A DNA stretch of 64,000 nt from Penicillus capitatus (Eukaryota > Plantae > Chlorophyta). Below are positions 1 to 64,000 of the stretch, one piece after another (within the stretch, counting starts at the first letter, position 1; every line of letters begins with the position of its first letter). A program made the translations under genes and the position numbers. The stretch lies in the NCBI GenBank assembly GCA_965649825.1, contig OZ287695.1, positions 973,081 through 1,037,080 of the forward strand, written 5' to 3'. The notes under the pieces were generated by a model. It worked only from the letters and a program-made list of their open reading frames with translations, searched no databases and was not told the DNA's origin.

Positions 1-1089
1 AAGACCGACAATCCTCTTGTAATTATCCTGAGTTCTTGGTGCTATCTCTGAGCGTTCATTGCCATCGTCGTCGCGTCGTTTCGACTCGTGTTTTGTTTCT
101 CGTTGTGCAGAAGATTCCCAACAAAAATACATCAGTCTAGTCCAGAAACCGCCGATATACCGAATTTCATCTAGTTGTTTATTGTTCGTCCATATATGCC
201 TGACGTTTCGAACGACAAAAGAATCGTGGTCATCCTATTTTCCACGTTTCTTCATCCACAGCGCGTCTCTCGAAATCGCACTGGAGACCTCATAGAGGCA
301 GGCCCATCTTGTCAGAGGTGGCGAGCACTTGATTTCCGAAAAGAGGCGCGACGAGGCGTTTAAAAGGGAAGAGAGACAGGCGTCGATGTGTTTGTTTCCT
401 TGCTCCAAAAATCTTTGAAGCTCACGATTGGTTGGCTAACCATAGATGTCAAACTTCCGGATCTGCACGTGAGGCGGTTTAATGAAGTCCGATCAATTTA
501 GGTGCGATGTCCTTTTAAGCACAGTTGATTCTTCTTTAACGAAACCACTTTGGAACAAATGCGTTTAATGTGATGTAATGTCGAGATACATTCTTTTGCA
601 AAGATGTCTAGAGATTAGAATGCAGCTTAGAATGAAATGATTACCAAGTCCAACCGAATGGTAGTTCAAACTTCACTGTAAACAAACAGCGAAACCTTGA
701 TGGACTCTGGGCAGATGCCACTCACTCATTCCCACAACAAAGGTGAGTAATGTAACGTTGATACGAAATGTCACTGATAGAAAGAGTGAGATTGTCACTA
801 TTGTCATCAGAAAGCAGAGGATGTTTGAACGTCACAGATGTTTTAGTTACGGTCTCAGAATTTTTTAGGCAATGCATTGAATTCGTCAATCATCATTTGA
901 TAACTGAGCCACGGCCATAGTGACCTCTCTCATCTTGTACAGGAAAGCAATCAATCGACGGTGTCTCCATTTAGACTTTTTCAGAAGTGTTTCTTTCAAA
1001 ACATTAAGTGTTGTAAGTTCAGCTAAAGGTCGGATAGACAGTTATGCAGATGATATGTTTTGCAGCCGAGGACTCCATTTGACGACCCC

Positions 1090-4018
1090 TCATGGTCGCA
1101 AGAGTCTCCTAAGAGAAGGTCCTTCTGAGTTAGCGCAATCAGGGTCAGCATAAAGACAGATAACGTCAAATGGCGTTTCTCTGCTGTTGTTGGTTACCGT
1201 CTTTGAAGCTCCGGCATTCACCAGAACCTATATGAAATGCACCGTGAACATTAACATGCTACCTCTGACTCGCCTTTGTTGTCTTTGACCGACCGTACAT
1301 CGCGGCTTTGTGAAGTGGAGTTTGTCCAGATTCATCGACCGCATCGACATCGGCCCCTGCGTCTAGCAGCAGCTACAACCAACAACTACGTGGACAAGAA
1401 CAGAAGGAGATTGGAGTGCACCTGTACAACTTCGGGGCTTCCATTGAAGCCGGCGGCTTCATGAAGTGGAGTTTCTCCATATTTATCGACCGCATCGACA
1501 TCGGCCTCTGCGTCTAGCAGCAGCTACAACCAGCGACAACGTGGACATAAGAACTAAGGCAAATCGACATGCACCTGTACAACTTCGGGGTTTTCATTGA
1601 AGCCGGCGGCTCTATGAAGTGGAGTTTGTCCAGATTCATCGACCGCATCGACATCGGCCCCTGCGTCTAGCAGCAGCTACAACCAGCAACAACGTGAACA
1701 AGAACAGAAGGAGATTGGAGTGCACCTGTACAACTTCGGGGCTTCCATTGAAGCCGGCGGCTCTATGAAGTGGAGTTTGTCCAGATTCATCGACCGCATC
1801 GACATCGGCCCCTGCGTCTAGCAGCAGCTACAACCAGCAACAACGTGAACAAGAACAGAAGGAGATTGGAGTGCACCTGTACAACTTCGGGGCTTCCATT
1901 GAAGCCGGCGGCTCTATGAAGTGGAGTTTGTCCAGATTCATCGACCGCATCGACATCGGCCCCTGCGTCTAGCAGCAGCTACAACCAACAACTACGTGAA
2001 CAAGAACAGAAGGAGATTGGAGTGCACCTGTACAACTTCGGGGCTTCCATTGAAGCCGGCGGCTCTATGAAGTGGAGTTTCTCCATATTTATCGACCGCA
2101 TCGACATCGGCCCCTGCGTCTAGCAGCAGCTACAACCAGCAACAACGTGAACAAGAACAGAAGGAGATTGGAGTGCACCTGTACAACTTCGGGGTTTTCA
2201 TTGTAGTAGGCGGCGTGATGTAGTGGAGTTTGTCCAGATTCATCGACCGCATCGACATCGGCGTCGTGATCCAACAGAATCTGCGTATAACCGCCAATGC
2301 AGATGCATGACAACACATTGTGGATTTACCTTTGCCACCTTCGTGTGTCCGTTTCTTGCTGCCAAATGCAAAGGAGTCAGTTTATTGCTGTTGGGCTTGT
2401 CGACACTTGCGCCGTCTTCCAGAAGAACCTTCGATTGCAGGCACAAGGATTTAGTAGAAAGAGACGAAGTGTCTTGACTCTGTAATCCAGAATGTGCACA
2501 GAGGAGCTTACTACCTTAGTGCATTCTGACGCATCGTAAGCCGCCGACCAGTGCAACAAGGTGAAGTGTTTCCCTTTCTCATACCATGGCATTACGGCGG
2601 ATCCATAGACAGAATCTGGACCTAGTCCCTCTAGAAGAGCAGCTTTCAAAGTCAGGCTGTCATCATTTCTTGTGGAGTCATAGGTTTCCTAAAAAACCGT
2701 CTGTTCATTCGCAATGATTTTTGCTATCAATGCCACGTCAAGCAGTTCTGTCGGAGAAAGCCTCCTCAGCTGTTCGCGCCTCTCTCTTAGTTCCTTGTCA
2801 TTGGACTTCTCTGGCGGTTGACTAACTACAGGATTGTCTACCTATGAAGAACGTACATCATCTGATGAAGGTCACTCGACAGAATTCTGTCGATTTTTCC
2901 TATGTTCTGGCGGATCAGACACGAGGAGGAAATGGGGAGAACCGACCAGTCACCTTTGGATTTTCGTCAATTTTCTCACGAATCCAGTCCCAGAATGCAC
3001 CGATACTTGTGTAGATGGACGGTGATGCGTCATTGCAGTTCTCGAAACCCAGAGATGTTATGCCGACGATCAGGTCGAGTTCTGGATTCCCGGCTGCTGT
3101 GTTGCCTCTAAATCTGTTTGGAATCAACAGTGGACCGCCAGAATCACCTTTAGAAGAGAAGGCTTGGCAGAAAGTGCCGCTGACAAGCACTACACCTTTG
3201 CATGCGTTCTGGTTCCCGAATCCAGCACAAATCGAATGCTTCTTGACTGCATCTCCCATAAATCCTTTGCATTGGTCATGTTTCACATACACCAGTCTGT
3301 CTGCCATCTGTAGAGAGTTTGGATAGCCTCCAGTCTTGTCCAGTCCCCAACCCAGTGCGGTAAACAATTCACCGTCGGTGAACTGTCCTCCTTGAATATC
3401 TATCGATGGGAGTGTGATCTTTGCTTCTTTATTCAATCTGACGACAGCGATGTCGTATCCGTCATGGACATCGCCAGTCCAGGATTCGTGCCGGAAACTT
3501 GCCTCACCGCTGAATTCCTATTGAGTATTCCTTTCCGCGAGAAACATGTAAAACGTGAAGGAGTTACTTTGTCTGAGTAGCGCTCATCGAGCTTGTGAAT
3601 GCCACAGCGAACAAGTGGATTTCTGCCAAGGCTGTCCGTAGATGGGTCGACGCAATGTGCTGCTGTAACCACCCATTGTCGTCGAACAAGGAATCCGCCG
3701 CAGCGATGCAAACCATCCTGTCGTCTGGAGAGACTGCAAACGTAAGGGAACCGTCCTTTAGGTGCCTCTTTGCCCTGCGAAAAGAACAGGCGTCAAAACC
3801 TGAATAAATGCGCACCTTACAAACTCACGATGATAAGAGGACCGGTCGCCTTAGAGACCGGTGCATCTGAACCGTCAATACGCATATACGCATCGGAAAT
3901 GGCAACTGAGGGTAAAACTACCTTCTTTCTCTTGACATGCTGCCATGCGGAAGAACAGAAGAAGTATCAGAGAGAAGTGAAAGCCGAGACGGCAACGCGA
4001 AATACAGAAAAGCTTCAT
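1090..4018 (-). CDS. Secreted S1-family serine protease-ankyrin repeat fusion, copy C1 (multi-exon; 8 internal ANK exons plus N- and C-cap exons)
   Basis: ATG at 4018 begins a signal peptide (MKLFCISRCRLGFHFSLILLLFFRMAAC). Spliced exons give [24 protein letters not shown] and NACK|GDSGGPL (intact His/Asp/Ser triad). These are followed by FTLLHWSA, TPLHLAA and repeated LLLDAGADVDAVDxxGxTPLH exons, ending LRRLLRP-TGA at 1090. Confidence 0.88.
1311..2280 (-). repeat. Tandem array of about 151-bp units, each one 102-nt ankyrin exon plus a 49-51-nt intron
   Basis: The tgaagtggag/tgtagtggag motif recurs at 1311, 1462, 1615, 1766, 1917, 2068 and 2219 (spacing 151-153). The intron sequence gtgcactccaatctcc...ggttgtag is repeated together with the exon. 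Confidence 0.95.
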
Positions 4019-4035
4019 ACTGAAGACAAGAATGC

Positions 4036-4085
4036 GTTCTGCAGCAGTGGCGGGCGCTTAAGTAATGCGGGTGATTGATTCATTA
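4036..4085 (-). promoter_or_regulatory. Conserved element about 20-65 nt upstream of the protease-ANK start codon
   Basis: The plus-strand consensus ctgcagcagtggcgggcgcttaagtaatgcgggtaattgagc is retained upstream of all 8 paralogues (near 4040, 9091, 13146, 18222, 23708, 28200, 49471, 54027), even where sequence further upstream is unrelated. Function is inferred only from conservation and position. Confidence 0.5.
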
Positions 4086-4925
4086 AAGTGCTTTCCCTGT
4101 AGCCGTCCAATGACTGGTAGACGTCGCGAAGAGACGAAACGGTTCGTATCTCTCCTTTGTTGATCTGAATTTGCTGAGTATTGAGCTGATATGTGTAGGC
4201 GTTGTGCTTTTCATGATGTCTCTGCACACAAGATTCTCCCTGTGCCATCATATCAAATCCAGCAGTCTACGCGTTTAATGTTCTGATGGATAGTGAATAT
4301 AGAATTAGTGGCTGCAAAGATGTCAAGCGTACATGGCTGATCGATGCATCCAAGAACTCATGAACGTGCCAATGACTACATGCATTCTTGTCGAGTATAA
4401 CTCTGCAACATTGTTGTTGCAGTTTTCGTCGATTGAGGTTGAACCCTGAACCAAGACCTTCAACGACGCCAGTAGTACATTCTGGACATTAAGAGATCCT
4501 GTCGACAACAGTAGGTGTGGTTCTGATGTTCACATCTCGCCATCGACAGTGATGTCTTTTCCAGGTATGCTCAATCAGGCAGTATCCTACGATGGTGGAA
4601 ATCTCAGTTTGCAGAAAGATGGATTTCACGACCAGTGCACCAGAGAGAACCAAGATGGCCCTGTAGACCATGGAGAGAGAACAGAGCAGAGAAGAAGGAT
4701 GGAGAAGGCCAGCGTGGCTTAAGATCTCCACATCCTCTTCAGCATGTTGTCCTCCAGCTAATTTAACTCGGACATAAATTGTGAAGGCTATGCGAAACAT
4801 GGACTCATTTGAGTCGTTTCCATTAAGGGATCGTAGCACCCTGTCGTACTGAGGCCAGTTACGTCTACAGTCACTTCAGTTTAGTTCTCCGATTCCTTCC
4901 GGCGCCAGTCCCGTCGCTATTCGTT

Positions 4926-5255
4926 ATGAACAACGATAAGGAAGCATGGATTGTCATGCAGCCGCAGCCGTGCTCTTCTTTGGATGTCGTTTCGACGTTG
5001 GAAGTCCATTCGTCGTCGTCTTCGGCGGCGAAGCTCATAGAACTGGATCTTGCCGTGGTCGAAAAGAAGTTGAGCACGCAAGTGTGCGCTCAGTCACTGA
5101 GAGGATCCAGTTGCAAGCTGGAGTGTGGTGTCTTGAATGTAGATGATTCTGGACAATATGATCGTGGAGAAGTTGGATCAGGGGACGGAATGTCTGGATC
5201 ACTTCGATCCGCCTCAAGAGAACAAGACCTACCTATCGGCTCTGGAGACGTTTGA
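4926..5255 (+). pseudogene. Chimeric 109-aa ORF: SPY N-terminus fused in frame to a fragment of the unknown gene at 44.8-45.6 kb (pseudogene or young chimeric gene)
   Basis: The first ~34 codons (MNNDKEAWIVMQ...STLEVHSSSSSA) match SPY exon 1. From ~5030, KLIELDLAVVEKKLS...VDDSGQYD matches ELVELDPAIVKKKLS...VDDSRQDD at 45150 onward. Confidence 0.7.
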
Positions 5256-6137
5256 CAACACCAGTCGCCTTGTGGACGATCTGTTCTCGCGTTCTGAGAG
5301 AATTGCATCGTAAGATGCTGAGTTGTTGAGGATGATCGACGATTTGTGACAGACCTGGAACTATTGGAATTGTTCGTCGTTTTCTGGCGATCAAGATCGA
5401 AATTCGAATCTCGGTCTCCAGAATTTCTGATGCTTAAGAGCAATCGCTGACTGTTTGCCTGAGGGCAAATGTCAGAATCCCAGATTCGCTGTCGGAGAGC
5501 TTTCAAGAAATTCTATCGACCTGTTGTGTGCGATGTTCTTTCAAGCACAGTTGTTGTTCTTTGTCGATGACACCGCTTTTGGAACGAATGCACTTAGTGC
5601 CATGTAACGTCGAGATATATTCCTTTGCAATGATGCCTAGAGATTAGCATGCAACTTAAAACAAGTCACCAAATCCGACCAAATCGAAGTTCAGATTTCA
5701 CAGTAAAGAAACAGTGAAAGTATTCCTGAAGTCTAGATACATGTAACTCAATTCCACGACAAAAGCAAAGAATGCGAGCTCGATATGAAATGTTAGTTTT
5801 TTGCCTGACAGAAAGAGTGATAATGTCGCGCTATTGTCATCAAAAACCAAACGGTGTTGAAAAGCCACAGATGTTTCAGCTTTCTCCCAAGGTTTTCTCA
5901 GGCGTTGCACATGATTTGTCAACGATCAATTTTCTTAATAAACACAACCGACGGTCCTACTGATCTCTCTCCCTGGCACACTGGAAATTCATCGGTTAGG
6001 TTTTTCGTTCACCTGATCCGAATGTTTGACAAGTACTCGTCAGACAATGAAGGCATTGGAAGAAAAAACTCAGCAAAGAGGTTAGACAGTTGTCCCAGTG
6101 GAATGCTTAGTAAATAAGAATTTCGTTGAACATCCTC

Positions 6138-9075
6138 TCACGGACGCAGGAGTTTCTCGAGGGTGGTTTGCGTCCATTTAGAGCAGAGAACCCAATCTTC
6201 AGAGCAGATGACGTCAAAAGGCGTTTTTCCATCCTTGTTGGTTACTGTCGTCGATGCTCCGGCATTCACCAGAACCTGAAACGCATCTTCATGCATTGAT
6301 ATGCTACCCTTGACTCGCCTTTGCTAGCTTTAGCTGACCGTACATCGAGGCCAAGTGGAGTGGAGTGTTTTTATCTTTTCGGACTGCATTGATGTCGGCC
6401 CCTGCTTCAAATAACAGCTACAACCAACCACAATGTGGACAAGAAAACAGAATCAAATGGGCATGTACCTTTGCAACTTTAGGGTGACTATTGTATTCGG
6501 CGACCAAGTGAAGCGGCGTCCGTCCTTTATCATCAACGACATCAACTTTCGCTCCGTGCTTGAGCAGCACCTGAAAAACGATTGTTTCTGCTAATAAGGC
6601 AACGAAGCGAAGGTGCAACCGACCTTGAACACTTTAGCAGTATTAAAGAACGCAGCTGCATGCAGAACAGTATGTCCGCTGTCCGTGGCGCGGTTAACCT
6701 TCGCTCCGAGTTTAATGAGGGCCTGACAATCGACAGTTTCTGTCAATGTGAAAAGGGAGTGGATGCGTTATCGACCTCGACCACTTCGGCGTCTGACTGA
6801 CGCGCTGCCCTATGCAGAACAGTATATCCAACGTCGTCGACACGGTTGACGTCCGCTCCGTGCCTAATGAGGATCTGGCAGTCGACAGTTTCTGCAGATG
6901 AGGTAACAAAGCGAGTGTCTAGTTGACCTCGATGAATTTGGCATCTGCGTGTTCCGCTGCCAGAAGCAAAGGAGTGTCTTTATTGTAGTCGACCTTATTG
7001 ACGTCCGCTCCGTAATCAATGAGTACCTATCTAAGGCACTTGCCGAGAACGCGGGAGCACATCATGACTCGCCTGTGCAGTTCTCGAGCGTCCATTGGAA
7101 GCCGACATGTGTAAGGGTGTCGTTCCGCGGTAATTAGAGGCGTTCACTCCTGCGTTGTGATCCAGAAGAATCTGTGAACAAACGTCTGAGCAGGCACTTG
7201 AGATCACATTGTAAGTTCACCTTCGCCAGTCTTGCGCCGCCGTGCTCTGCTGCCAGATGCAGCGGTGTCACTCCATAGAAATCCCCGGCGTTCACTCCAG
7301 CGTTGTGATCCAGAAGAATCTGTGAACAAACATCTGAGCAGACGCCTGAAATCTTATGGTAGATTCACCTTCGCCAGTCTTGCGCCGCCGTGCTCCGCTG
7401 CAAGATGCAAAGGAGTCACTCCGTGTTCGTCGGGCTTGTTTACACTTGCTCCATATTCCAGAAGAACCTGAATTGCGAGCACAGCGATTGAATGCGCAGA
7501 AGCGAATCTTCTAGACTCTGTAATCCAGATAAGATCGGAGAAGCTTACTACCTCAGTGCATTCTGGCACATTGTGATACGCCGACCAGTGCAACAAAGTG
7601 AAGCGTTGCTCGACGACAAGTATTGTTGTTTGAACGAAGGACTTGTAAAAAGAATCTGGATTCAGTTCCTCAAGACAAGCGGCTTCCAATCTCAGTGCAT
7701 TGTCGTCCTCTATGGAGCGATATGCTTTCTACAGAACCGGCAGTCCGTTCACAATAATCTCTTCTCTATTGTCGATGCAACAACCTTGATCAGCTCTTTC
7801 CGAGATAGTCCCGCCAGCCGTTTGCGCTCCTCTTTGAGTTTCTGTTCTCTCGACTTCTTCCTTGTCGGATCGACAGTCTCAGGATCGTCTACCTATGAAA
7901 AATGTACATCATCTGATGAAGGTCGCTCGACAGAATTCTGCGATCTTTCTCCTGTTCCAAAGATCACACACGAGGAAGAAAATGCAGAACAGCTCACCTC
8001 TGGATCTTCATCGATTTTTTCTTGAATCCAGTCCCAGAATGCGCCGATACTTGTGTAGATGGTCGGCGACGGATCATTGTTGCAATCTTCGGACCCCATG
8101 GATGTTACGCCGACGATCAAGTCATGTGCTGGACTCCCGGCTGCTATACTGCCTCCAAATCTGTTAGGAATGAACAACGGCCCGCCAGAATCACCTTCAA
8201 CATGGAAAGGCTTGGCAGAGGGCAATGCTAACAGGTAAGACTATGTATGACCTTTGCATGTGTTGTCGTTTGCGAATCCAGCACAGACTGAGTGATTCTT
8301 CACGGCGTCTCCCAGAAAATCTTTGCAATAGTCGTTTTTCACATAAACGAGGTTCTCTGCTATCTGTAAAGAGTTTGGAGTCTTTCCAGTCTCGTTCACT
8401 CCCCAACCGAGTGCGGTGAAGAGTTTACCCGAGCGGAATTCGCTTTCCTGAACGTCTATCGACGGCAGCGTGACATTCGCTGCTTTGTTCAGTTTAACGA
8501 CGGCGATGTCGTATCCATCTTCCACGTTACCGGTCCAGGACTCAGGCCAGTGGCTTCCTTCTCCGCTGAATACCTGACAACTTCCATCTCGGCAGGAAAG
8601 CGAATAGCCGCAAACAGGTTACTTTGTCGGGGTCGCTCGAGTCGGGGTCGTATATCCCGCAACGAATGAGCGGATGCCTTCCGAGGCTGTTCAAGGACGG
8701 GTCGACGCAGTGTGCTGCGGTGACCACCCATTGTGGTCGAATGAGGAATCCTCCGCAGCGGCGGAATCCATCTTCGCGTCTGGAGAGACTGCAGATGTAC
8801 GGGAACCGTCCTTCAGGTGCTTCTTCGCCCTGTGAGAAGAACGGAGTTTAAATATGAGTTAATGCGCGCTGAACAAACTCACAATCATATAAGCAGTGAC
8901 TCGCGGCTTAAAGGCCGATGCTCCTGAACCGTTAAAGGACATATCCGCATCGGAAATGTCAACCCATGGTGGTCGCACCTCTTTTTTCTCGACATGCTGC
9001 GAGGCGGAGGTGCACGGAAAGCAACAGAGAGAAATAAAAGCTGAGATGGCAAAGCGAAACAGCAAAGAGCTTCAT
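6138..9075 (-). CDS. Secreted serine protease-ankyrin fusion, copy C2 (8 internal ANK exons)
   Basis: ATG 9075, signal peptide [28 protein letters not shown]. Motifs [17 protein letters not shown] and NTCK|GDSGGPL are present. ANK exons include [28 protein letters not shown] and VLLKHGAKVDVVDDKGRTPLHL. Ends LEKLLRP-TGA. Confidence 0.87.
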
Positions 9076-10664
9076 ACTATGGAATGTGTTCTGCAGCAGT
9101 GGCGGGCGTATAAGTAATGTGGTAATTGAGCCATTATCGTGCTGCTTCCCTGTAGCGTCCCAGTGACTACTACACGTTGCGAAGAGATGGAACCGTTGGT
9201 GCCTCTACAGTTTGATCTGGGCTTCCCAGGTATTCAGCTGGCATGCATTGCAGGATCAACGGCTACCCGCAATGTATACATGCACATCCTTCTCTACGTT
9301 GTCACTAGGCCAGATCAACTTTGGCATCGATATGCTCTTGGTGGATGACGGATATGAACCCAACGTCTGCAAAGATGCCGAGAACACACTGCTGCTCGAT
9401 GTACCCAGGAATTCTTAAACTCTTGAATGACAGCATATGCTCTTGGTGAAATGTGTTGCAGTTCCAGGCCGGATGAGATTGGACGTTGAACATGTACCTG
9501 CCAACGACGCCAGCAAGACATTCTGTGAATTTAGAGATCCTGTCGACAACAGTAGGTGTGAACCTGTCGTACACATCTCGCCATCGGCAGTGCATGTCTC
9601 CCCCTTCTCCTTCATCTATTCGTGAGTTGAAAAGAGCCTTCTTGCAGGAGAATCTGTCCTGGATCCATTCTTCAGGATGACAAGGATCTGGTGGTCTTGA
9701 GGCACGACGAAGGCCTCCCATCTGTGATGTCTCCCTCTAAAGGACACGTGGTAATTTTAGAATGTGTTTTGGCCAGACCGATTACGAGATCAAAGGGGAG
9801 CTTATGGATAACGGACTATGGGAGTTGGAATCTCACAATTGGATGCATGGACGCAAAATGCCTTTTGACAAGATAACGTCTGATAGGTCCATCTTCACTG
9901 GCGAGACGAACGCAGAAATATCGGAATCACTCACCTTTTTCTGTCAGTCGAGTCAGAGTTCCAGACTTCAGTCTTGGCATCTCAGACACAGTAGAACAGC
10001 TGGTGACTGTTTGGCTGGCCACAGATATCAGCAGTTCATATTCGCGGTGAGGATCAAAGAAAGCCAATTGGCCAGTGTGTGATGCCCTTTCCACAACACA
10101 GTCGACTCTGCGTTTAGGAAATCGTTTTTTGGAACAAATGCACTTAATGTAATGTAAGGTCAAGATACATTCCTCGGCAAAGATGTCTAGAAATTGGGAT
10201 GCGGCTCATAATAATCACCAAGTCTAATCGAATGAGAGACAAACTTCAACGTAAACAAACAGCGAAGGCCTTTGAACTCTGGATACACGCCACTAGCTCA
10301 TTCCCACAACAAAGGTGAGTAATGTAACGTTGATACGAAATGTCACTGATAGAAAGAGTGAGATTGTCACTATTGTCATCAGAAAGCAGAGGATGTTTGA
10401 ACGTCACAGATGTTTCAGTTACGGTCTCAGAATTTTTTTAGGCAATGCATTGAATTCGTCAATCATCATCATTCGATAACTGAGCCACGGCCATAGTGAC
10501 CTCTCTCATCTTGTACAGGAAAGCAATCAATCGACGGTGTCTCCATTTAGACTTTTTCAGAAGTGTTTCTTTCAAAACATTAAGTGTTGTAAGTTCAGCT
10601 AAAGGTCGGATAGACAGTTGTGCAGATGATATGTTTTGCATCCGAGGACTCCATTAGACGAACC

Positions 10665-13125
10665 TCATGGTCGCAAGAGTCTCCTAAGAGAAGGTCCTTC
10701 TGAGTTAGAGCAATCGGGGTCAGCATAAAGACAGATAACGTCAAACGGCGTTTCTCTGCTGTTGTTGGTTACCGTCTTCGATGCTCCGGCATCCACCAGA
10801 ACCTGAAATGCACCATCAAACTACAAGATGGTGTATCTGCCTCACCTTTGCCGTCTTTGACCGGCCGACCATCGCTGCATCATGAAGTGGAGTATTTCCA
10901 TTGACATCCGCTGCTTTGAGATTGGCACCTTCTTTAAGTAACAACTATAACAGGCAATGAGCAAAAGAAGACCGAACCAAATGGAAATGCACCATTGTAT
11001 ACTCAGAACTCCGTCTGACTGCGGCAAAGTGAAGTGGTGTCTGTCTGACATCGGTCCTTCCCTCGATGTCTGCTCCGTGATTAAGAAGGATCTGACAGTC
11101 GACCATTGTTGTCAATCGGAAAAAGAAACAAACACGTAACCAACCTTGATCACCTCGGCGTCTGCGTAACCCGCTGCCATGTGTAGAGGAGTCCGTCCAA
11201 CGTTATCGGCTTGGTCGACGTGCGCTCCGCGCTCTATGAGTACCTATTCGAGGCAATCGCCATTGTGTTAAAGGACACACCGACTCGCCTTTACAGTCCC
11301 CGGATGCATATGGAGCGCAGCCATGCGCAGGGGTGTCGATCCTTCCCTATCCGCGGCATTCACTTTGGCACTGTGATCCAGAAGAATCTGCGAATAACCG
11401 CCGCAGCAGATGCATGACAACACATTGTGGATTTACCTTTGCCACCTTCGTGTGTCCGTTTCTTGCTGCCAAATGCAAAGGAGTCAGTTTATTGCTGTTG
11501 GGCTTGTCGACACTTGCGCCGTCTTCCAGAAGAACCTTCGATTGCAGGCACAAGGATTTAGTAGAAAGAGACGAAGTGTCTTGACTCTGTAATCCAGAAT
11601 GTGCACAGAGGAGCTTACTACCTTAGTGCATTCTGACGCATCGTAAGCCGCCGACCAGTGCAACAAGGTGAAGTGTTTCCCTTTCTCATACCATGGCATT
11701 ACGGCGGATCCATAGACAGAATCTGGACCTAGTCCCTCCAGAAGAGCAGCTTTCAAAGTCTGGCTGTCATCATTTCTTATGGAGTCATAGGTTTCCTAAA
11801 AAACCGTCTGTTCATTCGCAATGATTTTTGCTATCAATGCCACGTCAAGCAATTCTGTCGGAGAAAGCCTCCTCAGCTGTTCGCGCCTCTCTCTTAGTTC
11901 CTTGTCATTGGACTTCTCTGGCGGTTGACTAACTACAGGATTGTCTACCTATGAAGAACGTACATCATCTGATGAAGGTCACTCGACAGAATTCTGTCGA
12001 TTTTTCCTATGTTCTGGCGGATCAGACACGAGGAGGAAATGGGGAGAACCGACCAGTCACCTTTGGATTTTCGTCAATTTTCTCACGAATCCAGTCCCAG
12101 AATGCACCGATACTTGTGTAGATGGACGGTGATGCGTCATTGCAGTTCTCGAAACCCAGAGATGTTATGCCGACGATCAGGTCGAGTTCTGGATTCCCGG
12201 CTGCTGTGTTGCCTCTAAATCTGTTTGGAATCAACAGTGGACCGCCAGAATCACCTTTAGAAGAGAAGGCTTGGCAGAAAGTGCCGCTGACAAGCACTAC
12301 ACCTTTGCATGCGTTCTGGTTCCCGAATCCAGCACAAATCGAATGCTTCTTGACTGCATCTCCCATAAATCCTTTGCATTGGTCATGTTTCACATACACC
12401 AGTCTGTCTGCCATCTGTAGAGAGTTTGGATAGCCTCCAGTCTTGTCCAGTCCCCAACCCAGTGCGGTAAACAATTCACCGTCGGTGAACTGTCCTCCTT
12501 GAATATCTATCGATGGGAGTGTGATCTTTGCTTCTTTATTCAATCTGACGACAGCGATGTCGTATCCGTCATGGACATCGCCAGTCCAGGATTCGTGCCG
12601 GAAACTTGCCTCACCGCTGAATTCCTATTGAGTATTCCTTTCCGCGAGAAACATGTAAAACGTGAAGGAGTTACTTTGTCTGAGTAGCGCTCATCGAGCT
12701 TGTGAATGCCACAGCGAACAAGTGGATTTCTGCCAAGGCTGTCCGTAGATGGGTCGACGCAATGTGCTGCTGTAACCACCCATTGTCGTCGAACAAGGAA
12801 TCCGCCGCAGCGATGCAAACCATCCTGTCGTCTGGAGAGACTGCAAACGTAAGGGAACCGTCCTTTAGGTGCCTCTTTGCCCTGCGAAAAGAACAGGCGT
12901 CAAAACCTGAATAAATGCGCACCTTACAAACTCACGATGATAAGAGGACCGGTCGCCTTAGAGACCGGTGCATCTGAACCGTCAATACGCATATACGCAT
13001 CGGAAATGGCAACTGAGGGTAAAACTACCTTCTTTCTCTTGACATGCTGCCATGCGGAAGAACAGAAGAAGTATCAGAGAGAAGTGAAAGCCGAGACGGC
13101 AACGCGAAATACAGAAAAGCTTCAT
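10665..13125 (-). CDS. Secreted serine protease-ankyrin fusion, copy C3 (5 internal ANK exons)
   Basis: The protease, linker and first ANK exons are near-identical to C1. Four different ANK exons follow ([83 protein letters not shown]), then a C1-like terminal exon and TGA. Confidence 0.87.
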
Positions 13126-16100
13126 ACTGAAGACAAGAATGCGTTCTGCAGCAGTGGCGGGCGCTTAAGTAATGCGGGTGATTGATTCATTAAAGTGCTT
13201 TCCCTGTAGCCGTCCAATGACTGGTAGACGTCGCGAAGAGACGAAACGGTTCGTATCTCTCCTTTGTTGATCTGAATTTGCTGAGTATTGAGCTGATATG
13301 TGTAGGCGTTGTGCTTTTCATGATGTCTCTGCACACAAGATTCTCCCTATGCCATCATATCAAATCCAGCAGTCTACGCGTTTAATGTTCTGATGGATAG
13401 TGAATATAGAATTAGTGGCTGCAAAGATGTCAAGCGTACATGGCTGATCGATGCATCCAAGAACTCATGAACGTGCCAATGACTACATGCATTCTTGTCG
13501 AGTATAACTCTGCAACATTGTTGTTGCAGTTTGCGTCGATTGAGGTTGAACCCTGAACCAAGACCTTCAACGACGCCAGTAGTACATTCTGGACATTAAG
13601 AGATCCTGTCGACAACAGTAGGTGTGGTTCTGATGTTCACATCTCGCCATCGACAGTGATGTCTTTTCCAGGTATGCTCAATCAGGCAGTATCCTACGAT
13701 GGTGGAAATCTCAGTTTGCAGAAAGATGGATTTCACGACCAGTGCACCAGAGAGAACCAAGATGGCCCTGTAGACCATGGAGAGAGAACAGAGCAGAGAA
13801 GAAGGATGGAGAAGGCCAGCGTGGCTTAAGATCTCCACATCCTCTTCAGCATGTTGTCCTCCAGCTAATTTAACTCGGACATAAATTGTGAAGGCTATGC
13901 GAAACATGGACTCATTTGAGTCGTTTCCATTAAGGGATCGTAGCATCCTGTCGTACTGAGGCCAGTTACGTCTACAGTCACTTCAGTTTAGTTCTCCGAT
14001 TCCTTCCGGCGCCAGTCCCGTCGCTATTCGTTATGAACAACGATAAGGAATCATGGATTGTCATGCAGCCGCAGCCGCAGCCGTGCTCTTCTTTGGATGC
14101 CGTTTCGACGTTGGAAGTCCATTCGTCGTCGTCTTCGGCGGCGAAGCTCATAGAACTGGATCTTGCCGTGGTCGAAAAGAAGTTGAGCACGCAAGTGTGC
14201 GCTCAGTCACTGAGAGAATTCAGTTGCAAGCTGGAGTGTGGTGTCTTGAATGTAGATGATTCTGGACAATATGATCGTGGAGAAGTTGGATCAGGGGACG
14301 GAATGTCCGGAGCTCTTCGATCCGCCTCAAGAGAACAAGACCTACCTATCGGCTCTGGAGACGTTTGACGACACCAGTCGTCGCCTTGTGGACGTTCTGT
14401 TCTCGCGTTCTGAGAGAATTGCATCGTAAGATGCTGAGTTGTTGAGGATGATCGACGATTTGTGACAGACCTGGAACTGTTGGAATTGTTCGTCGTTTTC
14501 TCGCGATCAAGATCGAAATTCGAATCTCGGTTTCCAGAATTTCTGATGCTTAAGAGCAATCGCTGACTGTTTGCCTGAGGGCAAATGTCAGAATCCCAGA
14601 TTCGCTGTCGGAGAGCTTTCAAGAAATTCTATCGACCTGTTGTGTGCGATGTTCTTTCAAGCACAGTTGTTGTTCTTTGTCGATGACACCGCTTTTGGAA
14701 CGAATGCACTTAGTGCCATGTAACGTCGAGATATATTCCTTTGCAACGATGCCTAGAGATTATAGCATGCGGCTTAAAACAATCACAGAATCTGACCAAA
14801 TCGAAGTTCAGATTTCACAGTAAAGAAACAGTGAAAGTATTCCTGAAGTCTAGATACATGTAACTCAATTCCACGACAAAAGCAAAGAATGCGAGCTCGA
14901 TATGAAATGTTAGTTTTTTGCCTGACAAAAAGAGTGATAATATCGCGCTATTGTCATCAAAAACCAAACGGTGTTGAAAAGCCACAGACAGATGTTTCAG
15001 CTTTCTCCCAAGGTTTTCTCAGGCGTTGCACATGATTTGTCAACGATCAATTTTCTTAATAAACGCAACCGACGATCCTACTGATCTCTCTCCCTGGCAC
15101 ACTGGAAATTCATCGGTTAGGTTCCTCGTTCACCTGATCCGAATGTTTGACAAGTACTCGTCAGACAATGAAGGCATTGCAAGAAAAAAAACTCAGCAAA
15201 GAGGTTAGACAGTTGTCCTAGTGGAATGCTTAGTAAATAAGAATTTCGTTGAACATCCTCTCACGGACGCAGGAGTTTCTCGAGGGTGGTTTGCGTCCAT
15301 TTAGAGCAGAGAACCCAATCTTCAGAGCAGATGACGTCAAAAGGCGTTTTTCCATCCTTGTCGGTTACTGTCGTCGATGCTCCGACTTTCACCAAAACCT
15401 GAAACGCATCTTCATGCATTGATATGCTACCCTTGACTCGCCTTTGCTATCTTTAGCTGACCGTACATCGAGGCCAAGTGGAGTGGAGTGTTTTTATCTT
15501 TTCGGACTGCATTGATGTCGGCCCCTGCTTCAGCTAACAGCTACAACCAACAACAATGTGGACAAGAAAACAGAATCAAATGGGCATGTACCTTTGCAAC
15601 TTTAGGGTGACTATTGTATTCGGCGACCAAGTGAAGCGGCGTCCGTCCTTTATCATCAACGACATCAACTTTCGCTCCGTGCTTGAGCAGCACCTGAAAA
15701 ACGATTGTTTCTGCTAATAAGGCAACGAAGCGAAGGTGCAACCGACCTTGAACACTTTAGCAGTATTAAAGAACGCAGCTGCATGCAGAACAGTATGTCC
15801 GCTGTCCGTGGCGCGGTTAACCTTCGCTCCGAGTTTAATGAGGGCCTGACAATCGACAGTTTCTGTCAATGTGAAAAGGGAGTGGATGCGTTATCGACCT
15901 CGACCACTTCGGCGTCTGACTGACGCGCTGCCCTATGCAGAACAGTATATCCAACGTCGTCGACACGGTTGACGTCCGCTCCGTGCCTAATGAGGATCTG
16001 GCAGTCGACAGTTTCTGCAGATGAGGTAACAAAGCGAGTGTCTAGTTGACCTCGATGAATTTGGCATCTGCGTGTTCCGCTGCCAGAAGCAAAGGAGTGT

Positions 16101-17664
16101 CTTTATTGTAGTCGACCTTATTGACGTCTGCTCCGTAATCAATGAGTACCTATCTAAGGCACTTGCCGAGAACGCGGGAGCACATCATGACTCGCCTGTG
16201 CAGTTCTCGAGCGTCCATTGGAAGCCGACATGTGTAAGGGTGTCGTTCCGCGGTAATTAGAGGCGTTCACTCCTGCGTTGTGATCCAGAAGAATCTGTGA
16301 ACAAACGTCTGAGCAGGCACTTGAGATCACATTGTAAGTTCACCTTCGCCAGTCTTGCGCCGCCGTGCTCCGCTGCAAGATGCAAAGGAGTCACTCCATA
16401 GAAATCCCCGGCGTTCACTCCAGCGTTGTGATCCAGAAGAATCTGTGAACAAACATCTGAGCAGACGCCTGAAATCTTATGGTAGATTCGCCTTCGCCAG
16501 TCTTGCGCCGCCGTGCTCCGCTGCAAGATGCAAAGGAGTCACTCCGTGTTCGTCGGGCTTGTTTACACTTGCTCCATATTCCAGAAGAACCTGAATTGCG
16601 AGCACAGCGATTGAATGCGCAGAAGCGAATCTTCTAGACTCTGTAATCCAGATAAGATCGGAGAAGCTTACTACCTCAGTGCATTCTGGCACATTGTGAT
16701 ACGCCGACCAGTGCAACAAAGTGAAGCGTTGCTCGACGACAAGTATTGTTGTTTGAACGAAAGACTTGTAAAAAGAATCTGGATTCAGTTCCTCAAGACA
16801 AGCGGCTTCCAATCTCAGTGCATTGTCGTCCTCTATGGAGCGATATGCTTTCTACAGAACCGGCAGTCCGTTCACAATAATCTCTTCTCTATTGTCGATG
16901 CAACAACCTTGATCAGCTCTTTCCGAGATAGTCCCGCCAGCCGTTTGCGCTCCTCTTTGAGTTTCTGTTCTCTCGACTTCTTCCTTGTCGGATCGACAGT
17001 CTCAGGATCGTCTACCTATGAAAAATGTACATCATCTGATGAAGGTCGCTCGACAGAATTCTGCGATCTTTCTCATGTTCCGGGCGATGAAACACGAGGA
17101 AGGAAATGCGAAGAACGGGCTCACCTCTGGATCTTCATCGATTTTTTCTTGAATCCAGTCCCAGAATGCGCCGATACTTGTGTAGATGGTCGGCGACGGA
17201 TCATTGTTGCAATCTTCGGACCCCATGGATGTTACGCCGACGATCAAGTCATGTGCTGGACTCCCGGCTGCTATACTGCCTCCAAATCTGTTAGGAATCA
17301 ACAACGGCCCGCCAGAATCACCTTCAACATGGAAAGGCTTGGCAGAGGGCAATGCTAACAGGTAAGACTATGTATGACCTTTGCATGTGTTGTCGTTTGC
17401 GAATCCAGCGCAGACTGAGTGATTCTTCACGGCGTCTCCCAGAAAATCTTTGCAATAGTCGTTTTTCACATAAACGAGGTTCTCTGCTATCTGTAAAGAG
17501 TTTGGAGTCTTTCCAGTCTCGTTCACTCCCCAACCGAGTGCGGTGAAGAGTTTACCCGAGCGGAATTCACCTCTCTGAATGTCTATCGACGGCAGCGTGA
17601 CATTCGCTGCTTTGTTCAGTTTAACGACGGCGATGTCGTATCCATCTTCCACGTTACCGGTCCA
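11408..17664. repeat. Copy B of the near-identical 6.2-kb duplication (copy A at 2301-8537)
   Basis: Same evidence as copy A. Confidence 0.95.
14033..14368 (+). pseudogene. Second copy of the SPY::unknown-gene chimeric ORF (111 aa)
   Basis: Duplicate of 4926-5255 with one extra GCAGCC (QP) unit. The frame is still open and the junction lies at about 14143. Confidence 0.7.
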
Positions 17665-18202
17665 AGAATCCGGCCAGTGGCTTCCTTCACCGCTGAATAC
17701 CTGACAACTTCCATCATCGCAGGAGAACGAATGGTCGTCAACAGGATACTTTGTCGGGGTCGTTCGTGTCGAGTTTGCGAATCCCGCAACGAATAAGCGG
17801 ATGTCTGCCGAGGCTGTTCAAGGATGGGTCGACGCAGTGTGCCGCTGTGACCACCCATTGCGGCCGAATGAGGAATCCTCCGCAGCGGTGAATTCCATCA
17901 TCTCGTTTGGAGAGACTGCACATGTATGGGAACCGTCTCTCAGGTGCCTGTTCACCCTGTGAGAAAGACCGGCGTCGAAACGTGAATTAATGCGCCCTGG
18001 ACAAACTTACGATGATATAGGAAGTGAGTCGGGGCTTAGAGGCTAATGCTTCTGAACCGTTAAAGCACATATCCGCGTCGGAAATGTCGACCCGGGTGAC
18101 AGTACTTTCTATTTCTCGACATGCTGCTCTATGGAGGTGCAGGAGGAGAAGCAGAAAGAAAAGATAACCGAGACGACAACATGAAACGCCGGAAAGCTTC
18201 AT
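15261..18202 (-). CDS. Secreted serine protease-ankyrin fusion, copy C4 (8 internal ANK exons)
   Basis: ATG 18202, signal peptide MKLSGVSCCRLGYLFFLLLLLHLHRAAC. The catalytic triad motifs are intact. The 3' two-thirds is near-identical to C2. Confidence 0.87.
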
Positions 18203-19105
18203 ACCAAAGAACGTGCGTGTTCTGCAGCAGTAGCGTACGCTTAAGTAATGCGGGTAATTGAGCCATTAAAATGCCTACTTCCCTGTAGCGTCCCAGTGAC
18301 TGATAGACGTTGGGAGGAAAAGAAACCGCTGGTGCATCTCCTATTTTGTTCTGGGCTTCCCACTAACTGAGTCGTCATGCATGGGGATAAGTGCTTCCCG
18401 TGATGCCTCTGCACACACGCTTCTCTGCCTGTCATCAGATCGTATCGAGAAGTCTAAGGATCCGATATATCTAGTGGATAATAAATATGAACTCAGCGGC
18501 TGCGAAGATGTCAAGGGTGCGTTGCAGATCGATGCATCCAGGAATTCACGAACGTGCCAATCACTGCTTGCATTCTTATCGAGCATGATCCGGCAACATT
18601 GTGGTTGCAGTTTGCGTCGATTGAGGTTGAACCCTGAACCAAGACCTTCAACGACGCCAGTAGTACATTCTGGACATTAAGAGATCCTGTCGACAACAGT
18701 AGGTGTGGCGTTGTCGTTTACATCTTGCCATTGACAAGCGATGGCTTTCCCAGGTATGCTTCATCCGACAGCATTCTACGGAAGTGACAGTCTCAGATTG
18801 CAGAAGGATGAATTACACAACTAGTGCAGCAAGACAACTTAGGTGGGCATCTAGACCACGGAGGGAGAACAGAGCAGAGGAAGGTGGAACAGACAGCATG
18901 GCTTAAGATCGCCACATCCGCTTCAAAATGTTGTTTCCATGTGCACTGACTGGGACATGCACTGCGAAGGCTATGTGAGACATGAACTCATTTAAGCCGT
19001 TTCCATCGAGCTGTCTTGACATTTTGTTAGCTCGAGGCCAGTTACGTCTACTGTCACTTCACTTCAGTTCGGCCGGTTCTTTCCGGCTTCTGCCCGCTAT
19101 TTGTT

Positions 19106-19810
19106 ATGAACGACGATAAGGAAGCAAGGATGGTTGAGCAGTCGCAGCAGTGCTCTTCTCTGGATCCCGATTCGACGTTGGAAGTCCATTCATCGTCATC
19201 TTCGGCAGAAGTCACTTCGTCGGAAGAAACGGAGATCAGACGTGTCTTGCGTGTTTGCCGACTGCTCATCAAGAGCGAGAAATTCAAAGAAGCCCTCCAG
19301 ATGACCGAACAGATCCTTCTCAAACACCCAAGACACGCAGAGCTGCTGGTGCTGGAAGGAGAGTGTATGAAGAACTCGGGGAACCTGACAAAGGTTAGTG
19401 AGTGCTACATGAGGTTTCCTGTACGAAAGTGCAGTGTGGAGTCGCAGGCCATAGCTTGCTTTGCGAAAGCGGAGGCGTACGATGCCAGAAATGCAGAAAC
19501 CGTAATGCATCTGGCTGACGTTCAACACCAGCAAGGGAATCTCCGATCGTGTCACGAACTTGTACAGAGAGCATGCGATTTGAAGCCAGAAAACAAGGTT
19601 CAGTGTCAGAACCGTTCGTGTGAGAGCTTACGGTGTGAAAAACGCACAGGAGTTCAAGAAGGCATTGGCAGGAGTGCTGACCGATTTAGGAACAGTTCTC
19701 AAGAATGAAGCTACTCTATGTCACACATCGTGACGCTGTCCTGCAATCGAGCACTGTAGGGAAACAGCGCTTCGGCTGAACGATATGAAGAGACTCAAAG
19801 GGCTCGTTCT
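19106..19810 (+). pseudogene. SPY: 3'-truncated SPINDLY copy (first exons, N-terminal TPRs only)
   Basis: Homologous to SPY exons 1-3 (KSEKFKEALQM, AIACFAKAEAYDARN, ALAGVLTDLGTVLKNE). The third donor is mutated (GAAG|CTACT at 19711 versus GAAG|GTACT at 29698). Homology decays after ~16 further codons and there is no catalytic domain. Confidence 0.85.
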
Positions 19811-21354
19811 GTCAAGAGCCTTGAAGCTTTCCTATAGAGAGAGCCGAATGCTAGTAGAATCACACACCTATTGTCAGTCAACAGCTGTCCACCTTCGTGC
19901 AGCTGCCACGGGACGCGTTGATGTGACATTCAACGCGTATAAATCCGAACAATCACTTGTTATGACAGTCTTTGTAACCAGTATGCCTTCGTGGTTAGCG
20001 CGTTTCAGCGCCAAACACAACACCATTAAGAAGACGTCGCAACGAAGTTCTGTTCGATCATCTACATTAAACCAGCGCCGATTGTCAATACGCTAGACTG
20101 CTGACTCGTAATCGGCTCAAAAGGACATACGAGAAAAGTCTGTTTACAGTTAAAGGCTAAACAGGGATACATGTAATTGCTAAACAAATTGACATGCAAA
20201 AACATAAGCAAACAATCAGTGAAGATGTAAACTGGCAGACGCACAAAAAGATCAATCAAGGAAACAGCAAACAGATTATCGCGTTTGCATCGCTCTCGTT
20301 AACAGCCAAGCCTTATTCGACCGTCTGTCTTCGCTTTGTGGCGAGACTGACAGGTAGAACAGATTTATTATGTCCACAAAGAGGGAAGCTAATGCCAGGA
20401 AGGTCCAAGAAAGATGCAAGTCGTAGCTCCGACTTAGTGAGGTCGCCGCCGCATTGAGACCGACATAGGAAAGCCTTGAGGATGATCACTGCTGTCAACT
20501 AGGACATTCACCTCCTTCAATTTGCACAAGTCAAATCGTTCTGGGTTCGCAACAATGGTACATGGTTTCGGCTTCATTCGTTGAGTAGAACAAATGCCGC
20601 CTTTAAAATCCACAGGACTTTCGATTAACCGGCCTAGTGGCGGTATCCATTTTCATGATTTGAACAGATGAAATACCCTGAAAATGACAAACGAGTCCTA
20701 GTCGCTGCTGTCTGCATTCGTCTGCATCCAACCCAATCAACGTTCATTTAAGTCTAGTGGAATAAAACAGACGAAGAAGGGGACCATTATCACTTCGCCT
20801 GTAGAGAAGAGTCTCGTCTCAGATCGATACCTCTCGGCCGTTAGATGAAGACGCCGCGCCTTTGTTCGTCACTCTCTTGTTGCGAGAATCCATGTATCAT
20901 GTGGAAGGATTATTCAAAGACAGTCCTGAAGTACCTTTTGACTCTGGAGTGAAACTCTTGCCGACAAATCCTGAGGGAGAGTAAACGTAAGTAATCACCA
21001 TTCACTGAGATGGTGATTCTCAGACTGTGAAGAGTAATGCTCGGTTGGCAAATGTTCATTCAGGTTTCGAGATAGAATCTCGGATGCACCACGAGAAGCT
21101 GCTTTCGCGTCGCAATCGCGGCAACAATGCACCGATAATGTATCGAACTGTCAATAGTCAACAGTCAACAACAGAAGCCATGGTCCTAGTGACCTCTCTC
21201 CTTTTGCACTCAGGAAAGCAATCAACCGACTGTTCCTCTATTTGAGCTTGCCGTAGAAGTGTTCGTTTGAACTTGTAGGTATTGTAAGTCAGCTAAAGAT
21301 AGACAGTTGTTTAGATGATATGCGTAACGCCCGAGATCCTGATTGGACAGCCCC

Positions 21355-23692
21355 TCACAGACGAAGAAGTTTCTCAAGGGCGAGTTTTGCTGGTTCGGAA
21401 CAATCAGGGAACACGTCAAGACAGATGAGGTCGAAAGGCGTTTTTCCATCATCGTCGGTTACCGTCTTTGATGCTCCAGCATTCACCAGAAACTGGATGA
21501 AATGCATCGTCAGACTTTGATATACTGCTAGCTGTGACTTGCCTTCGCCGTTTTTACGTGTCCGCGTTCTGCAGCATTGTGAAGTGCAGTTCTTCCAGGG
21601 AAATTGGCTGCATCGATGTTGGCCCCTTCTTTGAGTAACAGCTACATGCGACAAAGTGAACAAGAATACAGAAGCAAATGGGCATACACCTTCATAACTT
21701 TGGAATCTCTCCTGCTGGCGGCTAAGTGAAATGGCCTCTGTCCGTAATTGTCGTAGACATTAACTTTCGCTCCGTGCTCAAGGAGAACCTGGTACTCGAC
21801 AGAGTCTCTGCCGATGCCTAGAAAAGTGATTGTATTGCAGACCTTGACCATTTCTCTGCCAGCGAAACGAGTCGCGAAATGCAGAACAGTCCATCTTTCA
21901 TGTCCAACGGCGTTCACGTCAGCGCCATGGTTAAGAAGAATCTGAGTATGGACCGTGGAGCAGATGATCAAGATTGGTCTGTCGATTTACCTTCGCCTCG
22001 TTCGTGTGTGATAGCTCCGCTGCCAGATGCAAAGGAGTCGTTGTTCTGGATGTGGTACGCTCGTCCACGCTTGCACCATATTCCAAGAGAACCTTCGAAT
22101 GCCAAGAATAGGGATTAACTGGACAGAGCTGAAGCGTCTAGACTCCGTAACCAAGAGTAGACACGGAAAGGCTTACTACCTCAGTGCATTCTGAAGCATT
22201 GTAATACGTCGACCAGTGCAACAAAGCAAATTGCTGCATTCCAGAATGCAATGTCATGTTGGCAATGGACTCGTAGAAAGAATCTGGATCCAGATCCTCC
22301 AGTAGAGCAGCTTCCAACTTCAGGGCATTGTCATCTTCTATGGAGTCAATCGCTTCCTACAGAACTGTCTGTTCAGACACATCGATCTCTGTCATCAATG
22401 CAACCTTAATCAGTTCTTTCTTCGAAAGTCCCCTCATCTGTTCACGCTCTTTTTTAATCTTGTGCTTTTCAGCTCGTTCCTTTCTCGCTTCCTCGGCTGT
22501 CGTACTCTCTGTCTTTGGAGTCTCTATGTCCTCTAGTTCAACTGCCGAAGGTTGCTCGACTGATTGTTTCGGTTCTTTCTCCTGTTCTCGAAGTCACACA
22601 TGAGGAAGAAAATGCAGAACGGTTCACCTCTGGACCTTCGCCGATTCTTTCTAGAATCCAGTTCCAAAACGCGCCGATACTTGTGTAAACGGAGGGTGAT
22701 TCATCACTGTAATCTTCGGACCCTAGGGATGTTACACCGACGAGCAGGTCGAGTTCTGGATTCCCTGCTGCTATGCTGCCTCTAAATCTGTTAGCAATCA
22801 ACAACGGACCGCCAGAATCACCTTCGATAGATGTGACCGGAAAGAGCAATGTTAACAAGCATCAAACCTTTGCATGTGTTTTGGTTCGCGAGTCCAGCAC
22901 AGATCGTGTGCTTCGTGACAGCGTCTCCCAGATGTTCTTTGCAGCTGTCACGTTTCACATATACAAGGTTCTCTGCCATCTGTAGGGAATTGGGATTCTT
23001 TCCAGCCTCGTTCACTCCCCAGCCGAGTGCGGCAAACAGTTTGCCTGTGCGGAATCCACCTTCCTGAATGTCTATCGACGGCAGCGTGACATTCGCCTCT
23101 TTGTTCAGTTTGACGACGGCGATGTCGTATCCATCTTCGACGTTGCCGGTCCAAGACTCAGGCCAGTGGCTTCCTTCACCGCTGAATACCTGACAGCTTC
23201 CGTCTTGACGGGAAAGTGAACAAACGCGAACAGAGTTACTTTGTCGGGGTCGTCCGAGTCGAGTTTGTGAATCCCGCAGCGAATAAGCGGATGCCGGCCG
23301 AGGCTGTTCGTGGATGGGTCGATGCAGTGTGCCGCTGTGACCACCCATTGTGGTCGAATGAGGAATCCCCCGCAGCGGTGGAATCCATCTTCGCGTCTGG
23401 AGAGACTGCAGATGTACGGGAACCGTCCTTCAGGTGCTTCTTCGCCCTGTGAGAAGAACGGACGTGAAACTTGAGTTAATGCGCGCTGAACAAACTCACA
23501 ATCATATAAGCAGTGACTCGCGGCTTAGAGGCCGATGCTCCTGAACCGTTAAAGGACATATCCGCATCGGAAATATCAACCCATGGTGGCCGCACCTCTT
23601 TTTTCTCGACATGCTGCGAGGCGGAGGTGCACGGAAAGCAACAGAGAGAAATAAAAGCTGAGATGGCAAAGCGAAACAGCAAAGAGCTTCAT
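21355..23692 (-). CDS. Secreted serine protease-ankyrin fusion, copy C5 (4 internal ANK exons; only copy with a stop-free linker exon)
   Basis: ATG 23692. Motifs [16 protein letters not shown] and NTCK|GDSGGPL are present. The linker [12 protein letters not shown]...KELIK is open after a 46-nt intron. Ends LEKLLRL-TGA. Confidence 0.9.
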
Positions 23693-25414
23693 ACTATGAA
23701 ATGTGTTCTGCAGCAGTGGCGGGCGCTTAAGTAATGGGGTAATTGAGCCATTAACGTGCTGCTTCCCTGTAGCGGCCCAGTGACTACTAGACGTTGCGAA
23801 GAGCTGGAACCGTTGGTGCTTCTACAGTTATGATCTGGGCTTCCTATGTATTCAGCTGGCGTGCATTGCAGGATCAACGGCTGCTCGCAATGTCTACATA
23901 CCCATGCTTCTCTACGTTGCCACTAGATCAGATCAAGTTTTGCATCGATATGCTTTAATGGATGATGGATATGAATTCAGCGTCTGTCGAGATACATAGA
24001 CACACTGCTACTCGATGCACCCAGGAATTCTTAAACTCTTCAATGACAGCATATGCTCTTGGTGAAATGTGTTGCAGTTCTAGACCGGATGAGATTGGAC
24101 GTTGAACATGTACCTGCCAACGACGCCAGCAAGACATTCTGTGAATTTAGAGATCCTATTGACAATAGTAGGTGTGCATCTGTCGTATACATCTCGCCAT
24201 CGGCAGTGCATGTCTTCCTCCTTCTCCTTCATCTTTTCGGGCGCTGAACAGAGCCTTCTGGCAGGAGAAACTGCACTGGATCCATTCATCAGGATGACAA
24301 GGATCTGGTGGCCTCGAGGCACGAAGAAGGCTCCCATCTGTGATCTCTCTCTTCTCAAGGAAACATGGCAGTTCTAGAAGGAGTTAATTTTAGTAGGACT
24401 GATCCAACAGTCGAAGGGGAGGATAGACAACTGACTATGGGAGTTGGAATCTCATAATCAGATGCGTGGACGCAAAATGCCTTTTGCCAAGATAACGTCT
24501 GATAGGTTCATCATCACTCGTGAGAGAAACGCAGAAATGTCGACACACACTTGCCTTTTTCTGTCAGTCGAGTCAGAGTTCCAGACTTCAGTCTTGGCAT
24601 CTCAGACACAGTAGAACAGCTGGTGACTGTTTGGCTGGCCACAGATATCAGCAGTTCATATTCGCGGTGATGATGGTTCGAAGAAAGCATATCGACCAGG
24701 GATGTGAGGCCCCTCAAGAACAGTCGACTCTTTGTTGATGACACCGTTTACGTAACGAATGCACTTAATGTAATGTACTGTCGAAATACATTCTTTTGCA
24801 AAGACGTCTAGAATTGAATACAGCTTAGAATGAAATGATGACCAAGTCTGACCGAATGAAAGTTCGGACTTCACAATAAAAGAAACAGCGAAGGCATTTG
24901 AACTCTGGATACATGCCACTCACTCATTCTTACAGCATAGGTGAATAATGTAGCCTCGGCATGCAATGTTACTGATCGACAGAAAGATTCATAATGTCGC
25001 TATTGTCATCAATTAACGGATGATGTTAAAATGCCACGGACGATTTAGTCTCGGCCCCGAGGTTTTCTCAGAACTTCTCAGAAGTATCAGGCTTAACAGG
25101 TCTTACGAAAAAATTACATGCAAAGAAAGTAAGATAGAAGGAAGAAGAACATGCCCGAACACAATGCCGATGCCGAACATGCACAGCATTCTTCAATAGT
25201 CAACACTCGCTAGCAAACACAATCAACAGTCCTAATGATTTCTCTCTTTTTGTACACAAGAAAACAATCGTTGAGGTTCACCTCCACCTGTTCTAAACGT
25301 TTAACAGGTACTCGTCAGAGAATGGAAGTATTGTGCATAAAATCAGCAAAGATGTTAGACAGGCGTCCTAGTGGAATGTTTAGTAAATGCGAATCTTTTT
25401 GGACACCTACCTTC

Positions 25415-28179
25415 TCACGGACGAACGAGTTTCTCAAGGGAGATTCGTGTCGATTTCTTGCAGATCTGCCACCCAGAGCAGATGGCGTCGAAAGGCGTTC
25501 TTCCATACGCCTCAGTCACCGTCTTCGATGCTCCGGCATTCACCAGAATCTGTAACGCATCGTCAGACTTTGTGATGGCACCTCTGACTCACCTTTGCCG
25601 TTTTTAGCTTTCCGGTTTCTGTGGCTTTATGAAGTGGAGTTTCTCCATGTAGATCGGCCGCATTGACGTCGGCCCCTGCTTCAAGCAACAGCTTCAACCA
25701 ACAACAACGTAGACAGGAAGAAAAGCAAATTAACATTCACCTTAACAACTTTGGGTTTACTACAGGCGAAAGCGGCTCTATGAAGTGGAGTTTCTCCATT
25801 GTCATCCACCGCATTGACGTCGGCCCCTGCTTCAAGCAGCAGCTACAATCGACAACATGAACAAAGAAAGGAAGCACATCGGCTTGTACCTTCACAATGT
25901 GGGGGTTTTCACTGAAGCCGACTGCAATATGAAGTGGCGTCGTTCCGTCTTCGTCGACGACATCGATCTTCGCTCCGCGCTTGAGGAGCATCTGAGAATT
26001 GACAGCTTCCGCCGACAAGGCAACAAAGTAAACGCGCAACTGACCTCGACCACCTCGGCGTCATCGTAATATGCCGCTTCATGCAAAACAGTAGATCCAA
26101 GGTTGGTGGCGTGGTTGATGTCCGCTCCGTTCTCAAAGAGAAGCTGACAGTCAACAAATTCTGCCAATGGGGTAACGAAGCTAATGCCTAACTGACCTCG
26201 AGGAACTCGACGTCTCCGGCATATGCTGCAAAAAACAGAGGAGTCTCTCCGTTGCTGGCGACCTTAATTACGTCCGCTCCATGGTCAATGAGTACCTAAG
26301 GAACTTGATGAGAACGCAGGAGCACATCAGAACTCGCCTGAGCAGTTTTCAAGTGTCCGTAGAATGCAGCCTTGTGTAAGGGTGTCTCTCCAGAGTTTTC
26401 TTCGGCGGCGTTCACTCTAGCATTATGGTCGAGAAGAATCTGCGAACAAACGTCTGAGCAGACGCCTGAGATTATATTGTTGATTACCTTCACCACCTTC
26501 GTGTGTCCGTTCTCCGCCGCCACATGCAACGGAGTCACTCCGCTGTCGACGCTGAGCTTGTTTACACCAGCTCCATACTCCAGAAGAACCTTCAATCGCG
26601 CACACAGAGATTTAGCAGACAGAACCGAACCGTCCAGACTCTGTAATAAAGAGTGGACTCAAAGGAACGTACTACCTTAGTGCATTCTGGCGCATTGTAA
26701 AACGCCGTCCAGTGCAACAAAGCAAAATGCACCAGGGTCGTGATTCTATACCGAGTTGGAACGACAGACGAGTAAAAAGAATCTGGATCCAGTTCCTCCA
26801 GAATGGCGGCTTCTAACTTCATGACATCGTCATCCGTTATAAAGCCAATCGCTTCCTATAGAATGTCTGTCCGTTCACCACAATCTTTATTGTTAAGGCA
26901 ACCTTAATCAGCATTGTCTGCGAGAGTTCACTCAGCCGTTTGCGCTCTTCTTCAATTTCCTGTTGTTCCAACTTCTAGTCTTTTGGTTTATCATCTACAG
27001 GCTCATCTACCTTCGAGAAACGTACATTAACGGGCGACGGTTCTTCTGATGGTTCTGGCATCTGCACAAAGAGAGCAGAAGAAGAAGAGAATTTAGAGAA
27101 AAACTCACCTCTGGACCTTCACCGGTTCTTTTCAGAATCCAGTCCGAGAATGCACCGATACTTGTGTAGATGGAAGGTGAGGTATCAGTGCAGTTCTCGG
27201 ACCCCATTGACTCTAAGCCGACAAGCAGATCGAATTCTGGATTCCCTGCTTCTATACTACCCCCAGGTCTGTGAGGAATCAACAGCGGACCGCCAGAATC
27301 ACCTTCAGAAGACAAGGCTTGGCAGAGAGCAATGCTAACAGGTAAGAGTATGACCTTTGCATGTGTCGTCGTTCACGAATTCAGCACAGATCGAGTGATT
27401 CTTGACAGCATCGCCCAGATGTTCTTTGCGGTTGTTACGTTTCACATGTATAAGGCTCTCTGCCATCTGTAGGGTATTGGGATTCGTTCCAGTCTTGTCG
27501 AGTCCCCAGCCGAGTGCGACAAACAGTTTGCGTGTGCGGAATTCGCCTACCTGAATGTCCATCGACGGCAGTGTGACATTCGCTTCTCTGTTTAGTTTGA
27601 CGACGGCGATGTCGTATCCATCCCTCACATCGCCGGTCCAAGACTCAGGCCAGTGACTCTTCACTCCGCTGAACGCCTAGTACCCTTCACTTAGAAAAAA
27701 AGTAATTGGCCGTAAGCAGGTGGCTACTGTTTCGGGTTTATCCGCGTCGAGCTTGTGAACGCCACAGCGGATAAGCGGATTTCTGCCAATATTGTCAGGA
27801 TGGGCGGGGTCGACGCAGTGTGCTGCGGTGACCACCCATTGTGGTCGAATGAGGAAACCCCCGCAGCGGTGGATTCCATCGTCTCGTCTTGAAAGACTGC
27901 AAGCGTAAGGGAATCGTCCCTCAGGTGCTTCTTTACCCTACGAAAAACGGAGTTTAAATATGAATCAATGCGCGCTTTACAAACTCACGCTGAAATACAA
28001 AGTGCCACGCGGCTCAGTGGCCGATGCTTCTGATGCGCAAAAACACACCCGCGTCGGAAATGGCACTTCGGGGTGGCAGTACCTTCTTTTCCTTCACACG
28101 CTGCTCCGTGGAAGTGTAGGAGGACCAGCAGAAAGAAATGGTAACCTAGACGGGAACGCGAAACACAGAAGAACTTCAT
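25415..28179 (-). CDS. Secreted serine protease-ankyrin fusion, copy C6 (7 internal ANK exons)
   Basis: ATG 28179, [28 protein letters not shown]. The triad is intact (DDTCK|GDSGG). An in-frame TAG at 26975-26977 in the linker must be removed by a 51-nt GT-AG intron (26960-27010) to reach the ANK exons. Confidence 0.8.
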
Positions 28180-29092
28180 ACTGAATACAAATATGCGTTC
28201 TGCAGCAATGGCAGGCGTTTAAGTAATGCGGGTAATTGAGCTATTAAATCGCTTACTTCTCTGCAGCGTCCCAGTGACTGTTAGACATCGCGCATGGACG
28301 AAACGGTCCGTACGTCTCCTTTATTGATCTGAATTTGCTGAGTATTGAGGTGATATGTGTAGGGCGTTGTGCTTTTCAAGATATCTTTGCACACACGCTT
28401 CTTTCTCTCCTGTGCCGTCATATCTAATCCGGTCAGTCTACACGTTTAATGTTTTGGCGGATAATGAATGTGAAATCAATGTCTGTGAAGATGTCAAGAA
28501 TACACTGCTGATCGATGCATCCAATAATCGATGAACGTGTCAATGGCTGCTTGCATTCTTATCGAGTATAATCCGGCAACATTGTGGTTGCAGTTTGCGT
28601 CGATTGAGGTTGAACCCTGAACCAAGACCTTCAACGACGCCAGTAGTACATTCTGGACATTAAGAGATCCTGTCGACAACAGTAGGTGTGCATCTGTCGT
28701 TTACATCTCGCCTTTGACATTTCATGTCTTTCCCAGGTTTGCTTCATCGGACAGCATTCTACGGAAGTGACAGTCTCAGATTGCAGAAGGATGAATTACA
28801 CAACTAGTGCAGCAAGACAACTTAGGTGGGCATCTAGACCACGGAGGGAGAACAGAGCAGAGGAAGGCGGAATAGACAGCATGGCTCAAGATCGCCACAT
28901 TCGCTTCAAAATGTTGTTTCTATGTGCACTGACTGGGACATAAACTGCGAAGGCTATGCGTAACATCGACTCATTTAAGCCGTTTCCATCGAGCTGTCAC
29001 AATATGCTGTCGTATCGAGGCCAGTTACGTCTACTGTCACTTCGCTTCAGTTCGGCCGATACCTTCCGACACCAGTCCAGTCGCTGTTCGTT

Positions 29093-32000
29093 ATGAAGGA
29101 CGATAAGAAAACGTGGATGGTCACGCAGCCGAAGTCGCGATCTTCTCTGGATCCCGATTCGACGTTGGAAGTCCATTCGTCGTCGTCTTCGGCGGAAGTC
29201 ACTTCGTTGGACGATGCGGAGATCAGACGCATCTTGCGCGTTGGTCGCCTACTCATCAAGAGTGAGAAATTCAAAGAAGCCCTCCAGATGACCGAACAAG
29301 TCCGTCGGAAGCACCCAAGACACGCAGAGCTGCTGGTGCTGGAAGGAGAGTGTATGAAGAACTCGGGGAACCTGACAAAGGTTAGTGAGTGCTACATGAG
29401 GATTCCTGTACGAAAGTCAGTGTGGAGTCGCAGGCCATAGCTTGCTTTGCGAAAGCAGAGGCGTACGATGCCAGAAATGCAGAAACCGTAATGCATCTGG
29501 CTGACGTTCATCACCAGCAAGGGAATCTCCAATCATGCCTCGAACTCGTGCAGAGAGCCTGCGATTTAAAGCCAGAAAACAAAGTTCAGTGCCATGACCA
29601 TTCGTGCGAGAGCTTACGGTGTGAAAAATTTCGCAGGAGTTCAAGAAGACATTGGCAGGAGTACTGACCGATCAAGGAACAGTTCTCAAGAACGAAGGTA
29701 CTCTCGGTCACACATCGTGACGCTGTCCTGCAATCGAGCACCTCAGGGAACGGAGACGAAGCGGCGAGCAGATACCGGGAAGCACTGGAGGCCCATCCTG
29801 GGTTCCCTCCAGCTCTGTACAATCTTGCAGTGTGCTACGCAGAATCCCAGCAGGTGAGCATCGCCTTCACTGAGCTGATGGAGGGTTTGAGCATTGCCAG
29901 GTGGACAAGGCAATGGAGTATTACAGGATGACAGTTGAAGAGGATCCTTCTCACGTCATGGCCTGGGGGAACATGGCAGCCATCCACTTCGATCGCCGCC
30001 AGTTTCGGGAATCACTCCACTGTCATCGCCAGGCACTGGCAGTGCAGCCAGAAATGGACGAGCTGCGACAGAGCTGCGCGCGGCTGCTCGCTGCCATGGG
30101 AGCACAGTCAAAAGCGGAGGGGAACACAGAAGAGGCCCTCCGACTGTACCACGAAGCCCTCTCGCAGCACCCAGCCGTAAGTCACACATCTCACTCCTGC
30201 TCGGGGTGTGCGAGAAAGTGTGAAGTGTGTCGAGGCGATGTACAATCTGGGTGTCGCTCTGGCCGAGAACGGAGAGAAGGAGAAAGCGATCTTCATGTAC
30301 GAGACAGCGATTCGTTACAACAATCGTCTCCCCGAAGTCCACAACAACCTCGGCGTCCTCCACAAGGATATGGGGAGAGATCAGAAGGCAATTCAGTGCT
30401 ACCAGAACGCCCTCGCCATACAGCCCGACTTCGCCATGGTGCCTCTCTTCGAACGGAGGGTCTCGAAGAGACGTGTTGTTGTTCCCAGAGTCTGAGCAAT
30501 CTGGGACTGCTCTATGCCATGCAAGGACAGGCGGCAGCGGCCATCAGCAACATCGAGGCCGCCATTCGGTCCAACCCGCAGTACTTCGAGGCCTACAACA
30601 ACTTGGGCGTCGTTCAGAAGGACATCGGGCTGACGCACGAAGTGTGGATCGTTTCCTCTGTGCTTGTCTTGCACGATCCCTTTTGTCTGGGTCCCTAGTC
30701 GTTGGAGTCCTACAAGAAGTGTCTTACCATCGCCCCGGAAAGCAGAAGTCCGGCGGACAACTTCCTCCTTGGACTGAACTACGTGAGGTGCGGAGCATCC
30801 CGAGAAGTCAGCGATCATCACTTGAAGTGGGGCGTCTCCCTCTCGGAACGCGTCCCTCAGCTCCCACCTCTCGATCCACCGTCTAGAGACTTCAATCCGG
30901 AAAAGGTCCTCAAAGTGAGGCCACATGTTCTGGAGGAATGCCGGAAAGATGTCTTCGCGGAGTAGGTTGGTTACGTATCCGGCGATCTGTGCACGCACTC
31001 CGTATCGTACTTTGCCGAAGCGCCGCTCTCCGAACACGATCCGGGTCAGATCGAGTTGATCGTGTACAACTGTTCGCCCAGAGCAAGCGAGACCGTTTTC
31101 CACATCGAGAGTGACTGGGGCTGTTCCTTAGTCGGATGACAAGACGGCGTTGCTCCAAGGCAAAGTGAAAGGGATCAAAGGGACGTGGAAGGAGGTGACG
31201 CATTTGACCGAGCAGGGACTGGCAGGGCAGATCCGTCAGGACGAAGTGGACATCCTCGTGGAGCTCAGCGGACACACTTTTCACAACAGACTGGGAGCGC
31301 TTGCCATGAAACCGGCTCCCGTTCAAGTGACGCCGGTACTTCTCTCTGAGAAATAACTGCTCCTGGTCGTTCAGGTTACGTGGATCGGCTATCCGAATTC
31401 CACGGGTCTGGCGCAGATCGACTACCGCATCACAGATGTCCACTGTGACCCAGAAGAGACAACACAGGTGCTTGGATCTCACACAATACACCCCCTTCTC
31501 AGCTGCTCTCTGTCGCCAGTGTTTCTCCGAGACGCTCGTCCGGCTGCCCCACTGCTTCCTGTGCTACACGCCGTACGCCGATCCTCCGCCTCCCATGCCA
31601 GCTCCGTGCCTGGAGAACGGATACGTGACGTTTGGATCTTTCAACAATCTCGCCAAGATCACGGACGAAGTGGTCAGAGTGAGTCGTCAGATATCTGTCT
31701 TTCGTTTTCCTCGCACGAGAAGAGTGACGTAGACCTGGTCCGAAATTCTCTTGGCCATTCCCGAAGCCCGTCTCGTTCTCAAGAACAAGAGCTTCGCATG
31801 TGCGTCCACCCGAGCGCAGTTCAGTCAGCGCTTCGAACTGGAGGGCATTGCCTCCTGGCGCATCGATCTGCTGCCCCTCTCCGTGCAAACCAAAGAGCAT
31901 CTGTCCCTGTACTCGCTCATGGACATCAGTCTGGACCCGTGGCCGTATGCTGGCAAGCCGCCATTCCCTGCAGGATCCTCGTCTGCAGCTTCCTCTGCCT

Positions 32001-32321
32001 GTAGGCACCACCACAACCTGCGAGAGCTTGTTCATGGGTGTACCCTGTTTGACGATGGCCGGAAGGTGTCACGCGCAGAACGTCGGAGTGAGTCTGATCC
32101 GTGCGGTGGGTTTGGATGAGAGCTGGATTGCCACTTCGATCGAAGACTACAAGCAACGCGCCGTGGAGAAGGCATCCGACTTCGAGGCCCTGTCCAAGCT
32201 GCACATGCATCTGCGCGTCCAGATGCTCAGCTCTGAGCTCTGCAATGCCAGAGGACACGTGCAGCTCCTGGAATGCGAGTACAGGAAGATGTGGAGGAGA
32301 TGGACAGAGATGAATGCGTGA
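29093..32321 (+). CDS. SPY: SPINDLY-type protein O-fucosyltransferase (GT41; TPRs plus catalytic domain), copy 1
   Basis: TPR motifs include EAMYNLGVALAENG, EVHNNLGVLHKD and EAYNNLGVVQKD. Catalytic-domain motifs: [82 protein letters not shown] and HAQNVGVSL. All exons join in frame across ~50-nt introns, two of them GC-AG. Confidence 0.95.
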
Positions 32322-32873
32322 TGGCGTTCAAATATTCGATCTAGAAATTCCGCTGTTATCAAAATCCGTCTCGAAAGATTCGAACTACTTACCGTCGCTC
32401 CGTCTTCGAGTTAAGCAACAACAGCAACCGTTCTTCTTGCATCCCGAGCCAAGAGTATCTCTACTTTCGCCATGGTTCGTCTGCACCACAGCTGCATCCC
32501 AGTTTCCTCGACACCGCCGCGGACAGCTGTCTTCTTCTAGACGGTGTCAAAGAGAGTGCAGGGCGCCAAGAACGACAAATTCCACGGCCACCGTCGTGGA
32601 CACCCCATCGTTTCGTCCGTCGAGGTGAGAGAGACCCCTCTCTTCGATGAGCAGGTCTCAGTTCTGTGACCGTGTTCGCAGAAGAAGCGTTTTCCGGTTG
32701 GCCCGGTGGTCCTGGGGTTCTTCATTTTCGTGGTGGTTGGGTCAGGTAGGCAGCCACGATGGGACAGCGGTCGATGTGACATTTGTGTGATGTGCTGCAG
32801 CGTTGCTGCAGACACTGAGAACGACGGGAGGTTTCTGACGAGAAGAAGCTCTGTGTTCTGGCAATAATCACGA

Positions 32874-33572
32874 CTAGTCATCTATCTCTGTGTGTCTGGA
32901 TCTGTGCAGTTCATGTGTGAGGTGTTGTCGCAAACAGTCGTTTGTTACAATCTCGACAATCTGTGTGATTATTCGATCTGTGGATGCTTGATACTGACGC
33001 CATTTCACAATCCCCTCTCTGAAGTATGCATCAACTGTCGGCGATGTCTCACAAGAGTAGCCGATTTGACCGGTTAAGCAGGGAGAGATATAGAAGGTAG
33101 AGCAGAGGGTTCGCTTTCCGCGATGATGATGTGACAGTCATCATCGGCATGGGTATAAGTACAGTGCTCGATGTCCAATGAGAACACTTGAGATAATAGA
33201 ATCCGATCTGCAGTTCTTCGGTCATCCATTGCCTGATCACTGACAATTGCTTGTCGTATTCGTCATTTCCGACGGCCTCGAATCTCGCTTGAGCAGACGT
33301 AGAGGAGCCATACGACAAGAAGCAGGAGAATACCGAGTTCTCGTTTTATCTGCTTACAGTGAACTGCAGGTATCCGAAACCCACAACACGGTTGTCAACG
33401 GATAAGGTGATGAGAAGAGTGGCGGGCTGTGTCTCGTCTCCCAGGGAGACTGCCTCGGTTCGTGCTGGAAGGCGAATAGACGCTGACTCCTAGCGCATGC
33501 GCGCCAGCCAGAGGCAGTCACATCGTGATTGTCGCTGAACCAGGCCACGGGAATCACCAACAAGCTCTCCAT
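32874..33572 (-). other. Possible multi-exon gene or pseudogene of unknown function (copy 1)
   Basis: Protein-like frames are conserved with the duplicate (ESASIRLPARTEAVSLGDETQ...GYLQFT; NDEYDKQLSVIRQWMTEE; VKWRQYQ...IVEIVTNDCLRQHLTHEL) and have plausible splice sites. I could not build one complete model. Confidence 0.35.
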
Positions 33573-33810
33573 GCAGCATCAGCTGCTAGATCGCAGGCGG
33601 CAGATACGATCGAATTGCAATCCGTGTTCGTCAGTTAACGAGGCAGTGCCGAATCCGGGACACGTCGCTTCGCGTTTGCTGTCTGCATTAAGAACGCGAT
33701 TTCCAGCTGCATGGTACAAATTCGAGTACAATTCTCGACCTCTGTCATTTCCCTTTGCGCGTTTGTGTCTTCTGTCCCTCCGAAGCTCCTCGAACTCCGT
33801 TTCCGGCACC

Positions 33811-34175
33811 ATGTCCGCTAACGCAGCCCTGTTCGTCTTCGCCGCTCTTCTCTGCCTCCACGTGGCAAGATCCCTTCCTTTACCAGAAACCCTTAATGTC
33901 GACTGTTTGCTGTTCTGGTAGGCGAGTGCCTACCGTCCCACTACAGAATCCGTCGTCGACGAGAACGGACACGTCGTCGGCAAACTGTCCTTGAAAGAAG
34001 GATTCACCGATCACGGTAGGGCTATGTGGCGAAATATTTTGTCTACTGTGGTTGTGCGGTTGCAGTTCCGTGTGAAAAGTACTTAAATAGTCCGTGTCCA
34101 ATCCTGTCGACTACGAAGGAGAGTCTTCAGATTTGCCGAGAGTTTGTGTGTGGAAAAGGCGAGTTGCCGGATTGA
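33811..34175 (+). CDS. Small secreted Cys-rich protein, about 85 aa (3 exons), paralogue 1
   Basis: Spliced sequence: MSANAALFVFAALLCLHVASA-YRPTTESVVDENGHVVGKLSLKEGFTDHVPCEKYLNSPCPILSTTKESLQICREFVCGKGELPD-TGA. The introns are 57 nt (33865-33921) and 50 nt, matching the local intron size. Confidence 0.72.
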
Positions 34176-35502
34176 TTCAGTCAAGTGTCGAATAAGGCTG
34201 GCTGTGTGTAGGGCATTATAGAGAATGGGAGTACTACAAGAAGAATGGAGAGTGCAAGGGATTCATGGCTAAGCCCCCCTATGAACAACCGCCTGGATGT
34301 GTGAGAGCATCATGCCCCTAGTGAACGCGTCTCCTGACAGAAGAAAGCCCAATCGCATTTCTTCCGGTATAAGTTCTGGAGATTTTGCATGACTCTCTGG
34401 ATCGATCCGGTTTCTTTGAATGTTCGATTTAATGAACATCGCAGCCTTTTTTTGAACCCGGTCTCGCGAACACGCGTCCCTTCCAACGAACATGCGAAGC
34501 GAAGGGGAATCGTTGTCCTCGTCGATATCTTTCTTTGATCAACATGCCATGCGTGCTTTGTTTTTCGCGGCAGATGCCTGGCATCCGAACGCGGACCCCA
34601 TCACTGCTGAATGGCAAAGAGCTGTGCTGTCGTTCTGGTGTCTTTTATCAATCCGGAGGTGATGTGATGGACGACGGAATGGAGACACCTAAATCGACGC
34701 CGATGTAAACTGCTATGCGGGAAACCACTGGATGGCCGCAGAAAGCCCGTTAGCGATGAATCCTGCTTTCAAGATACTGCTGGTCTATTTTTGGGGTTGG
34801 GTTGACGCATTTCCTGATCGAATGCTTCTCTTTCGCGTCGAAGCCGTGCGACGAATCGTTGGACGTCGATGTATATGGTTTGTTTCTGTGTCATCATCTT
34901 CGACATGGTCTTGCTGCTCTTCTCCGGCATGAAACGTCACATCAACATCGTTGAATAAACAATGCATGACATGACTTGTCCGTCTTGCTACGACACGTCG
35001 CCGCTCGGCCAAATGCCGAAAGAGCTTGTTGCGCAGAGGATACTAAAACAGCAAATGTACGCGTCGTCGGAAAAGGCAAAGAACTGTTGCGTGTTGGACT
35101 GAACTGTCTTTCACTTTCCGTTTCTCTGAGACGAAAGGTTTATATGTATCCATCGCATCGTGTAAGAAAACCGGTTTGCATTCTTCGGTCGTATTTCTTG
35201 ACTTCTACTGTGGTCTCTATCTACTCCAAGTCGCAGTCAATTGCAGCAATTCACACGATCCTTACAGATTGTTACAAAACACTTCACGCCATTCGTTTTT
35301 ATTGATCCATATACATTTGAGTTCAGGAAAGAGAATGATACGTTTATAGAGAACGACGAAACAAGAACAAAAGCAGCGACAGAAAGAGTTTATAGACAGG
35401 CATCATTTGTGCCACAGTCGCCACTTGTCTCCTGCGCAAACTGTGTTACCTAAACAGACACGAAAGCGGGTTGAGATAGATAAACAGTGTCAGAACAAAA
35501 AG

Positions 35503-36342
35503 CTACTCTGGGCGATAGCCGAGAACGCAATCTGCGCAATCAATCAAATCATTCAACTGATTCTTGAGCCAGCAATGCATAAAATCTCTTCTCCAAACGA
35601 ACGCAATGCACTCTACACGACACAAAGCGGAATTAGCCATCTGAGAACAGAACAGAGACAGAAGGACCAGGATTGTCTTCGCAGTACTCGCCACAAACGT
35701 TGGCGTCACTGACGCCTACGTAAGTGGGGAAAGGGGGAATGTCTCCGCCGTAACTGTCGACGCCATATTGAGGATTGTATTTTGCGTCCACCTCCTGCGA
35801 CAAGACGTTTGTCCGAATTCGAACACAGGAAACAGCCTACCCGTACCTCGAAGTTCACGCTTTCGCATGCCATGCAGTCTATGGGCTGGTTGAGTCTTAT
35901 CTTAAGATAACAATGATGCTGGAAAACGAAAGCCACGCAGCCTGACGCATTGACGTGACATTCTTACCATCACAAAAATCAACAGCAAATGCTACTTTGT
36001 CCATCATTAGAGGAATCTCGTCGGCGCTGGCATTCAAGACAGCACTCATGTGCGTTGTCAATACCTAAAATAGGAGAATCGAGTGTGTCGCCACCCGGCC
36101 AATCTATCCCAAGAACAATGTGGTCGCAGTCTATACGTGCACAGCAACAGTCCATCGAGCACGCGACACGAGTCGATATTCAAACCTGCGCACAGTTCTC
36201 TTCCGCGTCGGGAAAGACCTTCGTCCGGACGCGAATAGACCCCCTGCGACATATACGCATCAGAGTCAACGTCTTCTCTTCAACGGCGCAATGTTCGCAC
36301 CGCGAAGAACAGACAGACGAGGAGACCGAATGCGAATCTCAT
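35503..36342 (-). CDS. Secreted protein with two tandem PAN/apple-like domains, about 188 aa (6 exons)
   Basis: Five GT-AG introns of 52-57 nt join MRFAFGLLVCLFFAGVYS...GIDWPGGD...ECCLEC...CVAFVFQHHCYLK...GVDSYGGD...VCGEYC...ECIAFVW...HCWLK...IDCADC. The pattern D-x-x-G-x-D, CC/CxxxC, C-x-A-F and C-[YW]-LK matches the PAN_4/apple consensus. Confidence 0.8.
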
Positions 36343-38712
36343 CTTCGATTGGATAGCGACGATAAGAGCGCGTCAAGTCTTCAGGGACCAGAGTAAACAG
36401 TGTCGATAGAAGAGGGAAAGGCAAAAACGAACAGTGGTGAAAAGTTGCTGCGCGATGGCCTTTTGTATGGTAACTGGCATCGAGTCTGCGTCAGCGCTAG
36501 CCAATCGAGTGATATCTTGTTGGCTGCGGAGCGTCTGCTTTGATTGGACTGTGACGCCGATGCATGCGTCGGACTCTCATAGCAACTTCCTTTGACTCCT
36601 TCTTCCGGCACGGAGAGAAGTTCACAAGAAAGAATACGTGTCCGCAACGCGCGACTCGAATTGTGGTGGTGTCCCGTGCCGAAAATGTGGTCTCAGAAGA
36701 AACGTCGACACGGTCGGTCTTTGAAAGCGTTTTTGTTCAGAAAAGGCAGAACGGCATCTGCGAACGAAAAATTGCGTGCAACGACGGCAGTTCAGAATGG
36801 CGGCGGCAGGACCTCAATCGCAGCAGGCCACTGAACAACGGGAATCCAAGGCACGCGCTCTTCAGTTGTGCTGAGGTGTGTGTTTCAGAGGCTATTTCAG
36901 TTACGTGACGGAAACACAGTGCGTCGACGGGATATCGGTTTGACGAGTCGCATAGCCGAATTCCTTATCTCCCTCCGACACGGTTTCTGCGACTGTTTGT
37001 GTTTACTTCGTCAGATGCCGAAAAGACACTTCTTTGCCGTCTTTCCGAGTAGGTGGCGGCGGTGAGAAATACGCTTGAACACCTCACGTTCCGTACGACG
37101 TTTGATTAATAGTGCAAGATTGTGACACAATCAACTATTGCCCGAAAGTCGTGGTCCTGTGAGTGCCAGCTCTGGCACAGAGCTTCCAAAGCACCAGACC
37201 TGCTAACCGACAGCTGAGTGCAGCAGCCAGGATACAATGAATTCAAGTAACAAGCATATGAATTCGCACGGTTCCATCAGGCCGTGAAGAAAACGCATCT
37301 GTTACATGGTAAGCAATAGAAGATTCTCTCGAGAGACATCACTCCGGATATTGCTTAAGAAGAATGGAAATGTAGGAAAGACTTCATTTAGACAGCAATA
37401 GTCGAATTCTCTCACCCTATCTATGACATGTAAGCTGCAGGAGAATCAGTTGATTAGAATGACGATGAACTGCCAAGTCGAACGCGAAGTGATTTGGGAC
37501 ATATCGCAACGCTTCCGTGGATGACGAGCGTATTCGATTCTCCATGTTCTGATTTTCACCATGCCTAGCCAAGCCACAAGAGAAATGGCATTCCAAAGGA
37601 AGTATCAAATCTACAACAACGTACTCCATCGAAAGGATCCAACAGAACTGTTCGGTCATCTTCTTCTTAGAGGACCTTCTCGATGCACAATAGACAAGAA
37701 ATCGCGCAATTCTCTGCGTGTTTAACAAAATGGCGACCCGACAAGACCACATGAAAGGCCCACGAAGCAGGCACTCTTTGCAATCAAGCACGACATTAGC
37801 TGTGAAAACATACTGCGTCTATTGAGCGATCTGGAATGGATTGAAGTTTAACACTGTACTTGAACACGTTTACATTCATCTAAGCTATCTAGAATCTGTG
37901 TCATCGCCTGTAGTAGAGCACAAACCTTCAGCCAGAGATACAGCTGAAGGTTTAACAACCTGACCAATCATGGGGTAAGGACACGCCGATGATATCTGCA
38001 GAACACTCGATGACAATTCAAACATTAGATTGGATTCCTTACGTTGTTTGTTTCGAAGTTTCACCGTCCAGGCAATGACTGTCTCATCGCGGTGCAGCAC
38101 AGAATTTGCGACATTCCTGTAGTGATGCGTTGTGGTAAGATAGGCAGTAACAGAGGTCATGAGATGCCGAGAGCGCAGAGTCCTTGACGATTGATTCCCA
38201 GCACATGGTCATTGCTTCTCTATATAGGAAGACACTTTAACGAGGGCGTCTTCCGTTCGTTTCGGCGCATTCTGACACGAATAGCTTCATCCTTACCGCG
38301 CTGTGCGAAGAATCCTTCTCGCCACTGTAGTCTTGCCGTCCGTAGTTAGGCGCTAGCCATACGAAGGGAAGCTGACGCGGACATTACATTTCTACCACTC
38401 TACTGCCTCGGGCAGTGTCTTGGAATTCCGCAGCAGATCCTTGGCCGCACGAGGTACGGTCGTACAGTTTTTGAGCTCCGCGCCCGCAGAAAACGCGAGG
38501 CGTCGACAAGAGTACACCGAGCGCTGTCACGAAGACAAATGGCATCACTTGCCACGCATAGGCGGCGAAAATTAAGAGGCTAATGACAAACAACACCCCA
38601 TGCTATGTTCTCATACGTAGTAGCATATTTCTGTGAAAACCCAACGTTCTGGATATAAATTTGCCAAGAACTGTTTGTATCCTACCTGCACTCGAAAACC
38701 AACGTTACCCGT

Positions 38713-41700
38713 ATGGCGTCCTCTCTTCGCGTACTCTTGCTTTTGGGCGTCGGACTTTTGTTCGCCCTTCGAAACGACGCCTTCGCGAAGGTGTCGCGTC
38801 TTAAAACGACAGCATACGCGTCGGGAAACCCTGAAGCACTGCCTTTCGCAGCACAGCGCCTTTGTTCCCTCTCTTCGGACCACTTACTCGTAGCGTTTTC
38901 GCGGCCCAGTCGGTATGTTAGAGGTTTGAGGCAGACATCCAGAGACGCGGGTAACCGCGACGGAGGTGGGTCGTTTTCGGTCAGTCGCACGTTCTTTAAG
39001 GCGCACTCTGCTTTTTGTTGAGCTTAGACGCCGTGTGCGCTTCGTTGACGGCACAAGAGGAGGATTGTCTTAACACCACCACTCGTAGTTGGCTTGTCGA
39101 CGAGGACATCCTTGTGGAAGCAGGAAACAATTTACAGGCCATTATCAACTGCGTGAATGACGGCGACGTTCTCCTTCTTAACGTCAGCGAACGCATTTTG
39201 GTGAATAGCCCGATCGAAATCGGAAACAACCTTACGATCAGTGCAGTAACCGAGAGCACGTGTCTCGTCAACGGTGTCTACCCCAAAGCGGAGAGAGAGG
39301 CTACGTTTACGTGTCCCGATGCAGAAAACGGTGTCTTTATTGTCAGGTAAACGAGCCCTCCTTGAAAAGACGTTTTCTCACGCTCTGTCTGTTTGTGTGA
39401 AGGTCCAAGGATGCCTTGTTTGCCAATCTCAGATTCGAAAACTGCTCACTCAATAAATCCCGAGGAGCTAAAGCGATCATCGACGTTTCAAAATGCAGGA
39501 GCGACGAGGGTGCAAAAGATGGTGGCGATATCCGACTGCATCATGTCACTTTTGAAGGAAACGTCTTAAATGACACCGCCAGTCTCAGAATGAGGCCTCC
39601 TGCGTGCTCGGCGCTGGAACTGATCGACATTGAATTGAAGAACAACACGTGCAACGGTCGATGCGGAATCATCTTGTCTAAAGAGCGTAATCGACTTCGA
39701 GATGTCAAGGTCGAACGCACACATCAGACGGCAGAAGACAGCCATTCGACCGTTTTTGATGCTCCCGACGGTTCGACAATCGATGCCACGAATATCACAG
39801 CAATCAATAACGAAGTAGAGATTTTTCACATCGACAAGGGAACGCTGATATTGCAAGAGTCAAAGCTATCGAACAATGCTCTCTCGTTTATGGCCGCAGA
39901 CCATTCGTTCAGTGTCTGTATGCATCTCGTGAACGCCACCGCCGACATCAAGGATTGCCAATTTGAAGAGAACGAAGGCGCAGAGGGAGCCATCGTGTTT
40001 GCTAAGCAATCTTCCAATGTAACGATGCGGAATTGCTTTCTCAACGGAACGAAAGCGACAGAAGGTGAAGGTGGAGCTGTGGTGCTGCAAGACAAGACGA
40101 CTGGCACCTTCGTGGATTGCAACTTTACTGGGGGGCACACCGACGAGAGAGGTGGATTCATTGCCGCCAGAGACGGGTCCAACATGACCATACGCCGCTC
40201 TCAATTCAAAGAAGCCACTGCCAAAGACGGCGGATGCGTGTATGTATTTCTCAGCAGTGCGATCCTCCTCGAAGACGTCACCTTTGAGAAGTGCCACTCT
40301 GTGGTGGACGGTGGCGCTTTGCGATTGACCAATGTCTCGTCTGTCAACATCAACAACGTCAACATGATATCGAACAGTGCAGGTGATGACGGAGGCTGTA
40401 TGTACGCGGAGTTTTCCACGGTGACTGGAACAAGATGGACCGTTACGGACAACACAGCCGGAAATCATGCTGGCGCATTTCGCATTCGACTTTCAAGCAA
40501 TGTCAGCATCACAGACTCGAAATTCAGTAACAGTCGGGCTGATAGAGGAGGGGCAGTTTCGTTGGAACTCAATTCCACTGCACGCTTCGAGCATGTCAAA
40601 TTCCGCAGCAGTTCCGCTGCCACAGATGGCGGCGTATTCTCGATCACCGAATCCGAGATGACGCTTTTCCATTGTCAGCTCCAAGACGGCAGCGCAGAGA
40701 ACGGAGGATTTCTGTACTCGAGGAAGAATGCCAGTGTCGCCATTCTTCACTCACGTTTGATTGGTGGTGAAGCGAGGAACGGTGGATGTCTGTGCTCACT
40801 GGATGGAAGCTTGACGGTCCAGAACTCGACGTTTCGAAAATGTCATTCTGATGAATACGGTGGAGCGATGCATCTGGCCAACATCACAGTGGAGATATCG
40901 GACTCCAGATTCCTGAAGAATGAAGCAGGTGACGATGGCGGTGCTATTTACATAGAAAAAACACATGCCAACAGACGTAACACGCTCGTCGGAAACAATG
41001 AGGCGATAGAGAACAAGACGCACACGAAACACAGCAAGTCATTTCGAGTGAACAGCACTCTGTTCAAGAAGAATGTTGCCTCAAATGGCGGCGCCATGCA
41101 TCTAAGCTCCTTTGACGATGAGACTCTTGACCACCAGATGCTTGACAACATAACGTCTGTGGGCAACAGATGCTTCGAGTTTGGGGGAGCCGTTTCGATT
41201 GTCAATTCAACTCTGCAAATTGCTGGATCGAGCTTCCGAGATGGGAATGCAGAATTGGGTGGAGCTTTTGTTTCAGCAAGACGCAATAGCTCATTGGTAC
41301 TGGAAGACTGTGAAATGAACAACGGATCGTCACATGCAAGCGGAGGAGCCATTGCTGTGTACGAATCCAAACTCAAAGGAAAGAAGCTTACCATCTCAAA
41401 CTCCACAGCGCTGGATGGAGGAGCGCTCTTTTTTGAATTCTCGGACATCACACAACAGAAGGGGGAACTCAAAAACTGTACGATTCGAAATAACACAGCC
41501 GATCATGGAGGTCCTGTTCGGTCATCTCCTCACGTCAACAACCGATGTGTTATGTTCTCTAGGGGGACTGTATGTGCGAAGCAAAAATCAGTCGATACAG
41601 TGTTCAGATACTGAATCCAACTGCACCTTCATTACGTTGTCGGATACCGTCTTCTCACAGAACACGGCAAAGATCGCTGGAGGAGCTGCATTTGCCGACA

Positions 41701-44257
41701 GTTCCAAAATGATTCAAGACGACTGTGGGGAAGACCCCACAGCGGAGATGACCGTCCACGTAACAGACGGAGAGACAGACGGAGAAGATTTGTCCGAAAC
41801 TGACTGCAAGGTGTGGCAAGGGAACAACGCTAGCCAGTATGGACCTAACATTGCCTCATTCGCTCACCGAACGAGAGCATACAGAAAAGTCAATACAACC
41901 GACTGCGATCCCCCAGTAACAAACGAAGGAGACAACCGTGTAGAAAACTATGAGAGTGGAGACCCCATGACCATCTGTCTGCGAGTCGAAGACGATCGTG
42001 GCCAGCATCCTGCCATCGGTAAGAATGATCGGTATGTGATCGCCAACGTATCGTCCGAGGATCGACTCTTCAAAGGCTCTCAAGAGTTTCTCGTGTCAGA
42101 TCCCGTCGCTGAGATCAACATTACTGGATTTGCGAAGTCTGGCAACTACACTCTCCGTATTGACTTCGAAGAAGAAGGCCTCGAATCCCATAAGTTTGAG
42201 GTGCAGGTCAAGGAATGTGACATAGGCCATGTGCGTCACGAAAATGGAGATCTCTGCGTTTCCTGCAGTTCTTCAACGTTCAGTTTCCTTCCCGAAACGG
42301 ACAAAACCTGTCACCCGTGCCCCGAGAACGGAAATTGTGCAACGCAAGTGATTCATCCAAACAACAACTACTGGCACGCATCACCCTGCTCCAAGAAGAT
42401 CACTAGATGCCTGAGCTCACACGTATGTCACAACAGAGAACGTGCCAAGAAGCTGGAGAGAATTACACGGGCCATATCCAACTGCAATATCAGCAACAAA
42501 AGCATCGAAGAATACCAACAGGCACAATGTGAAGAGGCAAGTTTGGAGTTTTGCTCAGCTGCTGAACGTCTCTGCTGTGCATCCAGGGTCACACTGGTCC
42601 GCGCTGTGGATCGTGTATCCGTTCATATGCGAGTTCTTTGTCGTGTAAATGTAAGAAGTGTTCTGTGGAAATCGGCAATGTCCTGGTGATTTGCATATCA
42701 GTTGCGATCCTGTTGATTCTATCCGGCATTACGATCAGGGGGACATTGTCTACTACTAATCGACAGAGGATGATGATCTCCGGCCAGAGACGGATTCTTC
42801 GCGACGTTCAACTCGTAGGTCTTTCAGTGCGAAGCACGGCAGAGAAGTCTAAAATAGAATCACCTCCTGACAGATCACACGACATCCAAGGAACAAATGC
42901 AACAACAACAGAAATGCTGCACGTTACTGAAGCGACCCTGGCACAGTGGAAAGCTGTCGAAATGTTTAAGGTGGGACAATCCTACACGTCTTGTTTCCTG
43001 ACAAAGACTGATGATGCAGATAACGTTGAACTACATTCAAGTGTCTGTGTTGCTTGCATCTCTAGACGTTGGATGGGCCTCTCCTGTTCTCATCCTGGGA
43101 GAGATAGCAGGTCCTCGGCAGTCGATGTCAAACAGCAGCATCACATCATCGTTGTGTGCTGTGCAGAGTTCTTCGGGGGACTCGCCGCAGAGAGCATCCG
43201 GCGATCTGTTGTTTGTCTGAGCAGAGCAAACCAGTTCCTTCATCCAACCGTCTGGGGCACGATGGTGAGCATCTCTATCGTCCCCGTTTCCGCATTTCTG
43301 CTGCTCGTTGCGTTCTGGGTAGCAGTGGCACTGCTCCATCGAGTCCAACAACCTCTCCGTTACATCGCGCAGAGACTAGTGCTCTCAGTCATGGCACTTT
43401 GGTACATAACTTCCGTCCCGGTGATCAAGGCAACACTCAGCGCTGTCCTTTGCGTTCGTGCATACAACGTGCTGGATGGAATCCCGAACGATGATGGGAC
43501 CATAGACACGACAAGGGAGGAAGAGATGAGCTACTGGGCAGTTGACACAAGTCTGAAGTGCTTCGAGGGCGATCACTTGATACTGGCGATATGGATTCTC
43601 TTGTCCGTGAGCATCGTCTATGGTGGACTTCTCATCGTCTTCATCTCCATCCTCGCGTCGGCCAAGGGGCTGCTCGATCATCCAGACAGCTGGGTCTACC
43701 GGACCACTGGATTCCTGTATCGCGGCTACGGGTCCGGATGGCGACGTTACTGGGAGGTTACCACAGTGCTGAGGAAGGCGATCGTTGCTTTCCTGGTGTT
43801 CTGCGCCCATCGCTTTGACAGTCTGATTTTTGTCACCTGCGCCGCCATTTTCATCATTGTTGCGATCGGAGCGCAGATAGTGGTGATGCCCTACAGAGAG
43901 AAATTTTGTGTTCTGAACAGAATAGACTTGTTTGCCCTTTTCGTGTTGTGCTTCACGATCCTGATTGCCAATATGCTGGAGAGTGAGGGTGTCACTAAAG
44001 AGTGGCATCGCTTGGCACTCTCAATCATCTGTGTTGTGCTCAACACCTTTGCCTTTCTCGTTCTGATTTCTTTTCTTTTCAGCTACTGTGTTCAGTGTAT
44101 TCGACTCTCCACAAGTGAGTGCGGAACGTACATCGATGCAGATGCTGGAACGCTGAAGATCCTGACGATCTGGATGAAATGCCAAGTCCAGTCCTCGGCT
44201 CAATTTATGGGATTTGGCCGGTCTCACGATCAATCAAGTCTTTCTTCTGGTGTGTGA
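38713..44257 (+). CDS. Large membrane protein: signal peptide, right-handed beta-helix (PMP-like GGA/FxxN) repeats, Cys-rich region, about 8 TM helices (about 1,700 aa)
   Basis: Signal MASSLRVLLLLGVGLLFA. Many GGA(V/I/M/L) and F..N motifs occur in the 732-aa exon frame. Cys-rich motifs: CVSCSS, CHPCPENGNC, NNYWH and GHTGPRCGSC. The hydrophobic C-terminal third contains GFLYRGY, YWEV and PY...LNRIDL. About six short introns, one GC-AG at 42537. Confidence 0.88.
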
Positions 44258-44501
44258 GCATTTTTAGTCCACAGTATCCTTCTTTTCATTTAAACACAGT
44301 GACAAAAGGACATTTAATTTGTTGTCGACAACGACATCCCCCAGTTGTTTGTGTTCTCTCTTTGGCCCACACCATACATGCATGTTTAATTGAACGAACG
44401 ATCCGTGGCAGTCTAAGCAGAAACATAATGTCATTGAGCATCGATCATGAGCTATCCTCTCTCCTTGATTATGTCCCGCAGAAAAACAATCTTTCAGTCA
44501 A

Positions 44502-45609
44502 TTGTCGACACGAATACGCCGATCGAAGACGACGGAAGAGATACCTTCAATCAACCACCCACTGTCAGTCGTTCATAGTTGGACTCAAGCTGTGAAGAGC
44601 GTCTTCCAGCAGAACTGTCGAGAGACCGTACATCTTGGGAAAGACAACGACGTCGGGACTTCTCGTCAAGGGAGTCGTCTTCAACTGATCGCCGATCTCT
44701 TTGATCCACGCCTGAAATTCAATCAAGCTCTCACGGCAACACTGTCAAAACGTCACACCTCCGGAAAAGGGGAGGTGTGACATCTCTCAGTCACAGGTGT
44801 TTTTTCCGTCGATGGCTTTGTGTGTTTCCAGATTCGTTGCAGGCGCTCCATTCATCATGAAAGTTTGCAACGAGCAGGCGGAATGGGACAGGAAGGAGAG
44901 GAGAACATGTATGGCCAGCGAATCGAGGCGCGTTTGGATTATCTGCATCTGGAGAGAGAGGACTTCCGACCAGTCAGTCCTGTAGATCATCGGGAGCACG
45001 ACACGGTGCGACTGGCCGAGATCGAAGCGATTGGTCGATGTGCATACAGGTTGGGGAGTGAGGTAAAGAGACTGGACGATAAAATGCTCCGACAGGACCT
45101 TTACCGACTGATCGGGCCCTTCTTGCCTGTCGACATCAGCCACATCGTTGAGCTCGTAGAGCTGGATCCCGCCATCGTCAAGAAGAAACTGTCGCAAGTG
45201 CATGCTCGATTTTTCGAAGGCTCCAGTTGCGAGCAGGAGGCTGTCTTGGTTGTAGATGATTCTAGACAAGATGATCACGAGGACGTTGGATCAGAGGACG
45301 GTGTGAGGGCCACACTGGGAACAAGCGTAAAAGTCAAAACGGAAAAATTCAAAATAGAGTGTTCTCCATACAAATTTAGACGTTATGAGAACCTCTCGCT
45401 GCAGGTTACCCATTAGTTTAGACCATGCGATCTTCGGCCTTGAAGACGGAAAGTCCAAAGCTTTTCGATCGGCCTCAAGAGACCAAGGTCTACCTTTGGC
45501 TCTGGGGATGTTTGACAACACCAGTCGTGTTTGTGGACCTTCTGTTTTCGCGTTCCGAGAGAATTGCATCGTAAGACATCGAAGTTGCCGAGGACGATCG
45601 ACAATTTGA
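44502..45609 (+). CDS. Hypothetical gene X (unknown function, possibly degenerate); source of the C-terminal half of the chimeric ORFs
   Basis: Protein-like frames occur at 44820-45416 and 45385-45609. The same frame is preserved in the diverged chimeric copies at 5030 and 14143. No clear ATG-to-stop model. Confidence 0.35.
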
Positions 45610-47104
45610 TTGTGTCCGTTGAGCGATAACGTTCTCGTGGAACATCAGTGCAGTGTCCATTCTGCCGTATATGATAACTTACCTGTCTGCCGTTCTAACC
45701 CGCTGCATCACACGATGAAGACTTGTTGCTTGGCATGTGGCTTTTTTCATTTCATTAAGTTACAAGGAGAATCGACAGACGATGCTGACTTCTGAGAATG
45801 TATGTGCATACCCTTCCAAGTGCTTACGTTTTTATGGCCTCACGATGACAAGAACATGCGCATGAAGGCAACGACAAACGACTTAAGACCGGTGGACAGT
45901 GTGCTGGACAGTAGATCTTTCGGATGATCAGAACAAAGAGCGTGTCCACATTCCCAGTTTAAATCTGCCCTTCAGCAGAACAGCTGGGCTTTCTGCGAAT
46001 AGAGCAAGGAAGGAGCGGTAGGTGTGCTTTAAGGCTCCATAATAACTTTTTGTACGCTGAAAAAAGCCTTCTGGCAGAAGAATCTGTACTGGATCCAGTC
46101 CTCAGGATGACGAGGATCTAGTGGCCGTTAGACACGACAAAAGCCTCCTTATGTTGCGTCTTCTCTCTGAAGGAAGACAACATCTCTATGTTGGACGAAG
46201 ACGTCTGACTGATTTAACAGGTGAAGGGTTGCCTAATCCAAGGACGGAGCTTGAAGATCGCACTCAGCTAGCTGCATAGCGCTATAGCATCCTCGGCCTT
46301 TTCACAAAAGAATGTCCGACAGGCGCCTCGCCATTTGTGACACAGACTTGGAACTGTTGAACTGTTCGCCGTTTTCTGGCGATCAGGCCAGAGATTCGAA
46401 TCTCGGTTTATGCATCGCAGATGTAGAGGATCATTTCGTGACTACTCGACTGAGGGCAAATGTCGAAATCCCAAATTCATTGGCGGAATGCCATCAAGAA
46501 TCCGATCGACCGTGTTGCGATGTTTTTTCAAGCACAGTTGTTTTTTTGTTGTCGATGAAACCGCCTTTGGAACGAATGCACTTAATGTAATGCAACGTCG
46601 ATATACATTCCTCTGCAAAGATGATAGAGATCCGGATGCAGCCTAAAACAATCACCAAGTTCAATCTAATGGAAGTTAAGACTTCACAGTAAACAAGCAA
46701 CGAAGACATTCTTGAACTCTAGATACATGCCACTAACTCATTCCCACAACAAAGGTGAATAATATGCTGCGATACGAAATGTCACTGACACACAGAAAGA
46801 GTGAGAATGTCACTATTGTCATCAATGACAGACGGTGTTGAATTTTACAGATGTTTAAGTTTATGTCGTAAGATTTTATCAGGCAATGCATTAAAGTCAT
46901 CAATAGTCAACAGCCAATAATAGAGCCATGGTCCTAGTAACCTCTCTCCTCTTGCATACAGGAAAGCAATCAATCGACTGTTCCTCCATTCGAACTTTTC
47001 AGGAAATGTTTCTTTCAAAACATTAAGTGTTGTAAGTTCAGCTAACGACTAGATGGTTGCTCAGATGATATGTTTAACAGCCGAGGACTCGATTGGATGA
47101 CCCC

Positions 47105-49453
47105 TCACGGACGCAAGAGTCTCTCGAGAGAGGACCGTTTCGATTTAGAACAAGCATAGTCAGAAAGAAGACAGACAAGGTCAAATGGCGTTCTTCCACT
47201 TTTGTTGGTTACCGTCTTCGAGGCTCCAGCTTTCACCAGAACCTGAATGCACCATCGAACTATAAAATACAGTCTCTCACTCACCTTTGCTGTCTCTCGC
47301 CAACCGTATGTCGCTGCATAGTGAAGTGGAGTATTTCCAAACACATTCGCTGCATCGAGAAAGACACCTTCTGCGATCAACAACTGTAATAGACGGAATG
47401 AAAAACAGCGAAAGTAACTTAGAAGTATACATACTTCCACGACTTCATATTTCCCTTTGATCGCGGCTAAGTGAAGTGGCGTCCGTTCGTCATCGGCTTC
47501 GGCCACGTCGTCGATGTCCGCTCCGTGCTCGAGGAGAACCTGTTAGTCGACACAATCGGTCAACGAGGTAACGAAGTGATTGCGTAACTGACCTCGACCA
47601 TTTCGGTGCCTGCGTAACATGCTGCGAAATGGAGGGAAGTCCATTCATCGCCGTCGGTGGCGTTCACATTAGCGCCGTAGTCAAGAAGAATCTGAGTATG
47701 GACGTTGGAGCAGACGATCAAAATAGCTTTGTAGATTTACCTTCGCCATCTTCGCGCGTCCTTCCATCGCTGTTAAATGCAAAGGAGTTTCTTTGTCGTT
47801 ACTTAGCTTGTCCACGCTTGCACCATATTCCAGAAGAACCTACAGAATATGAGCACAAGGATTTGACAAACAGACGCAAGAAGTCAAGACTCTGTGGTCC
47901 AAAGTGGACCCAGAAAAGCAGACTACCTCTGTGCATTCTAACGCATTGTAATACGCTGACCAATGCAACAACGCAAAGCGCTTCCATTCATTGTGCCACG
48001 GCATTCGAACAATAGACTTGTAGAACGCATCTGGATCCAGTGCCTCCAGAAGAGCAGCTTCCAACTTTAGGGCATTGTCATCCATTATAGAGTGATATGC
48101 TTCCTACACAACTGACTGCCATTCGCGACCATCTTAATTGTCAATACAACCTTGATCAGCTCTTTCTGCGAAAGTTCTTTCAGGCGTTTGCGCTCCTCTT
48201 CGACTTCCTGTTATTCCAACTTCTCTTTCAGTTTATCATCTGCAACATCATCTACCTTCGAAACTGGTGAAACACTGGGCGAAGGTTCGTCCGATGAAAC
48301 ACTGGGCGAAGGTTCGTCCGATGAATATGGAACCTGCACAAAGCGATCAGGAAAAAAGAAAAAGATTTGGAGAACAGTTGACATCTTCTTCGCCAATTGC
48401 TTTCAGAATCCAATCCCAGAATGCGCCGATGCTTGTGTAGATGGCAGGTGATCCGTCAGCGCAGTTCTTGGACCCCATGGATGTTACGCCGACAAGCAGG
48501 TCGAGTACTGGATTTCCAGCTGCTGTATAGACTCCAAACTTGTTAGGAATCAACAACGGACCGCCAGAATCACCTTCGATCAGAGGAATCTTGGCAGAAA
48601 GTTGCACCGAAAGACGTTAAACCTTTGCACGTGTTCTCATTCTCCTCCGAGAGTCCGGCACAGATTGAGTGATTTTTGACGGCGTCTCCCAGAGATTCTT
48701 TGCACTGGTCATTACTTACATACACAAGGCTGTCTGTCATTTGTAGAGAGGTTGGAAAGTGCCCAGTTTTGTTCCGTCCCCAACCGAGTGCGGTAAACAG
48801 CTTTCCTGTGCGGAATTCGCCGCCCTGAGTGTCTATCGACGGCAGCGTAAGATTCGTTTCTTTGTTCAATTTGACGACGGCGATGTCGTATCCGTCTTCG
48901 ACGTAGCCGGTCCAAGATTCGGGCCAGTAACTCTTCCTTCCGCTGAACACCTAATACCTTCCACTCAGAAAAAAGTGATTGACCGTGAAAAGGTTGCCTT
49001 TTCGGGTTTGTTTGCGTCGAGCTTGTGAATGCCACAGCGGACAAGTGGATTTCTGCCGGTGCTGTCAGGACGGGCGGGGTCGACACAGTGTGCTGCGGTG
49101 ACGATCCATTGTTGTCGAATGAGTGTTCCACCGCAGCGGTGGATTCCATCTTCGCGTCTGGAGAGACTGCAAACGTAAGGGAACCGTCCCTCAGGTGCCT
49201 CTGTACCCTGTGAGATAAACGGTCGTCGAAACTTGCGTAAATGCGGGCTGACAAACTCACGATGATATAAGAAGTGACTTGTGTCTCAGAGGCCGGTGCG
49301 TCTGAACCGTTGAAACATAAAAACGCGTCGGAAATGCCAGCCCAGGGTGACAATACCTTTTTTCGCTTGACATACTGCTACGTTGAAGTGCAAAAGGAGG
49401 AGCAGAGGAAAATAAAAGTCGAGACGGTAACGCGAAACGCAGAACAGCTTCAT
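47105..49453 (-). CDS. Secreted serine protease-ankyrin fusion, copy C7 (4 internal ANK exons)
   Basis: ATG 49453, MKLFCVSRYRLDFYFPLLLLLHFNVAVC. Motifs [16 protein letters not shown] and ENTCK|GDSGG are present. An in-frame TAA at 48211-48213 lies inside a candidate 48-nt intron (48208-48255). Ends LERLLRP-TGA. Confidence 0.8.
48272..48325. repeat. Perfect 27-bp tandem duplication in the C7 linker (SSDEPSPSV x2)
   Basis: acactgggcgaaggttcgtccgatgaa occurs twice in tandem. Confidence 0.9.
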
Positions 49454-51086
49454 ACTTAAGACGAGAATGTGTTCTTCGGCAATGGCGGGCGCTTAAGTTA
49501 TGGAATAATTAAGCCATTAGAGTACTTTCTTCTCTGTCGCCGTCTGGTGACTGTTAGAGCGCAAAGAGACAAAACGGTCCGTGCCTCTCCTTTATTGAGC
49601 TGGATTTTCTGAGTATTGAGCCGATGTGTATGGGCATTACGCTTTCCGAAATGTCTCTGCACATACGCTTCTTTCTCTCCTGTGCCGTCATATCACATCC
49701 AGCAGTCTATGCGATTAATGTTTTGGTGGAAAATGAATATGGAATCAATGTCTGCAAGATGTCAACAATACGTTGCTGATCGATGCGTGCGAGAATTCAT
49801 GTACGTGCCAATGACTATTTTCTTGTCAAATATATTACTGTAACATTTTCTCTGCAGTTCCGGGCCGATTGAGGTTGAACATTGAACCAAGACTGTCAAC
49901 GACGCCAGTAAGACATTCTGGGAATTAAGAGATCCATTCCATCGACAACAGTAGGTGTGCATCTGTCGTTCACAACTTGCCGTCGCCAGTACATGTCTCC
50001 CTTTCTCCTTCATCTTTTCGTGCGTTAAAAAGAGCATTGTGACAGGAGAAACTGCACTGGATCCATTCTTCAGGATGACAAGGATCTGTTGGCCTTGAGG
50101 AACAACGAAGGCTCCCATCTGTGATGTCTCCCTCTGAAGGAAATGTGGTAGTTCTAGGTGTTTTGGCCAGACCGATTACGAGATCGAAGGGCAGGATGGA
50201 CAACTGACTATGGGAGTTGGAATCTCATAATCAGATGCATGGACGCAAAATGCCTTTTGCCAAGATAACGTCTGATAGGTTCATTCATCATCACTCGTGA
50301 GAGAAACGCAGAAATGTCGACACACACTTGCCTCTTTCTGTCAGTCGAGTCAGAGTTCCAGACTTCAGTCTTGGCATCTCAGACACAGTAGAACAGCTGG
50401 TGACTGTTTGGCTGGCCACAGATATCAGCAGTTGACAATTGCAGTGAGGATAGTCCAAAGAAAGCATATCGACCAGGGATGCGAGGCCCCTCAAGAACAG
50501 TCGACTCTGCGTTTAGGAAATCGTTTACGGAACGAATGCACTTAATGTAATGTACTGTCGAAATACATTCTTTTGCAAAGACGTCTAGAATTGAATACAG
50601 CTTAGAATGAAATGATGACCAAGTCTGACCGAATGGAAGTTCGGACTTCACAATAAAAGAAACAGCGAAGGCATTTGATTTCTGGATACATGCCACTCAC
50701 TCATTCTTACAACAAAGGTGACTACTCTAGCCTCGAATGAAATGTTACTGATCGACAGAAGGAGTGAGAATGTCGTCATTGTCAGCAAATAACGGATGAT
50801 GTCAAAATGCTACAGACGTTTTAGTTTCGGTCCCACAGTTTTCTCAGAACATACACAGCATTCATCAATAGTCAACAATCAACAACAAACACAATCAACG
50901 GTCCTCATGACTTTTCTCTCTTTACACAAGGAATCAATCGTTTAAGTTCCACGTTCACCTGTTCTAAACGTTTAACAGGTACTCGTCAGAGAATAAAGGT
51001 ATTGCGAATAAAATCAGCAGAGATGTTAGACAGTCGTCCTAGTGGAAAGGTTTGGTAGATGTGAATCTCTTTGGACACCTACCTTC

Positions 51087-54006
51087 TCACGGACGAACGA
51101 GTTTCTCAAGGGAGATTCGTGTCGATTTCTTGCAGCTCTGCCATTCAGAGCAGATGACATCGAAAGGCGTTTTTCCATTCTCCTCGGTCACCGTCTTCGA
51201 TGCTCCGGCATTCACCAGAATCTGTAACGCATCGTCAGACTTTGAGGTGGCACCTCTGACTCACCTTTGCCGCTTTTAGCTCTCCGGTTTCTGTGGCTTT
51301 ATGAAGTGGAGTTTCTCCATGTAGATCGGCCGCATTGAGGTCGGCCCCTTCTTCGAGTAACAGCTTCAACCAACAACAACGTAAACAAGAAACAGAAGCA
51401 AATTAACATTCACCTTAACAACTTTGGGTACACTATTGTACCTAGCGGCCAAATGAAGAGGGGTTTCTCCGTCGTCATCGACCGCATTGATGTCGGCCCC
51501 TGCTTTAAGCAGCAGCTACAACCGACATCATGAACAAAGAAAGGAAGCACATCGGCACGCACCTTGACAACTTCGGGGTCACTATTGGAACTGGCGGCAA
51601 CGTGAAGTGGAGTTTTTCCATGTTTATCGACCGCGCTGATGTTGGCTCCTGCTTCAAGCAGCAGCTACATGCAACAAGCACGTAGACAAGAAAACAGAAG
51701 CCTATCGCTATACACCTTCACAATGTCGGGGTTTTCATTGAAGCCGGCTGCAAAATAAAGTGGCGTCATTCCGTCTTGGTCGACGGCATCGATCTTCGCT
51801 CCGCGCTTGAGAAGCATCTGGCAATCGACAGCTTCCGCCAATAAGGCGACAAAGTAAACGCGCAACTAACCTCGACCACCTCGGCGTCATTGTAATTTGC
51901 CGCTCGATGCAAAACAGTAAATCCAAAGTTGGTGGCATGGTTGATGTCCGCTCCGTTCTCAAAGAGAAGCTGACAGTCGACAGTTTCTGTCAATGGGGTA
52001 ACGAAGTTAATGCCTAACTGACCTCGAAAAACTCGACGTCTCCGTTGTATGCTGCCATAGAAAGAGGAGTCTCTCCGGTGTTGTCGACCTTAATGACGTC
52101 CGCTCCATGGTCAATGAGTACCTAAGGAACTTGCTGAGAACGCAGGAGCACATCAGAACTCGCCTGAGCAGTTTTCAAGAGTCCGTAGAATGCAGCCTTG
52201 TGTAAGGGTGTCTCTCCAGAGTTTTCTTCGGCGGCGTCCACTTTAGCGTCATGGTCCAGAAGAATCTGCGAATATACGTCTGAGCAGACGCCTGAGATTA
52301 TATTGTTGATTACCTTCATCACCTTCGTGTGTCCGTTTTCCGCCGCCACATGCAACGGAGTCACTCCGCTGTCGACGCTGAGCTTGTCCACACCAGCTCC
52401 ATACTCCAGAAGAACCTTCAATCCCGCGCACAGAGATTTAGCAGACAGAACCGAACCATCCAGACTCTGTAATCCAGAGTGGACTCAAAGGAGCGTACTA
52501 CCTTAGTACATTCTGACGAATTGTAAAACGCCGTCCAGTGCAACAAAGCAAAATGCTGCAGGCTCGTAATTCTATATTGACTTTTGACGACGGACGTGTA
52601 AAAAGAATCTGGATCCAGTTCCTCCAGAAGAGCGGCTTCTAACTTCATGACATCGTCATCCTTTATGAAGCCAACTGCTTCCTATAGAACCGTCTGTCCG
52701 TTCACCGCAATCTTCATTGTTAACGCAACCTTAATCATCTTTTTCTGCGAGAGTTCACTCAGCCGTTTGCGCTCTTCTTCAATTTCCTGTTGTTCCAACT
52801 TCTAGTCTTTTGGTTTATCATCTACAGGCTCATCTACCTTCGAGAAACGTACATTAAATGGCGACGGTTCTTCTGATGGTTCTGGCATCTGCACAAAGAG
52901 AGCAGAAGAAGAAGAGAATTTAGAAAAAAGCTCACCTCTGGACCTTCACCGATTCTTTCCAGAATCCAGTCCAAGAATGCACCGATACTTGTGTAGATGG
53001 AAGGTGAGGTATCAGTGCAGTTCTCGGACCCCATTGACGTTACACCGACGAGCAGGTCGAGTTTTGGATTCCCTGCTGCTACACTGCCTCCAACTGCGTT
53101 AGGAATCAACAACGGACCACCAGAATCACCTTCAGCAGAATAGACTTGGCAGAGAGCAATGCTAACAGGTAAGACTATAACCTTTGCATGTGTCGTCGTT
53201 CACGAATTCAACACAGATTGAGTGATTCTTGACAGCATCGCCCAGATGTTCTTCGCAGTTGTCACGTTTCACGTGTATAAGGCTCTCTGCCATCTGTAGG
53301 GAATTAGGCTTCTTTCCAGTCTTGTCGAGTCCCCAGCCGAGTGCGACAAACAGTTTGCCTTCGCGGAATTCGCCTGCCTGAACGTCCATCGACGGCAGTG
53401 TGACATTCGCTTCTCTGTTTAGTTTGACGACGGCGATGTCGTATCCATCCCTCACGTCGCCGGTCCAAGACTCAGGCCAATGACTCTTCACTCCGCTGAA
53501 CGCCTAGTGCCCTTCACTTAGAAAAAAAGTAAATGGCCGTAAGCAGGTGGCTACTGTTTCGGGTTTATCCGCGTCGAGCTTGTGAACGCCACAGCGGATA
53601 AGCGGATTTCTGCCAATGTTGTCAGGATGGGCGGGGTCGACGCAGTGTGCTGCGGTGACCACCCATTGTGGTCGAATGAGGAAACCCCCGCAGCGGTGGA
53701 TTCCGTCGTCTCGTCTTGAAAGACTGCAAGCGTAAGGGAATCGTCCCTCAGGTGCTTCTTTACCCTACGAAAAACGGAGTTTAAATATGAATCAATGCGC
53801 GCTTTACAAACTCACGCTGAAATACAAAGTGCCACGCGGCTCAGTGGCCGATGCTTCTGATGCGCAAAAACACACCCGCGTCGGAAATGGCACTTCGGGG
53901 TGGCAGTACCTTCTTTTCCTTCACATGCTGCTCCGTGGAAGTGTAGGAGGACCAGCAGAAAGAAATGGTAACCTAGACGGGAACGCGAAACACAGAAGAA
54001 CTTCAT
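51087..54006 (-). CDS. Secreted serine protease-ankyrin fusion, copy C8 (8 internal ANK exons)
   Basis: Duplicate of C6 with one extra ANK exon. The triad is intact. The linker TAG at 52802-52804 lies inside a candidate 51-nt intron (52787-52837). Confidence 0.8.
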
Positions 54007-54913
54007 ACTGAATACAAATATGCGTTCTGCAGCAATGGCAGGCGTTTAAGTAATGCGGGTAATTGAGCTATTAAAGCGCTTACTTCTCTGCAGCGTCCCA
54101 GTGACTGTTAGACATCGCGCATGGACGAAACGGTCCGTGCCTCTCCTTTATTGAGCTGGATTTTCTGAGTATTGAGCCGATGTGTGTGGGCATTACGCTT
54201 TCCGAAATGTCTCTGCACATACGCTTCTCTGCCTGTCATCAGATCGTATCGAGAAGTCTAAGGATCCGATATATTTAGTGGATAATGAATATGAACTCAG
54301 CGGCTGCGAAGATGTCAAGAGTGCGTTGCAGATCGCTGCATCCAGGAATTCATGAACGTGTCAATGACTGCATGCATTCTTATCAAGTATAGTCCGGCAA
54401 CATTGTGGTTGCAGTCTGGGCCGATTGGGGTTGAACCCTGAACCAAGACCTTCAACGATGCCAGTAGTACATTCTGGACATATAGAGATCCTTTTGACAA
54501 CAGCAGGTGTGGCGTTGTCGTTCACATCTCGCCTTTGACATTTCATGTCTTTCCCAGGTATGCTTCATCGGACAGCATTCTACTGAAGTGACAGTCTCAG
54601 ATTGCAGAAGCATGAATTGCACAACTAGTGCAGCAAGAGAACTGATATGGGCATCTAGACCACGGAGGGAGAACAGAGCAGAGGAAGGTGGAATAGACAG
54701 CATGGCTCAAGATCGCCACATCCGCTTCAACATGTTGTTTCCATGTGCACTGACTGGGACATGCACTGCGAAGGCTATGTGAGACATGAACGCATTTAAG
54801 CCGTTTCCATCGAGCTGTCTTGACATTTTGTTACCTCGAGGCCAGTTACGTCTACTGTCACTTCACTTTAGTTCGGCCGATACCTTCCGATACCCGTCAT
54901 CTCGCTGTTCGTT

Positions 54914-57900
54914 ATGAAGGACGATAAGAAAACGTGGATGGTCACGCAGTCGCAGCAGTGCTCTTCTCTGGATCCCGATTCGACGTTGGAAGTCCATTCA
55001 TCGTCGTCTTCGGCGGAAGTCACTTCGTCGGACGATGCGGAGATCAGACGCGTCTTGCGCGTTGGCCGCCTACTCATCAAGAGCGAGAAATTCAAAGAAG
55101 CCCTCCAGATGACCGAACAAGTCCTTCGAAAACACCCAAGACACGCAGAGCTGCTGGTGCTCGAAGGGGAATGTCTGAAGTGCATCGGAAGTCTGACAAA
55201 GGTCAGTGTCGCACGAGGTTTCCTGTACGAAAGCGCGATGATGTCGCAGGCCATAGTTTGTTTTGCGAAAGCGGAGGCGTACGATGCCAGAAATGCAGAA
55301 ACCGTAATGCATCTGGCTGATGTTCATCACCAGCAAGGGAATCTCCAATCATGCCTCGAACTCGTGCAGAGAGCCTGCGATTTAAAGCCAGAAAACAAAG
55401 TTCAGTGCCATGACCATTCGTGCGAGAGCTTACGGTGTGAAAAATTTCACAGGAGTTCAAGAAGACATTGGCAGGAGTACTGACCGATCAAGGAACAGTT
55501 CTCAAGAACGAAGGTACTCTCAGTCACACTCTCAGTCACACCTCGTGACGCTGTGCTGCAATCGAGCACTGTAGGGAAAGGAGACGAAGCGACGAGCAGA
55601 TACCGGGAAGCATTGAAGGCCCATCCTGGGTTCCCTCCAGCTCTGTACAATCTGGGAGTGTCCTACGCAGAATCCCAGCAGGTGAGCATCGCGTTCGCTG
55701 CACTGATGGAGGGTTTGAGCATTGCCAGGTGGAGATGGCAATGGAGTATTACAGGATGACAGTTGAAGAGGATCCTTCTCACGTCATGGCCTGGGGGAAC
55801 ATGGCAGCCATCCACTTCGATCGCCGCCAGTTTCAGGAATCACTCCACTGTCATCGCCAGGCACTGGCAGTGCAGCCAGAAACGGACGAGCTGCGACAGA
55901 GCTGCGCGCGGCTGCTCGCTGCCATGGGAGCACAGTCGAAAGCGGAGGGGAACACAGAAGAGGCCCTCCGACTTTACCACGAAGCCCTATCGCAGCATCC
56001 AGCCGTAAGTCACACATCTCGCTCCTGCTCGGGTGTGCGAGAGAGTGTGAAGTGCGTCGAGGCGATGTACAATCTGGGTGTCGCTCTGGCCGAGAACGGA
56101 GAGAAGGAGAAAGCGATCTTCATGTACGAGACAGCGATTCACCACAACAATCGTCTCCCCGAAGTCCACAACAACCTCGGCGTCCTCCACAAGGATATGG
56201 GCAGAGATCAGAAGGCGATTCAGTGCTACCAGAACGCCCTCGCCATACAGCCCGACTTCGCCATGGTGCCTCTCTTCGAACGGAGGATCTCGAAGAGACG
56301 TGTTGTCGCTCCCAGAGTCTGAGCAATCTGGGACTGCTCTATGCCATGCAAGGACAGGCGGCAGCGGCCATCAGCAACATCGAGGCCGCCATTCGGTCCA
56401 ACCCGCAGTACTTCGAAGCATACAACAATCTGGGCGTCGTTCAGAAGGACATCGGGCTGACGCACGAAGTGTTTCGATCGTTTCCTCTGTGCTTGTCTTG
56501 CACGATTCCTTTTGTCTGGGTCCCTAGTCGTTGGAGTCCTACAAGAAGTGTCTTACCATCGCCCCGGAAAGCAGAAGTCCGGCGGACAACTTCCTCCTTG
56601 GACTGAACTACGTGAGGTGCGGAGCATCTCCAGAAGTCAGCGATCATCACTTGAAGTGGGGCGTCGCCCTCTCGGAACGCATCCCTCTGCTCCCACCTCT
56701 TGACCGTTTGTCCAGAGACTTGAATCCGGACAGGGTCCTCAAAGTGAGGCCATACGTTCCGGAGGAATGCCGGAAGGATGTCTTCGCGGAGTAGGTTGGT
56801 TACGTATCCGGCGATCTGTGCACGCACTCCGTATCGTACTTTGCCGAAGCGCCGCTCTCCGAACACGATCCGGGTCAGATCGAGCTGATCGTGTACAACT
56901 GTTCGCCCAGAGCAAGCCAGACCGTTTTCCACATCGAGAGTGACTGGGGCTGTTCCTTAGTCGGATGACAAGACGGCGTTGCTTCAAGGCAAAGTGAAAG
57001 GGATCAAAGGGACGTGGAAGGAGGTGACGCATTTGCCCGAACAGGGACTGGCAGAGCAGATCCGCCAAGACGAAGTGGACATCCTCGTGGAGCTCAGCGG
57101 ACACACTTTTCACAACAGACTGGGAGCGCTGGCCATGAAACCGGCTCCCGTTCAAGTGACACTGGCACTTCTCTCTCAGAAAGAACTGCTCTGGTCTTAA
57201 AGGTCACGTGGATCGGCTATCCCAATTCCACGGGTCTGACGCAGATCGACTACCGCATCACAGATGTGCACTGTGACCCAGAAGAGACAACACAGGTGAT
57301 TTCGAACTCATTCAAACCAGCATCCTTCTCAGCTGCTCTCTGTCGACAGTGTTTCTCCGAGACGCTCGTCCGGCTGCCCCACTGCTTCCTGTGCTACACG
57401 CCGTACGCCGATCCTCCGCCTCCCACGCCAGCTCCGTGCCTGGAGAACGGATACGTGACGTTCGGGTCGTTCAACAATCTCGCCAAGATCACGGACGAAG
57501 TGGTCAGAGTGAGTCGTCAGACATCTGTCTCTCGTCCTCGCACGAGAAGAGTCACGTAGACCTGGTCCGAAATCCTGCTGGCCATTCCCGAAGCCCGTCT
57601 CGTTCTCAAGAACAAGAGCTTCGCATGTGCGTCCACCCGAGCGCAGTTCAGTCAGCGCTTCGAACTGGAGGGCATTGCCTCCTGGCGCATCGATCTGCTG
57701 CCCCTCTCCGTGCAAACCAAAGAGCACCTGTCTCTCTACTCGCTCATGGACATCAGTCTGGACCCGTGGCCGTATGCTGGCAAGCCGCCATTCCCTGCAG
57801 GATCCTCATCTGCAGCTTCCTCTGCCTGTAGGCACCACCACGACCTGCGAGAGCTTGTTCATGGGTGTGCCCTGTTTGACGATGGCCGGGAGGTGTCACG

Positions 57901-58148
57901 CGCAGAACGTCGGAGTGAGTCTGATCCGTGCTGTCGGTTTGGATGAGAGCTGGATTGCCACTTCGATCGAAGACTACAAGCAACGCGCCGTGGAGAAGGC
58001 ATCCGACTTCGAGGCCCTGTCCAAGCTGCACATGCATCTGCGCGTTCAGATGCTCAGCTCTGAGCTCTGCAATGCCAGAGGACACGTGCAGCGCCTGGAA
58101 TGCGAGTACAGGAAGATGTGGAGGAGATGGACAGAGATGAATGCGTGA
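54914..58148 (+). CDS. SPY: SPINDLY-type protein O-fucosyltransferase, copy 2
   Basis: Same exon structure and motifs as 29093-32321. I saw no disabling change. Confidence 0.93.
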
Positions 58149-58696
58149 TGGCGTACAAATATTCGATCTAGAAATTCCGCTGTTATCAAAATCCGTCTCA
58201 AGATATTCGAACTACTTACCGTCGCTCCGTCTTCGAGTTAAGCAACAACAGCAACCGTTCTTCTTGCATCCCAAACCAAAGTATCTCTGCTTCGCCATGG
58301 TTCGTCTGCACCACAGCTACATCCCAGTTTCCTCGACACCGCCGCGGACAGCTGTCTTCTTCTAGACGGTGTCAAAGAGAGTGCAGGGCGCCAAGAACGA
58401 CAAATTCCACGGCCACCGTCGAGGACACCCCATCGTTTCGTCCGTCGAGGTGAGAGAGACCCCTCTTCGATGAGCAGGTCTCAATTCTGTGACCGTGTTC
58501 GCAGAAGAAGCGCTTTCCGGTTGGCCCGGTGGTCCTGGGGTTCTTCATTTTCGTGGTGGTTGGGTCAGGTAGGCAGCCACGATGAGACGGCGGTCGATGT
58601 GACATTTGTGTGATGTGCTGCAGCGTTGTTGCAGACACTGAGAACGACGGGAGGTTTCTGACGAGAAGAAGCTCTGTGTTCTGGCAATAATCACGA

Positions 58697-59396
58697 CTAG
58701 TCATCTATCTCTGTGTGTCTGGATCTGTGCAGTTCATGTGTGAGGTGTTGTCGCAAACAGTCGTTTGTTACAATCTCGACAATCTGTGTGATTATTCGAT
58801 GTGTGAATGTTTGATACTGACGCCATTTCACACTCCCCTCTCTGAAGTATCTATCGGCTCTCGTCGACGTCTTACAAAAGTGGCCGATTTGACCGGTTAA
58901 GCAGGGGGAGAGAGATAAAGAATAGAGCAGAGGGTTCGACTTCCGCGATGATGATGTGACAGTCATCATCGGCATGGGTATAAGTACAGTGCTCGATGTC
59001 CAATGAAACAGTTGAGGTAATAGTGTCCGATCTGCGGTTCTTCGGTCATCCATTGCCTGATCACTGACAATTGCTTGTCGTATTCGTCATTTTTGACGTA
59101 CTGGAATCTCGTTTGAGCAGACGCAGAGGAACCATACGATGAGAAGCAGGCGAATACTAAGTTCTCGTTGGATCTGCTTACAGTGAACTGCTGATATCCG
59201 AAACGCACAACGCGGCCGTCAACGGATGAGCTGATGAGAAGAGTGGTGGGCTGTGTCTCGTCTCCCAGGGAGACTGCTTCGGTTCGTGCTGGAAGGCGAA
59301 TAGACGCTGACTCCTAGCGCATGCGCGCCAACCAGAGGCAGTCACATCGTGGCTGTTCCCGAATGCGTGCACGAGAATCACCAGCAAGCTCTCCAT
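58697..59396 (-). other. Possible multi-exon gene or pseudogene of unknown function (copy 2 of 32874-33572)
   Basis: Homologous frames to copy 1. A 1-nt indel relative to copy 1 lies near 59005. Confidence 0.3.
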
Positions 59397-59634
59397 GCAA
59401 GGCCAGCTGCCGGGACAACAGGCGACGGATACGATCGAGTCGGAATCAGTGTTCCTCAGTTGACGAGGCAGTGTCGAATCTGGACACGTCACTTCGCGTT
59501 TGCTGTCTGGATTAAGAACGCGACTTCCAGCTGCATGGTACAAATTCAAGCAGAATTCTCGACCTCTGCCATTTCCCTTTGCGCGTTTGTGTCTTCTGTC
59601 CTTCCGAAGCTCCTCGAACTCCGTTTCCAGCACC

Positions 59635-60001
59635 ATGTCCGCGAACGCAGCCCTGTTCGTCTTTGCCGCACTTCTCTGCCTCCACGCGGCAAGATCCCTT
59701 CTTCTACAAGAAACCCTTGATGGCGACTGTTTGCTGTTCTGGTAGGCGAGTGCTTACCGCCCCACCACAGAATCCGTTGTCGACGAGAATGGACACGTCG
59801 TCGGAAAACTGTTCTTGAAAGGAGTCGCCAATCCAAGTATGGTTGGCTGTGTGGCGAAATCTCCCTCTTCTTGACTGTCCTCGCGTATGTGAAGTCTATG
59901 TTAAGAAGAACTACGACGTTACCTCCTACTTGACTTACGCCGATACTTGGGAGGAATGCAGAGATGATGTGTGCAGCACATGTGCGTTACAATTCTGTTG
60001 A
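59635..60001 (+). CDS. Small secreted Cys-rich protein, about 83 aa (3 exons), paralogue 2
   Basis: Spliced sequence: MSANAALFVFAALLCLHAASA-YRPTTESVVDENGHVVGKLFLKGVANPIYVKKNYDVTSYLTYADTWEECRDDVCSTCALQFC-TGA. The second intron is 59837-59894. Confidence 0.65.
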
Positions 60002-61353
60002 ATCGAATGCCGAATGGCTGTGTGTAGCCTCGTTTTTTGTATGGGATTTTCGCCCCGATCTCCCAAGCGGCAGTTTATCATGCACGGGATACAATGCCTT
60101 TCCAACCAGCGAACTCCCACCAGGTTGGATGAGAGGCACGTGCGAAGAAGACTAAACGCGTCTCCTAACAAGAGAAGAGCCTATCTCATTCTTTCCGGTA
60201 TAAGTTCTGGAGATTTTGAATGACTCTCTGGAATCATCCGGTTACCTCACAGTTCGATTTAATCAGCATCGCAGCCGGTTTTTGAACCCGTCTCGCGAAC
60301 ACACGTATCCTCTGACGAACATGCGAAGCGAACGAGGATCGCTATTCTCGCCGATTTCTTCCTATCCGCATGCTCACCTAGCTTTTTTCGCGGCAGATAC
60401 CCGGTCTTTGAAATCGGGACTGTCAGGAGGCCACATGCACGCCCGCGAAGATTGGTAAGCGACGGTACGAGATATCGCGGAGGATGGGTAGATACATGCA
60501 TGCTGCAGAGGTGAAAGTTTCTTTCGCGCAAGGCTATCGAGACGCTGAAGACGCTAATGACAGCATCCGATCTTCGGTCACCATCCGTTTCATACGATCA
60601 CGTTCGCGATAACCACACACATCGAAAAGAGATTTGGATGCTGGACTATTGTATTCAAACGACCGACTTTGCCAACGGTCTTCATCACAATACTTTACAC
60701 TGACCTTCGGTTCTCATCAACAAACTCGCCAGACATCGTGTTTCTTTCCGGAGCTGACGTCATCAACGCTTCGCTTTCCCTTTGGCTACAGCAAATGCAG
60801 TTGGTGGCAGACTCACTGGGGCAAATTGGAATGCGTGGATGGCTCATTTGTCAGATCCTGCACTAGCTCGACAGATCAGGGATGTTGTTGAGTGCGTTCA
60901 GCTGTTCGTGTTCTTTCACTGTCCCTCTGTACAAACGTTGCGTGTCGGCGCAATCGGAGGATTTGACAATGGCGGCTTGATTTCTGCTGTGGCGGATTTC
61001 TGTCTCGCGATCCGAATTCCGTTGTGTTATACTTGAACGATGCTCTTCTCCACTTCTTGAAGCCGATCTCGATACATAGTCCTAATCAGAAGAGCAAGAA
61101 GTGTAACACACGTTCGCGGCAAGACACGACAACGTCGCTTTCGCCATGCGTCCATCAGCTTTTCTACTCCCAACGAAACGCGAAGAACTTGTTGACGGCG
61201 CTGTTTAGAAGACAGCTGCTTTACCGTTTCCCAAAAACGATCTTTCAAGGAATAAGAGAGAATCGTCCGCACTGTCGTACGCACAGAGAGGTCCATTTTT
61301 TCGGTCATTAGAATTTGTACTCTTTGTGGTGGTGGTCGCTTTATCCATCCGCC

Positions 61354-63778
61354 ATGTCGACGGGCCCGAATCGACAGCAGACAAATCCACTACCTCTGGC
61401 GATCATCTTCGAAGGGCGGTCGCAGAAACTGACAACACTGCTGCACACAACGATCGCCATCTGGGTACGTCGATGCAGACGACACACAACCGTCTACGAA
61501 TCGTGTGTTTCTTCTGTAGCTGGTGGTGCTCGTCAACGACCGCAATGGCTACTTGTTTGCCCCTTTCAGATATGACCATTGGTCGTCCAAATTCGTGTTC
61601 TATCTCGCAGCTATGTTCGCTGCCATCTGTCAAGCAGCTCTGGCCATGGGAGTGCTCTCCCTGAATCTCAGACCCGTGACTCAAGAGAACTGGAGAAGAA
61701 GAATCTGTCAGTCCGGATTCGCTCTCTTTCTCATCGACATGATGGCTCTGGAATACATGGGATACGCTGTGGACGGCATTGTCAAAGGAGACGTATGCGC
61801 TTCGTTTACAAGCTCCAGTCTCGATGGCCATGTGTTGTAGGAAAAAGTGTCCTCTGTACCGGCCACAGCTTTTGTGTCGTTTGTCGGAACCGCACTGGCC
61901 ATTTCATTCAACATCATCTACATCAAGATGTTTGGATGCTGCACTTGCTGCTGCTGCCGTTGCTGCTGTTGTGGGACGAAGACCAGAGAACGCGTTCTGG
62001 CTTCAGCTGAACATTCTGAATGGACAGGGTTTGATCCCGATAGAAAGGGTGCGGTATATGACTTGCAGGTTGGCGTTTAGGTACAAGTCTTCTGTGGCGT
62101 ATAATCGGTCACATGGATTCCGGCAGCAAGAAGCATCCAGTTCTGCATCGACCGAATTCCGATCGCGCTTAAAGGTAGATGACGACATTGACGATCGATC
62201 GGGCACCTTGTACCTGGTTGCAGGAATATGGAGCGGAGAACATTGGAGTGGAGACTGAGAATGGAATGCACGGATTGCAAATCGAACTTGGCAATTCGAA
62301 CGTCCGGGCGCCAGTAGCCAGTGATCCTTCAACAGGGCGTCGAGATGAAACAGAGGAGGAAGACAGACCACCGCTCCCGTTGACAGCGCCATCTGTTGAC
62401 ACCATTCAAAGGGATTTGTATCAAACCTCCAATCCGTTCAAACTGGACCGCAGATGGAACACCATGCAGCTGGTGGAGCTCGGAACGAACAGGCTCGCCA
62501 ACCGGCGGCTACAGATACCGGAATCCAGTCAACACGACACCATCGTCGAAGAGGAAACCCAAGAGGTGACCCGATTTGCCTTCTGCTCCTGAACGCAAGT
62601 CTGCGCTTCTAGACATCGGAAACATTGCCGAGGCAGACGTCCGCTCGTTTGGACGGCCCGGATTCGGCAAATAAATCTCCGCGCAAGAATGCCCCGGGAA
62701 AGATCACCACCCTCCGTCGATATCTTGCTTCTCTCTGGGATGGGCTCCGCGAAGAACCCGGACGCTTTCGCTACGCTGTTTGGATCAAGGCTGCATTCCT
62801 GACCAGCGTCATCGTCCTGATCTACAAATGCATTCGCACGATATCCATCGTTTACCGTCTGGCCGATCGCTACGCAGAGAACCGAGAGAGGTTCACCAGC
62901 AACATCGATGCATTTGATCTGTTCTTGAAGAGCTCTGGGTGGTCGAACGGCATCGAGAGCATAGAGGAAACCACCGTCGTCAAGGTCTACCTCGTCCTGG
63001 ACGCACTGCTCGTCGACATGAAGATTTCGGCACTTGTTGGGTACTGTCTGGGAACTGCTGTTGGACTCTGGAGCCTTGCCGCCGTGCTGATGCAGTACAA
63101 ACACATGTCACTGTGCATCTCGGAAGGGCTGCGCGCCTTCCGCAGGGAAGACTCTGCACAACGGCACGGGATAAGTCCCTGGGCCTCGTTTCAGAAAAAG
63201 TACCCCATTATGGGCGCCTGCGTGTTTATGGCCATCCTCTCGAGCACGGCAGTCATTCAATTGCACATCGTTGGCGTTCTGTTCTCTATCCTGGTTGGAT
63301 TGATCATCAACTATTCGAAGATTGTGGTCTTGCTGGAACTGTTCGGACTCTACGTCCTTGCGTTGATTTTAGTGATCGTTATCGACATCGTGATCAAGCA
63401 GTTTCTCACGAAGTGGCTCATCTCGCCAGACGGTGCACGGATCAAACGTCCCCGCTGGTTTAATTTCTTCGTCCTCGTCCTCTCCATGGTGCGCTCTCTC
63501 CCTGACAGATCGCAAGAGTGTATATCCCACCTTGTGTGCAGGTCAATTTGGTCGTGGGCTTTTTATTGGCACTCTATAGACTGGTCTACCTGCTCATCAC
63601 AACTCTCGTCATTCTGAACCGACTGGACATCTGTCTGTTTACTGCTGGGAAAGCACTCGACAATGGACACAATGCTTTCATGTCCATGCTGGTGTTAACA
63701 GTGCTCGTGCAGGAAGATCGCGAAGCCTGTGCTGCCCAGTCACATCGTCGCTGTTCGGCTCAGCTGTCAAACATCTGA
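61354..63778 (+). CDS. Multi-pass membrane protein with a STRA6/RBP-receptor-like C-terminal region
   Basis: Exons join in frame from MSTGPNRQ through an N-terminal TM block, a poly-Cys tract, an acidic loop and the 330-aa TM frame. The final exon, NLVVGFLLALYRLVYLLITTLVILNRLDICLFTAGKALDNGHNAFMSML, resembles (from memory) STRA6 NVLVG...WRVLLS...QMDLSLL...LDPGY. Internal junctions are moderately certain. Confidence 0.65.
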
Positions 63779-64000
63779 ACGAAGGACGTTGAAAACGCAA
63801 CTCGCTGTTTCTTTCTGAACCAATAATGTTGCTGTTCTGTATGTGGTATTATACTGACAACTCCTGACGCAAAAAACGGCATCGCTGGGTTCTACTGTAA
63901 GATGCGTTCGTCGCATCTGATCTTGTCTTTGAACTCCAAGGTCTTCTTCCGGATCTCTCGAGCCTGGGCGATGCGGTGTCGTTCGGGGGTCACGTTCCTG

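Follow-up and report, generated by a model that had tools for sequence, protein, structure and literature searches.

A green-algal family of predicted small secreted four-cysteine proteins with hypervariable exons between conserved flanks and mini-introns

What is known of genes whose coding parts diverge faster than the non-coding sequence around them? In snake-venom PLA2 genes the exons evolve faster than the introns, and at MHC loci the introns are homogenised around the exons for peptide binding. The described phenomenon closest to the one reported here is the 'unusual conservation' seen in the genes for small secreted salivary gland proteins (SSSGP) of the Hessian fly, in which non-coding parts are more conserved than the mature coding sequence; their copies are clustered or tandem, and positive selection has been invoked for them together with concerted homogenisation of the non-coding parts (PMC2955719). 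Conotoxins (PMC4278219) and mussel MgCRP-I (PMC4558851) are multigene families that combine a conserved pre-pro region with a hypervariable Cys framework. In plants, the cysteine-rich peptides of the DEFL/NCR, SCR/SP11, LURE and RALF types are secreted and fast-evolving, and some act in self/non-self or partner recognition (PMC4282536, PMC5557327).

The family described here has two copies in a window of 64,000 nucleotides, the whole stretch of DNA that was analysed, and resembles each of these systems in part. As in the SSSGP genes, to which it has no sequence relationship, the flanks and introns 2 and 3 are more conserved than the variable coding exons. However, SSSGP are insect effector genes and the present family is green-algal, its variable part is divided between two tiny exons, the mini-introns being conserved, and a framework of four Cys and one Trp is retained together with a constant N-terminal segment of 19 aa. 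The pattern is also that of conotoxins and MgCRP-I, again without homology, but a conserved dibasic pro-peptide site is absent, the product, with 92-117 aa left once the signal peptide is removed, exceeds theirs in size and is mostly acidic, introns measure 44-71 nt rather than kilobases, and there is no venom or haemocyte context. With the plant cysteine-rich peptides it shares the kingdom-level lineage (Viridiplantae), predicted secretion, a Cys framework and fast evolution, whereas number and spacing of the Cys differ and no Pfam model of those families matches. As in PLA2 and MHC genes, the exons have diverged more than the intervening introns, and dN is close to dS, both exceeding intron divergence; yet the proteins are unrelated, the scale in the alga is tens of nucleotides, and no venom or adaptive-immune context is known.

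The best explanation overall, to which we assign a probability of roughly 0.7, is a lineage-restricted family of predicted secreted four-Cys proteins, shaped by exon-confined hyperdivergence and recombination; that they act as recognition or defence ligands is the part of it held with low confidence. The evolutionary pattern as such is already known from toxin, effector and immune-peptide genes; new are the lineage, the orphan family and the four-exon model. Our literature search found no such family described for green algae.

The four-exon gene and its relatives

The initial annotation had placed two paralogous small genes at 33811 and 59635, nearly identical at their starts, and both are borne out. 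Each has a hydrophobic, signal-peptide-like N-terminus. Of the ten nucleotide differences between their first 40 codons, nine are silent (pS 0.29, pN 0.01), which identifies this stretch as coding and subject to purifying selection. Likewise seen are the collapse of similarity after ...GKLxLK and the return of homology in the 3' flank, from 34324/60155 onward at 82% nucleotide identity; the pattern far exceeds chance. The genes are, as proposed, spliced genes with a signal peptide, but they have four exons and not three, and the exon-1 donor lies 3 nt further downstream than assumed, that is, 3 nt downstream of CAC/GT in an alignment of 11 copies. Copy 1 spans 33811-34321 and encodes 116 aa, copy 2 spans 59635-60155 and encodes 119 aa (Table 1).

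Table 1. Features of the two window copies and of the segmental duplication. Identity is the mean pairwise nucleotide identity of each segment among ten intact copies of the family, given once per segment; shuffled controls reach.47-.53.
Feature	Position	Strand	Details	Identity
Segmental duplication, left copy	25629..33997		8.4 kb, 92.5% identity to 51453-59821 (window self-comparison)	
Segmental duplication, right copy	51453..59821			
Copy 1, conserved 5' flank	33430..33810	+	predicted promoter and 5' UTR, non-coding; nhmmer profile match of 5' block at 33510-33987	.79
Copy 1, exon 1	33811..33864	+	54 nt; MSANAALFVFAALLCLHV; most of the signal peptide	.87
Copy 1, intron 1	33865..33921	+	57 nt; phase 0; GC-AG, GCAAGA...GGTAG; in-frame TAG	.76
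Copy 1, exon 2	33922..34015	+	94 nt; ASA/YRPTTESVVDENGHVVGKL, then variable tail	.86 (first 66 nt);.59 (tail)
Copy 1, intron 2	34016..34065	+	50 nt; phase 1; GTAGGG...TGCAG	.62 (shuffles.49)
Copy 1, exon 3	34066..34158	+	93 nt; hypervariable; ends C-x4-C (CREFVC)	.51 (shuffles.47)
Copy 1, intron 3	34159..34211	+	53 nt; phase 1; GC donor, GCGAGT...TGTAG	.70
Copy 1, exon 4	34212..34321	+	110 nt including stop TAG 34319-34321; hypervariable; W-E-Y ... C-K-G-F ... C-V-R-A-S-C-P	.56
Copy 1, conserved 3' flank/UTR	34322..34530	+	candidate hairpin; nhmmer match of 3' block at 34323-34517	.76
Copy 2, conserved 5' flank	59250..59634	+	nhmmer match 59334-59811	
Copy 2, exon 1	59635..59688	+		
Copy 2, intron 1	59689..59745	+	GC-AG; in-frame TAG	
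Copy 2, exon 2	59746..59836	+		
Copy 2, intron 2	59837..59894	+	58 nt; GTATGG...TGAAG	
Copy 2, exon 3	59895..59981	+	87 nt; ends CRDDVC-ST	
Copy 2, intron 3	59982..60027	+	46 nt; GTGCGT...TGTAG	
Copy 2, exon 4	60028..60155	+	128 nt including stop TAA; W-D-F ... C-T-G-Y ... G-W-M-R-G-T-C-EED	
Copy 2, conserved 3' flank/UTR	60156..60360	+		

Further family members, which had been thought worth seeking, exist outside the window. Inside it, neither tblastn of the peptides nor nhmmer with profiles built from the conserved 5' and 3' blocks found copies beyond the two. A protein search with the earlier gene model, followed by a profile to which the conserved upstream ORF had been added, returned 15 clusters of unspliced ORF calls, all from two metagenome-style ENA assemblies (ERZ26696514 and ERZ25074695). 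From these, 12 loci with 13 gene copies were retrieved, giving n = 15 with the window copies. One of them, at L002 6001-6620, is a pseudogene: 1 nt is inserted where exon 1 ends, an in-frame TAG interrupts exon 3, and exon 4 runs on because its stop is lost.

The family-wide unit of about 1.1 kb consists of the conserved 5' flank, four exons, three introns (phases 0, 1 and 1) and a conserved 3' UTR. Solely under this model do 14 of the 15 copies have an uninterrupted reading frame, with splice sites in homologous columns and phases kept, and each of the three introns carries stops or has a length that is not a multiple of 3. For exon 3, seven lengths between 87 and 156 nt are observed, every one a multiple of 3 in 14/14 intact copies, and exon 4 ranges from 104 to 137 nt; its frame is open in the same phase in 14/15 copies and stops where the conserved 3' flank begins. 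The intron-1 donor G[T/C]AAGA sits in the same column throughout (GT in 7 copies, GC in 8, among them both window copies), and the 5' part of intron 2, GTA(T)GGCTGTGTGGCGAAAT, is kept in all copies. A few codons past C-x4-C follows the intron-3 donor, which reads GTACGT, GTGCGT or GTAAGT everywhere except in copy 1, and 46-58 nt after it comes a conserved acceptor, mostly TGTAG or AAAG. Introns of like size are found in neighbouring housekeeping genes (56 nt in ClpX, about 35-53 nt in a HECT gene). GC-AG splicing seems well tolerated in this genome, given the polymorphic donor of intron 1 and the GC donor of intron 3 in copy 1.

Could the genes be shorter nonetheless? The initial annotation let them end at 34175 and 60001, as three-exon genes of about 82-85 aa with four Cys each, toxin- or defensin-like and diversified by selection since their duplication. 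Read-through of intron 3 is indeed open as far as both stops, and the short form would have an even number of Cys (four). Moreover, the GC donor of intron 3 in copy 1 (GCGAGT) is unique among the 15 copies, so that copy 1 might make a short form; if this donor is unused, the product would shrink to 85 aa. However, the donor and acceptor columns of intron 3 are conserved in all copies, both stops (34173-34175 and 59999-60001) lie within that intron, and exon 4 continues the frame up to the conserved 3' flank. This downstream frame holds the invariant Trp and two of the four invariant Cys, whereas the last two 'Cys' counted for copy 2, in CALQFC, are intronic, which makes the tally of four in each copy partly an artefact. 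The mature parts are, besides, not cationic and match no defensin or toxin model, and the break between the window copies is the boundary of a duplication. We therefore regard genes of three exons as distinctly unlikely and retain the four-exon model, in which splicing, like secretion and disulfide formation of the products, is predicted from sequence. One practical consequence is that ORF-based gene calls on such genomes miss or mis-predict the family.

The coding and non-coding parts of the unit also differ in how they vary. Exon 1 has per-codon-position variabilities of.089/.033/.122, as expected for coding sequence, and the first 66 nt of exon 2 vary at third positions; coding periodicity is lacking in intron 1. 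The flanks, too, lack codon periodicity, the 5' flank in the frames of this strand; the latter is therefore treated as promoter and UTR, and the idea that it is another gene was set aside. In the 3' UTR of all copies lies a candidate hairpin, GTTCTGGAG...CTCTGGAAC, enclosed by CCGG/CCGG (about 34372-34404 and 60203-60235). RNAalifold lists 13 one-sided substitutions in it, all compatible with pairing through G-U wobble, and no double compensatory change; an Rfam scan of the whole window gave no matches.

Protein architecture and searches for relatives

The intact copies encode products of 113-138 aa. They begin with MSANAALFVFAALLCLHAASA, which hardly varies, shows an n/h/c layout and has A-x-A ahead of Y22; it is predicted to be a cleavable signal peptide with the cut after A-S-A. 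It is followed by the near-invariant constant segment YRPTTESVVDENGHVVGKL and by a variable domain, about 55-95 aa long and probably held by disulfide bonds. Within this domain C73, C78, W86, C95 and C115 (copy 1 numbering) are invariant in 13/13 proteins and one Gly is present in 12 of them, with about 20% residue identity elsewhere. The Cys are spaced C-x4-C-x(16-25)-C-x(18-20)-C, the last spacer being 19 in 11 of the 13. The Cys pattern first noticed between the window copies, CRxxVC within otherwise almost unalignable mature regions, is thus real but incomplete: the true framework, C-x4-C ... W ... C-x-G ... C, extends over exons 3 and 4, and along it the mature regions do align, if weakly.

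At the junction of constant and variable parts there is no conserved KR, RR or KK, dibasic pairs being scattered or absent. A cleaved pro-peptide, implied when this stretch was called a pro-region, is therefore unsupported, and the mature protein may retain the constant segment. The secreted parts are neutral to acidic, with net charges of +1 to -11, a range that rules out a cationic antimicrobial peptide as the default. The label 'defensin-like' consequently has to be dropped, both for this charge and because no defensin, Kazal or RALF model of Pfam matches. More broadly, the toxin-, effector- or immune-peptide-type pattern survives in its constant N-terminus and its very divergent C-terminus with a Cys framework, but not in any match to a defensin or toxin model.

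The searches assigned the proteins to no family or fold. Pfam returned nothing above threshold for ten spliced models and only noise at E ≤ 1. Defensin, DEFL, NCR and SCR proteins would have 6-8 Cys, an alpha-beta motif and a Pfam match; here there are four invariant Cys with other spacing. The RALF motifs RRxL and YISY are absent from 13/13 proteins, which do not match PF05498. DUF3659, a fungal VDxxGxVVGK repeat, was considered and rejected, its matches (12.9-13.7 bits, E.06-.1) falling below the gathering threshold of 24.8 bits and being confined to the VVDExGHVVGKL motif of two of the ten proteins. A profile search of the PDB gave no match (best E = 0.2), and phmmer with copy 1 as query against 1.84 billion representative proteins retrieved only eight of the same ENA ORFs. 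An AlphaFold2 model of copy 1 with its unspliced relatives has a pLDDT of 45 and offers no fold-based clue. As far as these comparisons reach, the family appears to be a lineage-restricted, previously undescribed family of green algae that is homologous to no known Pfam or PDB family.

Divergence and recombination along the unit

Across the family, identity is close to the random level in exons 3 and 4 but reaches 70% in intron 3, which separates them; variability peaks in the two exons and dips to.13-.19 in the intron, the level of the flanks. In the constant part, pS is.26 and pN.08 family-wide. For the variable region, pairwise NG86 dN/dS is 0.43-1.10, with silent sites near saturation and uncertain alignments. 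Positive selection thus falls short of formal demonstration, as dN/dS is not clearly above 1 and the silent sites are strongly diverged.

The confinement of divergence to exons is seen most sharply in closely related copies. The loci L006 and L009 are collinear: they have the same POT1 neighbour, and some 3 kb to either side match at 94-98% identity. Within the unit, identity is 98-100% for the flanks and for everything from exon 1 to early exon 2, intron 1 included; it is 94% for intron 2 and 83% for intron 3 but just 57-68% for the exon-2 tail, exon 3 and exon 4, and the differences start at the first exonic base after each acceptor. Taken together, the variable exons are 59% and the introns 89% identical (p = 5e-9). 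The same holds for L004 and L008b, which are separated by about 19 kb on a single contig, with 65% in the variable exons and 88% in the introns (p = 9e-7). The last 60 nt of exon 4, identical in these two, count as a sign of recombination. In such near-identical collinear copies, the mini-introns between the variable exons are thus 83-94% identical.

Silent sites take part in this divergence. At conserved residues, L006 and L009 have silent changes in 5/20 codons of the variable exons and in 1/39 codons of the constant exons, a tenfold difference (p = 0.014), so that selection on amino acids alone is no explanation. Alternatives are old balanced lineages with homogenised non-coding parts, exon-targeted mutation, or effects of alignment and multiple hits. 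A programmed or targeted diversification of the two variable exons, by exon-focused mutagenesis or by gene conversion from cassettes, would account for the rise in silent changes next to introns that remain alike; comparable proposals exist for conopeptide genes and antigenic-variation systems, and the conserved intron and flank blocks could guide recombination. But L011 and L012, a haplotype pair of 99% identity, differ in the gene by just two adjacent nucleotides, which argues against a very high ongoing mutation rate; neither self-comparison of the window nor nhmmer revealed donor cassette arrays or repeats flanking the exons, and the silent-site numbers are small and their alignments uncertain. 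We consider such a dedicated mechanism highly improbable.

Pairs of collinear loci (L005/L007, L011/L012 and L006/L009) were also noted in the source assemblies, the identity levels found being 99%, 94-98% and 81%. These three levels suggest haplotigs and, in addition, an older duplication of genome scale, another subgenome or another related strain in the sample.

The two window copies belong to a segmental duplication. Its left copy contains one gene of the trypsin-ankyrin type, one SPINDLY-like gene and the 5' half of the small gene, and its right end falls inside exon 2. Accordingly, the 5' parts of the window pair are 88-93% identical, introns 2-3 only 62% and the 3' flank 79%, the latter values being ordinary family-level similarity; divergence in introns 2 and 3 matches that of the exons (62% vs 55%, not significant). 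This boundary, together with the diverged introns, indicates that recombination was involved as well as selection. The initial annotation had attributed the abrupt switch in this pair to diversifying selection; the pattern it invoked is found family-wide, but the switch itself marks the end of the duplication and does not reflect selection alone. The hypervariability of the family is separate from this boundary and more general.

Recombination is suggested elsewhere, too. L008a and L008b are 97% identical in the 5' part, with no difference in the first 120 nt, but 59% in introns 2 and 3, with a pS of.58 in the variable exons, and flank and centre of the unit give incongruent nearest neighbours. 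In addition, window positions 35079-37340 are 88% identical to L003 7522-9784, the region downstream of the family member there, and the 5' flank of L003 is closer to that of copy 2, though its downstream region matches that of copy 1. This mismatch may be read as a further sign of a mosaic locus history. Transposable elements were considered as carriers but are not favoured: the dispersed copies keep their introns, and self-comparison showed no other repeat around the two window copies.

Is diversifying selection then needed at all? Ancient, unrelated cassettes could be reshuffled between conserved flanks, or the C-terminal part could simply drift without constraint. Such histories would fit the near-saturated silent sites of variable exons even where flanks are identical, as in L008a/L008b, as well as the incongruent neighbours of flank and centre and the fact that this pair and the window pair differ in their introns also. 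However, the divergence in L006/L009 and L004/L008b respects the splice junctions to the nucleotide, which neither recombination tracts nor drift would do. Furthermore, 14 of the 15 copies have kept the frames, exon lengths in multiples of 3 and the framework of four Cys and Trp, and the chance for 75 random codons to be free of stops is about 0.03 per copy. An origin without diversifying selection is for these reasons unlikely in our view.

Our preferred reading, exon-confined hyperdivergence plus recombination, combines two processes. In the first, differences begin at the splice junctions while the mini-introns remain alike. In the second, recombination or gene conversion among members would keep the flanks and the constant part alike and swap whole variable cassettes; the window pair, with its 92.5% duplication ending inside exon 2, is such a case.

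Host lineage, neighbourhood and possible role

The hosts of the family appear to be chlorophyte green algae, as shown directly for one assembly. For the HECT domain encoded beside family members in L008, a locus of a related assembly, the closest named sequences come from Volvox, Monoraphidium, Asterochloris, Haematococcus and Coccomyxa, at 63-70% identity, compared with around 53% for land plants. In the window itself, the SPINDLY-type gene upstream of the small gene is in keeping with this placement. The window organism shares the family with both ENA assemblies, and its flanks are 85-89% identical to those of L003 (ERZ25074695).

Much of the window is occupied by other duplicated genes. An array of at least six diverged copies of genes with trypsin-like and ankyrin parts extends over about 0.5-29 kb and 45-55 kb and includes a 7 kb tandem duplication (2266-9228 vs 11373-18362, 96.8% identity). 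Within these genes, a 151-nt tandem repeat (6.4 copies with 92% match at 1302-2262; also at 7139-7422, 16262-16545 and 51301-51701) has a period equal to the sum of one ankyrin-repeat exon (about 99 nt) and one intron (about 52 nt); thus, whole exon-intron units seem to be tandemly amplified. A gene for a SPINDLY-type O-glycosyltransferase, with TPR repeats and a GT41 domain and Arabidopsis SPINDLY as best PDB match (E = 3.6e-27), is present twice, at about 29000-32300 and 55000-58150, owing to the 8.4 kb segmental duplication. A very large gene on the + strand (38700-44260) has long open exons, with ORFs of 732, 451 and 539 aa, an abundance of GGA-type repeats resembling a parallel beta-helix or Pmp-like protein and a multi-pass membrane C-terminus; it has no Pfam match at E ≤ 0.001.

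Given this setting, the small proteins had been suspected of inhibiting the neighbouring trypsin-like proteases, and they might more generally be partners of these, each window copy lying about 6 kb from a trypsin-ankyrin gene. But a single segmental duplication produced this linkage. The neighbours at the 12 other loci vary (Beta-prop_PLL, HECT, ClpX, FKBP, POT1, GSHPx, ABC and others), and none of the genes called there has a Trypsin Pfam match; the proximity is thus a by-product of the duplication. Nor did the Pfam search reveal a Kazal, Kunitz or other inhibitor signature. A functional tie to the proteases is, in our estimate, extremely improbable.

What, then, might the family do? With low confidence, the most likely function is that of a diversifying extracellular ligand in recognition or defence. 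On this view the constant segment would bind a shared partner, for sorting or anchoring or as a co-receptor. Specificity would come from the variable domain, with diversifying or balancing selection exerted on it by microbes, viruses or conspecific recognition. More specifically, and as a doubtful proposal, the genes could form a green-algal recognition system for mating, for allorecognition or for an innate-immune-like sensing or neutralising of microbes or viruses, with radically different specificity domains among alleles. If so, alleles or haplotypes would reside at one locus, as in self-incompatibility or MHC loci, and the exon-precise hyperdivergence, silent sites included, would represent either old balanced lineages with homogenised introns or exon-targeted diversification.

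Secreted families with a conserved frame and scrambled specificity usually mark a molecular front line, as in venoms, parasite effectors, immune peptides and mating recognition. With its mini-introns of about 50 nt, the present family is a very compact case for a question posed by conotoxin, venom and MHC genes, that of exons outpacing the introns between them.
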